Virus record (IMG/VR): IMGVR_UViG_3300025674_000024
Coordinates: 1 to 64,000 of that record
From: a virus
Reading direction: 5' to 3' (one strand)
Length of the DNA stretch: 64,000 nt
The first letter of the stretch is position 1. Every line of letters begins with the position of its first letter. Both the position numbers and the translations under genes were made by a program. This document shows, one piece after another, positions 1-64,000 of this stretch. The notes beneath the pieces were generated by a model, which was not told the DNA's origin, made no database searches, and saw only the letters and a program-made list of their open reading frames with translations.

Positions 1-338
1 TGAGGACAAACTTTTCCTCTATGGGCTAATCCAATTTTTCGTTTGTGCTCTTCACTCTTTCTCCTTCCTTTACCCTTTAGACCGCCCAGTCTTCCACCTA
101 GTTTTCCCCCTAACTCGGCATACGCTATGATTGAATACTTACTATCCGACCCATGCCAAATGTGAAGATGAAACCACGGAGAGCAAACGTAGAGATTGGA
201 AGGGTCATTAGTTCCTCCTTCGGACCTAGGAATGCGATGATGAACGTGCATCCCTTTCATTTGCTCATCAGTGAGGCCCCAGTGCTCTTGAGCGATAAGA
301 CGGTGGCGTCTTTTATCTACCAAAACTAACTGCCCCAT
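1..338 (-). CDS. Free-standing HNH homing endonuclease with NUMOD3-like motif (3' end runs off the window)
   Basis: Hand translation from ATG 338: MGQLVLVDKRRHRLIAQEHWGLTDEQMKGMHVHHRIPRSEGGTNDPSNLYVCSPWFHLHIWH...KSEEHKRKIGLAHRGK; paralog of 31597..32253; not in ORF track. Confidence 0.85.
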   Translation of the reverse strand, partial: MGQLVLVDKRRHRLIAQEHWGLTDEQMKGMHVHHRIPRSEGGTNDPSNLYVCSPWFHLHIWHGSDSKYSIIAYAELGGKLGGRLGGLKGKGRRKSEEHKRKIGLAHRGKVCP

Positions 339-1054
339 ATAGCCCCAGAAGTGATTGGACAAACTTGTTCAAACACTGACTTTACAGCTTTTGACAGTTC
401 CACATGTTCCCACTGTACTACCCCTTCTTCACCTCTCACTGTGCAATAATGAATAAAGGATCTAGCATTCCCAGAAAGATAGAGCCGTGTGAATACTCCT
501 TGAGGCAGGACGAACCGTGCGATCTCCTTAGCGATGCCTTTGTCTAGGAGAGCGTTGTAAGCGTTCAGAGCGGTGTGATAAGCGACCTCCATCTCCTGCC
601 ACATCGCGTCTGTGAGAGAGGCGTCCGTAGTGAAGATGCTGTTCTGACGATTCTTTGTGTCCTGCTCTCGAGCCTCCTCGGGAATGTAGAACATCCCGTG
701 AGAGACGGGCAGGCCCTCCGCCATCTCCGCCATGATCTTCTGATCTTGGTACCGACCGCTAAACTGCTGGAAGCAGAATGACCTGTGACGTAATGCTTGG
801 ATGGAGATAGCGAGAGGAGTGACGACCTCTACCGTCATATTCCCCTGCTCGAACACACTCCAGTGCCCGTGCTTCGCACAGTACTTCAAGAGGCCTTCGA
901 TGGACGGGTTCTCTTGGTTCTTACTCGAGACACGCGCGATGTAGGCGATCGTCTCGTCGAGGTTGGGAGTAGCGGACACCAACCGAGCCTTGGAAGATCC
1001 GTGAGTAACCCAAGGAGAGATGTTGGTGATGGAGTCTGCTGTGACTTTGAGCAT
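326..1054 (-). CDS. thyX: FAD-dependent thymidylate synthase
   Basis: RHRSFCFQQFSGRY ThyX motif, GHWSVFE, AKEIARFVLP; start trimmed to ATG 1054 (MLKVTAD). Confidence 0.95.
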   Translation of the reverse strand: MLKVTADSITNISPWVTHGSSKARLVSATPNLDETIAYIARVSSKNQENPSIEGLLKYCAKHGHWSVFEQGNMTVEVVTPLAISIQALRHRSFCFQQFSGRYQDQKIMAEMAEGLPVSHGMFYIPEEAREQDTKNRQNSIFTTDASLTDAMWQEMEVAYHTALNAYNALLDKGIAKEIARFVLPQGVFTRLYLSGNARSFIHYCTVRGEEGVVQWEHVELSKAVKSVFEQVCPITSGAIWGS

Positions 1055-1068
1055 GGTGCGTTGTGAGT

Positions 1069-1473
1069 TTAACTTATGACTTGAGTTAGGATGAGTTCTC
1101 CGTCCCGGAATGTAAGCTCGTACTCGGGCCAATCCGAGTGGTACAGCTTGTCCTTGATCTTAGACCTCCAGTCCGACGGGTAAATGTGGATGGTGCGTGT
1201 GAGGCTGTGAGGGAGGACCTTGCCGTGATTGCCGTTGGGAACTGGGCGGAATGGTGGTAACCACTCTCTGTTCTCACGAGCCTTAAGAACATCCTCGGCA
1301 CTTTCCTCGACGATGTCGTAAGTACCCGACTCATCTACTCTCCAGAGTTGACCATCGGGATCTACCCAGTATATGTCCATGCAGCAGTCCAAGTCCTTGC
1401 ATTGAAACACGTCTTGAGGCCCCACTCGATCATCAAGAGGCGCTGCGCACCTCACAAAGTCAAACATCCCCAT
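1069..1473 (-). CDS. Phage hypothetical protein (MGMFDFVRC...)
   Basis: ORF; GAGG SD before ATG 1473; N-terminus typical of a common phage hypothetical family. Confidence 0.7.
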   Translation of the reverse strand: MGMFDFVRCAAPLDDRVGPQDVFQCKDLDCCMDIYWVDPDGQLWRVDESGTYDIVEESAEDVLKARENREWLPPFRPVPNGNHGKVLPHSLTRTIHIYPSDWRSKIKDKLYHSDWPEYELTFRDGELILTQVIS

Positions 1474-1660
1474 CTTGGACCTCTCGCTTGGGGTACACAG
1501 GGAAGCGTCGCAGCGTTGCGAGCCACTCATAGGTCTCCTCACACACTTCGTGGAGTTCGCTGTTGCAGTTCCAGATGATAGCCTCCACGGTGCCGGGAGC
1601 CTTTCGGATCTCTTCCATCAGGATGCCAATAGCCTTGTCGCGTTTGTCTGCGTAGTTCAT
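1460..1660 (-). CDS. Hypothetical protein, 66 aa
   Basis: ORF in operon context. Confidence 0.6.
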   Translation of the reverse strand: MNYADKRDKAIGILMEEIRKAPGTVEAIIWNCNSELHEVCEETYEWLATLRRFPVYPKREVQDGDV

Positions 1661-1665
1661 GGTCG

Positions 1666-1833
1666 TTACTTACAGTCGATTTTCTTGACCCAGCCACACT
1701 TCTTGCAGCGGAGGAAGTAGCGAGTGCCAATCCCGTTGTCTCCGAAGTCGTTGGTCCACTCGAGGCGTTTCTTGTCGATGGTCTCCCACTCGTGGATGTG
1801 ACCGCGAAGGAGAAGTTCTAAGAGTCTTAACAT
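1666..1833 (-). CDS. Small protein with HxH and CxxC (55 aa)
   Basis: Hand translation MLRLLELLLRGHIHEWETIDKK...YFLRCKKCGWVKKIDCK; fills the gap between genes. Confidence 0.65.
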   Translation of the reverse strand: MLRLLELLLRGHIHEWETIDKKRLEWTNDFGDNGIGTRYFLRCKKCGWVKKIDCK

Positions 1834-1842
1834 AATGTTATC

Positions 1843-2475
1843 TCAAAAATTGAGGTCGATGTCATTAAGATCAGGCTCTTCAGTGAAGTCGCCGATCATC
1901 TTCTTCATCAGCAGAAGAGTTGACATGCAATCGGTGAGAGCGTCGTGCGCTTGGCCGTGCGCGAGCTGCGGGAGCTTGTGCCACTTCCAGTCCTTCTTGC
2001 TGCTCTGCCAGTTACCGCACCACTTGGAGTAAGCCTCCATGGCGCAGGACGTGTCAAAGTCTGGGATGTCTTTGTCGTACTTACCGAAGAGGTGAGTGAT
2101 GAGGTGGATGTCAAACGCGGCGTTGTATGCCACGAGGTGATGTCCCTTGATGATCTGAGCAAGGAGAGGAGCGATCTCTGGGAAAGTCGGCGATAGCTCC
2201 ACCATCTCAGGAGTGATCCCGTGCTTTTCGTAGGCCTCCTTGCCCATCTTACTATTGGGCTTGACCAAAGCGGAAAACACGGAGCGGCCCGCTGTGTTAA
2301 TGATGGAAATCTGGCAGATCTCAGTCTCAGGGTCCTTGCTCAGGATCCCAGTCGTCTCCGTGTCCACGATGAGAGTGAAAGGATCGGCAAGCCTCTCTCG
2401 GCACCACTTCTCCGCGCTCTCTTTGGCCTCCTGAATCTCCTCCTCGGTCGGTCGTGTCGTCTTTAACTTCATCAT
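1843..2475 (-). CDS. DEDDh 3'-5' exonuclease (DnaQ/epsilon-like)
   Basis: VDTETTG (ExoI), VAYNAAFD (ExoII), AHDALTD (ExoIII); start trimmed to ATG 2475. Confidence 0.92.
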   Translation of the reverse strand: MMKLKTTRPTEEEIQEAKESAEKWCRERLADPFTLIVDTETTGILSKDPETEICQISIINTAGRSVFSALVKPNSKMGKEAYEKHGITPEMVELSPTFPEIAPLLAQIIKGHHLVAYNAAFDIHLITHLFGKYDKDIPDFDTSCAMEAYSKWCGNWQSSKKDWKWHKLPQLAHGQAHDALTDCMSTLLLMKKMIGDFTEEPDLNDIDLNF

Positions 2476-2908
2476 TTGAATAGCGTTGTTTGATCCCGGG
2501 TGTGAAGGTCTCGAGCTCGGTTTGTCCCATCGGGAGGATGGAGAAGTCGTGGAAGCCGTGGAGGCCTCTCTGCTTAGACTTTCCTCCAAGCCGGTAGTAG
2601 GCGTAGACAGACCCCCGGAAAGTGATCCTCCTGCCTCTCTTCGTTTCAATTCCCAGCCTGACGATGTGCTTAGTTAGCACCCATAGGTGGGGAAGTTTGA
2701 TACTGTGCCTCGGTTTGCCACGAGGAAGCGGGTGTACAATCAGATTGACAAGCAAAAGAGACTGGAGATCCGCACGCTCCGGGTGCTCCCGGACCTCCTT
2801 CACTCGTCCAGATACCTCTACGAGCTGTGCCTCGAATGGCAAAAGCTCCTTTCGGTAGTTCTTAGCGTAAACCCTCTCCTCCGGCGGCACGGGGGAATAG
2901 TGGCTCAT
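2327..2908 (-). CDS. Hypothetical protein, possible OB-like fold
   Basis: 193-aa ORF; 3' end overlaps exonuclease start. Confidence 0.55.
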   Translation of the reverse strand: MSHYSPVPPEERVYAKNYRKELLPFEAQLVEVSGRVKEVREHPERADLQSLLLVNLIVHPLPRGKPRHSIKLPHLWVLTKHIVRLGIETKRGRRITFRGSVYAYYRLGGKSKQRGLHGFHDFSILPMGQTELETFTPGIKQRYSNDEVKDDTTDRGGDSGGQRERGEVVPREACRSFHSHRGHGDDWDPEQGP

Positions 2909-2996
2909 GGGCCCATGCGGTCCCTGCGTCTACGAAGTTATTGTAGAGGAGCCTGTCTCGAGTAAACTGCTCTGTGCTCAAAGCTCTAAGAGAGCA

Positions 2997-3090
2997 GAGA
3001 GAGGACACTGCAACGAGAGGAGAGAGGACACGGCTCTCTCGTGCTCACTGCTCTTACTATGTCACAAATTGATAGTTTCGGGTAAAACTC
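2997..3090 (+). promoter_or_regulatory. Two GAGAGGACAC direct repeats + GGCTCTC + GGGTAAAACTC
   Basis: Repeats at 2999-3008 and 3022-3031, motif at 3080; same cassette recurs upstream of phoH. Confidence 0.55.
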
Positions 3091-3111
3091 GCTTGAGTTG
3101 ATCAATGAGTT

Positions 3112-3432
3112 ATGCCCAGATTCAATAACCGAGATCATTTTGGTAAAACTCTCCGTAGATTTGAGAAACCTATGACACAGGAGTTTAAGTTAAGAGAGTT
3201 CCATGTCCCAGTCCCAGAGCCCGGTCCGACCGTGTATGCTCTACGTCACGCGAATAAGAGACTCGTCAATAAGAGGACTGGGCAGGGGTACGACGTCCCG
3301 GGCGGTATGACTTGGACGGAGATATGTGAGACTGTGCTTAAGGATGGGACTAACCCAGGTCGCCTAGCGATGGTTGCAAGAGGACGGCTTAAGAGCACCA
3401 ACGGATGGGAGGTTACGATCCTAGACTCATGA
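3112..3432 (+). CDS. Hypothetical protein
   Basis: ORF downstream of GGGTAAAA motif; ATGA overlap with next gene. Confidence 0.6.
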   Translation: MPRFNNRDHFGKTLRRFEKPMTQEFKLREFHVPVPEPGPTVYALRHANKRLVNKRTGQGYDVPGGMTWTEICETVLKDGTNPGRLAMVARGRLKSTNGWEVTILDS

Positions 3433-4181
3433 CGGTAGGCAAAGACACGTTCGGACTCGGTAAGGGCGAGTTCGCGAAGAAGCTCTCACGCATCGTTGAC
3501 TCACACCGCGCGGGCTCCAAGCTCATAGGAGAACCTCGCAACTTCATCATCACCGCGGCACGCTTAGCGGAGCGGTTCTCCACAGTCGCTAACGAACCCG
3601 ACGTGGAACTCCGCGTGAAGATGTGGCCGTGCGGTCCTCGCAAGGTGAAGATGGCTGTGATAAAGAGAGGAGACGGCAAGGAGTACCCCATCCCAAAGAA
3701 CCAACTCGTTGACGCTCTCTATCCTCCCAGGCAGACTGTCCGCACACCCAACGTAGAGAGGAAGCACGTCACAGCCGTGCGTGCAGCTATGAGGCAGTTG
3801 GTGGATCACCAGCTCCGCTCCTATCGCAAGTCTCTCTCGTACCCGATTGAGTGTTATGTGACTGGGAAGCAGCTAAGGCCGGGAATGCGCGTGGACATCG
3901 ATCACCTCGGGAAGCCTTTCGTGCAGATAGCGGACGAATGGGTTGATTCCCTCGGGTTAACCTACTGTGATTTTGCCTTGTGTGGCCCTCCCAACTTGAA
4001 GCGGTTCAAGGAGGCGAAGTACAACGACGCGTGGGCGATGTTCCACGAGGAGAACGCCCGCCTCATTGCCGCATGCGCGGCGGCAAATAGATCAAAAGGG
4101 AGCGGTGATTACACCACTCCCTCGGAGATCGTCGGGTCGTTCGCTAAGAGGGACGAGGACGAGGTTGATCTAGACTTTTAA
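3429..4181 (+). CDS. DCL/DUF3223-like protein with HNH-like C-terminal half
   Basis: RAAMRQLV, DIDH...F, W..FH...ARL...C..ANRSKG pattern; start at ATG 3429. Confidence 0.5.
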   Translation: MTVGKDTFGLGKGEFAKKLSRIVDSHRAGSKLIGEPRNFIITAARLAERFSTVANEPDVELRVKMWPCGPRKVKMAVIKRGDGKEYPIPKNQLVDALYPPRQTVRTPNVERKHVTAVRAAMRQLVDHQLRSYRKSLSYPIECYVTGKQLRPGMRVDIDHLGKPFVQIADEWVDSLGLTYCDFALCGPPNLKRFKEAKYNDAWAMFHEENARLIAACAAANRSKGSGDYTTPSEIVGSFAKRDEDEVDLDF

Positions 4182-5905
4182 CTCTCTACCTGTAATAGAC
4201 ATTGAGAATCATCTTCGTCCGCTGCTAAGTACACCCATTCAAATGTGATCTTTGTTCCGGGATTTACAACTGTGGAGTATAAAGAGTATCTAGCGCTGCT
4301 AGTTGGACTGTTGAACTGGTAATTAGTTCCGTATATCCCTATGTTGGGTATAGAAACTCGGGAATTCACAGAGAGAGATGAGCTTGGAATACTAACGGAT
4401 CCCCCACCGTCTCTCACTAAAAAGATGTCTCCAACTCCTGTGGTGTCATTAAGGTAATAAAAGCCCTGAAGAATAACCCCCTTGGGGGGCTTAGGCCCCG
4501 GATTATGGGCAGTCCAACTATTTTGATAAGTAAAAGTATGAGATACTCTTTTCAATGAGGAATAGTCAAGATTCACTCCGTTAAACCCGTCTACAAACTT
4601 TCCTCCGCAAATGTTGCTAACAGCTATATTTGCTAGGGCACTGTCTGTTCTTAGATACAGCCCGTTAAATGAATAAGCGGGGAAATCAACATTTCCCCCG
4701 ACATTAACAAGGAGTTGTCCACTACCCTTTCCGTAAACAGAAAGATTTTCGAATTGAATTTCCGACCCCTGGCTGATGTAGATCAAAGAGTTAGCACTTC
4801 TGGGAAGATTTGCGTAATCTGCTGTGTTTCTTAACTCTACGTTCTTAAAGACCACGTTTTTACAGTAGGATTCTAAGAAAAGACCAGCACCTTGAAATCT
4901 TTCTCCTTGGATATTCTCAAAGAGAATGTTTTGACAGTTCCATGCTGTTATGACCCTGCCCTTAGACGCTTGACCCCCTTGTGCTTCTGATTCTGGGACT
5001 CTTATGTTTCTAACCACACAGTTGTTAGAGTAGGAGACTCGAACTGCAGCAGATCCAGGGTTTTTAGCTTCTACGCCCTCTACGAGGAAGTTTTTCGCAT
5101 AAAAGACTTGAATTGCTTGCTCAACGTTTCCAGAACTCCCCTGAATAATGCGGAAGTTTTTGATGAACCCTCCATTCACCCACTCCGCCTTTTGAACTCG
5201 TCTATTCCGCGTCTCTGTAGAGGCAACGTCCATAAGCTCGGGAGCTGGAAAGTTCACGGATAAGACGTTACCGACAACATTAGTAATGTTGGTGAAGTAA
5301 GTATATTTTGCTTCAAAGTCATCAGCGGAGTTATCGATAATCCTGACAAACACATCATCTCCCACACTAAACCCACTTGCGTCATCTACAGTGATAGACG
5401 TACTGTATTGAGAGATACTCGAGATAATTAGGGCATCAACAGAAAAACTTTCCGGTCCTGTCGATAGCGCAGAGCAGTTGTCATCTACGATTAAAGTGCT
5501 TCTGAGCCCGTCCAAAGAAACATTAGGAAGTAGTCTAATACTGGGGCCATTATCTAAAGGACTCTTTCTTTTGACGACGTATTGTGCGGTTGGAAAGTAT
5601 ACGACTCCGCCGCCAGCGGAATGACACGCATCAATAGCATTGTTGATTGCAACGGTGTCGTCAGTTGTTCCATTTCCAACTGCTCCGTAGTCCTTCACAC
5701 TGAAAAAGGCCTCTCGGAATTTTGTTTGAACAGAGCGCGTAGTCTCGGTACCAGTGGATCCAAACGGGGTGTAACTTACTAGATTAGAGCTAGTGCTGAC
5801 GCCTCCGCCTGAAATCTTGGTTAAGGAAACTGATCCGTCGATAAGGCGGTCGCCGTCGATGGAGTTGTCGTTCGCGCTGTCGGCGATGAGTCTGGGCTTT
5901 GTCAT
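4178..5905 (-). CDS. Tailspike / right-handed beta-helix receptor-binding protein
   Basis: SVKDYGAVGNGTTDDTVAINNAIDA...GGGVVYFP pectate-lyase-3-like start, beta-helix repeats; AT-rich body. Confidence 0.85.
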   Translation of the reverse strand: MTKPRLIADSANDNSIDGDRLIDGSVSLTKISGGGVSTSSNLVSYTPFGSTGTETTRSVQTKFREAFFSVKDYGAVGNGTTDDTVAINNAIDACHSAGGGVVYFPTAQYVVKRKSPLDNGPSIRLLPNVSLDGLRSTLIVDDNCSALSTGPESFSVDALIISSISQYSTSITVDDASGFSVGDDVFVRIIDNSADDFEAKYTYFTNITNVVGNVLSVNFPAPELMDVASTETRNRRVQKAEWVNGGFIKNFRIIQGSSGNVEQAIQVFYAKNFLVEGVEAKNPGSAAVRVSYSNNCVVRNIRVPESEAQGGQASKGRVITAWNCQNILFENIQGERFQGAGLFLESYCKNVVFKNVELRNTADYANLPRSANSLIYISQGSEIQFENLSVYGKGSGQLLVNVGGNVDFPAYSFNGLYLRTDSALANIAVSNICGGKFVDGFNGVNLDYSSLKRVSHTFTYQNSWTAHNPGPKPPKGVILQGFYYLNDTTGVGDIFLVRDGGGSVSIPSSSLSVNSRVSIPNIGIYGTNYQFNSPTSSARYSLYSTVVNPGTKITFEWVYLAADEDDSQCLLQVES

Positions 5906-8900
5906 GATCCGAAGAGAGCGGGTTTGATAGAGAAGTTCCTTACTGACACGGAGCCGCTATCGCTCCAGATCCTAAACTCGAGGGGGTAGCCGTCCGTGCG
6001 AGGAGTAGCGGCCCTTGTGATCGACTCTATGCGGGTCCCGGAGTTGGACGTGAGTACCATCGTGAGTTCGTAGGATGTCTCGGTCACGAATATCTCCCCG
6101 GATACCATGACGACCTCCCCGTCCGTGGAGCTGATCGGGGCGGCTGACGTGCTATTTGCCCCGTCGAAGGCGGTGAAATAGTGGTTAGCGGCGCCGACCA
6201 TCACGAGTTTGCCCTCGAAGAGGATCTTATCCGCTCCGTACGTATACGCGGGCAGAGCGGGAAAGTTGCAGGTGCGCCACGTGTCGTTAACGACTGTGGA
6301 CGTCACGCTCTCCGCGGCGGTCACTCGGAAGCACTCGAACCACAGGTCTCCTTCACCGAACCGAGAGTTCCCCTTGAGGTTGATGCTCACGTTATCCGGA
6401 TCGACAAAGTAAGACGTGATGCAGTTGCTCAGGATGCCGTCTGGCACCTTGTTCTTACTACCGGAGCTTTTCTGACCGAGAATCACTCGGCCGTTAGCTC
6501 TCACATTGGTGATGGTGGCATTTGGCCAGTACTCCGATGGCATGTAAGCGGCAATCGCAGCGGTCGTGACGTTGGTGTCTCCTCTGCACGAGACGTTCTC
6601 TACGTAATAGTCCATCATCACGGCCTGGGGGCTAATAAGGCTGTTGACCTGTGCAAGCACGACATACCTCATCTCCTCCACGTCAAAGTGAAAGTTGGTG
6701 AAGCGGAAGTTACCAGAGGACTCTTCTTTAGTAGTTCTTAAGACAATGCCTTCATCGATCGACTTAGCTCTGATGTAGATGTTATCGAATGTGATATCTG
6801 CTTCGGTTGTAGCTTGTCCGCTTACCCCATTCGGAAACTCCGCTCCCGGGGCAAACACGGAGATGTTTCGGAAAGTAAGACCCTTGGACCCCTCTCCCCA
6901 GTCAATGATCGGCTCACTGGGCTGTTGCGGGATTCTAGTTCCTCTTTTCGGAGGAGGGATGCGCAAGAAAAACATATTCTCGAACACGCTGTCTACCGAC
7001 CCGGTCTTCCACTCCATAAACCCGTTCGCGCAGGCCAGAGTGCAGTTGCGCATCGAGAGCCGGTTAACCGCGTTGGAGTTCGTACGACCGGGAGACTCTA
7101 GGTAGCAGTTGTAAACCTCGATCTCGTAGCACCCGCTAAAGTTTATGGCCGTCGAATCGCTGTTGCTGATGATAGAAACGTCTCTTATCGAGGATTTCAT
7201 CACCCAGGTGTCAGCTGGACTGGATCCGTTTGTGTAATCGTTGGGCTTAGCAACCTCGACTCCGACGAAGGAGTAGTTAAGCGGATGCTCTAGGTAGAGC
7301 CTCCCTGTGGTCGAATCTACTTCCAAGACGTTAACAATCTCTGCAAAGTCCGGGTTATCACCACTCGGAGTATAACTCGATTGACTCTTTATGAGACGGA
7401 GGCCGGTGCCGATGTAAGAGGCGTCCGCGGGGTTTGTCATCGTGATGAAAAAGTCCCCACGATTTACGTCATTGGCGGCTTTATACACTCTCACCAGATA
7501 TCTTCCTCTACTTAACCCGGTCCCAAAACTGCCCGGAGTCCAAACGTTTGAAACGTTCACGATTTGAGAGCTCCTGCCAGTCCCAAAGTAGGACGTGTGG
7601 GAAACATACAGGGTTAAAGAAGAAATACCGTAAGTTCCCGCTGGGATAAACACCCCGGTCTTCTTCCCTTCGGTTTCGTACCTTTTTAAAGCGTAAGCGC
7701 CGGCGGCATTGATAGCGGGGGCGTTATCCGACCCGAAAGCAAACTTAACGTTTGTCTCAGAGTAAGTCGGTGTGCCTTGGAGTCGGACCTCGGTGGAGCT
7801 GTTAACCCCAGTGATGCGGCTGTTAAAGAAACCATAGTCGTCAACCCCCTGGATCACCACACTCTTTCCGGCATCCGCCGAAGAAAAGATCGGCTCTGAG
7901 CACCTTAAGATTTTTGATCCCCCGACCGTCTCTCCGTCGTAGCGAATCTGCGCGTCAGCGACCGCCCCAAAGTCGTCGATGCTGACATACTCCTCAAACT
8001 TATCATTAACAGAGACCGGTACCGAGCCCGGAGCCATGGTTCCAAACAACGGATAAGGGGCCACCGCGGCCGCGTCAGTGACAATGCCCGGATCGTACTC
8101 CAACTTGTTAGAATCTACCGCCGCTCCGGCGGGGATCTTAGAGTCCGTAACGGCTCCGTCTGCGAGCTTCGCGGTCGTTACGGCATCATCTGCGAGCTTC
8201 GCGGTCGTTACGGCATCATCTGCGAGCTTCGCGGTCGTTACGGCATCATCTGCGAGCTTCGCGGTCGTTACGGCATCATCTGCGAGCTTCGCAGTCGTTA
8301 CAGCCCCATCAGCAAGCTTTGCGGTCGTTATCGACCCGTCCGGGATGGCTGCGACGCTGAAGGGAGAATAGATAAGCACCACAATAACGTCCCCGGCGGT
8401 GAGAGCCGCTAGGCTGGAGAACGTTGTGCCGTTTGTCCCCGCATAGTCCGCCCCCCTTTCGAGAAGCACGCCGTTGAGATACAACTGCTCGAGTCCGGGC
8501 GTGTACGCGAGTTGCTGCCCCGAGTCGTCTGGGCCGGACAGGGACGTCTCTCCGCCAGTCGCCGTCTTCGTCCACCTCAGGAGGGAGACGTTGGAACCGC
8601 CGCCACTTCCGCTGCCGGCATCGATCCAGGAGGCCCCGTCGTAGATCTTGAGCACTGGCGGGGCGACCGACTTGTCGAGCCACATCTCCCCAACGGTGTT
8701 TCCAGTCAGCCCGGTAGCTGAGGCGTTGGGGGGAGAACCGTCCGCGGTGATCGCAGCGGGGCCTACTTTCACCAGAGAGCCGTCCGCGGCTTTGAAGAAG
8801 AGTCCAGGTTCCGTGGAGTTCAGGTTGAGAGCGGGCTGGCCCTCGAGAAGATTGTTCGGGAAGGGGCGCTCCTGGGCGTTCGTGGAGCGGAGGAGCTGGA

Positions 8901-8913
8901 TGCTGGATGCCAT
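5902..8913 (-). CDS. Tailspike with shared N-terminal anchor domain, VTTAKLAD repeats and beta-helix
   Basis: MASSIQLLRS anchor; SIDDFGAVAD...DNAPAINAA...FIPAGTY. Confidence 0.85.
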   Translation of the reverse strand: MASSIQLLRSTNAQERPFPNNLLEGQPALNLNSTEPGLFFKAADGSLVKVGPAAITADGSPPNASATGLTGNTVGEMWLDKSVAPPVLKIYDGASWIDAGSGSGGGSNVSLLRWTKTATGGETSLSGPDDSGQQLAYTPGLEQLYLNGVLLERGADYAGTNGTTFSSLAALTAGDVIVVLIYSPFSVAAIPDGSITTAKLADGAVTTAKLADDAVTTAKLADDAVTTAKLADDAVTTAKLADDAVTTAKLADGAVTDSKIPAGAAVDSNKLEYDPGIVTDAAAVAPYPLFGTMAPGSVPVSVNDKFEEYVSIDDFGAVADAQIRYDGETVGGSKILRCSEPIFSSADAGKSVVIQGVDDYGFFNSRITGVNSSTEVRLQGTPTYSETNVKFAFGSDNAPAINAAGAYALKRYETEGKKTGVFIPAGTYGISSLTLYVSHTSYFGTGRSSQIVNVSNVWTPGSFGTGLSRGRYLVRVYKAANDVNRGDFFITMTNPADASYIGTGLRLIKSQSSYTPSGDNPDFAEIVNVLEVDSTTGRLYLEHPLNYSFVGVEVAKPNDYTNGSSPADTWVMKSSIRDVSIISNSDSTAINFSGCYEIEVYNCYLESPGRTNSNAVNRLSMRNCTLACANGFMEWKTGSVDSVFENMFFLRIPPPKRGTRIPQQPSEPIIDWGEGSKGLTFRNISVFAPGAEFPNGVSGQATTEADITFDNIYIRAKSIDEGIVLRTTKEESSGNFRFTNFHFDVEEMRYVVLAQVNSLISPQAVMMDYYVENVSCRGDTNVTTAAIAAYMPSEYWPNATITNVRANGRVILGQKSSGSKNKVPDGILSNCITSYFVDPDNVSINLKGNSRFGEGDLWFECFRVTAAESVTSTVVNDTWRTCNFPALPAYTYGADKILFEGKLVMVGAANHYFTAFDGANSTSAAPISSTDGEVVMVSGEIFVTETSYELTMVLTSNSGTRIESITRAATPRTDGYPLEFRIWSDSGSVSVRNFSIKPALFGS
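8131..8340 (-). repeat. 30-bp in-frame tandem repeat (4 exact + 3 degenerate) encoding (D/G)AVTTAKLAD
   Basis: tgcgagcttcgcggtcgttacggcatcatc exact x4 at 8161-8280. Confidence 0.95.
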
Positions 8914-8942
8914 GGCGTGTCTGAGTTCTTATTCTTCCGAGG

Positions 8943-10325
8943 TCATACCCCGATCACAGTCCAGTTGGAGCCGTTGTACCAACAGAGAGCGGCGGCGGCT
9001 CCCCCACCTGAGACTATTGAACCGATAGCTGGAGCACTAGCGTCGGTTACTCTCGCAATCTGCCCGACGGTGCCGGCTGGGAGTTGGTTCGCTCCGGCTC
9101 CCACCGTGTAAGCCTTCGCGGTCTGGAAGATCGCGGCAGCGTGCTCCGCGTAGTCACTGTCGTCGGATACTCGCGTCTCCAGGACCGCGACATTATCCTT
9201 GAGACCCGGGGACGTCGGAGCGTTGTCTCCTATCTGAACGAGACCGCCGCCCGTGGGCTCGAGAATGATGTTGTTGGCCGCACCGCCCGCGTAGATCGTC
9301 AGGGCGCCTACGGCGTAAAGATCGGTGAGGCCAGAGATAGACGTGATGTTGCTCAGCGAGGAGACGAAAGAGAGGTCCCCTGCGCCATCCGTCACCATGA
9401 CATTGCCGGAGGTCCCGTCCGCGGTCGGAAATCTTAGTGTGTAAGACCCGGCCGGCGGAATGTTTTGCACTCCAAGGGTCAGAGTTTCCCCAGCACCATC
9501 GTCTAGGATGACGGAAGTGAGAGTCGGAGTCGCGGAGGCGGAGATGGTGATAGACCCTCCCGCGTTAGCTATTCCGATGTTTACCCCGGCTGTGAGGGTC
9601 GTCTTAGTCCAACCGCCCCCGACGTTATTGCCTATGAGAAGTTCTCCGTCAAGTGGAGCAGCGGACACGCCCGTACCGCCCACCGTATAAGGTAGAGTTC
9701 CGCTTGTGATCTTTGACGCGTTGAGGTTTGGGATGCGGGATGCGGAGAATGTTCCCGTGGTGATTTTTGACGCGTCGAGGCTGGGGATACGGCCTGGGTC
9801 TAGAGCTCCGGTGACGATCTTGGAGGCGTCGATGCCGGGGATGTCGTTGGCGACGAGAGCACGGAACGTCGGTGTACCGTCGGAGAGGTCCGGGCTGGCG
9901 AATACTCTGTTCTTGATCTGATCTTGCAGGGTCGCAGATATGCTTCCGGAAGAAGTCACCGGGGCTCCACTTACATTGAAGACGGAGTCAAAGGTGAGAC
10001 CGACGGACGTGACTGTGCCACCAGGATCGTCGAAGCATGTGACCCACACACCGCCGTCGTAGATCTTCAAGATAGGGCTCGAGCCGGAAGTGTCTAGCCA
10101 GGCCTCTCCCTTGGAATTGCCGGGTTCCCCCTCTGGGTTCGTGTTGGGAACTTCATCTCCGATAGCCACGGGCCCAACTTTGAACAGAGTTCCGGTACGA
10201 TCTGAAAAGAAAAGTCCGGGCTCGCTTTCGTTGAGGTTGACCATCGGGACGCCGTTGGCCAATACGCCGGGATCGGGTCTTTGCCTCGCAATATCGGAGC
10301 GGAGAAGTTGTATCGTAGTCGCCAT
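8943..10325 (-). CDS. Tail fibre protein with shared N-terminal anchor domain
   Basis: MATTIQLLRS anchor; three 15-aa IP.LDASKI.TG repeats; GTVTSVGL and PTFRALVANDIP fibre motifs. Confidence 0.8.
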   Translation of the reverse strand: MATTIQLLRSDIARQRPDPGVLANGVPMVNLNESEPGLFFSDRTGTLFKVGPVAIGDEVPNTNPEGEPGNSKGEAWLDTSGSSPILKIYDGGVWVTCFDDPGGTVTSVGLTFDSVFNVSGAPVTSSGSISATLQDQIKNRVFASPDLSDGTPTFRALVANDIPGIDASKIVTGALDPGRIPSLDASKITTGTFSASRIPNLNASKITSGTLPYTVGGTGVSAAPLDGELLIGNNVGGGWTKTTLTAGVNIGIANAGGSITISASATPTLTSVILDDGAGETLTLGVQNIPPAGSYTLRFPTADGTSGNVMVTDGAGDLSFVSSLSNITSISGLTDLYAVGALTIYAGGAANNIILEPTGGGLVQIGDNAPTSPGLKDNVAVLETRVSDDSDYAEHAAAIFQTAKAYTVGAGANQLPAGTVGQIARVTDASAPAIGSIVSGGGAAAALCWYNGSNWTVIGV

Positions 10326-10900
10326 CAGTCGATCGCCTCCATGACGATCTTGAACGACTTGCCAGTGCGGTTATTGCGAAGCTTGATGAAGTCGTCCTGC
10401 TCGATGACAGTCCAGTCACCGGCCTCGCTTTTGAGATTAAGGTCCCCGGTCGTGATTACTCTCGTGTATAGATTTGCCAAACGTCGAGAAGAAGAACCAA
10501 TATCGAATTGGTCATCATCCGTCGGGAAGAGGGAGTTATTGAGGGAGATTTTTGCGGCTGTGACCGCGCCGTTGGCGATCTTATCCGTGGTGATCGTTCC
10601 GTCAAGCACGTTGACCACGACCCAGCCGGCTTCCGTGTAGACCTTCATCGACGGGCTCACCGGGTCCGTAATATCCAGCCACATCTCCCCGACAGAACGC
10701 TCAGTCCAGTTGATTTGATGTGGCGCGTCAGTCCCAACGTGCACCGGACCAGCCTTCACAAGCTCACCGTTGTCCGTTCGGAAGTAGAGGCCGGTGGAGT
10801 CCGAATTGTAGTTTACCGCCAGCTGTCCGGGGGAAAGATCTAGAGGCTGTGGCCTCCTGGCGTACTCGCCGGATCTGATATGCTGTACGAGGAAGGTCAT
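10325..10900 (-). CDS. Short fibre/adaptor protein (anchor domain + TGDL.LK...GDWT C-terminal module)
   Basis: Paralogy to neighbours at both termini. Confidence 0.75.
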   Translation of the reverse strand: MTFLVQHIRSGEYARRPQPLDLSPGQLAVNYNSDSTGLYFRTDNGELVKAGPVHVGTDAPHQINWTERSVGEMWLDITDPVSPSMKVYTEAGWVVVNVLDGTITTDKIANGAVTAAKISLNNSLFPTDDDQFDIGSSSRRLANLYTRVITTGDLNLKSEAGDWTVIEQDDFIKLRNNRTGKSFKIVMEAID

Positions 10901-10978
10901 AGTCGCTCGTGGATGACTCTCTCGGAGTACAAGTTCTTCTGTGATGTTTTACCCCGAAACCATTCCGCGGTTTCCATG

Positions 10979-11003
10979 AAAAAGCCCCTCGCGGAGGAGG
11001 GGC
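10979..11003 (-). terminator. Rho-independent terminator
   Basis: GCCCCTC-ctccgc-GAGGGGC-TTTTT, followed by GGGTAAAA at 10947-10954. Confidence 0.8.
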
Positions 11004-11029
11004 GGGTGGGAGTTAGGTTCCCGGAACGA

Positions 11030-11290
11030 TCACTCGGCGTCGGAAGCGGGGGTGGGAATCGAGGCCTGGTAGGCGGCGATGACCTCGGGTGTCCAGAGGG
11101 CACCGGCGACCGCCTTCACCTCTTCGCACTCGTTGGTGAGGTCGTCTCCGGGGGCCACAACATGACGAAGGTAGCTACGACCGACCTCCTCACCGTCCTT
11201 TTTGACGATGGTGGCTTCGCGGCACTGGATGATGGAGTAAGGGGGAATGATCTCGAGTTTGTACTCGAAGCTTTCTGTGAAAGTTGCCAT
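11030..11290 (-). CDS. Small tail-fibre-associated protein
   Basis: IQCREATIVKKDGEEVGRSYLRHVVAPGDD...WTPEVIAAY; type seen after ALDDYEEG fibres in cyano/marine phages. Confidence 0.7.
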   Translation of the reverse strand: MATFTESFEYKLEIIPPYSIIQCREATIVKKDGEEVGRSYLRHVVAPGDDLTNECEEVKAVAGALWTPEVIAAYQASIPTPASDAE

Positions 11291-11366
11291 GATTAGGGAC
11301 TGCCGTCGGGCAGTGACAGGTTTACAGGGTCAGGGGTTTCGTAGTTGTGCCGGATTGCGCCGGGGA

Positions 11367-12278
11367 TCAGCCTGCAAAGTAACTGAAGGAAAAAAGAATC
11401 ACCGAAGTTGCGGTGACTTCCTGGGCGGAAGCATTAGTGTAAGATGTCCCTATTGCATGATGAACCCTTAGTTTATTAGTTCCAGCAAGTGTTCTTCCGA
11501 CAAATTCCCCAACATTTCCCGAGTTAACGTTATTAACGATTACCGAAATCCCTATGAAACTAGCGGCTTGTGACGTGTTACTTACAGTAAATGGTAGGTC
11601 TATCTCAAAATAGCCGACTGGGGACGAGATCGACGAGACCGACAAGGATCCCCCGACTGAAACTAAACCCCCGACCTTCACATAGTAGAGACGCTGATTG
11701 GCGGCGTTGAGGGTGATTGTCCCGGAGGTTCCGCATGTTACAGTGGAAATATGAGTGCCCTCCTCGTAGTCGTCCAGCGCGTTGGCGGCCGTGAAGGCAT
11801 CGCCGTTGAACACAATGCCGCCGGTGCTGGTCGGAAGTCCGATGTAGGAGCCGTCGGTTAAGTGTCTAGCGGTAAAGAGTTCCCTTTCCGCTGGCGCTAC
11901 ACCAAATCTCTGCCAGACGGTAAAGTTGGGCTCAATGGTGAAGTTCGAGCGGAAGTCCGCGCCGAACTTCACCCAGCCTTGTTCCGTGCCGAAGTCGCTG
12001 GAGCGGAGGCCGCAGGTGATGAGACTCTTCTTGTTAAGAGGGCCCGTCGCAACGTCGTAGTCCGTGAGTACCGCGAGGGTGTCGGTGCCCGTGGTGACGC
12101 TCGTGTACTCTGTGTTGCCGAAGATGCGAGTGCGGTCCTTCGTCATCAGCGCGATGTTCTCGGACTGCGCCGCGATACCGAGAGTGTTGGACGAGAAGCG
12201 GTAGAGTCCGAGATCCGTGTCCGATGAGAATGTGAAACTGGGGGTGGCGACTGCGCCGTTCCCTGTGAAGACTGCCAT
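11367..12278 (-). CDS. Tail fibre protein
   Basis: PSFTFSSDTDLGLYR N-terminus; AANALDDYEEG...YVKVGGLV C-terminal fibre domain. Confidence 0.8.
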   Translation of the reverse strand: MAVFTGNGAVATPSFTFSSDTDLGLYRFSSNTLGIAAQSENIALMTKDRTRIFGNTEYTSVTTGTDTLAVLTDYDVATGPLNKKSLITCGLRSSDFGTEQGWVKFGADFRSNFTIEPNFTVWQRFGVAPAERELFTARHLTDGSYIGLPTSTGGIVFNGDAFTAANALDDYEEGTHISTVTCGTSGTITLNAANQRLYYVKVGGLVSVGGSLSVSSISSPVGYFEIDLPFTVSNTSQAASFIGISVIVNNVNSGNVGEFVGRTLAGTNKLRVHHAIGTSYTNASAQEVTATSVILFSFSYFAG

Positions 12279-12397
12279 GATGAGTGAAGAGTAATGTGCT
12301 GATGGCTGCGGCCCAGAAGATAAGACTTAAGGGCTATAATCTTTGGGTTTCACGACCTGCGGTCGTGCAGGTTGAGAATAGCGTGGAGGGAAAGGCG

Positions 12398-12895
12398 TCA
12401 GCCTTCCATTTCCTCCATGACGAGTCGGAAGACTCGTCCGGTCTTGTTGTTTCTGAGGGTGAGGAAGTCGCTCTCCTCGATCATCGTCCAGTCGCCCTTG
12501 TCGTTCTTCAGGTGAAGGTCACCGGTGTAGACGTCGTCGGCGTAGACGTTCCGCCAGCGGACGGAGTTGGTACCGAGGTCGTGAGTGCTGTCGGCGGAGG
12601 GGACTACATTACCGGCCGCGTTGATCGCGTCAACGTAGAGGTTGGCCCAGCGGAGAGCGGATGACCCGAGGTCGTGAGCGCTGTCCACGTCGGGGATGAT
12701 GTCTCCTTCAGCGGTGAACCCGTCAATCGCGTTGATGTACAGGGTGCCCCACTGGAGGGCCGCAGTTCCGAGATCTCGGCTACCGGAGGCGTCCGGGAGA
12801 AGATCGCCCGCAAAATCGTACTGGCCGGCGACGGAGAGGTCGATGGTGACGTTGGTCCCCTCGATGATGTCAGCGCGGATTGTTCCGTATGCCAT
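12398..12895 (-). CDS. Fibre protein with three P.....DLG....RW..Y repeats and TGDLHLKND C-terminal module
   Basis: Repeats visible in translation; module shared with 10325..10900. Confidence 0.75.
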   Translation of the reverse strand: MAYGTIRADIIEGTNVTIDLSVAGQYDFAGDLLPDASGSRDLGTAALQWGTLYINAIDGFTAEGDIIPDVDSAHDLGSSALRWANLYVDAINAAGNVVPSADSTHDLGTNSVRWRNVYADDVYTGDLHLKNDKGDWTMIEESDFLTLRNNKTGRVFRLVMEEMEG

Positions 12896-12944
12896 GGTTC
12901 CTTAAGAATGGAATGCTTGGGTGAAAGATGAAAAGACTAATGGC

Positions 12945-14012
12945 TTAGGCCACGACGTAGCGGGAACCCACGGGCACCGTCACGGTCACGCCTGGGTTTA
13001 CGGCCACGGGGCCAACAGACAGGGCGTTATTTCCTAGCGTCACCGTGTAATTGGTCGCGATTGTCTGACTAAACTCCTGGATGGGGCCCTGGTCGGATGA
13101 CCAAGTCAAAGATCCGCTTCCGTTGGTCTGAAGGAATTGCCCAGGAGCGCCGTCGGCATTGGGCAGCGTCCAGGTGACGTTGGCCGCGATGGACGAGGGA
13201 GCGCGGAGAGCCACATAATTGGAACCGGCCACGGTGCCAGCGTGGAACCGCAGGGGCTGCTGGTTAATGTGGCGGGTGGCGGCGGCGAACGTCGTCTGGG
13301 AATTAACGGTGAGGAAATCGCTCGAGTCCGTGCCGACTGTTACGCCATTGGAAAACGTCGCGGCGGCGTTGACCTGCAGGGTGTCGATCGTGTCGTCGTT
13401 GCCCAGGGTGACGTTACCATCCACTCCCAGGGTCCCGTTGATCTGTGCGTTGCCGCTGACGTTGAGGTTCGTCAGGTTGCCGCTGGACAGGTCGGTCCAG
13501 GTTGTCCCGTCGTAACCGCGGAAGTAGTTGGTGGTGGTGTCAAATCGCACCATGCCCGCGGCTGGCGTGATGCTGGACTCATCAGCGGAGGGACCGTTAG
13601 GAACGCGGATGTAGGCGCTCGCCCCAGTGCCGTTGGCGATGAGGGTGGAGACCGTGAGGGTCTTCGACAGCGAGAAGTTCCCGTTGGCGTTGTCGACCTG
13701 AAAGCCGCTCGCCGGCACCCACTGGGTACCGTTGTAGACCTTCATCACCGCGTTGGCGAAGGAGGAGCGTCCGTCGAGCCACGTCTCTCCCTGGACGTTA
13801 CCGCTGGGGCCGGCCGCGGCGGAGTTCGGCGGAGAGCCACTGGATGTGATGGCGACCGGGCCCACCTTGAACAGGGTGCCGTCGGTTGCTTTGAAGAAGA
13901 GGCCAGGCTCAGCAACGTTTAGGTTTACCGCGGGCTGGCCTTCGAGAAGAGACGTAGGCGAAGGTCTCTTCTGTGAAACGCTGCTTCTTAGCAGCTGTAG
14001 ATTTGTCGTCAG
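12945..14012 (-). CDS. Tail fibre protein with shared anchor domain; probable CTG start
   Basis: Frame is open 49 codons above the listed start: (CTG)TTNLQLLRSSVSQKRPSPTSLLEGQPAVNLNVAEPGLFF aligns with paralog Met1; GAGGA SD upstream. Confidence 0.8.
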   Translation of the reverse strand: MTTNLQLLRSSVSQKRPSPTSLLEGQPAVNLNVAEPGLFFKATDGTLFKVGPVAITSSGSPPNSAAAGPSGNVQGETWLDGRSSFANAVMKVYNGTQWVPASGFQVDNANGNFSLSKTLTVSTLIANGTGASAYIRVPNGPSADESSITPAAGMVRFDTTTNYFRGYDGTTWTDLSSGNLTNLNVSGNAQINGTLGVDGNVTLGNDDTIDTLQVNAAATFSNGVTVGTDSSDFLTVNSQTTFAAATRHINQQPLRFHAGTVAGSNYVALRAPSSIAANVTWTLPNADGAPGQFLQTNGSGSLTWSSDQGPIQEFSQTIATNYTVTLGNNALSVGPVAVNPGVTVTVPVGSRYVVA

Positions 14013-14092
14013 GGTTCTGTCCTCAAACTCGACAGTAAGTAGTGATCTCCTAATTCAAGGAGCTCTGTGAGATTAAGATCTCTGAGCTGAAT

Positions 14093-14710
14093 TTACCCAA
14101 GCCATTTTGGCCTTTTCTTACACCCTTCAATCCAGTGCTGTTCAGCCTTATCGGGGTGCACCATGTGGGCTTTATCCTCCAACGGATCGTAGTACCACCT
14201 ATATTCTTTTCTCTGCTCACTCATACGTTCAGCGTACCCTGGAGGTTTCTTAAACCCTCTTTGAGCTTTTCTCATCTTTTGACGAGTCTCTTCGGGCCTC
14301 TTTTTGCCTTTCCAAGCCTTGCTTACAGCCTCTTTTTGTTTTTGACTTGAAGGCTTACCCCACCTGTGGTTGTTTTGTCCTTTCTTCTGTTGGCTTAACA
14401 GTGCCTTAGTCTCTTTACTGTGGGTTCCCCAAGAAATCCCCAAGACGCTAAACCCACTTGGTGTAGCCTTACACCTATTTGCAAAGTGCTGACTCGTCGC
14501 CACGTCAAATACCTCGTGCAAAGAGGCCTCGGCATTCGCAGCCTCCTCGCGCGTCTCAAACTCCGACCAAACCCACTTCTCCACGGGAGAATACTCTGGG
14601 TCCTTATGCGAACCCATGTAGGGATCCTCAGCGGGATCGCACTCGCAGGACCTTACGCCGATGTAATATCTCCCACAATCTCCCTTGGTGACGTATACGT
14701 AATGTCTCAT
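14093..14710 (-). CDS. Free-standing GIY-YIG homing endonuclease with NUMOD3 motifs
   Basis: HYVY...RYYIGVRS; HSKETKALLS, RPEETRQKMR. Confidence 0.85.
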   Translation of the reverse strand: MRHYVYVTKGDCGRYYIGVRSCECDPAEDPYMGSHKDPEYSPVEKWVWSEFETREEAANAEASLHEVFDVATSQHFANRCKATPSGFSVLGISWGTHSKETKALLSQQKKGQNNHRWGKPSSQKQKEAVSKAWKGKKRPEETRQKMRKAQRGFKKPPGYAERMSEQRKEYRWYYDPLEDKAHMVHPDKAEQHWIEGCKKRPKWLG

Positions 14711-14794
14711 ATTTGACAGAGTCCCAGATACTTATTGTACCTGGGAACTCTTATCGTAAACCTACGCCGTCACGTCCTGCGGCGCGAAATACTC

Positions 14795-17700
14795 CTAAGT
14801 AACCTCCGTGCGGAGGAGGGTCGTGCCAGTACCGCCCGCGACCGTCTTACCGGTGATCAGGAACTCTCCGCGCTCGTCCTGTCCGGTCGCGTAGATCACT
14901 CCGCCCCACACTTCCATCGACATCGCGTCAAAGCGCTCTCGGAGAGAGAGCTGCGAGGTCTGATAACGCGGAAGACCCTTAGCGTAGGTGTAATATCCGG
15001 CCCATTCCCACGTATGATTACCGCAACGGATCGTGGATGGGCGGTTAAACTCCACGGGCCAAGTGCCGGTATAGTGAGCGTAACCGTTAGGACCCACATT
15101 CTCCATCGCCGTCACGGAGAGATTGCGTGAGGTCCATAGTTGCGGAACAAGCATCGCTTCCACCTGTTCATAGGAGAATCCGAGAAGTACAAGCAAACGA
15201 GTCATCGCCGCCTTCGTCGGGTGCCACCACGGATCGTAAATGGTCGCGTCCGCGAGTGACGATCCGCCGGAAATCAGTCCCAATGTGGTCGTACCGTCAT
15301 CATTATCGTACACGTTGTTGAACGTCGGGTTTGTTAGATCGTATTGAACTCCGCGCGGATAGCAGGAGAGCTGAGGGTAACTGTCGGTGGGATCCTGTGT
15401 GTTAGCCACACTGTCGGAACCGATCCAGGTGTCGGTGACGGGCTGACAGTACTCGTAGTTCTTGCTCCGAAGCCACGCGGATTTGTTCTCCACTGGGTCA
15501 GGCTTATACTCCTCTTGAGCCTCATCGTTAAAAGACGCGTAGAAAAGTCGTTCCTCATACGAAGCGTAAGCTCCTCGCGGATAGTTAAACTCGACATTAG
15601 TTGTATCGAATCCGTTATTTCCCTGTGGTAACCAAGGCTTAAATCCGTCTGCGGAAGAAAGAGTCACGTAATAATTCTGCGAGCCTTGAGTGGGGACGAT
15701 AAGCGGTTCGGACCCGTTGGGGTTGTTACCTTCGGACGATGTTCTCGTGTCGGTCACGCTGAAGAGGTGGTTCCAGCCGCCAGTCTGCCCCGGATCCAAC
15801 TGGGACCCGATTTTGAGCAAGTCAGCAACACCCGCTCCAGGCTTCTCGGCTAGTCTCAGGATGAAGCCGATCTCGGGCGGACGGTGGGACTGGGACGTAT
15901 TGTTCACCCACAGCGAATAGTTCCGATCGATAGGAGGACGTGGATCTACAAAGCGCCGGATGTACATCAGGCTCAAACGAGTTAATGGCACGCCGCTGTT
16001 CACCGCGGCGTAGATCTCGTTGCCGGCCGTCTCCGTTGTGAGTGTGAGACTGTCAGAGGAGAGAGGGTTGCCGACGGTAGACAATTGGGCTTTATACGTC
16101 GTGCCCGTGTCGTAGTCCTCGATCCACACGTAGCTTCCCTGACGGAAAGTGTAAGGAAGGATCGCGCGAGTGTCGAGCTCGGTGTCGAAACTGATTGTCG
16201 TATCGGTGATTGCGGAGATGCGAGCGTTGACGAAGATTCGCTTCGTATTGTTCGTGTCGAGCACCATCTGCTTGGTGATCGCCGCGGGACGACGAATGCC
16301 TTGGATTGTGAATCCTTTGTCAGGATCCTCCGAGCCACCAGAAGTACCGATGCCCGCGAATCCTTCTGCTCTCAGAGCGATGCCACCGAAGTTCGAGTTG
16401 GCGTTAGTCACCGAGATGGTTCCGCCATTTTTAGCCCAATAGTTCACCGACACGCCGATCGCGAAGGACGCGACGATCTGAGAGAAAGCGGAGTTGGTCG
16501 CCTTCACCGCGTAGTGGCGTGTGTCCGAGACATCGTCTGGGAGACCCGAGCTCTTGTCGTCGGGAGAGTCAAAGGCAGTGCGGTAGTAGAAGCGGATGTC
16601 ACTGACCTTCACCGTGGAGAGAAGGTAGTCGATGGCGTCCTCGGAAGTCACGTCTGCGACCGGGATACCTTTAGACGCAGCGTAGGCCGTTTTCAGAGAG
16701 ACCCAGGTCTTCTCCGTAGCGTTGTACACTTCGTAGACGTCTGGGTCGTTCTGCAGGGAGACTACAGTGTAATTGCAGAAGAGAGCCGACTTGAAGCCGT
16801 TGACTTTAGCACCGTCAACCAGACCGCCACACAGGCCATAGTCAGAACGCGTGGAGCAGTTGAAGATGTACGGAGACGCGTTCTTCACACGATCCACAGT
16901 GTCGTCTGGGACTGCGGGCAACTGAGCCACGATAGTCGTCTCTCCCGGAGCGACTTCGGCGTTATTGACCGTGCCAGCGAAGTCTTGCAGGGAGAAGGCG
17001 CGTTGGACCTTTGAGTAGAAGACGTTGAGGTCTTCCTCCGTCGCGAAGTCTAAGCAGGTGAGGCGGTGGTGTGTCGTAAGCGGATAAGTGAGGGTGAGGA
17101 AGTCAGGCGGAGAGGATCCGGGAACGCCAATCTCTGGGAGTTGATTGCGGAGGATCACCCCTCCCGTGTCAATGTCACGGAGGCGGAACGTGTAAGTCGT
17201 CAGAGGCTCCGCGTAGTAGTCGCCGGCGGAGACAGTGTGTACGCCGTCATACAGCTGCGGAACTCCGGCTGGGTATGAGAGCGTCACGCGGTCCGCAGCC
17301 GCGATCTCGTCAGAGGATGCTCCGGTGGTGACTAGAGTACGGAACCCGTGAGGACGCAGGGATGTAAGGATAGCGGGATCATCTCCGTCTGCTGCATCGA
17401 TCCCAGACACGCTCACACGGCTGACCTTGTCCTTGAAGCAGAAGGACGTGAAGTAAGAGTTGCCCGTCCAGCGTAAGATGGAGGAGCGAGGTTCAATAAG
17501 TGCTGAGTCTTCCTCGAAGAGAGTCCGAGACCAGAAGGGATAGTAGGTCGGACGGATGACGGTCTTACGAAGATCGAGAGCGATGATGGAAGTTCCGCGA
17601 GGAACCACGAGGCCGCCCTCCGAAGCGTTGAAGAGGCGGATGAGGTCCTGCGTGATGCTCTGATCCTGAGCGAATCCCGCGACTTGCTGCTCGAAGAAGC

Positions 17701-18226
17701 CGAGATCTACTCCGGGGTCATTACAGACAACGTTCTCACCGGGAAGCAGTACGATCGTGAAGCGACCGTTGAACACGTCATCATTACGCCCAGCAAGAAT
17801 CGAGCGGCGCGCCACCTCGATCATCGCTCGGTTCAGTGTAGCGAAAGGCCGTGCGATACCATCGTTCGAAAGATCATCGGATGCCTCGGGAAACTCAGAT
17901 CCGACAAAGATCGCCGTGTCAGCTCCACCAAATAGGGGAGACTGCATTGGCACCCACTGCCCGAGTGCGGGAACGTAGAGATTGAGAGTGCCGTTGCCGG
18001 TGTCGAGCCATTGTTCTCCCGGACCGTATCCCACTTCCGTCGTAGGCGGCTGGGATCCGATGTAGGCGGGGCCGACCTTTGCGATGTCTCCGGTATTCGT
18101 CTCGAAGAAAAGTCCCGGATCATTCTGATTTGTGTTAAGCGCGAGTTCACCGGGCTCGAGATATTGATCAGCGGGGCGGCGGCCTTGGACTGAAGACCTC
18201 TTTAATTGTATACGTTGAGCGCACAT
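14795..18226 (-). CDS. Large tail/fibre structural protein with shared anchor domain
   Basis: MCAQRIQLKRS anchor; DG..RPFATLNRA, SPYIFNCS, TNANSNFG, PSTIRCGNHTWEWAGY motifs typical of cyanophage fibre proteins. Confidence 0.75.
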   Translation of the reverse strand: MCAQRIQLKRSSVQGRRPADQYLEPGELALNTNQNDPGLFFETNTGDIAKVGPAYIGSQPPTTEVGYGPGEQWLDTGNGTLNLYVPALGQWVPMQSPLFGGADTAIFVGSEFPEASDDLSNDGIARPFATLNRAMIEVARRSILAGRNDDVFNGRFTIVLLPGENVVCNDPGVDLGFFEQQVAGFAQDQSITQDLIRLFNASEGGLVVPRGTSIIALDLRKTVIRPTYYPFWSRTLFEEDSALIEPRSSILRWTGNSYFTSFCFKDKVSRVSVSGIDAADGDDPAILTSLRPHGFRTLVTTGASSDEIAAADRVTLSYPAGVPQLYDGVHTVSAGDYYAEPLTTYTFRLRDIDTGGVILRNQLPEIGVPGSSPPDFLTLTYPLTTHHRLTCLDFATEEDLNVFYSKVQRAFSLQDFAGTVNNAEVAPGETTIVAQLPAVPDDTVDRVKNASPYIFNCSTRSDYGLCGGLVDGAKVNGFKSALFCNYTVVSLQNDPDVYEVYNATEKTWVSLKTAYAASKGIPVADVTSEDAIDYLLSTVKVSDIRFYYRTAFDSPDDKSSGLPDDVSDTRHYAVKATNSAFSQIVASFAIGVSVNYWAKNGGTISVTNANSNFGGIALRAEGFAGIGTSGGSEDPDKGFTIQGIRRPAAITKQMVLDTNNTKRIFVNARISAITDTTISFDTELDTRAILPYTFRQGSYVWIEDYDTGTTYKAQLSTVGNPLSSDSLTLTTETAGNEIYAAVNSGVPLTRLSLMYIRRFVDPRPPIDRNYSLWVNNTSQSHRPPEIGFILRLAEKPGAGVADLLKIGSQLDPGQTGGWNHLFSVTDTRTSSEGNNPNGSEPLIVPTQGSQNYYVTLSSADGFKPWLPQGNNGFDTTNVEFNYPRGAYASYEERLFYASFNDEAQEEYKPDPVENKSAWLRSKNYEYCQPVTDTWIGSDSVANTQDPTDSYPQLSCYPRGVQYDLTNPTFNNVYDNDDGTTTLGLISGGSSLADATIYDPWWHPTKAAMTRLLVLLGFSYEQVEAMLVPQLWTSRNLSVTAMENVGPNGYAHYTGTWPVEFNRPSTIRCGNHTWEWAGYYTYAKGLPRYQTSQLSLRERFDAMSMEVWGGVIYATGQDERGEFLITGKTVAGGTGTTLLRTEVT

Positions 18227-18266
18227 AATGGATTTGCTGAAGAGCTTAGGATAAGTGTGGGACTTA

Positions 18267-18851
18267 TCAGAATTGTTTTCTTCTCGATTGTTTGAATTCT
18301 AGAGAAGAGCGATCCTTTCTTTTTAGAGCCGGAGGAGTTAATCCAGTTGTATCATCACCGGGGTACACTCTGACTCTTTTACCGCTGGCATCCTTCCAAA
18401 CGGAATAGCCGAAGTTTGTTTCTCTAATTGAGGGATTGCCAAGTTTCCATCCTTCAGGCGGCTGTTGACCTGCTAAGATTCTACGTGTTTCTAACGTCTC
18501 CGGATGATAGTAAAACTTGCTCCCTTTGTTTATCCTACCCTTAGTATTTCCTTTGGCTTTAGTCGCTATCTTAGCCCGAGCCTCTAGAGACTTCTTAGCT
18601 CGACTTGGCGGGGCATTTCCAAGTTGGGAGTTAGGTGATAAGTTTAAGCAGAGAGGAGTATCCCAATAGAAGTCTAGGTAAAACTGTTCTTCTGTTCTAT
18701 TCGGGTCATCGTGTTCGAGACCTATTAGCCAAAACGTATCAGCACTTATTCTTTGTGTCTTTTCGTGAGTCGCTAGTCTTCTGGAAAGATCTTTTGTTGA
18801 ACCGATGTAAAACTTTTTTGTTCTGAGATCGACTCCGCAGTATTCTTGCAT
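18267..18851 (-). CDS. Free-standing GIY-YIG homing endonuclease
   Basis: KFYIGSTKDLSRRLATH...EQFYLD...CLN; PPEGWKLG; AT-rich. Confidence 0.8.
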   Translation of the reverse strand: MQEYCGVDLRTKKFYIGSTKDLSRRLATHEKTQRISADTFWLIGLEHDDPNRTEEQFYLDFYWDTPLCLNLSPNSQLGNAPPSRAKKSLEARAKIATKAKGNTKGRINKGSKFYYHPETLETRRILAGQQPPEGWKLGNPSIRETNFGYSVWKDASGKRVRVYPGDDTTGLTPPALKRKDRSSLEFKQSRRKQF

Positions 18852-18955
18852 GGTGCTTCTCCGCTATCAGCAAACTCCCAGCCTATGTCTTCCCCGACCT
18901 CATAACGAGAGTCATTCTTCCACTCCTCGAAGGCTTCCTGGAACGACTTGGGCAC
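18773..18955 (-). CDS. Small hypothetical protein
   Basis: GTG start with GGAGG SD; promoter-like motif at 19020-19027. Confidence 0.5.
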   Translation of the reverse strand: MPKSFQEAFEEWKNDSRYEVGEDIGWEFADSGEAPCKNTAESISEQKSFTSVQQKIFPED

Positions 18956-19046
18956 GGTGAGACCTCCTACAAAAGGAGGGAGGATGGCGTGTTACCATCT
19001 CTCCCCGGGTGTGGTTAGATTTTACCGCAGATGATGAATGAGCGAA

Positions 19047-20060
19047 TCACTTCTTAGCTTTCTTCCAGAGGTCCGAGTCCGCTTTGCGAGCTTTCCCGGC
19101 GCCCGTGATGAAAGAGTTCACTCTGGCATGAGCCCATTGCTGCGGAGAGACTCCCGGCCGGTGTCCAGTCCTCCAAGCAGCCATGCCTCTCTCGAAGACT
19201 TGCTTAAGGATGCCGTAAGAGATGCCAGACTTCTTAGCCTTCTCTCTCAGAGACTTTTCGGAACCACCCTCCTTCATATCCTCAGAGTCGTTACCGTACA
19301 TCTTCTCGTACGCTTCGGTGGCTTTGGACTTAGGCATGGACTCGCCCTTTCTTTTCTTCCGGGCTTTGTACTTCTTGTCCGACTCCCAGTCCTCGTACAC
19401 CTCCTTAGCTGACGACCCAGGCTTCTTAGCCTTAGCCATCGTCTCCTTGATCTCTCGCTTAGCGATCTTTTGCTCTTCCTGAGTCAGCCCCTTCTTATAC
19501 TCGCGGGGCAGAGGCTTTTTTGACTCGGCGTACTCTCCCCCCTCGTCCTCAATCTCAACCTCAATACCGTCTCCGTAGAGAGCGTTATCTGCTACGGCGG
19601 AAAGATAGTCTGCGGCCATGGTGATCTTATCGACCATCCATTGCTCCATCTCGACTTCCCCGCCCGACATCATCGCCAACTCGATGGCTTTCTCGATGTC
19701 GGAGAGGCGGCCGTGCATCACTCGGAGGCGCGTGCGGACCATGTCTATGACCTCCGCCTCGCTGAATGTAGGAGTGGGGTACCCGATGGCCATGGCACGA
19801 CGGCGACATGACCTGCATCCGCACCCGGGACCGCAGCCACAACCATCACCAAAGTCTGCCTTGCTCTTAAGCGCAGTCATCAGATCATTGGCTGCTTCCT
19901 CGTAGGATTTGTCCTTAGGCTGCCCACACATGGAGAGAGCGATGGCTATAGCCTGCTTTTGGTTCTTGACGACTTTGCCGTCTTCACCCGAGTGGAGCTT
20001 TCCGGCCTTCCACTCTCTCATCACATCCCGGACGCACCCGGGACCCTTTCGTACCGGCAT
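19047..20060 (-). CDS. Multi-module putative head-associated protein (DUF6496-like N-terminus)
   Basis: VMREWKAGKLHSG...QAIAIALS; C-terminal LKQVFERGMAAWRTGHRPG...QQWAHARVNSF module; internal [FY]xE sites. Confidence 0.6.
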   Translation of the reverse strand: MPVRKGPGCVRDVMREWKAGKLHSGEDGKVVKNQKQAIAIALSMCGQPKDKSYEEAANDLMTALKSKADFGDGCGCGPGCGCRSCRRRAMAIGYPTPTFSEAEVIDMVRTRLRVMHGRLSDIEKAIELAMMSGGEVEMEQWMVDKITMAADYLSAVADNALYGDGIEVEIEDEGGEYAESKKPLPREYKKGLTQEEQKIAKREIKETMAKAKKPGSSAKEVYEDWESDKKYKARKKRKGESMPKSKATEAYEKMYGNDSEDMKEGGSEKSLREKAKKSGISYGILKQVFERGMAAWRTGHRPGVSPQQWAHARVNSFITGAGKARKADSDLWKKAKK

Positions 20061-20368
20061 TAGCTGCGCTCCTTATTGTACATAAGCATGTTTTTGATGG
20101 AGTCCACCTGCTCTACGAGGTAGTCCATCTTCTTAGCTCCGTCACTCATGCGAGCGACAAACTCCTCCCGGAGAACAAACTCCTTCGGGAGATTGACCTC
20201 GAGGGCTTTCAAGTCCCTTTCAACCTTTTCAATGTCTTTCTCGTTCTTATCAACCATCTCAGCGATCTGGTTGAAGCGACGGTCGATAAGCTTCCCATTA
20301 CGTTCGGAGGCCCAACCGGCCGCACCAAAGATGGCGAAGACGATTGGGACAACGATACCGCTGATCAT
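20060..20368 (-). CDS. Membrane-anchored coiled-coil protein (holin/lysis-associated candidate)
   Basis: N-terminal TM helix then heptads; LPKEFVLREEF. Confidence 0.55.
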   Translation of the reverse strand: MISGIVVPIVFAIFGAAGWASERNGKLIDRRFNQIAEMVDKNEKDIEKVERDLKALEVNLPKEFVLREEFVARMSDGAKKMDYLVEQVDSIKNMLMYNKERS

Positions 20369-20387
20369 CTCGATCACGGCTACCCCA

Positions 20388-20849
20388 TCAGAAGAACTTG
20401 AAGCCGCTGGAAAGGATGAGAGGAGCAGAGGCCTTAGCGATGTCAATCACCTTGTCCTTGCTCACGCCCTCTTCCATCTTCAGCACGAGCTCAGCGATTT
20501 CCAGTGATTTGCGGCCTTCGGGTGTGTTAGCGTCAAGCTTCTTCGACTTGGCGACGTCTGGGAGGAACTTCTCTTTGGCCATCTGCACAGCGGCCTGCAC
20601 CTCTTCGTTTGTCAGAGCGCCGTCACCCACCGAGTCAAAGGCGAGTTCGAGCACGGTGTCGATGGTGCTTCCGTCCCAACCGGAGTAGTACTTATCCAGG
20701 AGAGGGTCAACAACGTCGTACACCTTACCCAGGAGGGGAGCGTACTTACGAGCGTTGACTTTCTCCAAGAGGACTTTGGCGCCCATGGTGGCAACGCCGA
20801 TGATAACCCCTGCAATCGCGGGGTAAAGTGCTTCGATAAATGTTGGCAT
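20388..20849 (-). CDS. Membrane protein, holin-like candidate
   Basis: N-terminal hydrophobic helix ALYPAIAGVIIGVATMGA. Confidence 0.5.
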   Translation of the reverse strand: MPTFIEALYPAIAGVIIGVATMGAKVLLEKVNARKYAPLLGKVYDVVDPLLDKYYSGWDGSTIDTVLELAFDSVGDGALTNEEVQAAVQMAKEKFLPDVAKSKKLDANTPEGRKSLEIAELVLKMEEGVSKDKVIDIAKASAPLILSSGFKFF

Positions 20850-20863
20850 TGTGACCTCCAAGA

Positions 20864-21349
20864 TCACTCGGGTAGACCGGACTTGCCGGCTTTAAGACGA
20901 TCGCGAACGCTCTTGGGAAGCCCTCTCTCCCAACCAAACTTCTTCGCGATCGAAATAATCTTGCGCATCACGGTGTCCGGATTTTTCGCTCTACCAACGG
21001 ATGACCAAGCCGCGGAGACGTCTCCGGGAGATGCAATCGGGAATGACATATCCGGACCGGCAAAACCTCCTTTCATCTCACCTTCCGACAGCGACTTTCG
21101 CATATCGGACGACCACTCACGATGAGAGACACCGTATGTATCCTCCTGATAGGAGATTTTGTTTTGTCGCGCCATGTCCATTCTTTGGCGACGACGGCCC
21201 ATGATTTCCTTCATGATATCATCACCGACGAGATACTCATTACGATCTCGCGGGATAAGGGCTTCAACTTTAGCCCGACGACGCTTATTCGCCTCGAGCT
21301 TACTCATGGCGACATTGTCGCCGATCAATGTGTCACGCAGATTCATCAT
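20864..21349 (-). CDS. Putative head protein with capsid-like N-terminus and DUF6582-like C-terminus
   Basis: GAGGAGG SD then MMNLRDTLIG; FAGPDMSFPI...DV.AAW...GRA. Confidence 0.7.
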   Translation of the reverse strand: MMNLRDTLIGDNVAMSKLEANKRRRAKVEALIPRDRNEYLVGDDIMKEIMGRRRQRMDMARQNKISYQEDTYGVSHREWSSDMRKSLSEGEMKGGFAGPDMSFPIASPGDVSAAWSSVGRAKNPDTVMRKIISIAKKFGWERGLPKSVRDRLKAGKSGLPE

Positions 21350-22043
21350 CGGAGTCAACCTCCTCCTCTTCTTCAATTGGGTCTTCTTCGGAGTCGGTTT
21401 CCTCGACGGCCTCAGTTGGTTCCTCTTCTTCGTCCTCTGCTTCCGCTTCCTCCTCATCTCCCTCGAGAGTCAGGTTAGCGGACAGAGAGGCGAGTTCTTC
21501 CTTGAGAGCTGCGATCTTCTCCGCCACGGAGATGGCATCATCACCCTTTTCCTCATCACCCTCTTCCTCCTCATCGTCAGACTCTTCCTCGTCCTCACTC
21601 TCCTCATCTTCCTCGGACTCCGTTAGGATCTCGTCAAGAAGAGCATCGAGCTCCTCGTCTGTAAGATCACCGATTTTGTCCTCCTCCTCATCCTCTCCTT
21701 CCTCCTCAACCATCTGAGCGGCGAGAGCTAGGAGCTCCTCGTCGGAAAGGTCGGAGAGGTCGATGTCTTCCTCGATCTCATCCTCGTTCTCAGAACGGAG
21801 AGCGGAGAGAAGGTCTTCCTGACTCTGCTTGGTGTCCATGTAGTCTCCCTTTCCGTCGGGATACTTCCACAGACCCGTCTTGTCGAGCCAGTCCGCTTTG
21901 AAGGGTGCGGTCTCCAACCCGAGTGTGTCACTACCGATCTTAACACCGGCGGTTTCCACATCCTCAGCTTGGGAGAGTTGGTTAGAGTAGGCTTCCCTCA
22001 GTTGGTCGTAGGCCTCCTGAGAGAATTGACCGAAGCCTGACAT
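21333..22043 (-). CDS. Highly acidic protein (scaffold/core-like)
   Basis: Long D/E tracts; GQFSQEAY leader similar to effector-array genes. Confidence 0.7.
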   Translation of the reverse strand: MSGFGQFSQEAYDQLREAYSNQLSQAEDVETAGVKIGSDTLGLETAPFKADWLDKTGLWKYPDGKGDYMDTKQSQEDLLSALRSENEDEIEEDIDLSDLSDEELLALAAQMVEEEGEDEEEDKIGDLTDEELDALLDEILTESEEDEESEDEEESDDEEEEGDEEKGDDAISVAEKIAALKEELASLSANLTLEGDEEEAEAEDEEEEPTEAVEETDSEEDPIEEEEEVDSDDESA

Positions 22044-22101
22044 GTCGTTGTCCTAGACGTACCTGAGTGTTTTACCCAGCCAGTTTGGACATTGTCATTC
22101 C

Positions 22102-22263
22102 TTAGAGGTAGGCTGCGGCGAGAGCTTCTTCTTTCGTGACCTGCCCGCGGCGCTGCATCTCCTCGGCGAGGTCCAAGAGACGCTCGGCCTCTTCGTTCTT
22201 GCCTTGGAAGATGAGTTCCTTACGCTTAGCAATAAGGTCGAAGTACTTTGATTTGGATGCCAT
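22102..22263 (-). CDS. 53-aa helical protein after kinase (candidate immunity/partner)
   Basis: Hand translation MASKSKYFDLIAKRKELIFQGKNEEAERLLDLAEEMQRRGQVTKEEALAAAYL; starts 2 nt after kinase stop. Confidence 0.7.
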   Translation of the reverse strand: MASKSKYFDLIAKRKELIFQGKNEEAERLLDLAEEMQRRGQVTKEEALAAAYL

Positions 22264-22265
22264 GA

Positions 22266-23981
22266 TTAGATCCCGTCGTAAAGTTCGTTGATGTACCGTT
22301 CTGCGTCTTGGTCAGTCATCCTACCAAAGATCCTGTTAATTCCGTCCATGGAAGTGCGGATCTCCGCATTGACTCTGACTCCGAAGTCTTCCTCCATCTT
22401 GTCTCTCACTTTCTGAGAGTTGGACACGAAGCGTTGGACAGAGCGAGTGTTGTAGTCCTTAACCCGCATACGGTCCGCTTGCCAGTCACGGCCATTGGTC
22501 GTTCCGAGAGCCTCAATGAGAGCTGCTTTAGGACTAGTCTGAGCGAGACCGAAGTCCACGAGCCCGCCCTTGCCAGTGCTCTTATCGTAGAAGAAGTTCC
22601 CGCCGTGCATGTCGTTGTGAGCGACGCCGCGAGTGTGGATCGCTTTGCGTACGCGGAGATACTCGTCAGTCGCCGCTTCTTTCTCCTTAGAAGTCATCTG
22701 CCAGCGTTGGTCACCGTACGGCTCTCCCGCCATGCGAGACATACCAAGGTAGCCCGAGGCTTCCTTTACGTGACCACCTAAACCCCCCATCACTATCTTA
22801 GCCTTCCCAGAGACCGTGGCTCCGTGTAGAGTTGGCGTCACACCGCTTCCCTCAAGCTTTTTGATTGCAGCGGCTTCAAACTCTCCAATCTTCCCTTGCT
22901 TCGTGACTCCCGGAGGAGGACCCTCGGTCAGCTTCACTCGACCCATAGCGCCTTGGCCGATGAGCTGTCCTGGACCAGACATGTCTTTCTTCGGGTCATA
23001 ACCTTTAATTCCTTGCGGGATGTCAAAGCTTGTCTTCTCACCCACAGCTTTACCTCTTTTCGCTCTCCCTCCAGCACCCTTGGGAAAAGCACTGCTAGAC
23101 ACGCCTCTTTTACGAAGCTCACCTTCCACTCTCTTTCGCTGGTAAGCGTTAAGCTTCTCCTCCTTAAGGATTCGCATAAGCTCGGGAGTACGAGCGCCCT
23201 GGAGAAGCTTCTTGTTAACAACCATCGCTTTCTTAGGCGGGAGTGTTGAAAGTTTAGCAGCGGCTTTAGCGGCTTTAGCTTTGGTAACATCACCTGCTCG
23301 AGCTATCTTTTTAAGATCCTGCTGCATCGCTCTTTCAATGGAGCCGTAGAGTTTCTTCGCTACAGGATCCTTGGCTTCTTCCTTGGCCTTGCGAACTCGA
23401 GCCAAGCCCTTTTGCATTTCTTGAATCTTATTCTCTATGGCCAGTGTCCCTTCACCCTTAGGCTTAGGGGGAGTAGGGGGCGCCTCTCCCAGCACTCTCC
23501 TCACCATCTCTCGGCGAGCGGCGAGACCGCGAGACCCGGCCGCGAGCTGTTCACGCTCGAGAGACCGCTTTCCAAGCTCTTCCAGCGGACGGTCCTTGGG
23601 CTTTTGCTGTTGATCCTCGTCCTTAGGCTTTAACCTCTCTCCGAGGCGACGAGCGGCGGACTTAAGCGGAGCACCTTTCTTAACGATCTTGGCACCGTAC
23701 TTCTCACGGACCGCATCCGCTACGGACTTCACATCTGCTTGCTTCAGGCCTCTTTCCTTGGCCTTCTTCGCGATTGCGGGCATGCCCTCTCCGGGCTTCA
23801 CAGAGATAGGAGTTCCTTTGCGGCATTGTCCCTGAGTGCCGTACACGCTTCCATCGCGACGTTGGCACAGTTGCGCAAACTCGAAAGAGTCGTACTCTCC
23901 CTCGCTGAATTCTTCTACGAGAGAGTCTTTAACATACGAAAGAAGTTCTTCGTCGAACTCCCCGTGTTGCGAAAGCTTCAT
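22266..23981 (-). CDS. Cys-motif protein with C-terminal Ser/Thr-type protein kinase domain
   Basis: IGQGAMG G-loop, HNDMHGGN catalytic loop, DFG; N-terminal CQRRDGSVYGTQGQCRKG. Confidence 0.85.
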   Translation of the reverse strand: MKLSQHGEFDEELLSYVKDSLVEEFSEGEYDSFEFAQLCQRRDGSVYGTQGQCRKGTPISVKPGEGMPAIAKKAKERGLKQADVKSVADAVREKYGAKIVKKGAPLKSAARRLGERLKPKDEDQQQKPKDRPLEELGKRSLEREQLAAGSRGLAARREMVRRVLGEAPPTPPKPKGEGTLAIENKIQEMQKGLARVRKAKEEAKDPVAKKLYGSIERAMQQDLKKIARAGDVTKAKAAKAAAKLSTLPPKKAMVVNKKLLQGARTPELMRILKEEKLNAYQRKRVEGELRKRGVSSSAFPKGAGGRAKRGKAVGEKTSFDIPQGIKGYDPKKDMSGPGQLIGQGAMGRVKLTEGPPPGVTKQGKIGEFEAAAIKKLEGSGVTPTLHGATVSGKAKIVMGGLGGHVKEASGYLGMSRMAGEPYGDQRWQMTSKEKEAATDEYLRVRKAIHTRGVAHNDMHGGNFFYDKSTGKGGLVDFGLAQTSPKAALIEALGTTNGRDWQADRMRVKDYNTRSVQRFVSNSQKVRDKMEEDFGVRVNAEIRTSMDGINRIFGRMTDQDAERYINELYDGI

Positions 23982-23984
23982 GAG

Positions 23985-25841
23985 CTACCTACTGCTTACT
24001 CCAAAGATGATCTGGAACCAAACTTCCTCATCTTTTTCAAGACTTTCGGCGAAGTCTAACCCCTCAATTTTACCGTTCTTAATCACCCCGGTCAGCAAGT
24101 TATTTCCCTGATGCTTAAACCCAAGTTTTTCGTACGCTTTTCTACGAACGTCGCCTCCACCATCCTCATCAAAAGCGAACGCTCTTACTTTCGTCCCGCT
24201 AGGAAGTCCGCCAAGAGCTTCATCAAACTGTCTCTTCGCTGTAAGAGCAATTCTTACCTGCTGACGACGGTCTGTGACTCCACCTTTGGTGTAGGAATCG
24301 TTGACCTTATAGCCAATCTCATAAGATCCGTCCGTCTTTGGAGTGACGAGAGTCTTAACTTCGTTACTCCCAACCTTATCAGTGATGTACACTCCCTCAG
24401 AGTCACTAGAGACTTTGTCTTTGCTTTCTCCCTTCTTCAGTCTCTCTTCTACTTTCTTAATTTTCTCTCCTCTCTTCTTGGCCTCTGGGCTTCCCTTTTC
24501 TTCTTGCGCCTTAATCTTTGCGGCGACGCTCATCGCTTCCCTGTTAAGTCTCAGGGCCGCGTCCATATCACCCTTAGCCATAGCCTCCTGAGCTCTCTTT
24601 GCTAAGCCAGAGTACTGAGTCTGAAGGTCGGGTTCTGCTTTCTTTTTAGTTTTAGGCTTAGTTGCTGTCGGCTTCCCTGAGAGTTCTTTCTTTGCTTGTT
24701 CCTTTGTCTTCTTTCCCTCTGCCACATCGAGAGCGGCTTTCGCTCTCTTGTTTCCAGAGGCCGCGGCTTTCTTCAGGGCCTTCATCTCTTTGGGACCCAC
24801 GGGAGTACCTTTCCGACAGGTTCCCGAAGTCCCATAGAAGGTCCCGTCCGCACGCTGACAACGAGCAAACTCAAGTGAATCCGCTTCGTTAAAGTCGTTT
24901 TTCTTATCGGGAGCTCCAAAAATAGCGATGTACCACAGAGCTGTGTCTTTGTCCTTGCCCTCTGCAAACATCAGGAGAGTGCTGCCTAAACCTTGCTCGG
25001 CCCTGTCGGAGGCACTTACTTTTCCACCTTTTCCAATGCGCCCATACTGTGTCCCAGGATTTGCATCGGTTCCAGAAGTCGGATCTGAAAAACCCATTCG
25101 TTTATAGGCTCTAATTCGAGACGCGCCTCGCCCGTCCTCTCCCCAAGCTGTAGCTTGAACTACATAACCTTCAGGCAAGTTTTGTCTATGAGCGTTCCAG
25201 ACACGCTGAACTTGGCGAGCAATAGCCATTTGCTCTTTCCGGTCTGTGATTTGACCAGCGTCATACTTGCCGTTGACTTGAAAGTTAAAATCGCCTTGAC
25301 CAAATGATGTGGTAACTACTGTTCCTCCAGGAGTTGTGAAAGTAGTTCCAAGAAATCCATTAGACTTAAATTCAACTTTGGTTCCTTTTGGAACGTCTTT
25401 CGTGACTCCTTCCACAACTTTTTCTGAGTTGGTGATGGGCTTGAGAGACTTTTCAGCTCGCTCTTTCATGAACCCTGCAAATTCATCTTCAGGGTCTTTT
25501 TTCAAATACTCGTTTGCTTTCTTTATTTGGTCTTCATAAATCTTTTTGTCTTTTTCAGCCTTAGCAATAGGACCGAGGGTACCCTTTAGGGTGCCACCTC
25601 TTTCGTAGTCAGTAGGCTTTTTAGGAGTTGTCTTTCCTTCAACAACTTTCAAAGCTGCTTCAGCTTTTTTATTGCCGCTTTTAGCCGCTTTCTTCAGAGC
25701 ATCGACTTGCTTTTCACTAACTTGCTTTCCTTTGCGGCAAGTTCCAGCAGTGCCGTAAAATGTCCCATCGGGACGTTGGCAACGAGCGTAGTCAAGGACT
25801 GTGTAAGCGCTCTCTGAGAATGTGGAGTACGTACGTTTCAT
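23985..25841 (-). CDS. Internally duplicated Cys-motif protein with two GNAT-like domains
   Basis: Two CQRxDGTFYGTxGTCRKG motifs; RIRAYKRMGF and RRKAYEKLGF resemble the GNAT C-terminal motif. Confidence 0.65.
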   Translation of the reverse strand: MKRTYSTFSESAYTVLDYARCQRPDGTFYGTAGTCRKGKQVSEKQVDALKKAAKSGNKKAEAALKVVEGKTTPKKPTDYERGGTLKGTLGPIAKAEKDKKIYEDQIKKANEYLKKDPEDEFAGFMKERAEKSLKPITNSEKVVEGVTKDVPKGTKVEFKSNGFLGTTFTTPGGTVVTTSFGQGDFNFQVNGKYDAGQITDRKEQMAIARQVQRVWNAHRQNLPEGYVVQATAWGEDGRGASRIRAYKRMGFSDPTSGTDANPGTQYGRIGKGGKVSASDRAEQGLGSTLLMFAEGKDKDTALWYIAIFGAPDKKNDFNEADSLEFARCQRADGTFYGTSGTCRKGTPVGPKEMKALKKAAASGNKRAKAALDVAEGKKTKEQAKKELSGKPTATKPKTKKKAEPDLQTQYSGLAKRAQEAMAKGDMDAALRLNREAMSVAAKIKAQEEKGSPEAKKRGEKIKKVEERLKKGESKDKVSSDSEGVYITDKVGSNEVKTLVTPKTDGSYEIGYKVNDSYTKGGVTDRRQQVRIALTAKRQFDEALGGLPSGTKVRAFAFDEDGGGDVRRKAYEKLGFKHQGNNLLTGVIKNGKIEGLDFAESLEKDEEVWFQIIFGVSSR

Positions 25842-26119
25842 CCGCTGAAGAATCCTTTGCTGTAGAGAGACTCGCCGTAAAGGATGGCTGCAGCTGTGGA
25901 ATTGGCAACATCCTCCAGGTCAGGTACATCATCGCCACGCTCGGCCATGCGAGTGAAGAAGGAGATGAGAGCGAAAGCACCATCTAAGTCTGTGAACTCG
26001 TCTCCGATGAAGTCTCCGCGACGAATGCCGTAGGGACTTCCATCTTTCGCGAGAGCGATGATGATGAAGTTGGAGCCGGGGATGGAGATGGGCTCGGGAA
26101 GGTAGAAGAGTTGGTTCAT
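25838..26119 (-). CDS. 93-aa protein after DUF3626-like gene (candidate immunity/partner)
   Basis: ATGA-coupled at both ends; acidic. Confidence 0.7.
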   Translation of the reverse strand: MNQLFYLPEPISIPGSNFIIIALAKDGSPYGIRRGDFIGDEFTDLDGAFALISFFTRMAERGDDVPDLEDVANSTAAAILYGESLYSKGFFSG

Positions 26120-27885
26120 TTGTAGTAGCGAGAGATGGCCTCGATGTCCCGGTAGTTCGGGTCAGTGCGCTCGATCTTGAGATCGTTCATCTGAGGAGGA
26201 AGTTCCACGATCCTCACTCCCTGCTTCTCGAGCGCTCTGCGGGTAGCGGTGGGGATGTCGTGTCCTCTGTAGTATCTTACCTCTTTGATATCCGAAGTGC
26301 GTAAGCCGCCGTGGATCTGAGCTTCGACGTAGGCGGTCGGGAGGCGCATCCCGCCGTCCATTGACGTCGTCATATTCATACGCTGACCGATCGTCCCGCC
26401 ATTGTACTGGATGTCCTGCACCTGCGTGCGAGGGCTGCTCGGGTTAGCCGGGTCACGGACAGGACTGGCCATGATGCCCCTCGGCCGAGCTGCGTCCAGA
26501 GAGTCCCCAACAGTAAAGGTCGAGCGGTCCTTAACGCTGTTGTTAAAGACGACTTGCACTCCTCCGTACTGCGCCATCTGGTTCGGACCACCCTGCAGGG
26601 AACGAGCTCGGTCCGGGTGCTCCAGCGCTGCGTACACCGGGCGCTTTTCCGGAGCTTCCAACTTCGAGATCCCCATCACAGCCTCCTCTCCGCTCCTTCT
26701 TCCTTCGAGGTACCCGCTCTTGCCTCGCTTGATACCGCCCGTTCCAGCTTGGAACCCGTTCTTCGCCTCTCCCTCTTTGACGAACTTTGCGAAGCCTTTG
26801 GGGTTGAAGGCCATGACGGGTTCTGCACCGTCGAGAAAGTCCTTGAGGTCCTTGTCAGCACCCCCTCTGGGGACTCGAGTCGGCACGGACGCTGCGACTG
26901 TCCCTCCACCGTCAGAAGGAGCTTTGGTGAGCTTTATTGGTTCCCCAAAGTACGCCGCGTTGACTCCGTCGCGTGGCAGGTCGTTAGCTTTGATCCTTAG
27001 GTCGGTAGCCCTGGCTTCGAGAGCTTTTGACGGGTGGTCCTTCGGCGTGTTGTACGCATTGAATCCGTCTTTCTCGGCCAGCTCTCTAGCCTTCCGATTC
27101 AGCCGATCAGACTCGTCTGTCAGCTTCTTACGCTCTCCCGTGGCCTTGATGAACTCATCGCGGTCCTGCGCGTGGTAGGCTTGACGCATGAGGAGAGCGG
27201 CTTCGTGAGCCTTCCCGATCTTTGCGGAAAGGGCCTTGACCTCCGGATCTTTCCAGTCCTTCCCCTGCTTCGACAGCTCCGCTGCTTGCTCCTTGAGTTT
27301 AGCTTCTCGGTCGAGAGCTCGGTTGAACACCTCCTTGACTTTTTCGTCGGAGATCTTCGTCGGGCGCTTGCCCGAGTCTTGTGCCGGAGCGGAAACTTCC
27401 TCTTTCTTCTTCTCCGCTTTTGGAGTAGTAGCCTTGGGTGCCGGTGCAGGTTCTTCCTTCTTAGGCTTAGGCTCGGGTTTGACCGAGGCGGGCTTAGGCG
27501 CGGGTGTGGGAGTGAAGTCGGGCTTTACCTCCTCTCCCAACCTCTTCTTAATCTCTTTGAAAGCCGCTACGAGCTCCGGCCCCTTCTTAATCTGCTTGAC
27601 GCCGAACTTCTCTCTCACTTGGTCCGCGATGGCTTTCACTTCGGCGCCCTTGAGACCCGCGGCCACGGCTTTCTTATAGAGCACGGGCATACCCTCACCC
27701 GGCTCGAGAGTGATCGGCTTTCCTTTGCGACACTGCCCACTCGTTCCGTAGACGGAGCCGTCTGGGCGCTGACACGCTTGGCCAAACTCGAGAGAGTCGC
27801 TGAGTTCGGAGTAGCGGAGAGTGAGCACTTCACGTGCTTTAGCTTCTAAGGAGGAGTCCCAGCCTCCGTGTTGTGAAAGTCTCAT
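26116..27885 (-). CDS. Cys-motif protein with C-terminal DUF3626-like domain (possible ART fold)
   Basis: RPVYAAL...QYGGVQVVF...RSTFTVGDSL...YVEAQIHGGL. Confidence 0.7.
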   Translation of the reverse strand: MRLSQHGGWDSSLEAKAREVLTLRYSELSDSLEFGQACQRPDGSVYGTSGQCRKGKPITLEPGEGMPVLYKKAVAAGLKGAEVKAIADQVREKFGVKQIKKGPELVAAFKEIKKRLGEEVKPDFTPTPAPKPASVKPEPKPKKEEPAPAPKATTPKAEKKKEEVSAPAQDSGKRPTKISDEKVKEVFNRALDREAKLKEQAAELSKQGKDWKDPEVKALSAKIGKAHEAALLMRQAYHAQDRDEFIKATGERKKLTDESDRLNRKARELAEKDGFNAYNTPKDHPSKALEARATDLRIKANDLPRDGVNAAYFGEPIKLTKAPSDGGGTVAASVPTRVPRGGADKDLKDFLDGAEPVMAFNPKGFAKFVKEGEAKNGFQAGTGGIKRGKSGYLEGRRSGEEAVMGISKLEAPEKRPVYAALEHPDRARSLQGGPNQMAQYGGVQVVFNNSVKDRSTFTVGDSLDAARPRGIMASPVRDPANPSSPRTQVQDIQYNGGTIGQRMNMTTSMDGGMRLPTAYVEAQIHGGLRTSDIKEVRYYRGHDIPTATRRALEKQGVRIVELPPQMNDLKIERTDPNYRDIEAISRYYK

Positions 27886-28079
27886 TCTTTCTCCACGCTT
27901 CGCTTTCTCAACTCCGCCTCTATTGCCTTTCGCCCGCGCTGTGCGAGTTTATCTTTCGTCTTATTTTCTTTCTCTAGAGAATCCGCTTGACTAGGAAGTC
28001 CAAAAATGTATGGATCACCAGCCTCACTTCGACCCATCCTCTCCCGCACTTCTTGAGGTCTTTTAGGTTGAATTTTCAT
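27882..28079 (-). CDS. 65-aa protein after ART gene (candidate immunity/partner)
   Basis: Starts 2 nt after ART stop; ATGA-coupled to next gene. Confidence 0.65.
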   Translation of the reverse strand: MKIQPKRPQEVRERMGRSEAGDPYIFGLPSQADSLEKENKTKDKLAQRGRKAIEAELRKRSVEKE

Positions 28080-28081
28080 GA

Positions 28082-29713
28082 TTAGACTTCCTCCACGGTG
28101 AAGATGTGCATCGGCTCGCCCTCAAATGTTTCAACGCGGTGGTTCGTGTATCTATATTTTGTGCCGCCAGGAGTTAGTATCTCTTTCTCGCCGCTCTGAC
28201 CAAAGTTTTCAACTGAAGCTCCGGTTCTATTACGCGTTTCAAAGATAACTCTCGCGCGATCTTGCACGACCTTACCGGTATATCCCGCTGAGATAAGGGC
28301 ACTAGTAGACCACGAAGCCGGTGCGGGATCACTAAAAGTACTCTTAGATTGCGCTGCTGAAATCATCTGATCTAGCGCTGAACTCGGAATGTTAATTCCA
28401 CGGTACTTTTCTACGTCAGGATGGTCCATTCGCGAAAGCATTTGATCGATTCTCTGCGCTTGTTTAGCCCGTATTGAATCGGACCCTGGCTGTTCAACTG
28501 CCCGTCTAATCGCTCGATAGTCATTTCGTGTGAAGTCGACGATGGAGTCAATACCTTTTTGAACTTCACGCTCGTCTCCACCGTATGCCTTAATAAGAGC
28601 TTTTGCCTGTTTAGACGTACCTAATTCACCCCATTCTCCAAAAATCGCTGTAGAGTTCTTATGCGCCCCATTTTGAGAAGGATTAGAGTCAGAATCCAGT
28701 AGTTTGATCATACTCCGCGACATTTCATATTTACTAAACCGCTCATTGGGGTCTAATTTCGCATATTCAATCCGGCGGTCTGCCTCTTCCACCCTGTCTT
28801 TAATCGGTTTCAAAAGCGCCTGTCTTTCTGTCCAAGAAGCCCCACTTTCTAAAAGTTTCATATCGTTCTCTTTCGCGACTTTTAACTCTTTTTTTGCTTG
28901 TGTTCGGTCACGAATTGCCACAGCCATTTCTTTCAGATCTTTCGCATCTCTTAAGTTTATGAGATTGTAATAGCGTTCTTGATTCTCATCAGAATCACCG
29001 GTAGCTTTTTTGCGAAGTTCGCGAAGACTGCTTATTTGATTGTTTATGCGAATTTGTTGGGCTTCTGTGAGTTGTTTAGGCGTAGGTCTTGAGAAGATAC
29101 CTCCCTCAATTGCTTTTCTATCATCAGCGATTCTTTGGAGTTGGTCTCGGATAGTGTACATCCGATCGTCAGCTTCGTCACTTCCCGTCTTTTCAAACTC
29201 TTCCTTAGCTGCTTTCATTGCAGCTTTAAGTCGAGTTTCTGTGGAATTGATTAGCTGAAGAGCCTCTTTTTTCTTCGTCTCAGCGTCAGAACCATCCGTC
29301 TCCTCTTTTACCTTTTGTTCCTCTCTATTTAAGTTCCTACGTGCTTTTTTACTCTTTTCACCAAGCTCTCCGTCTTTCTTCTCATCCTCAGCCCTACCTT
29401 GCTCAGGCTTCTTTTGGCTTTTTACGGGCTTTGGAGCGGGCTTGATCGCGCTAGAGGCCTCTTGAGTTGCTGACGGTTTGAGCCCAGGTTTTTCTGGGTC
29501 CTCCGTCCTAGAAAGTTTCTCAAGTGCTTTCTTTGCCCCGGAGTCTCCAGCTTTTGCTTTAGCCTGCAACTCTTTAATCTCTCTGGGGCCGACCTCCTTG
29601 CCTTTACGGCATTGTCCAGAGGTTCCGTAAAAGCTCCCGTCTGAGCGCTGACATCTTGCAAAGTCAAGGACTTCTAAAGCTTGCTCTGAAAATGTTGAAT
29701 AAAGTCTTTTCAT
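28082..29713 (-). CDS. Cys-motif protein with C-terminal R-S-E ADP-ribosyltransferase (VIP2/Alt-like)
   Basis: KYRG, SWSTS, GEKEIL catalytic motifs; start at ATG 29713 (MKRLYSTFSE), ATGA-coupled. Confidence 0.85.
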   Translation of the reverse strand: MKRLYSTFSEQALEVLDFARCQRSDGSFYGTSGQCRKGKEVGPREIKELQAKAKAGDSGAKKALEKLSRTEDPEKPGLKPSATQEASSAIKPAPKPVKSQKKPEQGRAEDEKKDGELGEKSKKARRNLNREEQKVKEETDGSDAETKKKEALQLINSTETRLKAAMKAAKEEFEKTGSDEADDRMYTIRDQLQRIADDRKAIEGGIFSRPTPKQLTEAQQIRINNQISSLRELRKKATGDSDENQERYYNLINLRDAKDLKEMAVAIRDRTQAKKELKVAKENDMKLLESGASWTERQALLKPIKDRVEEADRRIEYAKLDPNERFSKYEMSRSMIKLLDSDSNPSQNGAHKNSTAIFGEWGELGTSKQAKALIKAYGGDEREVQKGIDSIVDFTRNDYRAIRRAVEQPGSDSIRAKQAQRIDQMLSRMDHPDVEKYRGINIPSSALDQMISAAQSKSTFSDPAPASWSTSALISAGYTGKVVQDRARVIFETRNRTGASVENFGQSGEKEILTPGGTKYRYTNHRVETFEGEPMHIFTVEEV

Positions 29714-30126
29714 TGTTCGTCGGCTCTGTTCATCTGTCCCTTGATCTTCTCTGCCCAGGCTTTGCCGGCATCGCCTCCCCATAACTCCCAAGAAACTTTT
29801 GAAGCGGAGGGTGGGTTGGTAGTGTGGTTCTTCTTGTAGGCGGAGTGACGAGCGAAGAAGCTGACCATGCGACCAATCGTCCCGGGAGAGAGTTTCTGAC
29901 GGTTCTTCAGCGAGGCGGCTCGAGCCACTCCGCTTCCGATCCCGGCTTTCCCGGCCTCCTTAGTCGACAGTCCACCGCGTCCCACTTGTTTGCGCAGAGC
30001 GAGACCGCGAGCGGCGGCATCAGCCACGGACTGGGGAGGGCGGAAGTCTATGTTAGCATACTTCTCCGCCCACTCCGGATTCTCGGCCCACTCGAGAGCC
30101 TCTTCGCTGAAATGTCCGCCAATCAT
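29710..30126 (-). CDS. Putative head-associated protein
   Basis: PP..V...AARGL...GVARA..L...RMVSFFARH...WELWGGDAG.AWA domain common in phage head modules; HFSEEAL leader. Confidence 0.7.
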   Translation of the reverse strand: MIGGHFSEEALEWAENPEWAEKYANIDFRPPQSVADAAARGLALRKQVGRGGLSTKEAGKAGIGSGVARAASLKNRQKLSPGTIGRMVSFFARHSAYKKNHTTNPPSASKVSWELWGGDAGKAWAEKIKGQMNRADEQ

Positions 30127-30728
30127 CGCGCTCTCACGACTTTGTTTTTGATCCCTCTCTTAATGGCTTCCTCAGTCATCGCTCTGCGGCGTTGCTCAGG
30201 AGTCATATTAGCGAGTTCAGCCTCGCGCTTAGCACCTTGGCCGCTCCGCATCTCCACCTTAAGGCGGTCCCCCATGGCCTTTTTGATGATCTTGAGTGTC
30301 CCCTCCTTGGCGTCAATATCTCCTTCATCCACGGCCTTCATCACAGCTTTGTGGATCTTTCCGAGGTGAGCTGTGGTCTCCGCTTTAGCGTACACCTTGT
30401 CAAAGAGTTTGTCGTGTGTGTCTCCCCACGAGTAAGCTTCCGACTTAGCGGCTTCTTTGACCTCGGCCAATGCGGAGGAACTCATAGGCCCTGCGCCACC
30501 CTTGGGAGGCTTCACACCGAGATCCTCAGGGCTCACCTCTTTGCCCTTGCGACACTGGCCTCCAGTGCCGTACTTGGAGCCGTCAGGGCGTTCGCAGGTG
30601 GTGAAGTCGTACGCTTCGGAGAAGCTCTGGGCGCTCTCGTCGTAACTGTCTGAAGCACCGTGCTTTTCAGCGTAAGCCGCATAGAGCTGCTCGATGGATT
30701 CGGGTTTAAAGGTGCCTTGGGGTTTCAC
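30123..30728 (-). CDS. Cys-motif protein, short unknown C-terminus
   Basis: FSEAYDFTTCERPDGSKYGTGGQCRKG. Confidence 0.75.
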   Translation of the reverse strand: MKPQGTFKPESIEQLYAAYAEKHGASDSYDESAQSFSEAYDFTTCERPDGSKYGTGGQCRKGKEVSPEDLGVKPPKGGAGPMSSSALAEVKEAAKSEAYSWGDTHDKLFDKVYAKAETTAHLGKIHKAVMKAVDEGDIDAKEGTLKIIKKAMGDRLKVEMRSGQGAKREAELANMTPEQRRRAMTEEAIKRGIKNKVVRAR

Positions 30729-30831
30729 GGGTCTGAGGTAATTAAGCCTATTTTAAACCATCTAAGCGGGTTACCCACGCTCCTTGATGATCTTGTCGAT
30801 GCGACGAACTTCAACTTTTTGAGCGGCTCAT

Positions 30832-31494
30832 CTACATGCGCTCCATCTTCTTCGCACGAGCGAAGTCGGCTTTTGCCTGAGAGTTACTAGTATAAGCTAG
30901 TGCTCGCATCCATCCCACTAACTCTTTTCTGTCGTAACTATCAAGGATTCCGCCTTGATCTCTACGCTTTTTCAAGAGCTTTTTGATGTTGTCAGCATTG
31001 ATCTTAGCCTGACCCCCCTGCTCTTCTGCTCTCGCAATGGAGCTTTTCACGGCCGGCATAAGCTTTCCTTCGCCACCACTCCCTCTTTCGACGACTCTGA
31101 GGATTGTGCGAGAGTCTTTAGACGCTTCTTTTTTGATAGCCTCGAGCTCACTTAGCGTCTTCTCGTCGCCAGCACGGCGCTGAGCTGCTCGCTCGAACAT
31201 CCCCTTGGTCTTAGCGGCAGCGGTGGCCTTGTCCTTTTCGCGGCGCATGACGGCTGGGTTGCTGGCCGCGCCCTGCTTGAGCTTCTCGGTGGGGGTCATC
31301 TCTTTCGCCCCAGCCTCCTTGCCCTTGCGGCACTGACCGCCAGTTCCGTAGAAGCTACCGTCGGGGCGCTGACAGCGGGCGAAGTCGTAGGCCTCGGCGT
31401 AGGCCAGTTGGTCCTCGGGATTCTCCGAGTACTTGAGTTCGGCGAGGGCTTTGGCGGCGGCCAACGCTTCGTCTGTGAAACGGTCTTTCCGCAT
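30832..31494 (-). CDS. Cys-motif protein, basic helical C-terminus
   Basis: YAEAYDFARCQRPDGSFYGTGGQCRKG; GGGTAAAA at 31531-31538. Confidence 0.75.
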   Translation of the reverse strand: MRKDRFTDEALAAAKALAELKYSENPEDQLAYAEAYDFARCQRPDGSFYGTGGQCRKGKEAGAKEMTPTEKLKQGAASNPAVMRREKDKATAAAKTKGMFERAAQRRAGDEKTLSELEAIKKEASKDSRTILRVVERGSGGEGKLMPAVKSSIARAEEQGGQAKINADNIKKLLKKRRDQGGILDSYDRKELVGWMRALAYTSNSQAKADFARAKKMERM

Positions 31495-31554
31495 GAGTCT
31501 GCTTTAATAGGAATGGGTTCCTCTTTTGGGTTTTACCCATTTCAATTATACACT

Positions 31555-31577
31555 AAAAAGCCCGGGCCTCCCTGGGC
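31555..31577 (-). terminator. Rho-independent terminator
   Basis: GCCCAGG-gagg-CCCGGGC-TTTTT. Confidence 0.7.
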
Positions 31578-31596
31578 CAAACTACTATGAGGAGTT

Positions 31597-32253
31597 TCAA
31601 TCGTCGTATCTAGCTAAGACGTGAAAGACTGAGGAGTTCTTAAGTCTTATGGACTCAGCAACGTACAAGTCTGGATCAACAATTTGCTCGAACGAGTACC
31701 CCAAAGACAAAAGCTTAACCATGTTCCCGTACGTTTTCCATTTCTTCTTTCCTAGAGCTTTAGCTATGCGATATCCCGTGGAATGCCCGCTAAGATACTC
31801 TCCCCATGCCGCCTCATACTCCCCCTCGGTCCAATGCTTCCTCTTTGAAGCCGCGGCTCTTTGAGCCTTTATCGCCTGAGAATCAGAATACTCTGGCGTC
31901 CCCCTGTGCTTATCGTGCATTTTCCTCGCTCGTTCTTGAGCTGGTTTCCACATCAAGCCTTTACTTTTTGCCTCCTTGATCTTTTCCATTAAGGCTAAAC
32001 TTCCTCTTTCTCCGCCCTTCATTGCTGCTTCCACTAAGGGAAGATAGGAGTCTTTGCCATGCCAAACATGAGCGTGAAAACTTGGAGAGCAAACGTACAG
32101 ATTGCTTGGGTCATTAGTTCCACCTTGACTTTGAGGGATGCGATGGTGAACGTGCATCCCTTTCATCTGCTGATCCGTAAGACCCCAGTTCTCTTGAGCT
32201 ATAGCCCTATAGTGTCTACGATCAACTTTGACTAGGCTAGACTCCTTCTTCAT
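31597..32253 (-). CDS. Free-standing HNH homing endonuclease
   Basis: HVHHRIPQSQGGTNDPSNLYVCSPSFHAHVWH; TAATG-coupled to phoH. Confidence 0.88.
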   Translation of the reverse strand: MKKESSLVKVDRRHYRAIAQENWGLTDQQMKGMHVHHRIPQSQGGTNDPSNLYVCSPSFHAHVWHGKDSYLPLVEAAMKGGERGSLALMEKIKEAKSKGLMWKPAQERARKMHDKHRGTPEYSDSQAIKAQRAAASKRKHWTEGEYEAAWGEYLSGHSTGYRIAKALGKKKWKTYGNMVKLLSLGYSFEQIVDPDLYVAESIRLKNSSVFHVLARYDD

Positions 32254-33068
32254 TAGTCTTCGTACCTGCTAAGGATTTTGCCGATCACGGAGTTTCTCAC
32301 TACATCTTCTCGTGTAAACCTCACTCGAGCCACTTCATCAATGTTTGCCAACCGGTGATAAGCGTCTAAGAGGCCGTTGTCTGAGTTGAAAACCTCAAGA
32401 TCAACCTGCTTAGTATCACCAGTGACTACAACTCTAGAGTTTTCAGAAACTCGAGTCAAAACAGTCTTGACATTATGGATAGTACTGTTTTGAGCCTCAT
32501 CAAAGATGATTAGACTATCCGCAAAGCTTCGTCCTCGAATGTCCTCCAGCAGGATTGGCTCAATGAGTTTCTTGTTCATTAGGTACTCAGCTGCACCCTG
32601 AGAGCGCATGATCACTGAGAGATTATCAAACACCGGACCTACTAACGGGGCCATCTTTTCTTCCATAGTTCCAGGAAGAGCACCACGGCCTCTTTGGTGC
32701 ATAACTCCAACGTCAGAACGAAGGTAGAACACCTTATTGATCAAGTTTTTCCTGAGTGCCTCAAGTCCCCAGTGAAGAGCGACAAGAGTTTTACCAACTC
32801 CACTTGGACCAACGGCTATGGTCACAGTATGGTGGTTGATTGCTTCCCACAGATCATCTTGACGGTCAGTCAGAGGATTGAACGGGAGCAGATCCATCGT
32901 GTTGCGGTGGACGTCGCTCAACATCGCAGCTTCTCGGGCCCGACGTTCTTTACGACGCTCTTTGCAGGCTGGCATTATGTTAACGGAATTGAAGGTTTGG
33001 GTGTCGACTCGGACAACTCTTAGGCGATCATGCGAATCACCTCCATTCCCGCTTGATGTAGTATCCAT
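32253..33068 (-). CDS. phoH: PhoH-family ATPase
   Basis: GPSGVGKT, LPGTMEEKMAP, IRGRSF, FDEAQN, TGDTKQVD, DVVRN. Confidence 0.95.
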   Translation of the reverse strand: MDTTSSGNGGDSHDRLRVVRVDTQTFNSVNIMPACKERRKERRAREAAMLSDVHRNTMDLLPFNPLTDRQDDLWEAINHHTVTIAVGPSGVGKTLVALHWGLEALRKNLINKVFYLRSDVGVMHQRGRGALPGTMEEKMAPLVGPVFDNLSVIMRSQGAAEYLMNKKLIEPILLEDIRGRSFADSLIIFDEAQNSTIHNVKTVLTRVSENSRVVVTGDTKQVDLEVFNSDNGLLDAYHRLANIDEVARVRFTREDVVRNSVIGKILSRYED

Positions 33069-33090
33069 GGCTCGAGAGCTTTGGACTCGA

Positions 33091-33162
33091 GAGTTTTACC
33101 CGGAGAGTCCGTGAGGAGAGTAAGAGAGCCGTAAGTGTCCTCTCCTCACAGTGTCCTCTCTC
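33091..33162 (-). promoter_or_regulatory. Second GAGAGGACAC x2 + GGCTCTC + GGGTAAAACTC cassette
   Basis: gtgtcctctc at 33135-33144 and 33151-33160; TTTTACCC at 33094-33101. Confidence 0.55.
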
Positions 33163-34851
33163 CTAGTCAATGCCTACATCGTAACGTATATCCTGTCTCC
33201 CTCCTCTCCCCTTACCGAAGAATAGGCTGCTCTCCGCAGGTGTGAGCAACTCTCTCCTCCTCCCAGTCTTCATCTCTCCGAACTCTTTCATCAGATCTTT
33301 ACGACCCGAGCTCCTGCCTAAGCTACTCCTCAGAGCGTCGTTAAGCTCCGCTCCTCCCCCGTCAAGATGGAACATGTAGTAGGTACACGCCCAGACGACG
33401 GAGTCTGTACGGTCATCATGAGGGACGTGAGGGAACGCTGTGAGTTCCTTGATGAAGTCCTGAACCCACGCCCCATCTACGAACTTCACTCGTTTGGCTT
33501 CAAAGAGCGGGCATATCGTCTGGAGTCGGATCGTCTTGGACTTCAGAGGCTTAAACGGATGGACTTGGATCTTGCTCTCGCGTTCCAGCACCTGAATGAG
33601 TGATTGCCCAGAAGCGGCTTGCTCGATCGTCATGAAGCGTGCGCCATAATACTTCTGAGTCTGCTCCACCATGGCCATGAGGTCTGGGAATCCCCATCTC
33701 CCGTGCACAAGCTCTCGGATGTAGATGTTGTCAGGATCTTTGCGACTAAATCCCGCTACGCATATCACACTCTCGTCAGCCTGTTGCCTCTCGGAGAACG
33801 CCGTGTCGAGTGATAGGTAGGTGATGTCAAACTCCGGACACTCGTCTGGGTCTATGACTTGGACCCACCCGGCCTTGACAATAGAGCCTTCCTGAGCCGT
33901 CGGAGTCCCTTGGTACAACGCGGCGAACTTACTGCTTCCCATCGCGCGCTTTTGCGACAAGAGCATGTCCGTCGTGAAGACGGGGTTTGATGGCCAGTGA
34001 GACTCTCCGTTCTTACGGCCTAGAGGGTCTGTAGACTCGTTCTCGCAGATCCCGGGGATGTTGATCCAACGCCAGCCCGTCGGATTCTCCACCTCATCAT
34101 ACATCCCGTCGCCGTCCATGAGAATCCCGTGAAGGTCTCTTTCATGGAAGCGCGTGCCGATGAGTATTTGCGCCCAGCGGTTGGTGCGGCGTGTGGAAGC
34201 TTGTTCACCCCAGAAAGTCTCAAGACCTTCTAAAGCGGCTCTAGAATCAGACCCCTTCAGTGGGTCATCAATAACGAGGGCCCCAACTCCGGGACTGTCC
34301 ATCGCAGGTGTACCCGCCGTGAAGCCTGTAAGAACTCCTCCCACTGAAGTAGCTAGGATGTATCCCCCTCCTCTTATCCCATACTTTTCATCTGGGATAA
34401 AGCCCTGCCACTCTGGGAATACTTTCGTAAAATATTTATGCCTTAAGTACCCAAAGATCCCTCTATGAAACTTGTTGGAGAGCTGCTGCCCGTACGAAGC
34501 AATGATGTGCTGGGTCTGTTGATCTCTCCCAAGTAGCCATGCTACAAAGAGTTGAGAGAGCATAGACTTCCCAGAACGAGGCGGGCAAGAAACGATAAAG
34601 CGTTGATAGCGCCATTCCGCCACATCTTCAAACCCAGAAGCTATGATTTCATGAAATGGCTCCACCACTAACTTCCCATCAAGCATAAGATCAGAGAAGG
34701 CTAAAAAGCAACTTCTTGCTGCTCTATACTTATAGTCTAAGATGATACTTTTCGGGGCCTCCATGACCGTGAGTTCTTGGAGCCCTCTCTTATAGACTCT
34801 CCAGGAAGAAAACTCTTCTAGTTGAGAGACATGGCTAATGATAGGCCTCAT
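33163..34851 (-). CDS. terL: Terminase large subunit
   Basis: PPRSGKS Walker A, VIDDP Walker B, TRFHERDL, ALYQG, SLDTA, HDDRTDS. Confidence 0.95.
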   Translation of the reverse strand: MRPIISHVSQLEEFSSWRVYKRGLQELTVMEAPKSIILDYKYRAARSCFLAFSDLMLDGKLVVEPFHEIIASGFEDVAEWRYQRFIVSCPPRSGKSMLSQLFVAWLLGRDQQTQHIIASYGQQLSNKFHRGIFGYLRHKYFTKVFPEWQGFIPDEKYGIRGGGYILATSVGGVLTGFTAGTPAMDSPGVGALVIDDPLKGSDSRAALEGLETFWGEQASTRRTNRWAQILIGTRFHERDLHGILMDGDGMYDEVENPTGWRWINIPGICENESTDPLGRKNGESHWPSNPVFTTDMLLSQKRAMGSSKFAALYQGTPTAQEGSIVKAGWVQVIDPDECPEFDITYLSLDTAFSERQQADESVICVAGFSRKDPDNIYIRELVHGRWGFPDLMAMVEQTQKYYGARFMTIEQAASGQSLIQVLERESKIQVHPFKPLKSKTIRLQTICPLFEAKRVKFVDGAWVQDFIKELTAFPHVPHDDRTDSVVWACTYYMFHLDGGGAELNDALRSSLGRSSGRKDLMKEFGEMKTGRRRELLTPAESSLFFGKGRGGRQDIRYDVGID

Positions 34852-34853
34852 CT

Positions 34854-35456
34854 TTATCTTGGGTTCGTGTACCCACCTCTTTGAACTCCGTAATGGAGAT
34901 GATATTCTTTAAAAGTCTCCGAAAGGCTGTCCGCTGGGATCCTCTCCCCGTCTATCAATACGCCGTATCTTGTCAGTCTTCCCTTCCTACGGAAGTACTC
35001 CCAATCTCCGTAGATTTGAAGCTTTTTCTCTTTTTGTATCTTACGGCTTTTATCCGCATTTCTTCTGCATGCTTCTCTCTTCCTTTCCGTCCACACTTTA
35101 CCAGAGGCCTTAGCAGCTTTTGTCATATGACCGGGAATAGAAGCTGTCTTAAGCCCTCCCTTTCTCCCAGCTTCTCTAATGACTGCAAGAGAATAGAAGC
35201 CTCCGCAATTCTCGTTCAAGCACAGAGGATTGTTCAAATGAGGCTTTATCAGCTCTGTCTCAGCTTTTCTTGCATCTTCCCAAGATGAAAAGACTTTTAG
35301 AATCTCTTTTTGTGGGACATATTCATCCCACTTTGCCCTATGAGTTATAGGACTGCCCCAATACTCTTCATCAAAGAATTTCTCTTTATGAACACCGAAG
35401 TAAAAGTAGTCTGAGCCAACAAATGTGATTTTGTACGTGTAGATTCTAGGCTCCAT
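34854..35456 (-). CDS. Free-standing GIY-YIG (Seg-like) homing endonuclease
   Basis: IYTYKITF...FYFGVH...YWGS...AETELI...CLN; AT-rich. Confidence 0.8.
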   Translation of the reverse strand: MEPRIYTYKITFVGSDYFYFGVHKEKFFDEEYWGSPITHRAKWDEYVPQKEILKVFSSWEDARKAETELIKPHLNNPLCLNENCGGFYSLAVIREAGRKGGLKTASIPGHMTKAAKASGKVWTERKREACRRNADKSRKIQKEKKLQIYGDWEYFRRKGRLTRYGVLIDGERIPADSLSETFKEYHLHYGVQRGGYTNPR

Positions 35457-35752
35457 CAGTCTTCTTTGGCGTTACCTTGGGAAAGTTTCTTAATAAGTTC
35501 ATCGACACGTCCACTATATTCTTTAGCGAGCTCTTTTTCCTGCTTAGACTCTGTCTCTTGAATAGAGATTATATCACTAAGGAGATCTCGATGAGCTTTG
35601 AGACTTGAGTTAAATACTTGCACGAGGTCCCTTAACGGAGCCTCACCCATCGTAGCTTCGATGTCTCCGAGAGCTTGCTCCGCGACCTTGAGGACTTTTT
35701 CGGCCAGCTTGGACTTTTGAGCGATGATCCGCTCGTTACGATCTTCAGCCAT
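35456..35752 (-). CDS. Helical protein, terminase small subunit candidate
   Basis: Position upstream of terL (HEG in between); coiled-coil character. Confidence 0.4.
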   Translation of the reverse strand: MAEDRNERIIAQKSKLAEKVLKVAEQALGDIEATMGEAPLRDLVQVFNSSLKAHRDLLSDIISIQETESKQEKELAKEYSGRVDELIKKLSQGNAKED

Positions 35753-35753
35753 G

Positions 35754-35930
35754 TTAGAAACTTCTCCTGCAGCGGGAGCACCCGCGGCCTCTCGTGTTAG
35801 CGTTGTTTCGCACCGTAGTGGGTGGGCTGTGGATCTGCTTCAAGAGCGCCTGCGCTTTCTGCCTGTCACCGTTGTGAAGCGCTCTGTAGTACTCCTTCCA
35901 AAGAAGATCACGCCTAGACGGGTCAATCAT
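35754..35930 (-). CDS. Small basic protein with C-terminal CxxC
   Basis: GAGGAG SD; MIDPSRRDLL...GCSRCRRSF. Confidence 0.6.
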   Translation of the reverse strand: MIDPSRRDLLWKEYYRALHNGDRQKAQALLKQIHSPPTTVRNNANTRGRGCSRCRRSF

Positions 35931-36141
35931 AGCTCTCCTCCTCTTGGTCCATGGTCCCGTAGATCGCGTCAAGCAGTTCGGACAAGGCAGTCTCCTCGTC
36001 CTCAAACTTATCGAGGAAGGATTCTGGGACTTGCTGTGACAGAAGTCGTATGTGCGTCTTCTTAAGCCGCCTGTACTTTTCAGCGTCGATCTGGGAACTG
36101 AAGTCGGAGAGATCCACTCCCGCCCCTGCTACTATGCGCAT
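35923..36141 (-). CDS. Hypothetical protein
   Basis: ORF; GGGTAAAA at 36149-36156. Confidence 0.6.
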   Translation of the reverse strand: MRIVAGAGVDLSDFSSQIDAEKYRRLKKTHIRLLSQQVPESFLDKFEDEETALSELLDAIYGTMDQEEESYD

Positions 36142-36150
36142 GGTGGACTT

Positions 36151-37347
36151 TTACCCCTCTCCGGTGCCGTACTCCTCGAGAGTCTCTTCCTCGGAGATTC
36201 CTGGTAGGTACTGGTCCGGGCGGAAGAACTGGAACTCGCTGGCCTTGATCCAAGCTCTCCCCAGAGGGGTGTTACCTACTCTTATGTAGGTCTCTCCTTC
36301 TATTGTCAGCTTTACTCCTGCGGAAGCTGGGAAGATGGCTCCGTACTTCACGCGAGCGGTAGCGGTGTCCGGGTCGGAGGGGTCGGTGTACAGCAGAGCC
36401 TGCTGAGTGATCACCTGGCCGTAAGCTGTGACTGGGAGGCTCGAAGCTGAGAACTCCTCGGTGTTTCCGGGAGTCTCTGGAACGTAACTCTCTCCCAAGA
36501 TGCGAATCAGACCGTTAGTCAACTGCAGCAAGCGGTTACCCGTGTCCACGCCGAAGTAAGAGCGGATGGAGTTCCCATCTGAGTCCTTAATGCTGATGAC
36601 CTCGAAGCGTCCACTCGTATCGAGAGTCCCAGTCGGAACCTTCACGTACTTCGCGTCGATTTCCGCTTTGGTCATAAAGACCTGAGAAGGATCCCACTTG
36701 TAGACCAAGTCTCCGTCGTCGTTGAAAAGCACACCGCTGTAGGACGGATCGTAGTCGATTGTATCGTTGGGGGGAGGTAGCACCGGGTCGAGGATGATGC
36801 TGTCTCGTACAGCTTGCCCGGGTTGCAGAGTGGCAAGAACGTTCTGCGGGAAGAGCTTAGAGCAGTCCCCCCGAGCGACGCATGGGTCGATGGCGATACC
36901 GCGGTAGTAGTCCTGCACTACGATCTGCCACACTTGCGTGTAGGTGTAGTGCGAGGAGTCTGTGAGTCCGGTGAAACTTTCTCTTACAAGGTGAAAGGGT
37001 TCGACGATTTCTACGCCCGTGTTACAGGGGACTGTGTTAACCAGAGTCTCGTGACTGGCCGCGAGCAATTGCACGGCAAAGTCGTGCCCTGACTGAGAGA
37101 GATACGATTGGGAAGCGATATTGACCTCGAATGTCATCGTGCGCTCCATGGTCAGAGGAGCCTGACGAATCGTCTGCACGGAGGAACCCGTATAGCGCAC
37201 CACCATCGAGTTCACCATTTGGAGGATGCCCTCCTCGTCAGAGACGTCCGCGAGTCTTACCACATTGACACCGAGGGGAACGAGAGTGGAGGACAAGAGC
37301 GCGTTGGACATGTAGCGCTCGATCTTCGTAATGCTGTCTAATCGCAT
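36151..37347 (-). CDS. Tail terminator/neck-like protein (Mu gp37-like N-terminal half)
   Basis: Position after gp36-like gene; VVRYTGS...RTMTFEV...LVRESF...YTQVW pattern. Confidence 0.5.
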   Translation of the reverse strand: MRLDSITKIERYMSNALLSSTLVPLGVNVVRLADVSDEEGILQMVNSMVVRYTGSSVQTIRQAPLTMERTMTFEVNIASQSYLSQSGHDFAVQLLAASHETLVNTVPCNTGVEIVEPFHLVRESFTGLTDSSHYTYTQVWQIVVQDYYRGIAIDPCVARGDCSKLFPQNVLATLQPGQAVRDSIILDPVLPPPNDTIDYDPSYSGVLFNDDGDLVYKWDPSQVFMTKAEIDAKYVKVPTGTLDTSGRFEVISIKDSDGNSIRSYFGVDTGNRLLQLTNGLIRILGESYVPETPGNTEEFSASSLPVTAYGQVITQQALLYTDPSDPDTATARVKYGAIFPASAGVKLTIEGETYIRVGNTPLGRAWIKASEFQFFRPDQYLPGISEEETLEEYGTGEG

Positions 37348-37681
37348 TAGACTTTGCGCTCCATCATCATGGTGTTGTACACCCTGCCCGTCTTGTTGTT
37401 GCGAATGGTGAGAGCGTCCTCTTCCTCGACCAGGGCATAGTCCCTGCGGTCATTCTTATGTAGCTCAGGTTGATATAGTCATGTGCAGGGATCTCCAGGC
37501 CGGTAAGCGTGGGGATCGGGTTGCCGCTATCGTTTTTAATTTCAACGCCATCAGCAGTCACGCTTAGCGTCGCGCTGCCGATATTTACCGGAAGGGGATC
37601 TGCGGTCGAGGCGATCTTAGCGTCCCCGCTCCCGTCGACGAAGCTGATAAGACGGTTTGATACGAATCTGGGCTCTGACAT
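37347..37681 (-). pseudogene. Frameshifted or deletion-fused structural gene carrying an out-of-frame fibre C-terminal module
   Basis: -1 frame 37463..37347 reads LHKNDRRDYALVEEEDALTIRNNKTGRVYNTMMMERKV*, matching the ends of 12398..12895 and 10325..10900. Confidence 0.65.
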
Positions 37682-38079
37682 TAGACTACAGCACGGATGG
37701 ATGAGATGGCGGAACCGGAAACTTTGTAAAGTCCCCCTGTAGGAACGCCACCGGCTATCGCAGCGGCCTGATCAGCATATTCGGTAAGTTCGCTGACGAG
37801 AGCGTCCACGACAGCGTCGGAATCAAGAGAGGAAGCGACAGGAGGGACAGTAGCCGTGACCCACGCTCCCTGATAATAGACGTAGAGTTCTCCGGTGTCG
37901 GAATCCCACCACAAGTATCCGGCTTGAGGAGCTGTAGGAGGGAGAGAGTTGATGTAGACCGGAGGAGAGACTTCCGCGGAAGCTACCGCCTCCCAGGAAG
38001 TTCCGTTCCACTTCCAGGACTGGTCTCCGACCGTGTAGATCTGGTTGAGAGTGGGGGATGTGGGGAAAGAGAGTGCCAT
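37681..38079 (-). CDS. Virion structural protein
   Basis: FPTSPTLNQIY...WKWNGTSW; GYLWWDSDTGELYVYY. Confidence 0.7.
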   Translation of the reverse strand: MALSFPTSPTLNQIYTVGDQSWKWNGTSWEAVASAEVSPPVYINSLPPTAPQAGYLWWDSDTGELYVYYQGAWVTATVPPVASSLDSDAVVDALVSELTEYADQAAAIAGGVPTGGLYKVSGSAISSIRAVV

Positions 38080-38081
38080 TG

Positions 38082-39122
38082 TCAGGAGCTAGAGGAGTTG
38101 CCAGATGTGATAATAGCGCCGTCGTCCGCGGGTTGCTGAGGGAGGTAGGCCTCGTCCCCGAAATCACCCCAGTTCGGCTCATCGTTGTTGTTCTCAGCGT
38201 TGAAGAAGTCCCAACGGTAGTCCGGCACGCGATCGCCGCCGGTGTCGCTCCACCAGCCGCTGAGTCCCTTGCCGCTGACGCCGTTGTAGTATTGTGGGGT
38301 GCGCCAAGAACGGAGGAGTCCCGCTCTAGAATTGATCGCCATCTCCCCGTCCGGACGGACGGCGGGGTTGTAAGTGGTGGCGGCCTCGAGCTCCTTGATC
38401 GCTCTCTCGTAGTCCTTTAAGATGTCCTCCCGGCGTCTCACCGTGTCGAGGTAGTACCTCGCGATGATCAGAGAGGTTCGGCGACGGTTGGAGCTGACGA
38501 GCAGCTTCCCCGCTTTGGTGGACTGGTTGATGTAAGAGTCGATCAGCGCGCAAGCGTCCTGGATCGCCATCTCCAGACGTACGACGTTCGGTTGAGCGGC
38601 GTCCGCATCGTCAATGTTTGTGATCTGGATCGCTTCCTTCAGTCCGTAGGCCATGATGAAGTCGTCCGAAGTTGCCGATCTTGGGTCCGCGGAACGATCT
38701 CGCCGAGAGTAAGCTTCTCCGCTCGCGTAAGCACCGAGGTTGGACATCTCATTCCAACCTAGTTGCTCCTCAGCCGGCTTCTGAAGATTCTTTGCTTGGA
38801 CCTTAAAGAACGCGCGAACCGCATTACGACGGATCGTAGCGACGGAGGCACCAGACCTGACTGGGGCTCTGAGAGCTCGGTTAATGTCCGTAGGAGGAGT
38901 GTAGTTGACGAAGACCTTGTCACCCAGCTTAACGTTCTTCCCGAACGTGAGAGTGATCTCGTTCGTCTCAGAGTAGGCTCGGTCGGTTACTGGGATCTTC
39001 CCGTAGTTGATCGTGAAAGACGTGACTGGCACATCAATCGTATCGTCCAGAGTCTGATCAAAGACGAGAACGCCCTTGGACTGCTCCTTTATGGTAAACT
39101 CGAGTAGCTGCGGTGCCGCCAT
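38082..39122 (-). CDS. Head-tail adaptor (Mu gp36/DUF1320-like) with N-terminal SwmB/Ig-like domain
   Basis: DDFIMAYGLKEAIQIT...AIQDACALIDSYI...IARYYLD...DYERAIKEL. Confidence 0.75.
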   Translation of the reverse strand: MAAPQLLEFTIKEQSKGVLVFDQTLDDTIDVPVTSFTINYGKIPVTDRAYSETNEITLTFGKNVKLGDKVFVNYTPPTDINRALRAPVRSGASVATIRRNAVRAFFKVQAKNLQKPAEEQLGWNEMSNLGAYASGEAYSRRDRSADPRSATSDDFIMAYGLKEAIQITNIDDADAAQPNVVRLEMAIQDACALIDSYINQSTKAGKLLVSSNRRRTSLIIARYYLDTVRRREDILKDYERAIKELEAATTYNPAVRPDGEMAINSRAGLLRSWRTPQYYNGVSGKGLSGWWSDTGGDRVPDYRWDFFNAENNNDEPNWGDFGDEAYLPQQPADDGAIITSGNSSSS

Positions 39123-39125
39123 GTC

Positions 39126-39707
39126 TTACAGGTGGATGTGCAGGTAGGGATCTCCCTTGTAGTCGGGATTGAAGCCCAGGGAGGTCCAGAAAGCGTGAGG
39201 AGGATCTAGGACTCTGATTTCCGTGATGTCTCCCGGAACCTGCCCAAGGAGAGTCTTCACACCCATGAGGATTGGAGCGTCGTCTCCCCAGTTGAGGTGT
39301 TCCCAGTTGGTGATCGTAAGGACACCGTTGAAGGTTTCGTAAGAGACAGAGCCTAGGAGGACACCAGGAGGAACGTCATCGTTCTGAGTGGTGATCCGAG
39401 TGAGTTCAATGAAGTCCTCGTCAGGGTCCGTGACGGCATCAGACGTGGCTGGGTCAGTCCCGAGGAGGCCGATAGGCTGGAGGATAGAGCTGAGTATCCC
39501 CGGAAAAGATTCCAGAGAGTCGTACACGAGAACGGTAACGAATTTTCTCTCCAGAGTCTCGGTTCCGACGGTCTCAAATAGGGTGTCCTCGGACAGGGCG
39601 TAGGTCCAAGACTTGGGATTGTACGGCTTAGGACCCTCATCACCGATCTCTTCCCACCAAGAAACCTTTCGGGTAGTCGTATCGTCGGGATCGTAAGTCA
39701 ACATCAA
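39126..39707 (-). CDS. Hypothetical protein
   Basis: ORF in operon; FWTSLGF near C-terminus. Confidence 0.65.
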   Translation of the reverse strand: MMLTYDPDDTTTRKVSWWEEIGDEGPKPYNPKSWTYALSEDTLFETVGTETLERKFVTVLVYDSLESFPGILSSILQPIGLLGTDPATSDAVTDPDEDFIELTRITTQNDDVPPGVLLGSVSYETFNGVLTITNWEHLNWGDDAPILMGVKTLLGQVPGDITEIRVLDPPHAFWTSLGFNPDYKGDPYLHIHL

Positions 39708-39937
39708 AATGTCCCCAACTCAACCGTGTATCTCGTGGTGAGAAGAAGATCCTGAGTTTCTTCTTGCACTTCCGGATTGTAGTATTCAGTGAATACTTGA
39801 GCCGGATCGGGCGGCTTTACGAGAAAAGTTGGGTAGGTCTTACGAATCTCCGCCAAAAGCCCATTCACAAGATCAGCGTTTCCCAGGCTTCTCGCCCGAA
39901 AGTACTGAAATGTCAGAGCTTGGACGGAAATTCCCAT
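39704..39937 (-). CDS. Hypothetical protein (start re-assigned to MGISVQ)
   Basis: GGGTAAAA at 39961-39968 and AGGAAGG SD upstream of ATG 39937; avoids overlap with upstream gene. Confidence 0.55.
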   Translation of the reverse strand: MGISVQALTFQYFRARSLGNADLVNGLLAEIRKTYPTFLVKPPDPAQVFTEYYNPEVQEETQDLLLTTRYTVELGTF

Positions 39938-39968
39938 GTTGACTATCCTTCCTTTGTGTGTTTTACCC

Positions 39969-40238
39969 TCAGTAAACCGCAAGAACGAGATGGGGTCCAG
40001 AAATTGTTTGTATGACTGTTGGAACAAAAGTTTGTCCCCCAACACCAATGGCGGCGGGAATGATCTCACATGAAGTTTTTACTGTGAGAGATCCATTGAT
40101 GGTTACGTCTTTACAAAAAATTGTCGATCTAGCTTGTTCTTTTACTGTTGGAGCGCCAGGCACCGAACTTCCGCATCCTAATTCATCATTAGTGTTAAAT
40201 TGCGGCGTATTGAACTTGTTTCCATTAATTGAAGACAT
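39969..40238 (-). CDS. Small protein after spike gene (spike-tip candidate)
   Basis: Position; Cys/His residues. Confidence 0.45.
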   Translation of the reverse strand: MSSINGNKFNTPQFNTNDELGCGSSVPGAPTVKEQARSTIFCKDVTINGSLTVKTSCEIIPAAIGVGGQTFVPTVIQTISGPHLVLAVY

Positions 40239-40240
40239 AG

Positions 40241-40978
40241 TTAGGCTCCTCCAAACCAGTCTGAGTCAAGTGGGTTATAGCTTTGATATGAGTAGGCTTC
40301 ATCAGTTGTAGGAGCAACTTTATCCCAAATCGTTCCTTCATCCACGGGTTGCTCTCCGTCTCCGTCTGAGTCGGGTGGCTGTCGCCCGTCGTCTTGATCC
40401 TGATGAATGTGGTTAAGATCAATGTGTCTCACCCAAAAGTAAGTCCCCCTTCTTTTAAGACAAACACACAACCAATCGCTGCCGCATGGTCCTCCCTCCT
40501 CAATACACATGCACCCGATATTCTCCTCCGTTGGAGGCGGAAGTTCTCCGGAGGGATACACCGACAAACGAGTCATAGCCGAGTTCATGGGCTGCTCGGC
40601 TTTCTCGAACTCGTTAGGGTCGAAGATTGGGTCGCCAAAGTTAAGGCGGTTGGGATCTCCGTTGCGAGGGACAATAGGAACCCGTGCCTTCTTGTCTACG
40701 AGAGCTTGAGGCTGCTTTCCTTTGAGAGGAACGATCGGATAGATCCAGTCCGTCTCGGTCGGTTCTCCCGCTTGATCGAAGTCTTTCCCTTGGAGAAACT
40801 CAGGATTGACTTCATCGAGGATGAGCCTCACACGCCCGAGTTCTTCGGGATCTTCCACGTCAATGACTGTCCCGTAGGTGTTCATCATCTGACCGCTAAG
40901 ATTAGCGGCCTGCTGAGCACCACGGAACGATCTGAGGAGGACTCCGGCGAGTTGGTCTACGTTGTGATTTGTTGACAT
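40241..40978 (-). CDS. Baseplate central spike (gp5/gpV/Vgr OB-fold)
   Basis: YGTVIDVEDPEELGRVRL...TDW; HIH motif. Confidence 0.7.
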   Translation of the reverse strand: MSTNHNVDQLAGVLLRSFRGAQQAANLSGQMMNTYGTVIDVEDPEELGRVRLILDEVNPEFLQGKDFDQAGEPTETDWIYPIVPLKGKQPQALVDKKARVPIVPRNGDPNRLNFGDPIFDPNEFEKAEQPMNSAMTRLSVYPSGELPPPTEENIGCMCIEEGGPCGSDWLCVCLKRRGTYFWVRHIDLNHIHQDQDDGRQPPDSDGDGEQPVDEGTIWDKVAPTTDEAYSYQSYNPLDSDWFGGA

Positions 40979-40999
40979 GTTCCCTCTAGTTATGTCCTA

Positions 41000-41236
41000 T
41001 CAGCGATGCTTCTTCGCGCGTAGCGGGCGCTGAGAGATCTCGTACTTAGAGACGGGAGCAGCAGAAGCCTTTGGCGCGACGGCGGGTTCCGGGGCGGGCG
41101 CGGGAACTTCCGCTACAAACTCCTCTAAGTCCTCGCTCGCGGGCTCCTCCATCATCTCGTGGGTGATAAGATCCTCGGCGGGTTCTTCCTTGACGTAAGA
41201 CCCAAAGCCGAAGCCACTTCCGTATGATTCTGTCAT
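41000..41236 (-). CDS. Hypothetical protein
   Basis: ORF; AGGTAAAA at 41260-41267. Confidence 0.6.
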   Translation of the reverse strand: MTESYGSGFGFGSYVKEEPAEDLITHEMMEEPASEDLEEFVAEVPAPAPEPAVAPKASAAPVSKYEISQRPLRAKKHR

Positions 41237-41266
41237 GGTGCTTGTGATGTGTAGCTAGATTTTACC

Positions 41267-44200
41267 TTAGGCTTGTCCGTACAGCACTGGCCCCTTGCAT
41301 AAGGGAATTTCGTCGCTATGGAATAGATAACGAGACCTCGTGATGAACGGGACCTCTACGAGCTTGGCGGGAGACGGCGTGACAATTCCTTCGAAGTCTT
41401 GTGTCAAGATCTCAAAGCCGCCCTCCGTGGTGATAGACTCATTAGAGATCTCAGGCTTGCAAATGACCTTCTCGCGGTGACAGAAGAATTTCGCCGGGTC
41501 GAACACCGGGTCGTCCGCCGCCGAAAGATCGGCGACAAAGTAAGCGTAGGAGACTGTGTAGTTTGTGAACGAGGCTTCGTCCGGATCGTCTGGAAATTCG
41601 ATATTCGGGATGATTAGAGACGGAGCATCATTGACTTGGGGTTCCGTAGAGTCGTTAGGACGGAGTCGGAACGTCTCAACGTCAGTGTCGAGGAAGCCGG
41701 TGAGTCTCTCTCCGCGGTCACTGAACTTAAAGTAAGAGCCTGGGCGAGTGCCGTCGGGATTGAGCTTTCTCTCCTGGTACCCGTCGTAATCCAGCACAGC
41801 CGACAGAGTGAGTGGGGAAGAAGAATCAGGAGCCTCAAATGAGAGCACTGCATCCTCGAACCCATCCTGTAGGAATGTATCGGACTTTTCCGTCGTGGAG
41901 ATAAGGAAGTCCTCCACGTAGAAAGTCGCATAGTCGTCAAAGTCTTGCGGAGGCTCGTCGTACACCTCGTCGTAGAGGAGTGGGAGGACGTCCGTGACTG
42001 GCAGATTGGTATAAGAAGGCGGAAGCAAGCGCGAGAAGTAGGCTTGGTTAGCCATGACACTCTCGGCGCGGTTCCAGAACTTCCCGTTCCGCTGGTAGTC
42101 CACCGGCAGACGAACGTGCTGGCGATACGATGCCACATCGTCTGGGCCGGTGTTCTCGTCCGCGATGAGCGGATTGACAAAAGCATTATCCAGCCCGGGA
42201 TCGGAGACGTTGAGCACTCGGTTCTTCCAGATCCTGAGCGGATGCAGAGAGTGAGTCACCGACGGGCGCATGCGCCAAGCCGGAGCGGAGAAGATGAGCT
42301 GGTCGAGACGAACTCTGATCGGCTCCACCGGGCACGGAAAGACTTCCGGATTGCCTGGGTCAAAGCATGGTTCGCAGAAGGGATCTATTTCCTTATCGTA
42401 ATAGCCACTGTCCTTGTCTTCGGTGGGGAGCGGTGTGGTTTCGATGCGGCCATTGTCGAGAGTGCAAGCAACCTCGATGGGATCCGGGCTGTCGCCAGAG
42501 ACACACGGGATGCAGTTTAGTGGCTCTGTGATCGGAATGAGAATGGCTGGGTCTACCGCAATGCTATCATCACCCTCAGTCGTTATCTCTAGCAAAGACT
42601 CCGTAGTAAGCTCAATGAGCACTGTGACTGCACCCGTGGAGAAAAACCCGTCATCAATTGGGGGTTCTGAGTAGGGAGTGCTAGATATAAAGGTGCTATT
42701 GTCTTGGACAACACAGTCAATTGGGGGAAGAGATCCTCCGGCAAAAGACCCGTTGTTGTAAGCGATGCAAATAAGGCCTGGAGGTTGGACTAAGTCGTAC
42801 TCTGAATTGTCATAAAGAGTGCAAGTGTCAATTATGCCTCCATAGATAAGGACGGCGTCTTTTCCTGGGTCTGCGCCGTACACGTATTCCCCACCGTCAA
42901 GAGTTCCGCACTCCGCTCCGCACTCCGTATTGCTCAGGGGCGGTCGGAGAGGATTGATGCCGGGTTGGTACAATCCTCCATCAACAAATTCACAGTTAGG
43001 CGGGATGCTGCTCTCGTAATCGCAGTTGGGTACTACAATCTCGTCAAACACCCCGTCATCAAACGAGAGGAAACCGTCGATCACCCCTCCGCTAACACAG
43101 TCGAGATCGGTCTGTCCTACGAAAGCGCGAGATCCTACTAACCTATCGTACTCTCCGTCGTCCGTACCCATCCAGGCGGCTTCAGCGGGGATCGGGAAGT
43201 AGGTGGAATTGTCGAGTGATGGGTCAAAGATCCACTCTACGCACGGGAAACGAGTCTCGCCGTAAGTCGTCTTAGCTTCGTACTCAAAGGACAGTTCTGA
43301 TAGCTCGAGTCCGTCAAAAGCGATAGTATCCCCGTCATACCCGTCAGCATCAGTCCCTGACGCCGCGATGAGGATCTCGTTCCCAACTCCCGCGTCCGTG
43401 TACAGAGTCGCTCCCGCTTCTCCCGCTACGTCTACGACGAGATCATCGAAGTCAATGGTCCTCTCGTAATCCTCAGGGAGGCCATCACAGACGGAGAAAG
43501 GATCTCGATCGTACAGACCGTCTCCTACCGAGTTGGTGAAGATGATTGGGAAGTCGTAGTCTCCACCGTCTAGGTAGAACTGCCCAAGGATCGAAGGGTA
43601 CTCGCCGTTGTCGATGAAGCAGGTCGGTGGGAATAGAAATTGAACGCCGTTGCACCCGATCGGGATACTCGTCTCTGGTCCCGGATCGGTCGCTATCTCG
43701 TTCGGTTCGGAATCAAAGTACTGCCTCAGAGTGAGGACATAGTTCGGTGTCTCGCATACTCCGAACTCTGCGTCGGGCGGCTCGTAACACTCGCTGAGGT
43801 CCATCGAGCGGTCATCGATGGTAATCGCATCATCCCTCTCAGTAAAGAGCTCGGCTCTGCCCTGGTTGAATATCCCGACGTCCTCGATCGTTGATGTAGC
43901 CGTGCTCGGGTAGTCTCCGTTGTCTAGGAAGTCTACGGGAGGGTTGGTGATCAGCGCCTCGAAAGTTCCGTTGTCCGTGATCGTCGTAGACTCTTCGGGC
44001 CCGTCAGTCTCGAGTCCAAGGCCTACAAAGACTTCCGTGGTGCACGGACCGTCATCGATGGACAGCTCCTGCCCGTTCTCTAAGAGAAGCTGCTCAAGAT
44101 TCTGAGTCTCCAGGCGAATGATCTTCGTTTCCAGAGAGACTGTGGGTTGGTACAGCTCGTCACAGTCCTCTACCTTAAAGTTGTAGTGATCGGTAAGATA

Positions 44201-45046
44201 AGCAGTGGCCGGTCCGGGTTTCAGACCGACCATGTTTAGGAGGTCGACGATCGTCAGCTGAGAGAGAATGTCGTCAAGGCTGAGACCTTCTTCCTCGCTG
44301 AAGCCGTGAACGTCAAGAGCATCAAGAAGGAAGTGTGCGGAGATATGATTACCTTTGTTGCCCCAGACTCCGAAGAACTGTGACAGGAGCTGCTGGGAAG
44401 TCCAGTCGGAGATGTCACTCCACTCCTCGACAAAGAAGAGGAACGGCTTAGCGTCTGAGCCGTCCAAGAAGATTTGGATGCCAGACGGAGCCGCGTCGAG
44501 TAGGCGGACCGAAGTGATCCCCTGAGCGAGGTCCTGAGTGACAAACAGGGAAGAGTCAGTCTCGTTCGTAGTCCTCGCGTCCACGAGGCCGTCAAAGATG
44601 TACTCTCCTCCGGAGATCAACACCGGGGTCTCGGAGTATAGCAGTTCCTCGGGCTGGCCTAGCGGTACTAAGCCGACTCTCCCATCCTTCTCGAAGACGT
44701 GGAAGAGAAAGTCAGCCGAGGCTCTTACCTCGTCCCGACGGAACGGTGCTGGCCTATCTTCGTACGGCTTATCTTTGTCATATACACCAAACGTACCGAC
44801 TTGGACCGCTCTCTTCTCAGACACCGTCTGAGGCAGTCCTTTCCACTTATATGAACCGTCCGTCGTCTGGATGCGCTTGCCCCAGTATCCGTCTCCGTTG
44901 AAGCCGAGGAGTTGGGCATTCCAATCCAACTGCCCGTTGACTCGGGAGAGAACTTTGTTGAGAGTTTCCTTCTGCTTATCTGTAAAGACCTCTGGCAGAT
45001 GGCCTCTCAGCTCATACTGCTCCTTGTCAAATATAGGACGTGGCAT
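41267..45046 (-). CDS. Large acidic, Cys-rich baseplate-region protein with repeated D-[NGD]-[GS]-x-[YF] motifs
   Basis: 1259-aa ORF between baseplate genes. Confidence 0.7.
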   Translation of the reverse strand: MPRPIFDKEQYELRGHLPEVFTDKQKETLNKVLSRVNGQLDWNAQLLGFNGDGYWGKRIQTTDGSYKWKGLPQTVSEKRAVQVGTFGVYDKDKPYEDRPAPFRRDEVRASADFLFHVFEKDGRVGLVPLGQPEELLYSETPVLISGGEYIFDGLVDARTTNETDSSLFVTQDLAQGITSVRLLDAAPSGIQIFLDGSDAKPFLFFVEEWSDISDWTSQQLLSQFFGVWGNKGNHISAHFLLDALDVHGFSEEEGLSLDDILSQLTIVDLLNMVGLKPGPATAYLTDHYNFKVEDCDELYQPTVSLETKIIRLETQNLEQLLLENGQELSIDDGPCTTEVFVGLGLETDGPEESTTITDNGTFEALITNPPVDFLDNGDYPSTATSTIEDVGIFNQGRAELFTERDDAITIDDRSMDLSECYEPPDAEFGVCETPNYVLTLRQYFDSEPNEIATDPGPETSIPIGCNGVQFLFPPTCFIDNGEYPSILGQFYLDGGDYDFPIIFTNSVGDGLYDRDPFSVCDGLPEDYERTIDFDDLVVDVAGEAGATLYTDAGVGNEILIAASGTDADGYDGDTIAFDGLELSELSFEYEAKTTYGETRFPCVEWIFDPSLDNSTYFPIPAEAAWMGTDDGEYDRLVGSRAFVGQTDLDCVSGGVIDGFLSFDDGVFDEIVVPNCDYESSIPPNCEFVDGGLYQPGINPLRPPLSNTECGAECGTLDGGEYVYGADPGKDAVLIYGGIIDTCTLYDNSEYDLVQPPGLICIAYNNGSFAGGSLPPIDCVVQDNSTFISSTPYSEPPIDDGFFSTGAVTVLIELTTESLLEITTEGDDSIAVDPAILIPITEPLNCIPCVSGDSPDPIEVACTLDNGRIETTPLPTEDKDSGYYDKEIDPFCEPCFDPGNPEVFPCPVEPIRVRLDQLIFSAPAWRMRPSVTHSLHPLRIWKNRVLNVSDPGLDNAFVNPLIADENTGPDDVASYRQHVRLPVDYQRNGKFWNRAESVMANQAYFSRLLPPSYTNLPVTDVLPLLYDEVYDEPPQDFDDYATFYVEDFLISTTEKSDTFLQDGFEDAVLSFEAPDSSSPLTLSAVLDYDGYQERKLNPDGTRPGSYFKFSDRGERLTGFLDTDVETFRLRPNDSTEPQVNDAPSLIIPNIEFPDDPDEASFTNYTVSYAYFVADLSAADDPVFDPAKFFCHREKVICKPEISNESITTEGGFEILTQDFEGIVTPSPAKLVEVPFITRSRYLFHSDEIPLCKGPVLYGQA

Positions 45047-45051
45047 AACTC

Positions 45052-45261
45052 TCAGTAAGTGCCGTTGTTAGCAAGAGCGGGAAGCGCGGATTCTATCAAC
45101 TGCCTCTGATAGTCCACGTAGGCTTTAGTAGCTCCGTCATCATCCGCGTTGGGATAGACGTTGACATCAGGCTCGAGCCCGGTGATGCGATTCCCTCTCA
45201 TATCGAGAGTGCCGGTGATCTGTACTTGGGCTCCTGAGACTCTAGTATCTGCCATTGTCAA
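45052..45261 (-). CDS. Small fibre-like protein
   Basis: GTLDMRGNRITGL...DGATKAYVD; ends NNGTY. Confidence 0.7.
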   Translation of the reverse strand: MTMADTRVSGAQVQITGTLDMRGNRITGLEPDVNVYPNADDDGATKAYVDYQRQLIESALPALANNGTY

Positions 45262-46738
45262 GTGATGGGATCAGCTTAAAGTCCACGTAAAACTTCGTGG
45301 CAAGGTCTTCGTCCTCCGCGGGCTCGGAGAGGAAGATAATCTCTGACGGCTTAACCGAAGAGTTGGAGCGGTAGAAAGTTACGGCGTCTGCGAAGATGTC
45401 TACTCCGCCCGGGTCGGACCTGACCGTACGAGCGAGAGGGTCATCTTGAAGTTCGGCGTCTAAGATGACTTCCCAGCCGGGCTCAAGCTCGACGTAATCT
45501 GGGAAGATGATCTCTGCTCTCTGGATCTCCGACTCAAGCAGAAAGGTCTCCGAAGAGAGCTCGAGATACATATCTTCCGCCGCCGTTGGCGGAGCCATGT
45601 ATTTAGTTGCGTACTCCGCTATATCAGTAACGAGAGAACGAAGGCTTGTATCTTGAAAGTCCGTAAGCCACTTCGCTACGGGTTCGTATTTCGTAGAGGT
45701 CTGACGGCGGAGGTCGTTGACTGTGACTACCTGTTGATCTTTTACCTCAATCTGAGCGAGGAGGATATAAGGACGGTTTATCTCGGCAAATTGATCATCC
45801 TCCAGAAAGGGTTCCACGGATGACACAGGGCCGCTAGGGCGCTGGTTGGGATAGAGCGCCTCGCCGGTGTAGCGAATGTCGGTGACATCCGCGATCCCAT
45901 CCCAGAAGAAGAATCTCCAATAACGAGCCGGAGTATCACGTGAAACGTTAAATCTCCAGCTTCCGTCAAAGTATCTCTGATCGTCGAGAGTCCAGACAAT
46001 CGCGTCGTTAGACGAGTATAGAGCGCATCGCCCTGTCGAGATTGAAGATCCGTTGAGAAAGAACTCTTCAGCCGTGACAGGGAGAGTGAAATCCACAGTG
46101 ATGGAAGATCCCGTGAAGTAATTTCCCGTCGCTCCGTCCGGGTCGGGTCTCCAGCTACCGTCATCAACTTCCGAGAATGCGTACTCTACCGGAAAGTAGT
46201 TGGCTTCCGTAGATGCTTCATATAGGGATGGAGTGTTGCTAAGAGAGTAGTTTTCTACGCGGTAAAGGGCGTAGGAAGGATTTTCAGGTTGAGTGTAATT
46301 TAAGTAGTACCCTACCTGATAAACACCATCTTGGGCTCCGCCATCTACAATGGAGCGGAGATCGATAGCTAAGCCCGTGGTTAGGATTTGCCCGTAGGAC
46401 CAAGTGATGGTGCCGCTTTGAATGACAAGTAAGGATCCATCATCCGGCAATCGACCTACTTCCAAAGATCCGGGACCGGAAAGCTTTCCGAATTGCGGAT
46501 CGATGTAAACTAAGCCAGTCTTAGCATCGCCGAAGTAGTCTAGACGATATTCTTCAGAAACTCCAGGAAGACGGTCGTAAATTGGTCGACCGCTTGAATA
46601 TCCCCAGACCGTAGGTTCTGGCTGTAATCTCTTAACTTCTCGAGACTCATCGGAAATGATGTCAAATCGGGATAGTCCCGTAGACGCAGGAGCTACTTGT
46701 ATCGGACCCAGCAAAGATTCAGGGAAAACTTCCGTCAT
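45242..46738 (-). CDS. Baseplate-associated protein with F5/8-type-like carbohydrate-binding domain
   Basis: Follows baseplate J; SSNDAIVWT...ARYWRF; DLATKFYVD; ends LDNGRY. Confidence 0.55.
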   Translation of the reverse strand: MTEVFPESLLGPIQVAPASTGLSRFDIISDESREVKRLQPEPTVWGYSSGRPIYDRLPGVSEEYRLDYFGDAKTGLVYIDPQFGKLSGPGSLEVGRLPDDGSLLVIQSGTITWSYGQILTTGLAIDLRSIVDGGAQDGVYQVGYYLNYTQPENPSYALYRVENYSLSNTPSLYEASTEANYFPVEYAFSEVDDGSWRPDPDGATGNYFTGSSITVDFTLPVTAEEFFLNGSSISTGRCALYSSNDAIVWTLDDQRYFDGSWRFNVSRDTPARYWRFFFWDGIADVTDIRYTGEALYPNQRPSGPVSSVEPFLEDDQFAEINRPYILLAQIEVKDQQVVTVNDLRRQTSTKYEPVAKWLTDFQDTSLRSLVTDIAEYATKYMAPPTAAEDMYLELSSETFLLESEIQRAEIIFPDYVELEPGWEVILDAELQDDPLARTVRSDPGGVDIFADAVTFYRSNSSVKPSEIIFLSEPAEDEDLATKFYVDFKLIPSLDNGRY

Positions 46739-49700
46739 AAGGCAAGTGTACCTTCACCATAGTTCACAGGCTTAAACTGAGTCTTATCCGGAGAGTAAGA
46801 CAGCTCCAGAGGAGACGTAGAAGTAAGTGTGCTTTCCCAGACGTAGTTATAACTTGCTTTCTCGTTAGCTTTCGAGATGACACGTAGGCTAGTGATTCCT
46901 AACTTGGACGTAGAGATGGATGGCCCTAAGCGCGAGATTATCCTCTCAGCTCCCTCGGCTTTCACGGTGAACTTCAGGAGATTACCGAAGACCTCTTGAA
47001 CTCGCGGAGAGTTTGGTTGGACTCCGGCCCATGAAGTGGTTGTGTCGGGAGGAGTGAAAGATCTTGTGACACGATAGAACTTCTGTGAGTAAGTCGTCGT
47101 GTCAAGGATGACATCCTCGTAGCGGTACGATGGATCGTAGTATCGGACGTTCTCTGCTCTGTCAGACCTCACGAAGACGCCGTTGTCAAAGTAGGTCTCG
47201 AGGTTCATAAGCGGAGTTACGTGCTCGGTAGCCTCGTACACGCGAACCGAAGAGCCGTTGCGGAAAGCCGCTGCGTCTCCCGGAGCGAAGCGGAACATCT
47301 CTCTGAAAGTCGGGATCCCGCCTCTTTCCTCGACCCACCTCTGGGAATTCCAGAAGTAAGTGCCGTAGTCCTCTCCGGCGGGTCCTAAGACTCTCAGAGT
47401 CTCTCCCGTGATAAGATCTCCTTTCGTCTCTATTTGTTCCTCGTCGATGAGGATTGATGTCAGAAGATCTGCGTTGATGATACGAATGGAGGAACCAGCA
47501 TAGATCGTATAGTCGTAGCGGAACACGCTAGGCTCGACTTCCACGATGAGTCCTTGCTCAACCATCTCATTCACGTCCGTTGTGATCGGAGTGAAATCTA
47601 CCAGAGCTTGGAAGTACCGAGGCAGTGGAAGGTTGCTCTCCAGAAGTCTCTTACAGCTTGGCGTAACATTGTCACACTCAGAAGCCTGGAGGAAGCAATC
47701 CTCAAGAGTGGAGGAATCAAACCCGCCGCGAGAACGGAAGCGGACATACTCTCCGAGAGCAAACCTAGACTTATACCTAAACTGCTTATTGGCAAACAAG
47801 GGACGAGCTGCGCAGTCCAAGTACTCGACGACTTGGATCACCTTCACTAGACCCGCCTCTACGAGGAGATCCACAGCTTCTTTGAAAGTCTGCTCTTCCT
47901 TCTTAGCGAAAGTGAAGTCTGTCAGTACTTCCAAGTAGACCTTTCTGAACCCTGTGAGACGATCGGCGTAACATACGTCTTCGGAGACAATCCCAGTCAG
48001 GATCTGCTCTGGGTCGGGAGTGGAGAGGAAGTCCCCGGAAGAGTAGGATTCTCCCTGAGTGAGAAGCTCGATTTGGATCCTACGTGTCCCAATGTACCCC
48101 TCGTTCTGAGCGGTCCCTAAGTTAGTCAAGTCTGAGAGAGGAGTGAAGTTTCTTTTAGCCACCCAGACGGGATAGCCGGGACGACGATTAAGAGGGACAG
48201 CGGTGGGAGTGCGAGGCTCAAACACTTCGGTATTAAGATCCTCTCTTTCGAAAGCGATGATCTGAGGATCGTATGCTCCGGCGCCATTAAGCGCTGTGAT
48301 CCCCTCTCCGACGACATAATCTGAGAACGTCTTAGCCTCAGACAGCAGACCGTCTAGGATGAGCGTGCTGGGAGTTCTTCTTCCGCTGAAGGTGAAGTCA
48401 ACTAGGACGACGTGAAGAGTCGTGTCCTGATCGTTGAGGTTAGCGACGACATCGCCGGCTCTGTACTCTCCAACTTGAAGGTCTCGGATGATGCGGAAGT
48501 CCAAGTCTCCAATGTTGGAGTGGTAGGACTTAGTACCAGTGACGGGCGTGAAGTCCTGCTCGACGTTATAGTAGACCGGAAGAGTACCCGTGGAGTTCAC
48601 CACGAGGTCTCCTGCCTTCAGGACCGTGCCAGTCTCAAAAGGCTGCGGTTCTGTGACCTCAAACTCTGACACGGCGATCGTACGTGGAGAGTGGTACGCC
48701 GTGAGAGAGGCGATGTCTGGGTCGATGTACCGCGAGGTAGTACCCAGAGTCAGAGAGAAAGCAGTTGCTAAAGCGCCTTCAACATCTGAGACGTTCGGTT
48801 CGTAACTGACCGGAAAGACTGCGTTGGGTGTGAGAATACCAAAGAGATCGTCCCGGACCGTACGAGTAAACTCCCTGAGATCCGCGGCGTAAGGCTTATT
48901 CGGGTCGTAATCGAGTGTCAGGGAGATGTCGACATCGTCCACTTCCATGGAGTAGACGGTACCTGTGAACTCTGTGGGGAGAGAGAAACGCAGAAGGTTC
49001 TGAAGTGCTCTGCGCTGACCGCTAGTGAGTGGAGTGCCGTCTGGGTTAAGGAGGAAGAAAGCAACGGAGGGCGTTCCACTTACGAAGTCTTCCGTGTAGC
49101 GGAAAGCGTCTTTTTCGGAACGACGTGGGAGCACGTTCACCGAGGCTCCGGCTCCGAGTGCATCTGAGAAGAAGTCGACCCAGTCCTCAGCGGACACGGG
49201 GTTGCGACGGCGGATGAGCGTGAAGAATCTCTCTTTGACTTCCGAGAGAAGCTCGACGTTCTGTCCGCCTACCGCCGCTTCCTCGTTTGTGACACCGAGG
49301 ACTCCGGCCAGGGAAGTGACAGGCCGTATGATGGAATTCTTAGGGACATTTCCTCTTACGCCCTTGAGGACGGCTACGGCTTGGACTTTACCCGTCGTCT
49401 CGTTGGGTGGGATGCGTAGCAATTCCGTAGTGACAAAAGAGATGGATTCACCTCCTGTCAGGTTGGGATCTGTGGCAACTTCAAATCCCGCAAAGATTAC
49501 GAAATCTTGACTACGAGGAGCGATCTCAAATGTGAGATCAACTACACTTCCGGCACCCGTGCGTCGTTGAGCACCAAGAAATGGACCGATCCACTCGACG
49601 AGAACGGATTCCGGGAAGGAATTAGCGAATGAGAGAAGCTCGGCTTGAGCGAAAGCCTGACCCTCCAATAGGGCCATGATCGGGGATCCGCTCGAGAAGT

Positions 49701-49812
49701 CGTTGATAGTCGCCCCGGATGTTTCATACACACGTTGGGCAGCGGCTGCGACTAGCTCGGACTCGTTCCTCGGGTCGAGCTCAATAGGAGGAAGAGGAGC
49801 GTAGTTCGGCAT
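46735..49812 (-). CDS. Baseplate J-like wedge protein with C-terminal extension
   Basis: LDPRNESELV, NDFSSGSP, GVTNEEAAVGG, RRRNPVSAEDW. Confidence 0.85.
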   Translation of the reverse strand: MPNYAPLPPIELDPRNESELVAAAAQRVYETSGATINDFSSGSPIMALLEGQAFAQAELLSFANSFPESVLVEWIGPFLGAQRRTGAGSVVDLTFEIAPRSQDFVIFAGFEVATDPNLTGGESISFVTTELLRIPPNETTGKVQAVAVLKGVRGNVPKNSIIRPVTSLAGVLGVTNEEAAVGGQNVELLSEVKERFFTLIRRRNPVSAEDWVDFFSDALGAGASVNVLPRRSEKDAFRYTEDFVSGTPSVAFFLLNPDGTPLTSGQRRALQNLLRFSLPTEFTGTVYSMEVDDVDISLTLDYDPNKPYAADLREFTRTVRDDLFGILTPNAVFPVSYEPNVSDVEGALATAFSLTLGTTSRYIDPDIASLTAYHSPRTIAVSEFEVTEPQPFETGTVLKAGDLVVNSTGTLPVYYNVEQDFTPVTGTKSYHSNIGDLDFRIIRDLQVGEYRAGDVVANLNDQDTTLHVVLVDFTFSGRRTPSTLILDGLLSEAKTFSDYVVGEGITALNGAGAYDPQIIAFEREDLNTEVFEPRTPTAVPLNRRPGYPVWVAKRNFTPLSDLTNLGTAQNEGYIGTRRIQIELLTQGESYSSGDFLSTPDPEQILTGIVSEDVCYADRLTGFRKVYLEVLTDFTFAKKEEQTFKEAVDLLVEAGLVKVIQVVEYLDCAARPLFANKQFRYKSRFALGEYVRFRSRGGFDSSTLEDCFLQASECDNVTPSCKRLLESNLPLPRYFQALVDFTPITTDVNEMVEQGLIVEVEPSVFRYDYTIYAGSSIRIINADLLTSILIDEEQIETKGDLITGETLRVLGPAGEDYGTYFWNSQRWVEERGGIPTFREMFRFAPGDAAAFRNGSSVRVYEATEHVTPLMNLETYFDNGVFVRSDRAENVRYYDPSYRYEDVILDTTTYSQKFYRVTRSFTPPDTTTSWAGVQPNSPRVQEVFGNLLKFTVKAEGAERIISRLGPSISTSKLGITSLRVISKANEKASYNYVWESTLTSTSPLELSYSPDKTQFKPVNYGEGTLAL

Positions 49813-50243
49813 TAGAAGAAGCCTTCGTCGACGACCGGAAAGTTATTGATTCTTTCGTTGAGAATTTGTTTTGTGATTGTGTCTTGTTGGTCTAACTGAG
49901 CGTACTTCACAAGAAAGCTCTGACCCGAACCTCCCTGACTGTACTTAGCGTTAGTACTCCAGAAGAGAGGAGCGCTCGCCGGGTTAGTGTTGACTTGGTC
50001 CCCGAACTGCACGAGGCCCATAAAGCTCTTACGTCCGGTGATCGGAGTAGACCCGTAGCTTTGGTCAGTCTCGAGAGTCATGAAGACTCTATCTAAGCCC
50101 GTGTCTCCACCGCGCTGAATGTCGTTCGCGTTAATCGGGGAGAAGTGCCAATCCGTATCGGCGCCATCGAATTTTAGTTCCCGGGCCCCATTTAGCCACT
50201 GAGACGTGACAATTACTCCCGGCCCAAACAGGGTTTTACTCAC
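49812..50243 (-). CDS. Tail/baseplate structural protein
   Basis: FGPGVIVTSQWLN start; ends VDEGFF; GGGTAAAA at 50273-50280. Confidence 0.6.
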   Translation of the reverse strand: MSKTLFGPGVIVTSQWLNGARELKFDGADTDWHFSPINANDIQRGGDTGLDRVFMTLETDQSYGSTPITGRKSFMGLVQFGDQVNTNPASAPLFWSTNAKYSQGGSGQSFLVKYAQLDQQDTITKQILNERINNFPVVDEGFF

Positions 50244-50287
50244 AGTTTACTTCTGATGGGGTTCTCTACGAATTTTACCCTCACACT

Positions 50288-50310
50288 AAAAAGCCCCGCC
50301 GAAGCGAGGC
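50288..50310 (-). terminator. Rho-independent terminator with UUCG loop
   Basis: GCCTCGC-TTCG-GCGGGGC-TTTTT after the tube gene. Confidence 0.85.
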
Positions 50311-50353
50311 CGAAGGGATAAGTTTAAGCGGACCAACTATGGGGCTAAGTACC

Positions 50354-50776
50354 TCACGAATATGTCCAGTCATTGACTGTGAACACCAGTTCGATGGTGC
50401 CCACGTCGCCGGACTCCCGGTCCATCTCAGCCACGGTCAGCTGTTGAAGCTGGCAGCCGCTGAGAACGTAGGGGGTGCTGTTGCTATTATCGCCGTTACA
50501 TGTCGTCGGTTGGACCGTGATGGTGATGAACTCGCAGTTGTAATCTGCCCAAACCTGCTCGATCGCGTGAGCGAGAGCGGGATCGTAAGGTGCGGTGAGG
50601 GTGACGTCGTCCACGGAGCGAGGACCCACAACTTTGTAGATGCGGTTACCGGTGCCGTTGGCATACTGTCCGCTCTCCGCCGTATCCACGATCCCAGAGA
50701 ACTGAGTCCAGATCGTCTCCAGTCCGGAGATGGTGACGATGAACGCTGACTTTGGAATTGGAATGATGACTGGCAT
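50354..50776 (-). CDS. Tail tube protein
   Basis: 140 aa; FSGI...VGPRSVDDVTLT...MDRESGDVGTIELVF, gp19-like pattern. Confidence 0.75.
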   Translation of the reverse strand: MPVIIPIPKSAFIVTISGLETIWTQFSGIVDTAESGQYANGTGNRIYKVVGPRSVDDVTLTAPYDPALAHAIEQVWADYNCEFITITVQPTTCNGDNSNSTPYVLSGCQLQQLTVAEMDRESGDVGTIELVFTVNDWTYS

Positions 50777-50814
50777 TGGAGATTCTCCTTATGAGTATGA
50801 ATGTAAAGGAGAGA

Positions 50815-53090
50815 TCAAGCGAACACGTCGTTGATATAGAAGCCAGAACCGAAACCGCCAGTGGAGCCCATGCCAGTGATGTTCACGGCACGCTCTACGG
50901 TGATCTCAGCACGGACCACGCGACGCTCACGGATGTAGTACTCAGGACGAACGGCGGGAGTGCCGGTCAGCTGGTAGGTGTAAGCGAATGCGGGAGTCGC
51001 GGCGTTGGCACCACCTGCGGGCATCACGGAATCGGAAGCGCTTAGCGGGCTGTAGAACAGCAGCACGGCGTTTTCGGGGAACACCGGAGTCAGAGTGCCG
51101 TCATCGGCGAGACGACGACCTTCAGCCACGCGGATACCGCGCTCGAGACCGAAGTAACGTGCGAGCACGTCCACGTCTATCGAGTCGGCGGTCGTGAACT
51201 GAATGCGATCCAGAATCGCGGCGTTGGTCAGCAGGCTGTCGAACACAGCGGTGCCGATTACGGCGCCATTGGGACGAATACCGATCTGATTGGATACGGC
51301 ACGCTTCCAGTTGAGAACGTCGGAGATGGGGTTGTTGCCAGCTGCACCCCAGCTAGCACCACCGGAGGAGATGCCGATCGTGGTGGCGTTAGCATCGTAG
51401 GTGGTCCAGTTAGCGTAACCGAGTCCCAGGGTACCACCGGCGACAATGTTGCCGGCTTCGTAGTTACCTGTGGTGCTCACCGCATTGGACACGGTCACCT
51501 CGTAGCTGTTCATGAGGCGGGACATCGCGTTGCGTGTCTCAATGGCGCGCAGGTCGACTTGAGCAGGGCCCTCACCGGCGTTCTCGATCACTTCCTCGGG
51601 AAGTTCCCAAGCGATCACTTCTTGCTCGAGAGCGTAAGCGTCGGTGTCGAAGCGGCTTTGAACGGCGGGGATGTTGGTGCCGTAGGCGCGACGGTAGTCG
51701 GAGATAGCGAAGGCTTCCTTGCCGAAGCGCAGGATTTTACCGGCGCGGGTGGGGGTGTCCACCACAGGGGCAATGAAGTTTGCGATGCTGGTCTCGGGCA
51801 GCATGAAGCCCTGAGCCAGGGTTGTGAGAATAGGCAGTATGTTATCGTAAAAGAGTTTAGCTTTTACTTCTTACGGTTTTCATTCCCGTAAGTTCAGACT
51901 ATATCATCATCCCTTGAATACGCCTTTAATCCATCCATCTCCAGGACATTCTTTACTCCTGGTTCTCTCTACGATACCGTCTTCTGCAATTCGGTACCAG
52001 CGAGTTTTTCCTTTAGACATCTTGCCACCTTTAGCGGCAAAATATTTTCCTTGGGGCCCTCTACCTCTTTCCCAGCCGTCACCCGGACAGGAATGAGATC
52101 TTGTAACTTGATCCTCTTTATGCCACCATAGCATTTTGCCAGTAGCTAGTCCGCCCTTTCGAGAGTTTTCTCGGGCGGTCGGATCATTCTCCATCAGAGC
52201 CTTCATAAACTTAGAATTAAGTTTCTTATGCTCTTCAGAAATAGTTTTGTTCTTGTGGGCTTTCCCTATGTTTTTTCTCCATTCTTCAGAGAAATTTCTC
52301 CCTAAGTTTGTTTTTAGACCGTCTAAACATTTTGTTCGTAGGTCTAAGTATTCTTGAGGAGAAAGTTCTCGTCCGTCTAGATGAGACATAAACCAGTAGG
52401 CTTGCTTAAGTTTGACTTCTTCTGGGAAAGCGTCTATAAGCAGCTTATGCGCTTGTAGGTGCTCTATTGGAGTAAGCCAAACTAAGTTTGAAGTATCGTC
52501 AGAACCGCCAAGACATCTTGAAATGATGTGATGAAGTTCGTGATACCCCTCTGGTTTTTCTTTGCGATAAAGGAAAGATGAAATGAATTCTGTGTACTCA
52601 GGGGAGCTGGGCGCTCGTGGGAAGGTTATTGTTGGGTCACTCACTTCCTAGTCGTTGAACCTTTTTATCTCAATCTATTTTACAAATAGACACCCGAGAT
52701 AAACTTGGCTGCTGATTCCCATTTCAGGGTTCCAGCAATTCACCCAGTTCTCGCATCCTTCTTACGAAAGAGCGGGACCGTTTTCACAATCGACACCACC
52801 GTAGGTGTCACGAAGCAAATGTGTTATCGTAAGAGAGTTTAGCTCTTACTTCTTACGGTTACTGTTCCCGTAAGTTCAGACTATATCATCATCCCGATCG
52901 TCTTTGCAGTTGATCGGGAGCCGGGCGCTCTTGGGTGGAGTTATTGTTGGGACTCATCCACCTAGTCGTTGAACGTTCCACAGAACCTAAGCCCTCTGTG
53001 GCTTCGCTGCTGATTCTCCTTTCAGAGTTCCAGCAATTCACCCGGTGTTCGACGCGGATCACTCCACGAAGGAACCTATCGATTCATCAT
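50815..53090 (-). CDS. Major capsid protein, spliced: join(53090..53082, 52815..52789, 51834..50815), 351 aa
   Basis: Spliced N-terminus MMN-LRDTYGGVD-PILTTLAQGFMLPETSIANF restores a VDP.LT.LA.G[FY] capsid-type motif in frame; AAGGAG SD at 53102-53107. Confidence 0.9.
51835..52788 (-). mobile_element. Group I intron 2 (954 nt) containing HNH ORF
   Basis: 5' splice site after U, P1 GAU|UGU-GAAA-ACGGUC; P GAAUUGCUGGAA, Q AAUCAGCAG, R GUUCAACGACUAG, S GAUAUAGUCUGA; terminal G. Confidence 0.93.
51907..52644 (-). CDS. Intron-encoded HNH homing endonuclease with NUMOD3-like motifs
   Basis: HELHHIISRCLGGSDDTSNLVWLTPIEHLQAHKLL; FSEEWRKNIG; CPGDGW repeats. Confidence 0.9.
   Translation of the reverse strand: MSDPTITFPRAPSSPEYTEFISSFLYRKEKPEGYHELHHIISRCLGGSDDTSNLVWLTPIEHLQAHKLLIDAFPEEVKLKQAYWFMSHLDGRELSPQEYLDLRTKCLDGLKTNLGRNFSEEWRKNIGKAHKNKTISEEHKKLNSKFMKALMENDPTARENSRKGGLATGKMLWWHKEDQVTRSHSCPGDGWERGRGPQGKYFAAKGGKMSKGKTRWYRIAEDGIVERTRSKECPGDGWIKGVFKG
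52816..53081 (-). mobile_element. Group I intron 1 (266 nt, no endonuclease)
   Basis: AAU| splice site pairing with GUUC; same P/Q/R/S elements as intron 2; terminal G. Confidence 0.92.
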
Positions 53091-53172
53091 TGACTTTAAG
53101 TCTCCTTCTGCAGAAGATATAGTTTGTCCCTGGACTTACACCAACCCCAAGAGGTTAGATGCCAGGGTGAAA

Positions 53173-53619
53173 TTAGCTGAAGCTGACGAGCACGTAATCC
53201 TCACCGCCTTGGGTGAGAACTTCGCGGATGATCGGGGTTGTGCCGTTGACAGTCACAGCGGCGCCGGCAGCGTTAGTCACTGCCTGACCGTTGGCGTTCA
53301 CCTCGAGAGCGGTACCGATGTCAGCGGCCACGGGCACGTTAGCACCGGCCTCGGCGGAAATTAGCAGCAGACCGGAGGTAGCCACGGTCAGCATGCGAGT
53401 CTCGTCGGTTGCGAAACCGGTCGCGGGAACGTTGTCGTTCATCGTGAACTGTGCCACGCCCACGGATTCGCCGCCGTTGGACTGTTGAACGAGCAGGGGT
53501 ACGGTGCCGGGAGCCGCGGTCAGTTCGACCACACGGAATTCATTAACGGCGGTGCCTTGAGCGACCTGGAAACTTTCTGCAAATCTTACATACTGACGCC
53601 CATAAACAGGTGCAGCCAT
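53173..53619 (-). CDS. Capsid decoration/cement protein (DUF2190-like)
   Basis: Between scaffold and capsid genes; SVGVAQF, LEVNANGQAV; GGGTAAAA at 53687-53694. Confidence 0.7.
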   Translation of the reverse strand: MAAPVYGRQYVRFAESFQVAQGTAVNEFRVVELTAAPGTVPLLVQQSNGGESVGVAQFTMNDNVPATGFATDETRMLTVATSGLLLISAEAGANVPVAADIGTALEVNANGQAVTNAAGAAVTVNGTTPIIREVLTQGGEDYVLVSFS

Positions 53620-53722
53620 GTGTTTTCTCCTAAGATGAAAAGGATATCAATTGCCGTCTTTTCTTAGACGGGTCTTCACAGTGTTGTTTTACCCACCCCT
53701 AACATGGGACAGGTTTCAATAG

Positions 53723-54643
53723 CTACCTATACTTGATCACACACCGGCAGCGGTCATGGCACCTACACCCCACTCCTGGCATAGGGAGAGATCCGATTGG
53801 CACCCAGCCGAGAGAGTCGTAGTATTTGCAGTCCTCACACACTCTCCTATCGTGCTTTGAGCTGCGCCGCATCTCTTTGAATCCCTCGGTTCTCTTCTTG
53901 GAAGACTCCCCTGTGACGAACCATCTCCAGAGAGGAGTGACTAAGAATCTCTTAAGACGAGCGCCGAGTCCATTCCAGGTAGCGGGGCCTCTCTGCCTTT
54001 GCCTCGGTTTGGATTCCTTTTGAGCTTTCTCAGCCTGAGTGTCGGTCTCAGCGGTAGGACTAATCTTACGGCCTTTGCCCTCTTTCTGAGTGTCTTTAAC
54101 TGTAGTCTTAGCCGCTCGAATTGCCGCTTTGGTAGCTCGAGCCCCTGTGAGGGGGATGACAAGAGATGTGGGAGCAGAGACTACCGGAGCTTCGAGATTT
54201 CTTTCATCTTGGGACACAGTGAGGGGTTGGTCTTCTCCCGGGACAGGATAGTACCAATCATCATCCTCCTCCTCCTGGTAATTCTCCTCATCTGAGAGAC
54301 GGTCATTATCCAGGGAAAGCTTGATGTCGTCAAAGAAGTTCCAGAGGTACTTCATCTGACCCATCGTCTCGGAGTAGAGAGTCTGTGGGATCTTTGTCTC
54401 TCCCAGTCCTAGCATCACAGCTGCAACTGATGAGATAAGAGTATCCTCTGCAGAAGCCCTCTGGAACTCTGAGAAAGTGATCTTATTGGCTTTGAGCTTT
54501 CTTGTGAGGGCCTCAGCTCGGCCTTCCATCTCCGCCTCTAGGCCCTCAAGAGAGGTGAAGGATTCAGCTAAGCGCTGGGCACGGTCGATGTAACTCTCCC
54601 GGCGCTTAGCCGCCTGACCAATAAAGGACAGAAGCTCCATCAC
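53723..54643 (-). CDS. Minor head protein, MuF-like
   Basis: C-terminal RVCEDC...GW...LPMPG..CRCHDRCRC. Confidence 0.7.
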   Translation of the reverse strand: MMELLSFIGQAAKRRESYIDRAQRLAESFTSLEGLEAEMEGRAEALTRKLKANKITFSEFQRASAEDTLISSVAAVMLGLGETKIPQTLYSETMGQMKYLWNFFDDIKLSLDNDRLSDEENYQEEEDDDWYYPVPGEDQPLTVSQDERNLEAPVVSAPTSLVIPLTGARATKAAIRAAKTTVKDTQKEGKGRKISPTAETDTQAEKAQKESKPRQRQRGPATWNGLGARLKRFLVTPLWRWFVTGESSKKRTEGFKEMRRSSKHDRRVCEDCKYYDSLGWVPIGSLPMPGVGCRCHDRCRCVIKYR

Positions 54644-56703
54644 TCAGCGGTGAAAAGAACGCGCTTAAGAGCCTCCGTGTAATCGATCTCTTCTTCGCGG
54701 GAGATCTTCAGCGCTTTTTCGTGGGGATCAAGATCCTCCTCTCTCACCACAGACTCGCCACCTGCAACTTCCTCGAAGCAAACCTGGGAAGGAAGGTTTT
54801 CTAGGATACGCATCAAAGGGGTAGCGGCGGTCTCGCCTTCCGAAAACTCGAGAGTACCAAGCTCCAAACCCTCCATGTAGTCTACAAGGTCCTCAGCAGC
54901 CACTACAGCCTCGGTCAGCCTACCCGTCTCGTAGAGACCTTCGGCAAACTGCTCGAGTTGCATGCGGTGAGCCTTACGCTCAGAAAACTCCGCTTCAGAT
55001 TTGAGCTTAGCGTTAGCGGCTTCGAGTTCCTCGAGGCGTGCCATCATCTCCTCAATCTTGGAAACGGGAGCTTCCTCGGAGTGGTTCACGTACATCACGC
55101 GAACACCCTTGCCTTTTGCTTGCTTGCCTGTGCCGCCGCCATTAGCGAGATCTAAGTACTTATCAGGGTAGCCCTTCATCTCAGGGGCTTTGCCGGTCTT
55201 CTTACGGTCTTTCTCCATCTTAGAGGACTTACCGGTCTCGCCGTCGTAACCGTCGACTTCCTCGTCGGTTCCCTTCTCGTCGCCTTCGAAGCCCTTGATC
55301 TCGGGAGCAGTTCCCTTCTTACCGCGGCCAGTTTCGCCTTCGGGACCAGCTTTTCCAACTTCGCCGCGACCGCTCTGATCGTTGTTGGGATCGAGGGCCT
55401 TGCGACCCTTCATACCGTCCTTGCCACGCTTAGGCTCAGAAGTCTTGTCGACGTACTTGTTGTCGTCGGTCTCAGCATAGCCGAGATTGATACCCTTGGA
55501 CGGAGACTTAGTGCGCACAAGACCACCGGGGCCATCCTCTTCGGGAGTCACGCCAGTGTCAGACGAAGCCACGCTGTCCATGCCACGCTTCTTCTTGCTA
55601 GGCTCAAAGGTGGGGTCCATGTACATCTCTTCATCCTCTTCCTCCATAGCCTCGCCATTTTTAGGCTGCTTTTTCACCTTGGAGGCGACGGGACCCTCTC
55701 CGTCAGCTTCTTCAGACTCCATGCCGGACATACCCTTGGGAGCGGGAGCCTTGAGGCCCTTTACCTTGCCGTCATGCTCAGCGGTGGCTTCACCGTGCTC
55801 CTCAGAATCAGACTCCTCGTAGGACATGCCCTTCTTCTTGGAGCCGCATGAACCGTAGTCCATGTCCTTCTCTTTCATAGCCTCGTCCATGGACTTACCA
55901 CTGGCCTCAGCTTTCTTTTTGGCGGCTTGCTTCTTAAGAGCGTCGGGTAGATCTTTACCTTCCATCTCCTTGGACATCACGGAGTCATCGTCCTCCTTTT
56001 CTTCGGAGTCGCCCTCCTCGCCCATCTTTTCGCCCTTGACTTTCTTGGGCTTTTTCATACCCATCATCTCACCTTCGGCGAATTCGCCTTCGATGGTTTC
56101 TTCTTTAACTTCGGCGGGAGCTTCGAGTTGCTGCTCCATCACCTCTTCCTGAGTGTTCATCTCAGCGCGAGCCTCATTGAGTTTTTCTTTAAGGAGTTCA
56201 AGAGGTCCCATGTCCTTCTTGAGTGTAGGTCCGAGTTCCGGATCGAACACGGCGTCTGGAGTAAGAGTTGTGGCGAAATCTACGATCCCGTCATCACTCT
56301 CCTCGTAAGCGAAGCCTTTAAGCCCTTTCACAGCCGGAGGTTGGGCCCCCAGCAGAGCGACGTGGCGCAGTGACCACTTACCCGGCTCTGGGTTGATCTT
56401 GGACTCGGGAGAATAGAAGGATGCGCTCACCTTCTTATAGAGTCCGTTCTGAATGTAATCCTTAGCTAAGGGAGAGAAGTCAATCTCAGCAAAGAGTTTG
56501 TCACCCTTAACTTTGACGTCCCGAACCCATCCCCATGAGGGAACTTTGTCATTGTCCTCGTGGCCAATCCGAATCGGAGCCTCGTGAACACTAGGATTAT
56601 AGGAGGAAGCGATCTCAGAGAGGTCTTTCTTTGTAAACTCTCTTGTCACCCCTTGCGCCGAGGTCTGGGTCCCGGCTTTAAAGATGTGTACTTCTTTGAT
56701 CAT
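54640..56703 (-). CDS. Prohead protease/scaffold (Mu gpI-like) with long charged linker
   Basis: IFKAG, APIRIGH, WGWV, YKKVSASFY, LRHVALLGAQPPAVKGL; GGGTAAAA at 56734-56741. Confidence 0.9.
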   Translation of the reverse strand: MIKEVHIFKAGTQTSAQGVTREFTKKDLSEIASSYNPSVHEAPIRIGHEDNDKVPSWGWVRDVKVKGDKLFAEIDFSPLAKDYIQNGLYKKVSASFYSPESKINPEPGKWSLRHVALLGAQPPAVKGLKGFAYEESDDGIVDFATTLTPDAVFDPELGPTLKKDMGPLELLKEKLNEARAEMNTQEEVMEQQLEAPAEVKEETIEGEFAEGEMMGMKKPKKVKGEKMGEEGDSEEKEDDDSVMSKEMEGKDLPDALKKQAAKKKAEASGKSMDEAMKEKDMDYGSCGSKKKGMSYEESDSEEHGEATAEHDGKVKGLKAPAPKGMSGMESEEADGEGPVASKVKKQPKNGEAMEEEDEEMYMDPTFEPSKKKRGMDSVASSDTGVTPEEDGPGGLVRTKSPSKGINLGYAETDDNKYVDKTSEPKRGKDGMKGRKALDPNNDQSGRGEVGKAGPEGETGRGKKGTAPEIKGFEGDEKGTDEEVDGYDGETGKSSKMEKDRKKTGKAPEMKGYPDKYLDLANGGGTGKQAKGKGVRVMYVNHSEEAPVSKIEEMMARLEELEAANAKLKSEAEFSERKAHRMQLEQFAEGLYETGRLTEAVVAAEDLVDYMEGLELGTLEFSEGETAATPLMRILENLPSQVCFEEVAGGESVVREEDLDPHEKALKISREEEIDYTEALKRVLFTAE

Positions 56704-56742
56704 ATTAGTAAGACTGGGACAGCCTCAAGGTGGTTTTACCCG

Positions 56743-58152
56743 TCATTCTCCTAGTATCTCGTCGATCAGGGCATTGAGCGCATCATCATCGAGATCCTCA
56801 TCTTCCTCTTCTTTCTTAGTGGGAGCGGGAGTTGGAGTCTCATCTCCCACTCTCTCCTTCTCGTTCTCCTCAGTCTCTTCCTCCTCGGGAGGAACTTCTG
56901 GGAGGGGACCCTTAGCTTGGGTGTCTTCAGGTTCCTCGAGTTCCACTTTGAAGTTGGCTTCGATCCAGTCTCGAGTGGGACGGAACCCGACTTTCTCGAT
57001 CATCACGCCGACGTCAGTCATCGTCAGAGAGGACTTGTCCTCGGTCACAAAGTGGCGACGGATCTTCGGTGCCACAACGTTAGTACCGAAGTTGAGATCT
57101 ACGATCCAGCGAACGAGGCTCTCGTTGAGAGTAGCGCACAGGAGTTCGGAAAGCTCCTGAGCTCGGACCTCTCTCACGGTCTGAGCGACCTCCGAAGAAG
57201 CTCTCGAGCCAGCCTCAGCGCTCCCTGCTTCGTCCTCTCCCGCGATGAGAAGGTTGATCTCTCTGATCAGAGAGTCTCGCAGCTGGGAGAAAGTCTCTGG
57301 AGAACCCTGCGGATTGATGAACTCGAGTTGGTAGCCCTCCGGGAGGATCAGCGCGGTCTCTTGGGAGAGGTTGGTGAGGTGATCGTAGAGAGTGTCAATT
57401 TCAGAAGTCGTAGCGGACAGAGGAGCGGTAGCTACAGCTGTCGGGTTCGCGAAGCGGTCGCTGTAAAGAAGTTGAGACTCGAGAGCTCGCCGCTTGAACT
57501 TGACGATAGGATAGAGGATCCGGCCCAGACCGCAGCCGTACGGATCTCCGTTGGCCTGAGCCCAGTAACGAAACACCATGAACTTGCGAGCGGGGAGATC
57601 TTCCCCCTCGAAAGTGTTGGCGCGAGTTACGAGCTTCATTGTGAAGCCCATGTCAGCATCCTTGTTTTCTTGAAAGAGGAAGCGGCGCACGTCCCTGGGT
57701 CGCACGTCGTAGGCCTTCACTCCGCTCTTCGTGCGACGCCACATGATCTCGCCGACGGAGAACCCGACAACGTAAGCCTCGAGCATCGCCTTGAAGATCT
57801 CGTCCATCGGGAGATCGTAGATCTGACCCTCGACAAACTCTTTCACGGCTTGGTCCCCGGGAGAATCCGAGGCCGGTTCTACAATGAGGTCTCTCGCTGT
57901 GATCTCTTGGACCACCTTCTCCCAGGCTGCTTGGACGTTAGAGTCAAAGAGCAGTCTCTGATAGATGATGAGAGCAGCGATACCGCCCTTCTGAAGGAGA
58001 AGCTCATCGTTGGGACGGACGATGACGTCGCCAGTCCCGGTGTGCATAACACCTGGGAAGTATCCGTAAACCGTCTGCCTATTGTAGGGGTTGGCTGAAT
58101 ACTGGGCTACCTCCCCTTTGGGGATAGCTGGGATTTCAAAGCGCTTTGCCAA
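56743..58152 (-). CDS. Portal protein (Mu gp29/DUF935-like)
   Basis: GFSVGEIMW, DPYGCGLGR, GSRASSEV, TLNESLVRWIVDLNFG. Confidence 0.9.
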   Translation of the reverse strand: MAKRFEIPAIPKGEVAQYSANPYNRQTVYGYFPGVMHTGTGDVIVRPNDELLLQKGGIAALIIYQRLLFDSNVQAAWEKVVQEITARDLIVEPASDSPGDQAVKEFVEGQIYDLPMDEIFKAMLEAYVVGFSVGEIMWRRTKSGVKAYDVRPRDVRRFLFQENKDADMGFTMKLVTRANTFEGEDLPARKFMVFRYWAQANGDPYGCGLGRILYPIVKFKRRALESQLLYSDRFANPTAVATAPLSATTSEIDTLYDHLTNLSQETALILPEGYQLEFINPQGSPETFSQLRDSLIREINLLIAGEDEAGSAEAGSRASSEVAQTVREVRAQELSELLCATLNESLVRWIVDLNFGTNVVAPKIRRHFVTEDKSSLTMTDVGVMIEKVGFRPTRDWIEANFKVELEEPEDTQAKGPLPEVPPEEEETEENEKERVGDETPTPAPTKKEEEDEDLDDDALNALIDEILGE

Positions 58153-58153
58153 T

Positions 58154-58507
58154 TCAGATCACCAGTGAAAGAGACAGAGGAGGTTGAAGATCTCCCGAGA
58201 CACTGTAAGTGATCGTCACAGAGTAAATACCCGTCTCTCCGTTAGTCCAGTTTCCACTTACAGATAAGTCTTGCACGGCTCCTACTTGCTCCGCGATCGC
58301 ATTGGAGATCTTCGCGTCGATCGCAGCGGGCTGCATGGTCTCAAAAGTATCGTCAGGAAGGCCGTAGTCCGCTCTCATGATCCTCTCGAAAGGCCGTGTC
58401 TCCAGCACAGAGATGATCCTCTCTTCCACCAACTGGGCATCAGTGGACAAGCTCAAGCCACCACCAGAGACTTGCAGAGGGTATGTGAGACCGCGGATGT
58501 TTGTCAT
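58154..58507 (-). CDS. Baseplate wedge gp25/GPW-like
   Basis: GLTYPL...SVLETRPFERIMRADYG. Confidence 0.85.
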   Translation of the reverse strand: MTNIRGLTYPLQVSGGGLSLSTDAQLVEERIISVLETRPFERIMRADYGLPDDTFETMQPAAIDAKISNAIAEQVGAVQDLSVSGNWTNGETGIYSVTITYSVSGDLQPPLSLSLVI

Positions 58508-58803
58508 GAGATCCTATATCGTCTGACGATCTCGGCATTGATCTTTCTTACGTAAGTATCCCATCCTTTGGGCTGCTCTTTGCCGAGACTGAGCGCCTCC
58601 TTTCGCAACTCGTCGAGTGCGATGTTGGAATACATTGAAGGGTCTATCGGACCTTTCTTTTTAACCTCAACGTCGTTCTCCATCCCGACGACAAGAAGGG
58701 AAGAGCACAGAGTCCCGAGTGAGACCTTGTGCTCCGCCGCTCTCGCCTTTAGTTCGGAATGGAGAGACTCTTCGACGTCGAACGTCAGGCGTTTCTTTGC
58801 CAC
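58504..58803 (-). CDS. Ribbon-helix-helix DNA-binding protein
   Basis: KKRLTFDVEESLHSELKARAAEHKVSL. Confidence 0.7.
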   Translation of the reverse strand: MAKKRLTFDVEESLHSELKARAAEHKVSLGTLCSSLLVVGMENDVEVKKKGPIDPSMYSNIALDELRKEALSLGKEQPKGWDTYVRKINAEIVRRYRIS

Positions 58804-58824
58804 TGTAGTCTCTCCTTGTGTTTA

Positions 58825-61800
58825 TCAGTTCAGGCCTTGCTGAGAAAGAGTGTCGGGAATGCCGCCAATACCGACGCGGACAAGATCCACTTCGATACGC
58901 TCCAGTGTGGGTGCGGGAACCACAAACAACTTTACGTTGACGAAGCCGTTCTCCAGGTTGCCGCCGGGGTTGTTCCGCTCGTCGCAGACCACCTCGAAGG
59001 CCTCCGCGGGAGTGGAACCGAACAGAGCACCTGGAATGTAGAAGTTTTCGTACAGAGTGTTGTGAGCGATCGCGCGGATCTGGTTGAACGTAACGGCCCG
59101 TCCGTCGATGATGTTGAAGATTTGACCGTCGAAGGCGGAAAGCATGCTTCCGTAAATGACGTTCAGAACCACACGGGTGTTGACAAAGGAGTAGAGAGCC
59201 TGCGTCGCATTTCCGCGGTTCACGCGAGTGCGGGAACCCCAGACGAACACAGGACCGAACACCTCCCCGGTGTCGGCATCCACGGTGCTGTAGCCAGGCA
59301 GCTGACGCAGAGCGTTGAGACCCTGTGGGTTGCTGACTTCCTGCTGCGCGGTAGAGATCTGGATCTCCACGCCGCGAGCACCGGCCAGGCTGTACTTCGC
59401 TCCTGCGGGAGGCAGTCGGAAACCGGAAGCCTCGTCGCGGTAGCGGCGAAGTGCGAGTCCTGTGACGTAGGAAGTGGGTTGGATGAACACACCCACGTCG
59501 TTCTTGACGTAGGGAGCGTAGTAGGCGAGGAAGCCTTGCGTGGTCGAGTAGGACAGAGCCTCCTCAAACAGACGGTTGTGGCTGTCCATGCCCTTCTCGA
59601 TGACGGCCATCTGGGGAACGCCGCCGTTGTTGACTCCGCGGAGCGCCTCGCTAACGAGATCACCAGCGGTAACGGCGAGGAAGTTCCACAGGTTGTTGGG
59701 AACGTCAGCCTCGGGCTCGAGCAGCTCAGCGGTCACGTAGGCACCGTAGAGGGTGTCGTAACTCTGACCAGTCTGCAGCACGTAGTGGATGAAGATGTCA
59801 TCGAACGACGTGTTGGCCTGCTCACCTGTGCTTAGGGGCACGCAGACGAAGTTGTTCTCGCCGGCGAAGTCCTGAGCGGGGTTCAGGGGGACGGCAAGAT
59901 CGTCTTCTGTGTACTGGAAGGTGTAGGGGTTGGAGGTCGAGGTCACCAGGAATTCCACACCACCGGCATTATCCACACCGGCATTGGTGATGGTGACGGC
60001 GGTACCGGCCACAGCATCAGCGGCGGACTCAGCGAAAGAGATGGTGTTCGCATCGACCTTGATCACAAAGTAGGTCGCGTCGTCGGTCAGGCCACTGGCG
60101 AGAGTAGCCCCCGTAGCGGTGTTCACCGTCACTTGGTCTCCGGTCAGGTAACCGTGGGATGTGATGGTAACTTCGTCAGCGGCGAAGGTCACGTTGGCCG
60201 CAGCTACCTCGTACACCGGCACACCCTCGGGAGTGCGGCTGTAAGAGAAGCGAACGTCGGTGCTGATATCAGCGGCGTAAGCAACGCCGTAGGGGTCGTT
60301 CACGCCGGTCTGAATTGCCACATTGGCCTCGTCGCGAACACCGGCCACGGCGAGAGTCACGTCGAGTTGGTACTTGCGACCGCGGATGTAACGCAGGACT
60401 CCGGCATCGCTGAACTCACCACCATCCAGACCCACGGCCATCTTCTTGTAGAAGCGGACGGGAGTGGAGGTCGTGATAGCGGAGGTCGGGTAGTCCGCGA
60501 AGGCCTCGGAAGCAAGATCAGAAGCGGAGCGAGCGAGACGGAATAGGTTCCGGTCGATCTGCTCAGCGAAGTACACGTCGGAGGACGTAGCCGTGGTGCC
60601 TTCGAAGATGGTCTCCGTGGCGGTGGCGATATCTCCGTCGAAGTACAGCTTGTCAGCAGTCTTCACAGGGTGGTTAGCCGAGAAGATGAGGGCGTCACGG
60701 CCGCTCATGATCACGGATTGAGTAGCGGCTCCGGCAGGGTTCAGAACCGTGGTGGAATCGGTACCCGCGGTAGTCAGAGTGATCTGAGTGCCGGCGACTG
60801 CGTTGGCGAGCGAAGTGGCGAGCCGGATGGTGTTGTCATCCACCTTGATCACAAAGTACTCTGTGCCAGTGCTGAGACCCGTGGGGGAAGCAGAACCGTC
60901 GGAGGGCAGCAGGTAGTAGTTGATTGCATCGCCGGTCGAGTAACCGTGAGCGACCACGGTGATCTCGTCAGTGACGGTGTCTACATCAGCGGCGTTGAAG
61001 TAGAACAGCGTCAGACCGCCGCTGAAGACAGCGGAGGAGGGATCGGTCACCTGACGAACGAGACCCTTGAAGTCGTGCTGAGCAGTGGGCTTCTGGAGAG
61101 TACCAGGCAGGTGTAGAGTGTTGAACGACACATCGTCAGCACCGCCGTTGGCTTCGACCAAGCTGGAGGTCTTGCCCTTGATCTCTACGGTGAATTCCCA
61201 TGCGGGATCAGCGTAGGTGAACACGAGCATGCCGCCACCATGGGGAGTACCACCGGTCGTCAGATCGATCGGCTGGTCAGCGGAAGCGCGGGCCTTAGAT
61301 GTGGCGAGCTTGATCTGTGTGCTCGACAGCGTGTTGTCGATGTCGCTGGCGATGACGTAGAACGAACCTTCCAGAGGCTGGCTGGTGACACCAGTGGGAG
61401 TGTCAGAGTACAGCGGAGCGGTAGGCAGAGGCGTGTTCTCGAAGATTGCGACGGACACCAGAGTACCTGAAGGCAGAGCATCCACGTCCCACTCTTCGGC
61501 GAGAGTGATAACGTCGGTCGCGGGAGTTACGGCAACGTCAGCGCGGACCTTCTGGTCATCCTTCATCGCGTAACGGATACCGTCGGCGATGGCGGAGTTG
61601 GCGCTGAGGATTCCGCTAGCGGGATCGTAGTTGGCCTGGGTGAAGTTGAGTGGGCTGGTGTCAGTCCACTCGTAGATCACGTTGTCCACGAGGTAGAGAC
61701 CGCCGGTCTCGAAACCGTTGGAGGGATTGTGATCCTCGAAGTTCTTGTAGGTCTGGATGTTGGTCACGAAGTACGGACCGCAGTCCACCAGAGCCATCCA

Positions 61801-62721
61801 CTTGTGGTCAGCGTCAGAGCAGACTTCCTCCATCGTCTGACCCAGGTTCACCCGGTCGGACTTACCGAACTTACGGAAAGCCGGAGGAGCGATCATGTAG
61901 CCCTGAGGCAGGTTGGTACCGTCAAACGCGGTACGAGCGGTCTGCACGTAGTCAGCGATCGTCTCTTCGCTCTCCTCCACGTTGCTGATGCCGTAGCCGG
62001 CAGCGGCGAGGATGTACTGAGCACCGGTGATGGCGTTGGAGTTCACCACTTCTACGACGGAGTTGAACACTCTGCCAGTGATGTGGAAAGCCGCTTGGTC
62101 TCCGCTTTCCGCGGTCTTACGGAGGTAAGCACCGGCGGAGATGTCGCGGTTAGCGTCGATGGCGTCCACGACGGCGTCGCGCATCGCCTTGGAGATCAGC
62201 AGGTTGTTGGAATCATTTCCAGCAACGTAATCTACAGGTGCGGTCACCTTCACGCCAAGCCAAGCACCAGCGGAGTTCACGTCACCCAGTTGGATGCCGT
62301 TGATCTCGAGCTTGATGTAGAACTCGTCGCCTTTGGAGACCTTCTTAGGAGCGGCAACACCGTTGTCGATGTTAGCGCTAGGATCGAAGGAAACACCGAC
62401 GATGATGGAGGGGATGCCCACGCGAGTCACGCGAAGGTCGCCCACGCCGCACTGCTGGAAGAAGGCCTTCACAGCGTAGTACGAATCGAGCTCAGCGCCA
62501 CTGGTCGGCAGTTCGCCGATCAGGTTCTCGTACTCGTTCAGGCTCGACACGAAGATCGGGCGGTTGTACGGGAAGGTTGCCACAGATGCGGTCTGAGGAG
62601 CCTCAACCATCATGTAGACGGTGCTGAAGCTAGCAACCGAAGCACGAGAAGCTACAGCCGATTCGTAGATAAAAGTACCCGGAGCACCGCCACGGGCGCC
62701 CCCAAGGGAAATTGTTGCCAT
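58825..62721 (-). CDS. Tail sheath protein with large internal insertion
   Basis: PGTFIYE, AVKAFF..., AYYAPY, PPAG, VWGSRT, FVNTR, AFEVVCDERNN. Confidence 0.92.
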   Translation of the reverse strand: MATISLGGARGGAPGTFIYESAVASRASVASFSTVYMMVEAPQTASVATFPYNRPIFVSSLNEYENLIGELPTSGAELDSYYAVKAFFQQCGVGDLRVTRVGIPSIIVGVSFDPSANIDNGVAAPKKVSKGDEFYIKLEINGIQLGDVNSAGAWLGVKVTAPVDYVAGNDSNNLLISKAMRDAVVDAIDANRDISAGAYLRKTAESGDQAAFHITGRVFNSVVEVVNSNAITGAQYILAAAGYGISNVEESEETIADYVQTARTAFDGTNLPQGYMIAPPAFRKFGKSDRVNLGQTMEEVCSDADHKWMALVDCGPYFVTNIQTYKNFEDHNPSNGFETGGLYLVDNVIYEWTDTSPLNFTQANYDPASGILSANSAIADGIRYAMKDDQKVRADVAVTPATDVITLAEEWDVDALPSGTLVSVAIFENTPLPTAPLYSDTPTGVTSQPLEGSFYVIASDIDNTLSSTQIKLATSKARASADQPIDLTTGGTPHGGGMLVFTYADPAWEFTVEIKGKTSSLVEANGGADDVSFNTLHLPGTLQKPTAQHDFKGLVRQVTDPSSAVFSGGLTLFYFNAADVDTVTDEITVVAHGYSTGDAINYYLLPSDGSASPTGLSTGTEYFVIKVDDNTIRLATSLANAVAGTQITLTTAGTDSTTVLNPAGAATQSVIMSGRDALIFSANHPVKTADKLYFDGDIATATETIFEGTTATSSDVYFAEQIDRNLFRLARSASDLASEAFADYPTSAITTSTPVRFYKKMAVGLDGGEFSDAGVLRYIRGRKYQLDVTLAVAGVRDEANVAIQTGVNDPYGVAYAADISTDVRFSYSRTPEGVPVYEVAAANVTFAADEVTITSHGYLTGDQVTVNTATGATLASGLTDDATYFVIKVDANTISFAESAADAVAGTAVTITNAGVDNAGGVEFLVTSTSNPYTFQYTEDDLAVPLNPAQDFAGENNFVCVPLSTGEQANTSFDDIFIHYVLQTGQSYDTLYGAYVTAELLEPEADVPNNLWNFLAVTAGDLVSEALRGVNNGGVPQMAVIEKGMDSHNRLFEEALSYSTTQGFLAYYAPYVKNDVGVFIQPTSYVTGLALRRYRDEASGFRLPPAGAKYSLAGARGVEIQISTAQQEVSNPQGLNALRQLPGYSTVDADTGEVFGPVFVWGSRTRVNRGNATQALYSFVNTRVVLNVIYGSMLSAFDGQIFNIIDGRAVTFNQIRAIAHNTLYENFYIPGALFGSTPAEAFEVVCDERNNPGGNLENGFVNVKLFVVPAPTLERIEVDLVRVGIGGIPDTLSQQGLN

Positions 62722-62799
62722 TAGAGTTTAACTCCTTCTTTGATGTTGAGAGAGCTGAGGGCTTCGGACAGTCCCACCGTGGTCCCACGTAGGGGTCTC

Positions 62800-63231
62800 T
62801 CAACCACTTTGAGTATCGGAGGATGCCTGAGGCGAGTCCAAACCGTACCCGTTGATTCTGTCCCGCTTGAGAGTGGCAAAAGCCGTGTACTCTGACAACC
62901 TCTCTGTGAAGTTGTTTAGAGTATCCCAAGGGAAGATGGCACTTGCGATGTCCACTTTTTCTGGGTTTGCGGTGTCAGGCGAAAAGTTGATCGCCGTGTC
63001 TAGTTGATTAAGAGTTCCCGGAGATCCAGCCGCAGTGCTCGAAGTGTTTTTACCCGTTTCGCCGTTGGGTCCTGTGACGAACACAGGCACTCCGATGGCT
63101 GGTTTGTTGCGGATGTCGAAGCTTTCGTTGTATTCTAGGATCTCTCGGAAGTTCCGAGAATCACCCGTGTAAGCGTAAGCTAGCTTATTCCAGGAGTCAC
63201 CCTGACTCCAAGTTCTTGTCTGTCCTGGCAT
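62800..63231 (-). CDS. LysM/tail-X-like protein
   Basis: QGDSWNKLAYAYTGDSRNFREILEYN. Confidence 0.65.
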   Translation of the reverse strand: MPGQTRTWSQGDSWNKLAYAYTGDSRNFREILEYNESFDIRNKPAIGVPVFVTGPNGETGKNTSSTAAGSPGTLNQLDTAINFSPDTANPEKVDIASAIFPWDTLNNFTERLSEYTAFATLKRDRINGYGLDSPQASSDTQSG

Positions 63232-63653
63232 TAGAACCTCCGATTACGACCTCTTAGGATGGCTTTGGCGACAGCCGCCTCAACTCTCGGCATTGACATC
63301 ACGGGGATCCCGAGCCAAGGACGTGCTGGCATCTTGGATGTCCCAGTCATGTGATAGATACCGTAGTCCGCTCCCATACGAGCCGAGAAGATGCCTCGAG
63401 CAGCCTCTGGGCGGATACGAGTGCGATCTTGCATACGCCCGGTAAGGCGTAAGATAGGCTGACCTGGATAGGCCTGGCTTTTCCAATCTCGGTACTTAGC
63501 GGAGAGAGGAGCCCACTTCTTACCTTCCTGTGGGTCTTTTTCCTCTCCCCATGCCGCTCGGTTGTCTTCTTGAAGTATCCTCGCGATCTCGTTACGAGAA
63601 GATTCCCACCAGTTCTCGTTGAGAGTCGGGACACTCAGCTTAAAGCTGATCAC
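63231..63653 (-). CDS. Virion morphogenesis protein (Mu gpG / tail S-like)
   Basis: GKKWAPLS, ILRLTGRM, YHMTGTSKMPARPWLG. Confidence 0.85.
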   Translation of the reverse strand: MISFKLSVPTLNENWWESSRNEIARILQEDNRAAWGEEKDPQEGKKWAPLSAKYRDWKSQAYPGQPILRLTGRMQDRTRIRPEAARGIFSARMGADYGIYHMTGTSKMPARPWLGIPVMSMPRVEAAVAKAILRGRNRRF

Positions 63654-64000
63654 TTCTTCCTCCGTGCCGCCCGCTTAGTCTCCTCGTTCTGCTTCTCGAC
63701 GAACTCCGATTGGATCCTCGCCATGAGAAGAACTTTGGACACAGGCTGATCTTCCAACCACTCGACCGACGAGTCCCATCTCTGCTTACACAAGTGAAAG
63801 GCGAGCTCCAACCACTTGTCTACGTGCATCACACGATCGTTGAGAAGCTCGGGTCCCATCCAGTCGGAGAGAGGCTTCACGTACGAAGCGGGAATCACGG
63901 AAAGATCATCCTCAGTCAGTCCTCCTAGTCTCATTATGAGAAGAAGAGAGAGGTGAGGCTGAGTGATGTCGGGATAGTCGTTGTTTATGAGGCTGAAGAA
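63650..64000 (-). CDS. Hypothetical tail-region protein (5' part outside window)
   Basis: Frame open to the window edge. Confidence 0.55.
   Translation of the reverse strand, partial: FFSLINNDYPDITQPHLSLLLIMRLGGLTEDDLSVIPASYVKPLSDWMGPELLNDRVMHVDKWLELAFHLCKQRWDSSVEWLEDQPVSKVLLMARIQSEFVEKQNEETKRAARRKK

What the first reader, a model, noticed from the sequence alone, without database searches (positions are those of the whole stretch)
22102..31538. Array of polymorphic effectors sharing a Cys-motif N-terminal module
Seen: six neighbouring genes carry seven copies of [DE]-[FY]-x(2-3)-C-[QE]-R-x-D-G-[ST]-x-Y-G-T-x-G-[QT]-C-R-K-G (near 23840, 24830, 25755, 27750, 29625, 30570, 31350). Each copy is followed by a Lys/Pro-rich linker and then an unrelated C-terminal domain: protein kinase, GNAT-like x2, DUF3626-like, R-S-E ADP-ribosyltransferase, and two unknowns. 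Established: a constant trafficking N-terminus with a variable enzymatic C-terminus defines polymorphic toxin systems (e.g. MuF toxins), and T4 packages and injects the ART Alt. Inference: this is a family of virion-loaded, host-modifying enzymes addressed by a tag I do not recognise from any described family.
Basis: partly seen in the sequence, partly recalled or inferred. Interest (0 to 1): 0.92.

Follow-up and report, generated by a model that had tools for sequence, protein, structure and literature searches.

The report
Shared two-cysteine tag on cyanophage enzymes
Six neighbouring late genes of an uncultured cyanophage start with the same small, uncatalogued two-cysteine module and end in different enzymes, and the one cultured relative carries a tagged enzyme in its purified particles, so the module most likely marks swappable cargo carried in the virion, though loading by the tag is untested.

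Summary
Seven copies of C-[QE]-R-x-D-G-[ST]-x-Y-G-T-x-G-x-C-R-K-G lie in six minus-strand genes at the stated places, and nowhere else in the 85.7-kb virus record. The module is about 35-45 residues: a leader helix, usually preceded by F-S-E, then a two-Cys beta-hairpin. Pfam, PHROGs and NCBIfam have no model for it, its predicted fold has no PDB match, and I found no paper naming it.

A profile finds 984 protein clusters (50% identity). All are unnamed and essentially phage-only. The C-termini are very diverse: kinase, ADP-ribosyltransferase, GNAT-like, cytidylyltransferase, mostly unknown.

Relatives carry arrays of 3-7 such genes. Often these sit in the same slot, TerL-PhoH-[array]-tail fibre, with different content.

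The only cultured carrier is Synechococcus phage S-CBWM1. Its single NMNAT-like protein begins with the module and is reported in the virion proteome, as is the homologue of the window's kinase.

"Virion-carried host-modifying enzymes" is therefore reasonably supported. That the module is the address, and that F-S-E is a protease site, remains inference.

This scan met the same tag before on other DNA. The closest known analogue is T4 internal proteins with a capsid targeting sequence. I rate it a new variant of a known kind.

The parts
30832..31494 (-). p220: module (Cys hairpin at 31321-31374) plus an unknown 150-aa C-terminus
30123..30728 (-). p201: module (hairpin at 30543-30596) plus an unknown C-terminus. 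Homologues recur in distant arrays at 42-44% identity.
29710..30126 (-). p138: conserved array member without the Cys hairpin. It starts MIGGHFSEEALEWA. In other phages its domain is encoded in the head-morphogenesis module.
28082..29713 (-). pART: module (hairpin at 29600-29653), basic/coiled-coil linker, C-terminal R-S-ExE ADP-ribosyltransferase-like domain
27882..28079 (-). p65: small ORF overlapping its neighbours by 4 bp. No homologue found in the fetched loci.
26116..27885 (-). p589: module (hairpin at 27721-27774), Pro/Lys linker, DUF3626-like (SopF-family) C-terminal domain
25838..26119 (-). p93: small ORF that also follows p589 homologues in distant relatives (L015, L019, L030)
23985..25841 (-). 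p618: two tandem units, each module (hairpins at 25728-25781 and 24807-24860) plus linker plus a GNAT-like fold domain
22266..23981 (-). p571: module (hairpin at 23814-23867), basic linker, protein-kinase-fold domain homologous to the virion-detected RIO-like kinase of S-CBWM1
31597..34851 (-). Upstream flank: TerL (33163-34851), PhoH (32253-33068), HNH endonuclease (31597-32253)
19047..22043 (-). Downstream flank conserved in relatives: acidic 236-aa protein, p197, p159, p128 and p337 (DUF6496 + DUF5824), followed by tail fibres
54640..56703 (-). Mu-like head protease/scaffold. Its C-terminal region holds a conserved ..GT-L-E-F-S-E-G-E-T.. site that matches the F-S-E-G-E leader of many module proteins.

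Best explanation
The six genes are paralogous cargo genes of a large Mu-like-headed cyanomyovirus related to Synechococcus phage S-CBWM1. Each unit has three parts. First comes a ~35-45-residue N-terminal module: a short acidic leader helix, usually preceded by F-S-E, then a beta-hairpin closed by two invariant cysteines and ending in basic R-K-G. Next comes a basic Lys/Pro-rich or coiled-coil linker. Last comes a variable C-terminal domain: kinase, ADP-ribosyltransferase-like, SopF/DUF3626-like, GNAT-like, or unknown.

The genes sit in a tightly coupled block on the same strand as the adjacent packaging and tail-fibre genes, between terminase/PhoH and the tail fibres. Late expression is inferred from that position, not measured. 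I propose that the products enter the virion during head assembly and reach the next host with the DNA, where the enzymes modify host proteins.

The shared module is the most likely common docking or address element, and the basic linkers may hold the cargo on the packaged DNA.

Shown:
- the module, its modularity and its phage restriction;
- the variable array between conserved flanks;
- the reported virion presence of one module-bearing enzyme and of a kinase homologue in the cultured relative.

Inferred:
- packaging of the window's own proteins;
- that the module is the address;
- injection;
- host targets;
- any proteolytic processing at F-S-E.
For: - Seven conserved copies under protein-level selection.
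- The module is N-terminal in 207 of 234 relatives. There are 984 clusters at E<=1e-3 and at least 65-94 different C-terminal clusters.
- Pfam on 214 relatives gives kinase folds, ARTs and a cytidylyltransferase. Kinases, ARTs and GNATs, all seen in this array or family, are typical domains of phage polyvalent proteins predicted to be packaged; the fourth type the paper names, the Pol-beta nucleotidyltransferase, is a different fold from the cytidylyltransferase found here (PMC5512222).
- Arrays of 3-7 genes occur in 47 IMG/VR loci. The same TerL-PhoH-[array]-acidic protein-p197-p159-tail fibre slot recurs with different content in L003, L004, L006-8, L013, L027 and L041.
- Only 4 hits in 185,579 species genomes, all on MAG contigs, three of them short.
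- Genes overlap by 4 bp and lie on the same strand as the packaging and tail genes.
- The S-CBWM1 NMNAT-like protein begins with the module, is the only NMNAT gene annotated in that genome, and is reported in the virion proteome together with APH, ChoK and Rio2 kinases (PMC10665884).
- The window's kinase domain aligns to the S-CBWM1 RIO-like kinase, E 1e-9, and sits at the matching position before the tail fibre.
- The p138 array member is a domain that other phages encode between portal/MuF and capsid genes.
- Three metatranscriptome libraries hold >=99%-identical contigs over the array. This is weak, because DNA carry-over is not excluded.
Against: - There is no proteomic or genetic evidence for this phage.
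- In S-CBWM1 the other virion-detected kinases lack this module. The APH-like one has a different Cys4 N-terminus, and the ChoK-like and RIO-like ones have neither. So the module is not required for virion association.
- The S-CBWM1 NMNAT gene lies among non-structural genes.
- In more distant relatives the arrays lie about 40-50 kb from TerL.
- Restriction of the module to one phage lineage fits simple inheritance as well as a lineage-specific docking partner.
- The module model has only moderate confidence (pLDDT 77) and no structural analogue, so the fold gives no functional hint.
- The virion proteome is cited second-hand. The primary paper (Xu et al. 2018) is not held.
Confidence: 0.5

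Rival explanations
1. The module is a targeting or binding domain that works inside the host cell. For example, it could tether different enzymes to one host structure such as DNA, RNA polymerase, the ribosome or the thylakoid/cell membrane. Virion loading, where it happens, would then be specified by something else: the leader, the basic linker, or nothing specific.
For: - The hairpin ends in conserved basic R-K-G and is followed by very basic linkers.
- The virion-detected kinases of S-CBWM1 do without the module.
- A module gene in S-CBWM1 sits among non-structural genes.
- The module also occurs internally in 27 two-copy proteins, so a free N-terminus is not needed.
Against: - Placement in the block of packaging and tail-fibre genes is hard to explain for enzymes needed early unless they are carried over in the particle.
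- The one tagged protein with data is in virions.
- No similarity to any known nucleic-acid- or protein-binding fold.
Confidence: 0.22
2. The module is a structural or regulatory element. Examples are a two-cysteine redox switch or an oligomerisation/metal-bridged knuckle that keeps the enzymes inactive in the producer cell and active after entry. It would have no address function.
For: - The two cysteines are the only invariant side chains with chemistry.
- They are 13 residues apart across a predicted hairpin.
- Several payloads (ART, kinase) would be harmful if active during assembly.
Against: - Many family members carry short, non-enzymatic basic or coiled-coil tails that need no regulation.
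- No His/Cys partners for a metal site within one chain.
- Nothing here tests redox behaviour.
Confidence: 0.13
3. The array is a classical polymorphic toxin-immunity system. The enzymes would be toxins used against competing phages or bacteria, or for superinfection exclusion, and the small coupled ORFs (p65, p93) would be their immunity proteins.
For: - Constant N-terminus with variable C-terminus and variable array content.
- p93 follows p589 homologues in three distant loci.
- ORFs are 4-bp coupled.
Against: - No secretion or MuF-type trafficking domain.
- p65 has no conserved partner relationship in the fetched loci, and p618 and p571 have no small partner.
- The phage appears lytic, and a virion-carried enzyme acting on the host needs no immunity protein.
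- Nothing was tested for toxicity.
Confidence: 0.1

Closest known systems
Phage T4 internal proteins (IPI-III) and Alt with the capsid targeting sequence
   Same: A diverse, fast-changing set of head-packaged, injected proteins, including an ADP-ribosyltransferase, that share only a conserved N-terminal address (PMC3012670; PMC5512222). Here too the genes lie among packaging and structural genes, and the cargo varies between related phages.
   Different: - The tag here is a folded ~35-45-residue two-Cys module, not a ~10-residue peptide.
- It also occurs internally.
- The head protease is Mu-like (PF10123), not the T4 gp21 type.
- Neither cleavage nor scaffold-core binding is shown.
- I did not compare sequences with the T4 CTS.
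Virion-associated kinases and NMNAT-like protein of Synechococcus phage S-CBWM1 (Xu et al. 2018, as cited in PMC10665884)
   Same: Same phage lineage: TerL 51% identical and the same gene order. There is a homologous kinase, and the NMNAT-like virion protein carries the same module.
   Different: - S-CBWM1 has only two module genes, not an array.
- In the papers I could read, the shared N-terminal module is not mentioned.
- Its kinases lack the module.
Polyvalent proteins of phages and conjugative elements (Iyer et al. 2017, PMC5512222)
   Same: The same repertoire of protein-modifying domains (ART, kinase, GNAT) and a nucleotidyltransferase (a different fold from the Pol-beta type named there). 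They are likewise predicted to be packaged and injected and to vary by cassette exchange.
   Different: Polyvalent proteins string 2-15 domains in one giant polypeptide. Here the domains are mostly on separate genes, each with its own copy of a common header. None of the LPD or MuF Pfam domains is hit.
MuF polymorphic toxins of temperate phages (Jamet et al. 2017, PMC5576092)
   Same: A phage-encoded constant N-terminal domain, a variable C-terminal toxic or enzymatic domain, and a presumed virion route.
   Different: - No MuF domain on these proteins.
- The phage's MuF-like protein is a separate gene (53723-54643).
- The immunity-gene logic is not evident.

Membership tests
T4-type CTS internal proteins | Short N-terminal capsid targeting peptide removed by a gp21-type prohead protease at [LI]-x-E | tested here: inconclusive
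   A conserved [FY]-[SNA]-E precedes every hairpin. The same F-S-E-G-E-T occurs in the conserved C-terminal part of the scaffold/protease. However, the protease is Mu-like_Pro PF10123, hhalign sees no homology beyond 7 columns (probability 0.8%), and no cleavage data exist.
T4-type CTS internal proteins | Proteins are inside the head and injected | not testable with these tools
   Only second-hand proteomics for a relative. The NMNAT-like protein, which carries the module, and kinases are reported in S-CBWM1 virions (PMC10665884).
T4-type CTS internal proteins | Conserved tag with hypervariable cargo between related phages | tested here: met
MuF polymorphic toxins | N-terminal MuF (SPP1 gp7 / Phage_Mu_F) domain | tested here: not met
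   No Pfam or PHROG hit on any N-terminus at E<=0.1. None among 214 relatives.
MuF polymorphic toxins | Cognate immunity gene downstream of each toxin | tested here: inconclusive
   The p93-p589 pairing is conserved in L015, L019 and L030. p65 is not conserved, and p618 and p571 have no small partner.
Polyvalent proteins (Iyer 2017) | 2-15 conflict-related domains in one polypeptide | tested here: not met
   There is one payload per gene, except the two-unit p618. 27 of 234 relatives have two units.
Protein kinase fold (APH / ABC1 / Pkinase) for p571 | Pfam gathering score and catalytic motifs | tested here: met
   APH scores 24.9 bits against a cut-off of 23.2 on the isolated domain. GQGAMG, HNDMHGGN and DFG are present. 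BLASTP to the S-CBWM1 RIO-like kinase gives E 1e-9.
ADPrib_exo_Tox (R-S-ExE ADP-ribosyltransferases) for pART | Pfam gathering score; R, S-x-S and E-x-E motifs | tested here: inconclusive
   14 bits against a cut-off of 23.4, but the hit spans profile positions 23-178 of 196. YRG, SWSTS and GEKEIL align to the ART domain of a relative (P0018) whose precomputed Pfam domains include ADPrib_exo_Tox, E 5e-6.
DUF3626 (SopF family) for p589 | Pfam gathering score | tested here: inconclusive
   24.3 bits against a cut-off of 27, over profile positions 42-122 of 301 only. A profile of three homologues finds no PDB chain.
GNAT acetyltransferases for the two p618 domains | GNAT fold with an acetyl-CoA-binding motif | tested here: inconclusive
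   No Pfam hit. AF2 model pLDDT 81. Foldseek best E 0.015. In the VIA search most of the top 50 are GNAT-type acetyltransferases at Z 5.2-6.5, rmsd 3-4 A over 100-127 residues. This is below the level at which fold identity is safe.

The most novel reading that the evidence does not exclude
The two-cysteine module is a self-contained, transferable capsid-loading domain. It would be recognised by a head component (scaffold, portal or inner shell) of this Mu-like-headed cyanophage lineage, so any protein fused to it is packed and delivered. The lineage would exploit this as a plug-and-play system, with about a thousand different cargo clusters. F-S-E would be the site where the head protease trims or separates units.
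Probability: 0.35. Interest if true: 0.8.

Novelty: new variant of a known kind. Interest (0 to 1): 0.62.

Why it matters
If the module is the loading address, it defines a large, uncatalogued family (about 1000 clusters) of proteins that abundant aquatic cyanophages bring into picocyanobacteria at the moment of infection. These include kinases, ADP-ribosyltransferases, acetyltransferase-like and nucleotidyl-transferase enzymes, and many unknowns.

That would give three things:
- a direct way to list candidate host-takeover and anti-defence factors from metagenomes, simply by finding the tag;
- a second, structurally different example of the T4 capsid-targeting principle in a Mu-like head;
- a possible handle for loading foreign proteins into cyanophage particles.

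It is testable now in the cultured phage S-CBWM1, which has two tagged genes and a published virion proteome.

Tried and rejected
I took genomic context from the search for related loci instead.
- Known-family searches for the module gave nothing: Pfam, PHROGs, NCBIfam, ESM Atlas, PDB by sequence, Foldseek (best E 3.2), VIA wide (best Z 2.7), and motif strings in the paper library (chance FGF hits only).
- I searched Iyer 2017 and the 2021 jumbo-phage survey for a cysteine module and found no mention.
- Homology between the module leader and the scaffold C-terminus is rejected. hhalign aligns only 7 columns, probability 0.8%. The shared F-S-E-G-E-T stays an unexplained short motif.
- F-S-E enrichment is 13 observed against 3.6 expected in the window proteome. 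Outside the module and the scaffold the sites are only partly conserved. In the model F-S-E sits at the start of helix 1, so it may be purely structural.
- The promoter/terminator scan found fewer sites than in shuffles.
- A profile of the p589 C-terminus against the PDB did not find SopF.
- The primary S-CBWM1 paper is not held. Several citing papers say nothing on virions.
- RNA libraries were laid on the locus. Contigs at >=99% identity cover most of the array and its flanks, but contigs cannot show strand, level or true transcription. I use this only as a weak hint.
- Recent duplication or gene conversion is rejected as the reason for similarity, because DNA identity is 61-79%.
Full report
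**What is there**

The window is part of an 85,659-bp IMG/VR virus record. Almost all genes run on the minus strand.

The order is:
- Mu-type portal (PF06074);
- Mu-like protease/scaffold (PF10123);
- a MuF-like protein and the major capsid protein;
- baseplate and tail genes;
- head-tail adaptor;
- large terminase (33163-34851), PhoH (32253-33068) and an HNH endonuclease;
- the array;
- an acidic protein, p197, p159, p128 and p337 (DUF6496 + DUF5824);
- tail fibres.

The closest cultured phage is Synechococcus phage S-CBWM1, a 139-kb non-T4 cyanomyovirus. Its TerL is 51% identical and the gene order is the same.

**The observation**

They lie in six ORFs:
- p220 (30832-31494);
- p201 (30123-30728);
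- pART (28082-29713);
- p589 (26116-27885);
- p618 (23985-25841, two copies);
- p571 (22266-23981).

Twelve of the 18 motif residues are invariant. The copies are only 61-79% identical as DNA. They are therefore old paralogues held together by selection on the protein.

The conserved unit is longer than the motif. A [FY]-[SNA]-E comes first, then about 8 residues of helix, then [DE]-[FY]-x-x-C...C-R-K-G.

Three small ORFs without the hairpin sit between the array genes with 4-bp overlaps: p138, p65 and p93.

**The C-termini**

- Kinase: APH passes its Pfam cut-off on the isolated domain and the catalytic motifs are present.
- ART: below the cut-off but full-length. It aligns to the ART domain of a relative (P0018) whose precomputed Pfam domains include ADPrib_exo_Tox, with R, S-x-S and E-x-E in register.
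- DUF3626, the domain of Salmonella SopF (PMC6682159): a weak partial hit, and no PDB match for a small profile.
- The two p618 domains are 32-33% identical to each other. They model well (pLDDT 81). The nearest structures are mostly GNAT-type acetyltransferases, but only at Z 5.2-6.5. "GNAT-like" is plausible, not proven.
- p201 and p220 have no recognisable C-terminal domain.

**The module elsewhere**

- A profile of the seven copies finds 409 proteins among the 8000 best candidates of a 5.8-billion-protein set.
- It finds 984 clusters at 50% identity, 392 of them at E<=1e-10, in 1.84 billion representatives. All are unnamed.
- In 234 retrieved proteins the first Cys is at median residue 27, and within residue 60 in 207.
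- 27 proteins have two units.
- The segments after the module fall into at least 65-94 BLAST clusters.
- Pfam recognises only kinase folds (about 18), ARTs (about 13), DUF6496 (3), a cytidylyltransferase and DUF3626 among 214 proteins.
- Of 185,579 species genomes only four MAG contigs, three of them short, have it. Among 50,697 phage records only S-CBWM1 has it.

**Genomic context in relatives**

IMG/VR gives 47 loci, most with 3-7 module genes in tandem on one strand.

In L003, L004, L006-8, L013, L027 and L041 the flanks are conserved: p398, TerL at 68-82%, PhoH, the acidic protein, p197 and p159 up to 84%, and the tail fibre. The number, size and payload of the module genes between them differ.

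The contig behind L003 is 149,878 bp with direct terminal repeats.

In more distant relatives (TerL 60-63%, Mu-type portal) large arrays lie elsewhere. A single 203-aa module gene sits between tail genes and the head-tail adaptor.

Every module-bearing contig that includes the marker genes belongs to this one lineage.

p93 follows p589 homologues in three distant loci.

p138 is the best-conserved array member (78-80%). In Vibrio phages its domain heads a 657-aa coiled-coil protein between the MuF-like and capsid genes. In S-CBS4 it lies between portal and head protease.

**Structure**

With 78 aligned modules AlphaFold2 gives pLDDT 77. The model has a short helix (residues 10-15), a hairpin (19-22 and 28-31) with Cys21 in the first strand, and Cys35 just before a third short strand. 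The linker helices follow.

Neither Foldseek (best E 3.2) nor VIA-align against 48,161 chains (best Z 2.7) finds an analogue. This is expected for so small a domain and gives no functional clue.

**Evidence on virion carriage**

PMC10665884 states that, in Xu et al. [quoted passage not shown] It also states that an NMNAT-like protein is in the virion proteome.

I read the whole S-CBWM1 annotation. There is one NMNAT gene, at 26693-27352. Its product starts with ...LDFTRCERPDGTAYGTAGTCRKG, directly fused to an HxGH nucleotidyltransferase. So one module-bearing enzyme has been found in purified particles.

The RIO-like kinase of S-CBWM1 occupies the same position before the tail-fibre gene as p571, and is homologous to its kinase domain (24% over 218 residues, E 1e-9).

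A second S-CBWM1 module gene is gp165 (120899-121372). It has two F-S-E repeats, then the hairpin, then a basic coiled coil. It lies two genes upstream of the tail sheath, portal and protease genes.

Against a simple "tag = address" reading, the virion kinases lack this module. The APH-like kinase and gp106 instead begin with a different Cys-rich peptide. The ChoK-like and RIO-like kinases have neither.

**The F-S-E question**

F-S-E occurs 13 times in the window's proteins against 3.6 expected. The C-terminal part of the protease/scaffold holds G-T-[LM]-[EN]-F-[SA]-E-G-E-[TS]. This is conserved from the window to S-CBWM1. It is the same hexapeptide as the leader of many module proteins, for example ...DFSEGETYDFTRC... 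in L019 and EEFSEGEYDSFEFAQLC in p571.

This could be a head-protease site or a shared binding epitope. However, profile comparison shows no wider homology. Other F-S-E sites are only partly conserved. In the model F-S-E simply precedes helix 1. I give the cleavage idea about 0.3.

**Reading**

The best-supported explanation is a family of virion-carried cargo proteins with a shared N-terminal docking module, analogous to the T-even internal proteins. [quoted passage not shown]

The payload types include three of the four protein-modifying domains (ART, kinase, GNAT) that Iyer et al. found in polyvalent proteins predicted to be injected (PMC5512222).

Rival readings are not excluded: a host-side binding domain, a redox or oligomerisation element, or a toxin-immunity system.

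**Novelty**

The principle (conserved tag, variable packaged cargo) is known. Virion kinases and NMNAT in S-CBWM1 are published. The module itself, its size as a family and the polymorphic arrays are, as far as I could search, undescribed. I rate this a new variant of a known kind.

Earlier reports of this scan reached similar readings of the same tag on other genomes. One of them gave me the lead to the S-CBWM1 virion proteome, which I checked as described above.

**Other data**

Three metatranscriptome libraries and several metagenomes from aquatic, freshwater, marsh and marine samples hold near-identical contigs of the array. This shows the phage is widespread and hints at transcription. 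It cannot show timing or rule out DNA carry-over.

Noticed in passing
L001:19107-20669 and L069:6743-7699 (S-CBWM1 gp106 and APH-like kinase): Two S-CBWM1 proteins start with a different shared Cys-rich peptide, K-[KR]-C-x-x-G-K-S-C-G-S-A-C, followed by [SE]-F-[EP]-E-D. One is an HNH-containing 520-aa protein just after PhoH. The other is a kinase reported in virions. This looks like a second N-terminal tag in the same lineage.
   Followed up: partly
window 54640-56703 and L061, L062, L066-L068: The C-terminal part of the Mu-like protease/scaffold has an invariant G-L-E-x-G-T-[LM]-x-F-[SA]-E-G-E-[TS] block, conserved from this phage to S-CBWM1. It shares F-S-E-G-E-T with the leaders of many module proteins.
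   Followed up: partly
window 29710-30126; L070:4995-6968; L071:6019-6327: The p138 domain (phrog_2859) is widespread in Vibrio, Roseobacter, Limnohabitans and Synechococcus phages. There it sits in the head-morphogenesis module, in one case as the N-terminus of a 657-aa coiled-coil protein in the scaffold position.
   Followed up: partly
window 14093-14710, 18267-18851, 31597-32253, 34854-35456, 51907-52644: Five homing/HNH endonuclease genes are scattered through the structural region. One lies directly upstream of the capsid gene. A first-reader note on this genome proposes that the capsid gene is spliced.
   Followed up: no
window 19047-20060: p337 combines DUF6496, a G-C-G-C-G-P-G-C-G-C-R-S-C cysteine cluster, a P-T-F-S-E site and DUF5824. 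DUF6496 is also fused to the two-Cys module in three relatives (P0013 and two others).
   Followed up: no
window 53723-54643: This 306-aa protein after the protease/scaffold ends in a Cys-rich C-x-x-C...C-R-C-H-D-R-C-R-C block typical of MuF/SPP1 gp7-like minor head proteins. Only its last 60 residues hit a PHROG.
   Followed up: no
L031, L039, L048 (one 277,244-bp IMG/VR contig) and L034, L049 (189,900 bp): The same array and structural genes recur at several places on very long contigs whose relatives are 75-85 kb fragments. This may be a concatemeric or mis-joined assembly rather than a jumbo genome.
   Followed up: no
window 23812 (run X3): A contig of a 2024 metagenome matches the body of p571 and then runs on unlike the window, starting exactly at the edge of the Cys hairpin. 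This is a possible cassette boundary in a related strain, but it rests on a single contig.
   Followed up: no

Follow-up and report, generated by a model that had tools for sequence, protein, structure and literature searches.

Two related group I introns within the first 12 codons of a predicted major capsid gene in an uncultured cyanophage-like virus

How can a full-length capsid protein be made from a gene whose reading frame appears to begin 22 codons too late? In an IMG/VR virus record (IMGVR_UViG_3300025674_000024, positions 1 to 64,000; this 64,000-nt stretch is the window below), a program-made ORF list offers for the capsid gene only a 329-aa ORF starting at M23, 22 aa short of the 351-aa homologues. 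A first-pass annotation, made from the letters alone, had noticed this shortfall and proposed that the missing residues lie upstream, split by two group I introns around a micro-exon. We examined this proposal by reading the locus base for base and comparing it with related loci, RNA models and metatranscriptome contigs.

Anatomy of the split gene and its uninterrupted relatives

Judged from sequence comparisons, the gene encodes a lambda-gpE-type (HK97-fold) major capsid protein, and the virus, cyanophage-like and uncultured, is a relative of Synechococcus phage S-CBWM1. The protein matches Pfam Phage_cap_E (PF03864; 34.4 bits against a gathering score of 22.9) and the PHROG 1005 major head protein (E 6e-50), and exon 3 shares 66.7% nucleotide identity with the annotated major capsid gene of S-CBWM1. 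A head maturation protease is encoded upstream and a tail tube gene lies downstream.

On the minus strand, two interruptions fall inside the gene's first 12 codons, and all boundaries were placed base for base (Table 1). The coordinates and counts given at first pass all hold; of the supposed 9-nt exon, the nine coding nucleotides stand, but exon 1 also includes the 5' UTR. The boundary of intron A is ambiguous by one nucleotide (a C on either side), and its placement was settled by the rule that group I introns end in G. The GAAGGAGA..ATGATGAAY context also occurs in the intron-bearing relatives for which upstream sequence was printed. Both early stops described previously were confirmed by reading the frames: unspliced RNA encodes MMNR and then meets TAG after four codons (UAG at 53078-53076, inside intron A), and removal of intron A alone leads to a TAA nine codons into intron B (UAA at 52764-52762), a stop after 20 codons.

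Table 1. Features of the interrupted capsid gene, in window coordinates.
Feature	Positions	Strand	Description	Basis
Shine-Dalgarno-like AAGGAG	53102..53107	(-)	11 nt upstream of the capsid start codon	read from sequence
Exon 1, coding part, ATGATGAAT	53082..53090	(-)	ATG ATG AAT (MMN); final U makes the U.G pair of P1	
Intron A, group I, 266 nt	52816..53081	(-)	no ORF; starts CGATAG, ends ATTTG	RF00028, 60.3 bits
Intron A 3' domain	52822..52895	(-)	J8/7, P7 3' strand, P9, P9.1; partner repeat 51840-51913	
Exon 2, 27 nt, CTTCGTGACACCTACGGTGGTGTCGAT	52789..52815	(-)	encodes LRDTYGGVD	equals DNA of intronless alleles
Intron B, group I, 954 nt	51835..52788	(-)	starts TGTGAAAA, ends ATACTG	RF00028, 48.5 bits
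HNH homing endonuclease ORF (putative), 245 aa	51907..52644	(-)	within intron B	PHROG 655 match
Intron B 3' domain	51840..51913	(-)	partner of the 74-nt repeat	blastn
Exon 3	50815..51834	(-)	remaining 339 codons and stop; starts CCT ATT CTC at 51834; stop codon 50817-50815	

Intronless relatives agree with these exon assignments. Among 80 related IMG/VR loci, 73 are uninterrupted, and the closest of these carry ATGATGAATCTTCGTGACACCTACGGTGGTGTCGAT followed directly by CCT, which equals the window's three exons joined exactly. Exon 2 is identical to the matching DNA of the intronless loci L006-L012 and L014. Intronless relatives start MMNLRDTYGGVDPILTT and the homologous proteins P0001-P0009 start MMNLRDTYGGVDPILTTLAQGFMLPETS; the spliced product predicted at first pass is, letter for letter, the N-terminus of homologues that are 84-96% identical.

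Relatives from other samples reveal a presence/absence polymorphism. Introns of the same family occupy three sites within 66 nt, designated A, B and C, after codons 3, 12 and 25 respectively, and the occupancy states observed are none, A only, B only, A+B and A+C, with intact, broken or no HNH genes among the introns. Site A is occupied in L015, L020, L022, L093 and L204, site B in L004 and L005, and the arrangement A-exon 2-B recurs in L206. HNH-bearing versions of intron A are found in close relatives, while that of the window has no endonuclease gene. L004 (sample 3300012525, which may be DNA or RNA) is 99.7-100% identical to the window on both sides and 100% identical in intron B, with intron A exactly absent; it would be a nearly isogenic phage without intron A in the first case and a transcript spliced halfway in the second.

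Intron structure and the intron-encoded HNH protein

The expectation that a group I model would recognize both introns was borne out with the Rfam RF00028 covariance model (cmscan; gathering score 50 bits). The match to intron A (53108-52852; 60.3 bits, E 8.5e-13) exceeds the gathering score, and that to intron B (52804-51870; 48.5 bits, E 2.9e-9) is borderline, 1.5 bits under it, with about 700 nt inserted in the P8 loop. No further group I matches were found in the 85.7-kb record beyond these introns, and an sR55 match at 43020-43081 (E 0.66) was set aside as chance. The 3' domains of the two introns share 74 nt at 91.9% identity (blastn).

The splice junctions read AAU^C...UUG^C for intron A and GAU^U...CUG^C for intron B (^, splice site), so that a U precedes each intron and a G ends each. 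A U.G pair in P1, likewise claimed at first pass, could be read at both. The P1 pairings of sites A to C were drawn by hand; for intron A the hairpin GAAUC/GAUA/GGUUC is also present in the MFE fold. Guide sequences are site-specific and fit their own exons (A, GAAU^C with GGUUC; B, GAU^UG with CGGUC; C, CUCCCU^ with GGGGAG). In introns A and B, P1 is short, its 5 bp taking in 3-4 exon bases, and the P1 pairings that cmscan proposed were different and implausible.

Across seven introns from the three sites, P2, P3, P5, P6, P7.1, P8, P9 and P9.1 are kept with compensatory changes, while P4 and P7 are invariant. Variants include CGUGGA/UCCGCG, CGGAGA/UCUCCG and CGCGGA/UCCGCG in P2, CCGGGUG/CGCCCGG, CUGGGUG/CGCCCAG and UCGGGUG/UGCCCGA in P3, and CUUACGG/CCGUAAG versus CUCACAA/UUGUGAG in P9. 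Because ORF inserts prevented in-register alignment (a MAFFT alignment, A1, left P1, P2, P6 and P8 of the ORF-bearing introns out of register), these changes were read from per-helix folds. Between GACUAG and GAGCGCCC lies P7.1, a 6-bp hairpin GGUGGA/UCCACC in intron A and GGAAG/CUUCC in intron B; this extra hairpin of intron A, between P7 and P3', appears to be placed as in subgroup IA. Taken together, the boundaries, reading frames and model matches are far beyond chance.

The cmscan alignment also gave rise to a separate idea, that the intron's UUCCUU/guide region sequesters the Shine-Dalgarno sequence, and this pairing is present in the centroid fold as well. The idea is not supported, a 73-nt fold being no better than shuffles (z -0.48).

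The ORF of intron B is looped out of P8, with a GTG start in the P7.1 hairpin and a stop in J8/7; a homologous ORF in L015 has ATG at the same start position. Its earlier designation as HNH is supported by matches to a phage homing-endonuclease family (PHROG 655, E 2.7e-33) and to PHROG 12434 HNH (E 1.1e-9), and it shows the stretch HHII..C..G..D..N.....EH..AH. The Pfam HNH model scores 19.6 bits, under its cut-off of 21.4. A PDB sequence search with the protein returned no homing endonuclease; its hits were weak, a C-terminal repeat pairing with designed beta-trefoils and McrA/Cas8-HNH appearing at E of at least 0.1.

Spliced forms in environmental RNA and competing explanations

Environmental RNA contigs show both introns cut out exactly, with DNA carry-over possible; the evidence consists of assembled contigs rather than raw reads, and RNA libraries can hold DNA. 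The joint across intron B (51834 to 52789, 954 nt skipped) is present in three metatranscriptome runs at depths of 107.7, 19.4 and 11.6, and that across intron A (52814/5 to 53081/2, 266 nt skipped) in three runs at 48.4, 11.4 and 11.6. The spliced junctions that the first-pass annotation looked forward to are thus both represented. One contig (X5 record 24, 1003 nt) contains both joints and exon 2, and differs from the window by one letter that is common to all runs, including the DNA run. In run X3, the exons reach depths of about 98-110, against 11.6 in intron B and 0-9 in intron A; in X4 and X5, contigs of intron B come to about half to most of exon depth. In the DNA run, X1, contigs continue without a break through the two introns (records 5-7, at depths of 15-18; exons 11.7), and no joint lacking intron A was seen among its contigs. 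One X1 contig, possibly of DNA, skips intron B at depth 5.6. No joint from exon 1 to exon 3 is listed among the RNA contigs, a negative of small weight since contigs drop rare forms. A 982-nt skip and go-back joints (51882/52865) were rejected as RNA products; they share 31 letters at the 74-nt, 92% repeat between introns A and B, and we read them as assembly crossings at that repeat.

We are highly confident that the capsid gene has been entered, inside its first 12 codons, by two group I introns that are related and mobile, and that a doubly spliced mRNA is needed for the full protein. The anatomy, the model match, the helices with compensatory changes, the exact junctions in intronless DNA and RNA contigs, and the presence/absence polymorphism are all shown by the data behind this reading. 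The most serious challenge accepts the DNA insertions as real and takes the joined contigs of the RNA libraries for DNA of intron-less sister strains. There would then be no proof that this allele is spliced, and one of its introns, perhaps A with its missing ORF, could be splicing-dead. Intron-less and single-intron alleles do occur in nature, RNA libraries can contain DNA, and one X1 contig skips intron B. We nevertheless consider this account very unlikely: the doubly joined contig fits this strain, with its single other letter in 1003 nt shared by the DNA run; the joined form is about nine times deeper than the intron-containing form in X3, while the latter dominates X1, where no A-less joint occurs; the helices of both introns are all intact, with compensatory changes; and a dead intron in the sole capsid gene would be lethal.

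Splicing might instead be unneeded, the capsid protein being translated from the 329-aa ORF at M23 (51804), with the upstream pieces as remnants. That ORF does exist, with an ATG. Its start, however, has no Shine-Dalgarno sequence before it and sits 31 nt past the 3' end of intron B; the 22 upstream codons are kept, and highly conserved, in all 73 uninterrupted homologues; the window's exon pieces are identical to uninterrupted alleles; and spliced RNA contigs exist. We give this explanation hardly any weight. Mis-assembly of repeats, stitching the introns into the capsid gene, borrows some plausibility from the 74-nt repeat, since in short contigs this repeat does give rise to the 982-nt skip and to the go-back joints. 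Nevertheless, the same junctions recur in independent contigs of other samples (L004 and L005; L015, L020, L022, L093 and L204; L206) and each of the four boundaries is spanned by overlapping DNA contigs of X1; such an artefact strikes us as extremely improbable.

Under the favored reading of two mobile introns, each would fold into a group I ribozyme in which P1 pairs the U-ending exon end with an internal guide sequence, with a conserved core spanning P3-P9 and a G as last base, and would leave the late mRNA by two transesterifications. We infer that the introns act autocatalytically (GTP-dependent self-splicing), that the endonuclease is active and that the introns spread by homing. The full 351-aa capsid protein would be encoded by the doubly spliced mRNA alone, and the peptide MMNLRDTYGGVD would be its N-terminal mark, although prohead-protease trimming is possible. 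The HNH protein of intron B presumably cleaves the intron-free capsid alleles of co-infecting phages, with repair then copying the intron in; intron A of the window would have lost its endonuclease gene.

Probable homing, insertion sites and known systems

Between the window and L022, intron A shows 95.9% identity, against 81.9% for exon 3 and 66% for upstream DNA, and intron B is 97.4% identical to that of L005, with flanks at 92.8% and 84.6%. The introns resemble each other more closely than the genes around them do, which points to homing. A tentative extension, which we think possible but rather improbable, is that the first 78 nt form an intron-homing hotspot, in which one lineage with three diverged HNH endonucleases, 31-43% identical to each other, uses three sites 27 and 39 nt apart and neighbors interact. 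In such a hotspot, intron A, which has no ORF, would be propagated through co-conversion with the endonuclease of intron B, and each insertion would destroy or shield its neighbor's target site. Lying 9 nt past the AUG, the 5' splice site would fall within the footprint of the initiating ribosome; splicing and initiation would then exclude each other, and splicing would gate capsid synthesis. The notion that the introns target the most conserved DNA was rejected. In the 73 intronless genes, the first 80 nt are ordinary (0.80-0.84 per 30-nt window; third positions 0.60 vs 0.598 elsewhere) and the maximum is 0.92 near nt 976; by this comparison, conservation does not explain the insertion hotspot.

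The locus matters for annotation as well as biology. Here gene callers lose 22 residues of the capsid protein and would overlook the introns; since more than 118 IMG/VR stretches contain the same core motif, similar mis-calls may affect many phage genes. In nature's own populations, a single gene in one phage lineage displays every stage of the homing cycle (empty site, and intron with intact, broken or no endonuclease gene), and the same gene combines tandem occupancy with in situ RNA evidence of double splicing. It thus offers a natural system for competition and cooperation between neighboring homing elements, and for how a ribozyme manages when a splice site falls where the ribosome binds, in the late gene with the highest expression.

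Several known systems share parts of this arrangement. T4 td/nrdB/sunY and SPO1/Bastille-type introns, with HNH (I-HmuI, I-BasI) or GIY-YIG endonucleases (reviewed in PMC3984707), resemble those described here in an extra, possibly IA-like, hairpin after P7, an endonuclease ORF in a peripheral loop, an in-frame stop soon after the upstream exon and spread by homing. They reside, however, in DNA-metabolism genes, and the PDB sequence search, which returned no homing endonuclease, does not place the present HNH protein in the I-HmuI family. Cyanophages also carry group I introns and homing endonucleases; introns in psbA of S-PM2 and S-CBWM1, and F-CphI, an endonuclease encoded on its own and aimed at the site of the psbA intron, are cited in PMC8557907 and PMC3984707. 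That is a photosystem gene rather than a capsid gene, and S-CBWM1, the nearest cultured relative of this capsid gene, has the psbA intron while its own capsid gene is uninterrupted. In Staphylococcus phage Twort, orf142 contains three group I introns and shows exon skipping (Landthaler and Shub, 1999, as relayed in PMC6669764). It likewise has several related group I introns in one protein gene and multiple ribozyme reactions per mRNA, and differs in host gene and phage lineage; no skipped joint is listed among our RNA contigs. We found no example of a phage micro-exon between catalytic introns in the literature searched; very short, correctly spliced exons between self-splicing introns are known from organelles, such as placozoan cox1 (PMC5436844), although in eukaryote mitochondrial genes.

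The closest parallel is mycobacteriophage LittleE (Cluster J), whose major capsid gene has a group I intron with a homing endonuclease (PMC3706429, which also cites a capsid intron of lactococcal phage Tuc2009). In LittleE too, a self-splicing intron sits in the virion gene with the highest expression, U is the last exon base and G the last intron base, the intron houses a homing-endonuclease ORF, only some close relatives have the intron, and a related ORF-less intron occurs elsewhere (the BAKA tail gene). LittleE has one intron, whereas here there are two, separated by 27 nt; the LittleE ORF is of LAGLIDADG-like type and is encoded on the other strand, whereas ours is HNH, on the same strand and looped from P8; and here the 5' splice site is 9 nt after the start codon, with three insertion sites within 66 nt across the population. 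The first-pass annotation had called the case unusual, and this stands for crowding and position but not for the capsid gene as a host class, given LittleE and Tuc2009. Group I introns in capsid genes are already known; what is unusual here is their crowding at the start codon, and the mechanism is ordinary.

Layout and identity of the capsid gene

Re-reading the minus strand, we found the coordinates and arithmetic of the first-pass annotation, which had divided the major capsid gene into three exons and two introns, to be correct throughout. Without any splicing the capsid frame reads MMNR and then stops, and with only intron A removed it stops nine codons into intron B, both as described in that annotation. 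The loss of the N-terminus by ORF callers was likewise reproduced, since our mechanical list holds just a 329-aa capsid ORF from M23.

Coordinates of the capsid gene, its introns and neighbouring genes (window positions, except for the last line)
Feature	Position	Strand	Basis
AAGGAG, Shine-Dalgarno-like	53107-53102	minus	sequence reading
ATG ATG AAT, capsid coding start	53090-53082	minus	sequence reading
Intron A, 266-nt insert	53081-52816	minus	sequence reading
Exon 2, 27 nt, CTTCGTGACACCTACGGTGGTGTCGAT	52815-52789	minus	sequence reading
Intron B, 954-nt insert	52788-51835	minus	sequence reading
Exon 3, open frame starting CCT ATT CTC	from 51834; stop 50817-50815	minus	sequence reading
687-aa head maturation protease, long acidic Lys/Glu-rich tail	within 53723-56703	minus	PHROG 976, E 4.9e-74
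306-aa protein, Cys-rich C-terminus, upstream of capsid gene	within 53723-56703	minus	PHROG 24776
148-aa protein, upstream of capsid gene	within 53723-56703	minus	without family match
Site-A intron of related locus L204, HNH ORF split by frameshift	6311-7214 of reverse complement	reverse strand of locus	

Exon 3 encodes a major capsid protein of the lambda gpE type (Pfam PF03864, 34.4 bits; PHROG 1005, E 6e-50). The exon is 66.7% identical in nucleotides to the gene annotated as capsid in Synechococcus phage S-CBWM1, whose capsid protein starts MMNLNETFVGVEPILTT. Among 287 relatives found by protein search, the closest (84-96% identical, 348-352 aa) start MMNLRDTYGGVDPILTTLAQGFMLPETS, exactly the predicted join. 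The gene is uninterrupted in 73 of 80 related IMG/VR loci, and loci L006-L012 and L014 read ATGATGAATCTTCGTGACACCTACGGTGGTGTCGAT^CCT (^, splice site), identical to the window's joined exons; intronless homologues thus share the predicted N-terminus. The boundaries of intron B are unique, and a 1-nt ambiguity at intron A is settled by the terminal-G rule.

Group I identity and RNA structure

The assignment of both inserts to group I was borne out by a scan with Rfam model RF00028, which matched intron A at 53108-52852 (60.3 bits, E 8.5e-13, exceeding the gathering threshold), intron B at 52804-51870 (48.5 bits, E 2.9e-9, 1.5 bits under that threshold, P8 carrying a loop of about 700 nt) and nothing else in the whole 85.7-kb virus record. 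Each intron is preceded by U and ends in G. A U.G pair in P1 had been claimed for both: in intron A the hairpin GAAU^C-GAUA-GGUUC, with the splice-site U opposite G, is present in the MFE fold, while the short P1 of intron B (GAU^UG with CGGUC) is hand-drawn only. Both introns have an additional hairpin between P7 (GACUAG) and P3' (GAGCGCCC), a feature of subgroup IA introns, to which they may belong.

We compared seven introns of the capsid gene from different contigs, folding helix segments between conserved anchors singly; MAFFT left ORF-bearing introns out of register, and compensatory changes were judged from the per-helix folds. P4 and P7 were invariant, and the other helices varied in sequence with pairing kept: P2 (CGUGGA/UCCGCG, CGUGGA/UCCACG, CGGAGA/UCUCCG, CGCGGA/UCCGCG), P3 (CCGGGUG/CGCCCGG, CUGGGUG/CGCCCAG, UCGGGUG/UGCCCGA), P7.1 (GGUGGA/UCCACC, GGAAG/CUUCC), P8 (four stems unrelated in sequence, all fully paired), P9 (CUUACGG/CCGUAAG, CUCACAA/UUGUGAG) and P9.1 (five variants).

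The 3' domains of intron A (52822-52895) and intron B (51840-51913; minus strand) are 92% identical over 74 nt, the rest of their cores being only about 70% alike, a likeness that suggests gene conversion between the neighbours. This repeat also explains why short-read contigs show skip and go-back joints of 982 nt. Elsewhere, in an IMG/VR scan, at least 118 stretches of viral contigs (loci L084-L201) contained GGGTGAATTGCTGGAAC, the core motif of P3/P4. In several of these (L145, L116, L166, L106, L200) a few kb of sequence contain at least two intron-like cores, and tandem introns may thus be frequent in other phage genes. Nucleotide-search matches H3-H7, in Staphylococcus phages PMBT8, PT1-1 and PT94 and Acinetobacter phage vB_AbaM_ME3, are 64-77 nt long and share about 80% identity with the intron cores; they lie at positions without an annotated feature and are probably unannotated group I introns.

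Spliced junctions in RNA-derived contigs

The RNA evidence consists of assembled contigs, not reads, from three 2017 metatranscriptome runs with three study codes, possibly one campaign, which contain 82-85% of the region's words (95-97% in two DNA runs). Contigs of all three runs skip exactly 266 nt and exactly 954 nt (51834 to 52789), as the first-pass annotation had predicted. One 1003-nt contig (run X5, record 24) joins 51133-51834, 52789-52814 and 53081-53200, and is thus spliced at both sites. It departs from the window in one letter (51324 A>C). There, on the plus strand, the window has A and each of the four sequencing runs, DNA as well as RNA, has C; the cause is either variation between strains or an erroneous base in the record.

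RNA libraries can contain DNA, and the joined contigs could in principle derive from contaminating intronless strains. In keeping with this, DNA run X1 has one low-depth contig (5.6 vs 18) without intron B, joined from 51834 to 52789; its 30-letter side takes in the final 3 nt of intron A, a hint of variant DNA in that sample with intron A alone. Contigs of X1 overlap across all four exon-intron boundaries at a depth of 15-18 (exons, 11.7), and none has a joint without intron A. In RNA run X3, exon contigs reach a depth of about 98-110, compared with 11.6 in intron B and 0-9 in intron A. Splicing fits this contig pattern far better than contamination does. The observation of two group I introns in the capsid gene is confirmed, and its interpretation is supported.

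Distribution, probable mobility and known systems

Among contigs from other samples, this intron family occupies three sites, after codons 3 (A, AAT^CTT), 12 (B, GAT^CCT) and 25 (C, CCT^GAG), each with a distinct guide sequence, that of site C being strong (CUCCCU^/GGGGAG). L020 and L093 have site A only, ORF-less; the site-A HNH gene is intact in L015 and L076, and frameshifted, therefore decaying, in the divergent S-CBWM1-like capsid gene of L204. L004 and L005 have site B only, and L022 sites A and C. The window combines an ORF-less intron at site A with one at site B; in L206, an independent metagenome contig from JGI with 96% identity to the window, both sites are occupied and the site-A intron has its own HNH.

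The three HNH proteins are homologous yet diverged (identity B/C 43%, A/B 31%, A/C 33%); the window's matches PHROG 655, homing endonuclease (E 2.7e-33), and its GTG start aligns with ATG in L015. Intron identity exceeds host-gene identity in both comparisons made: 95.9% for intron A against L022 (exon 3, 81.9%; upstream DNA, 66%) and 97.4% for intron B against L005 (92.8% and 84.6%). From this contrast, and from endonuclease genes that are variously intact, broken and absent, we infer a classic homing cycle. Intron A is precisely absent from L004, which otherwise matches the window at 99.7-100% (intron B, exon 3 and the DNA on either side of them). Either intron A was gained or lost very recently or, if the sample is a metatranscriptome, L004 is half-spliced RNA.

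Two explanations for the crowding of sites were rejected: the first 80 nt of the gene show no exceptional conservation relative to the rest of it, and the intron guide region pairs with the Shine-Dalgarno sequence no better than shuffled sequence does. If the closeness of the sites matters, plausible candidate effects are that the ORF-less intron A would spread together with intron B by co-conversion, that neighbouring introns would shield each other's target sites, and that the initiating ribosome would clash with P1, 9 nt past the AUG.

The claim that capsid-gene introns are unusual stands for the arrangement, and not for structural genes as such. Group I introns occur in the capsid genes of mycobacteriophage LittleE (PMC3706429) and lactococcal phage Tuc2009 (cited in PMC3706429), in late genes of JCL1032 (cited in PMC6669764) and in the terminase gene of CB7 (PMC7344957). 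In the literature searched, whose coverage is incomplete, we found no report of cyanophage capsid-gene introns or of two phage introns separated by a 27-nt exon. Twort also has several introns in one gene (cited in PMC6669764), cyanophages including S-CBWM1 have psbA introns (cited in PMC8557907), and an early in-frame stop past the upstream exon is typical (PMC3984707). The mechanism is ordinary, and the novelty is the arrangement and the population picture.
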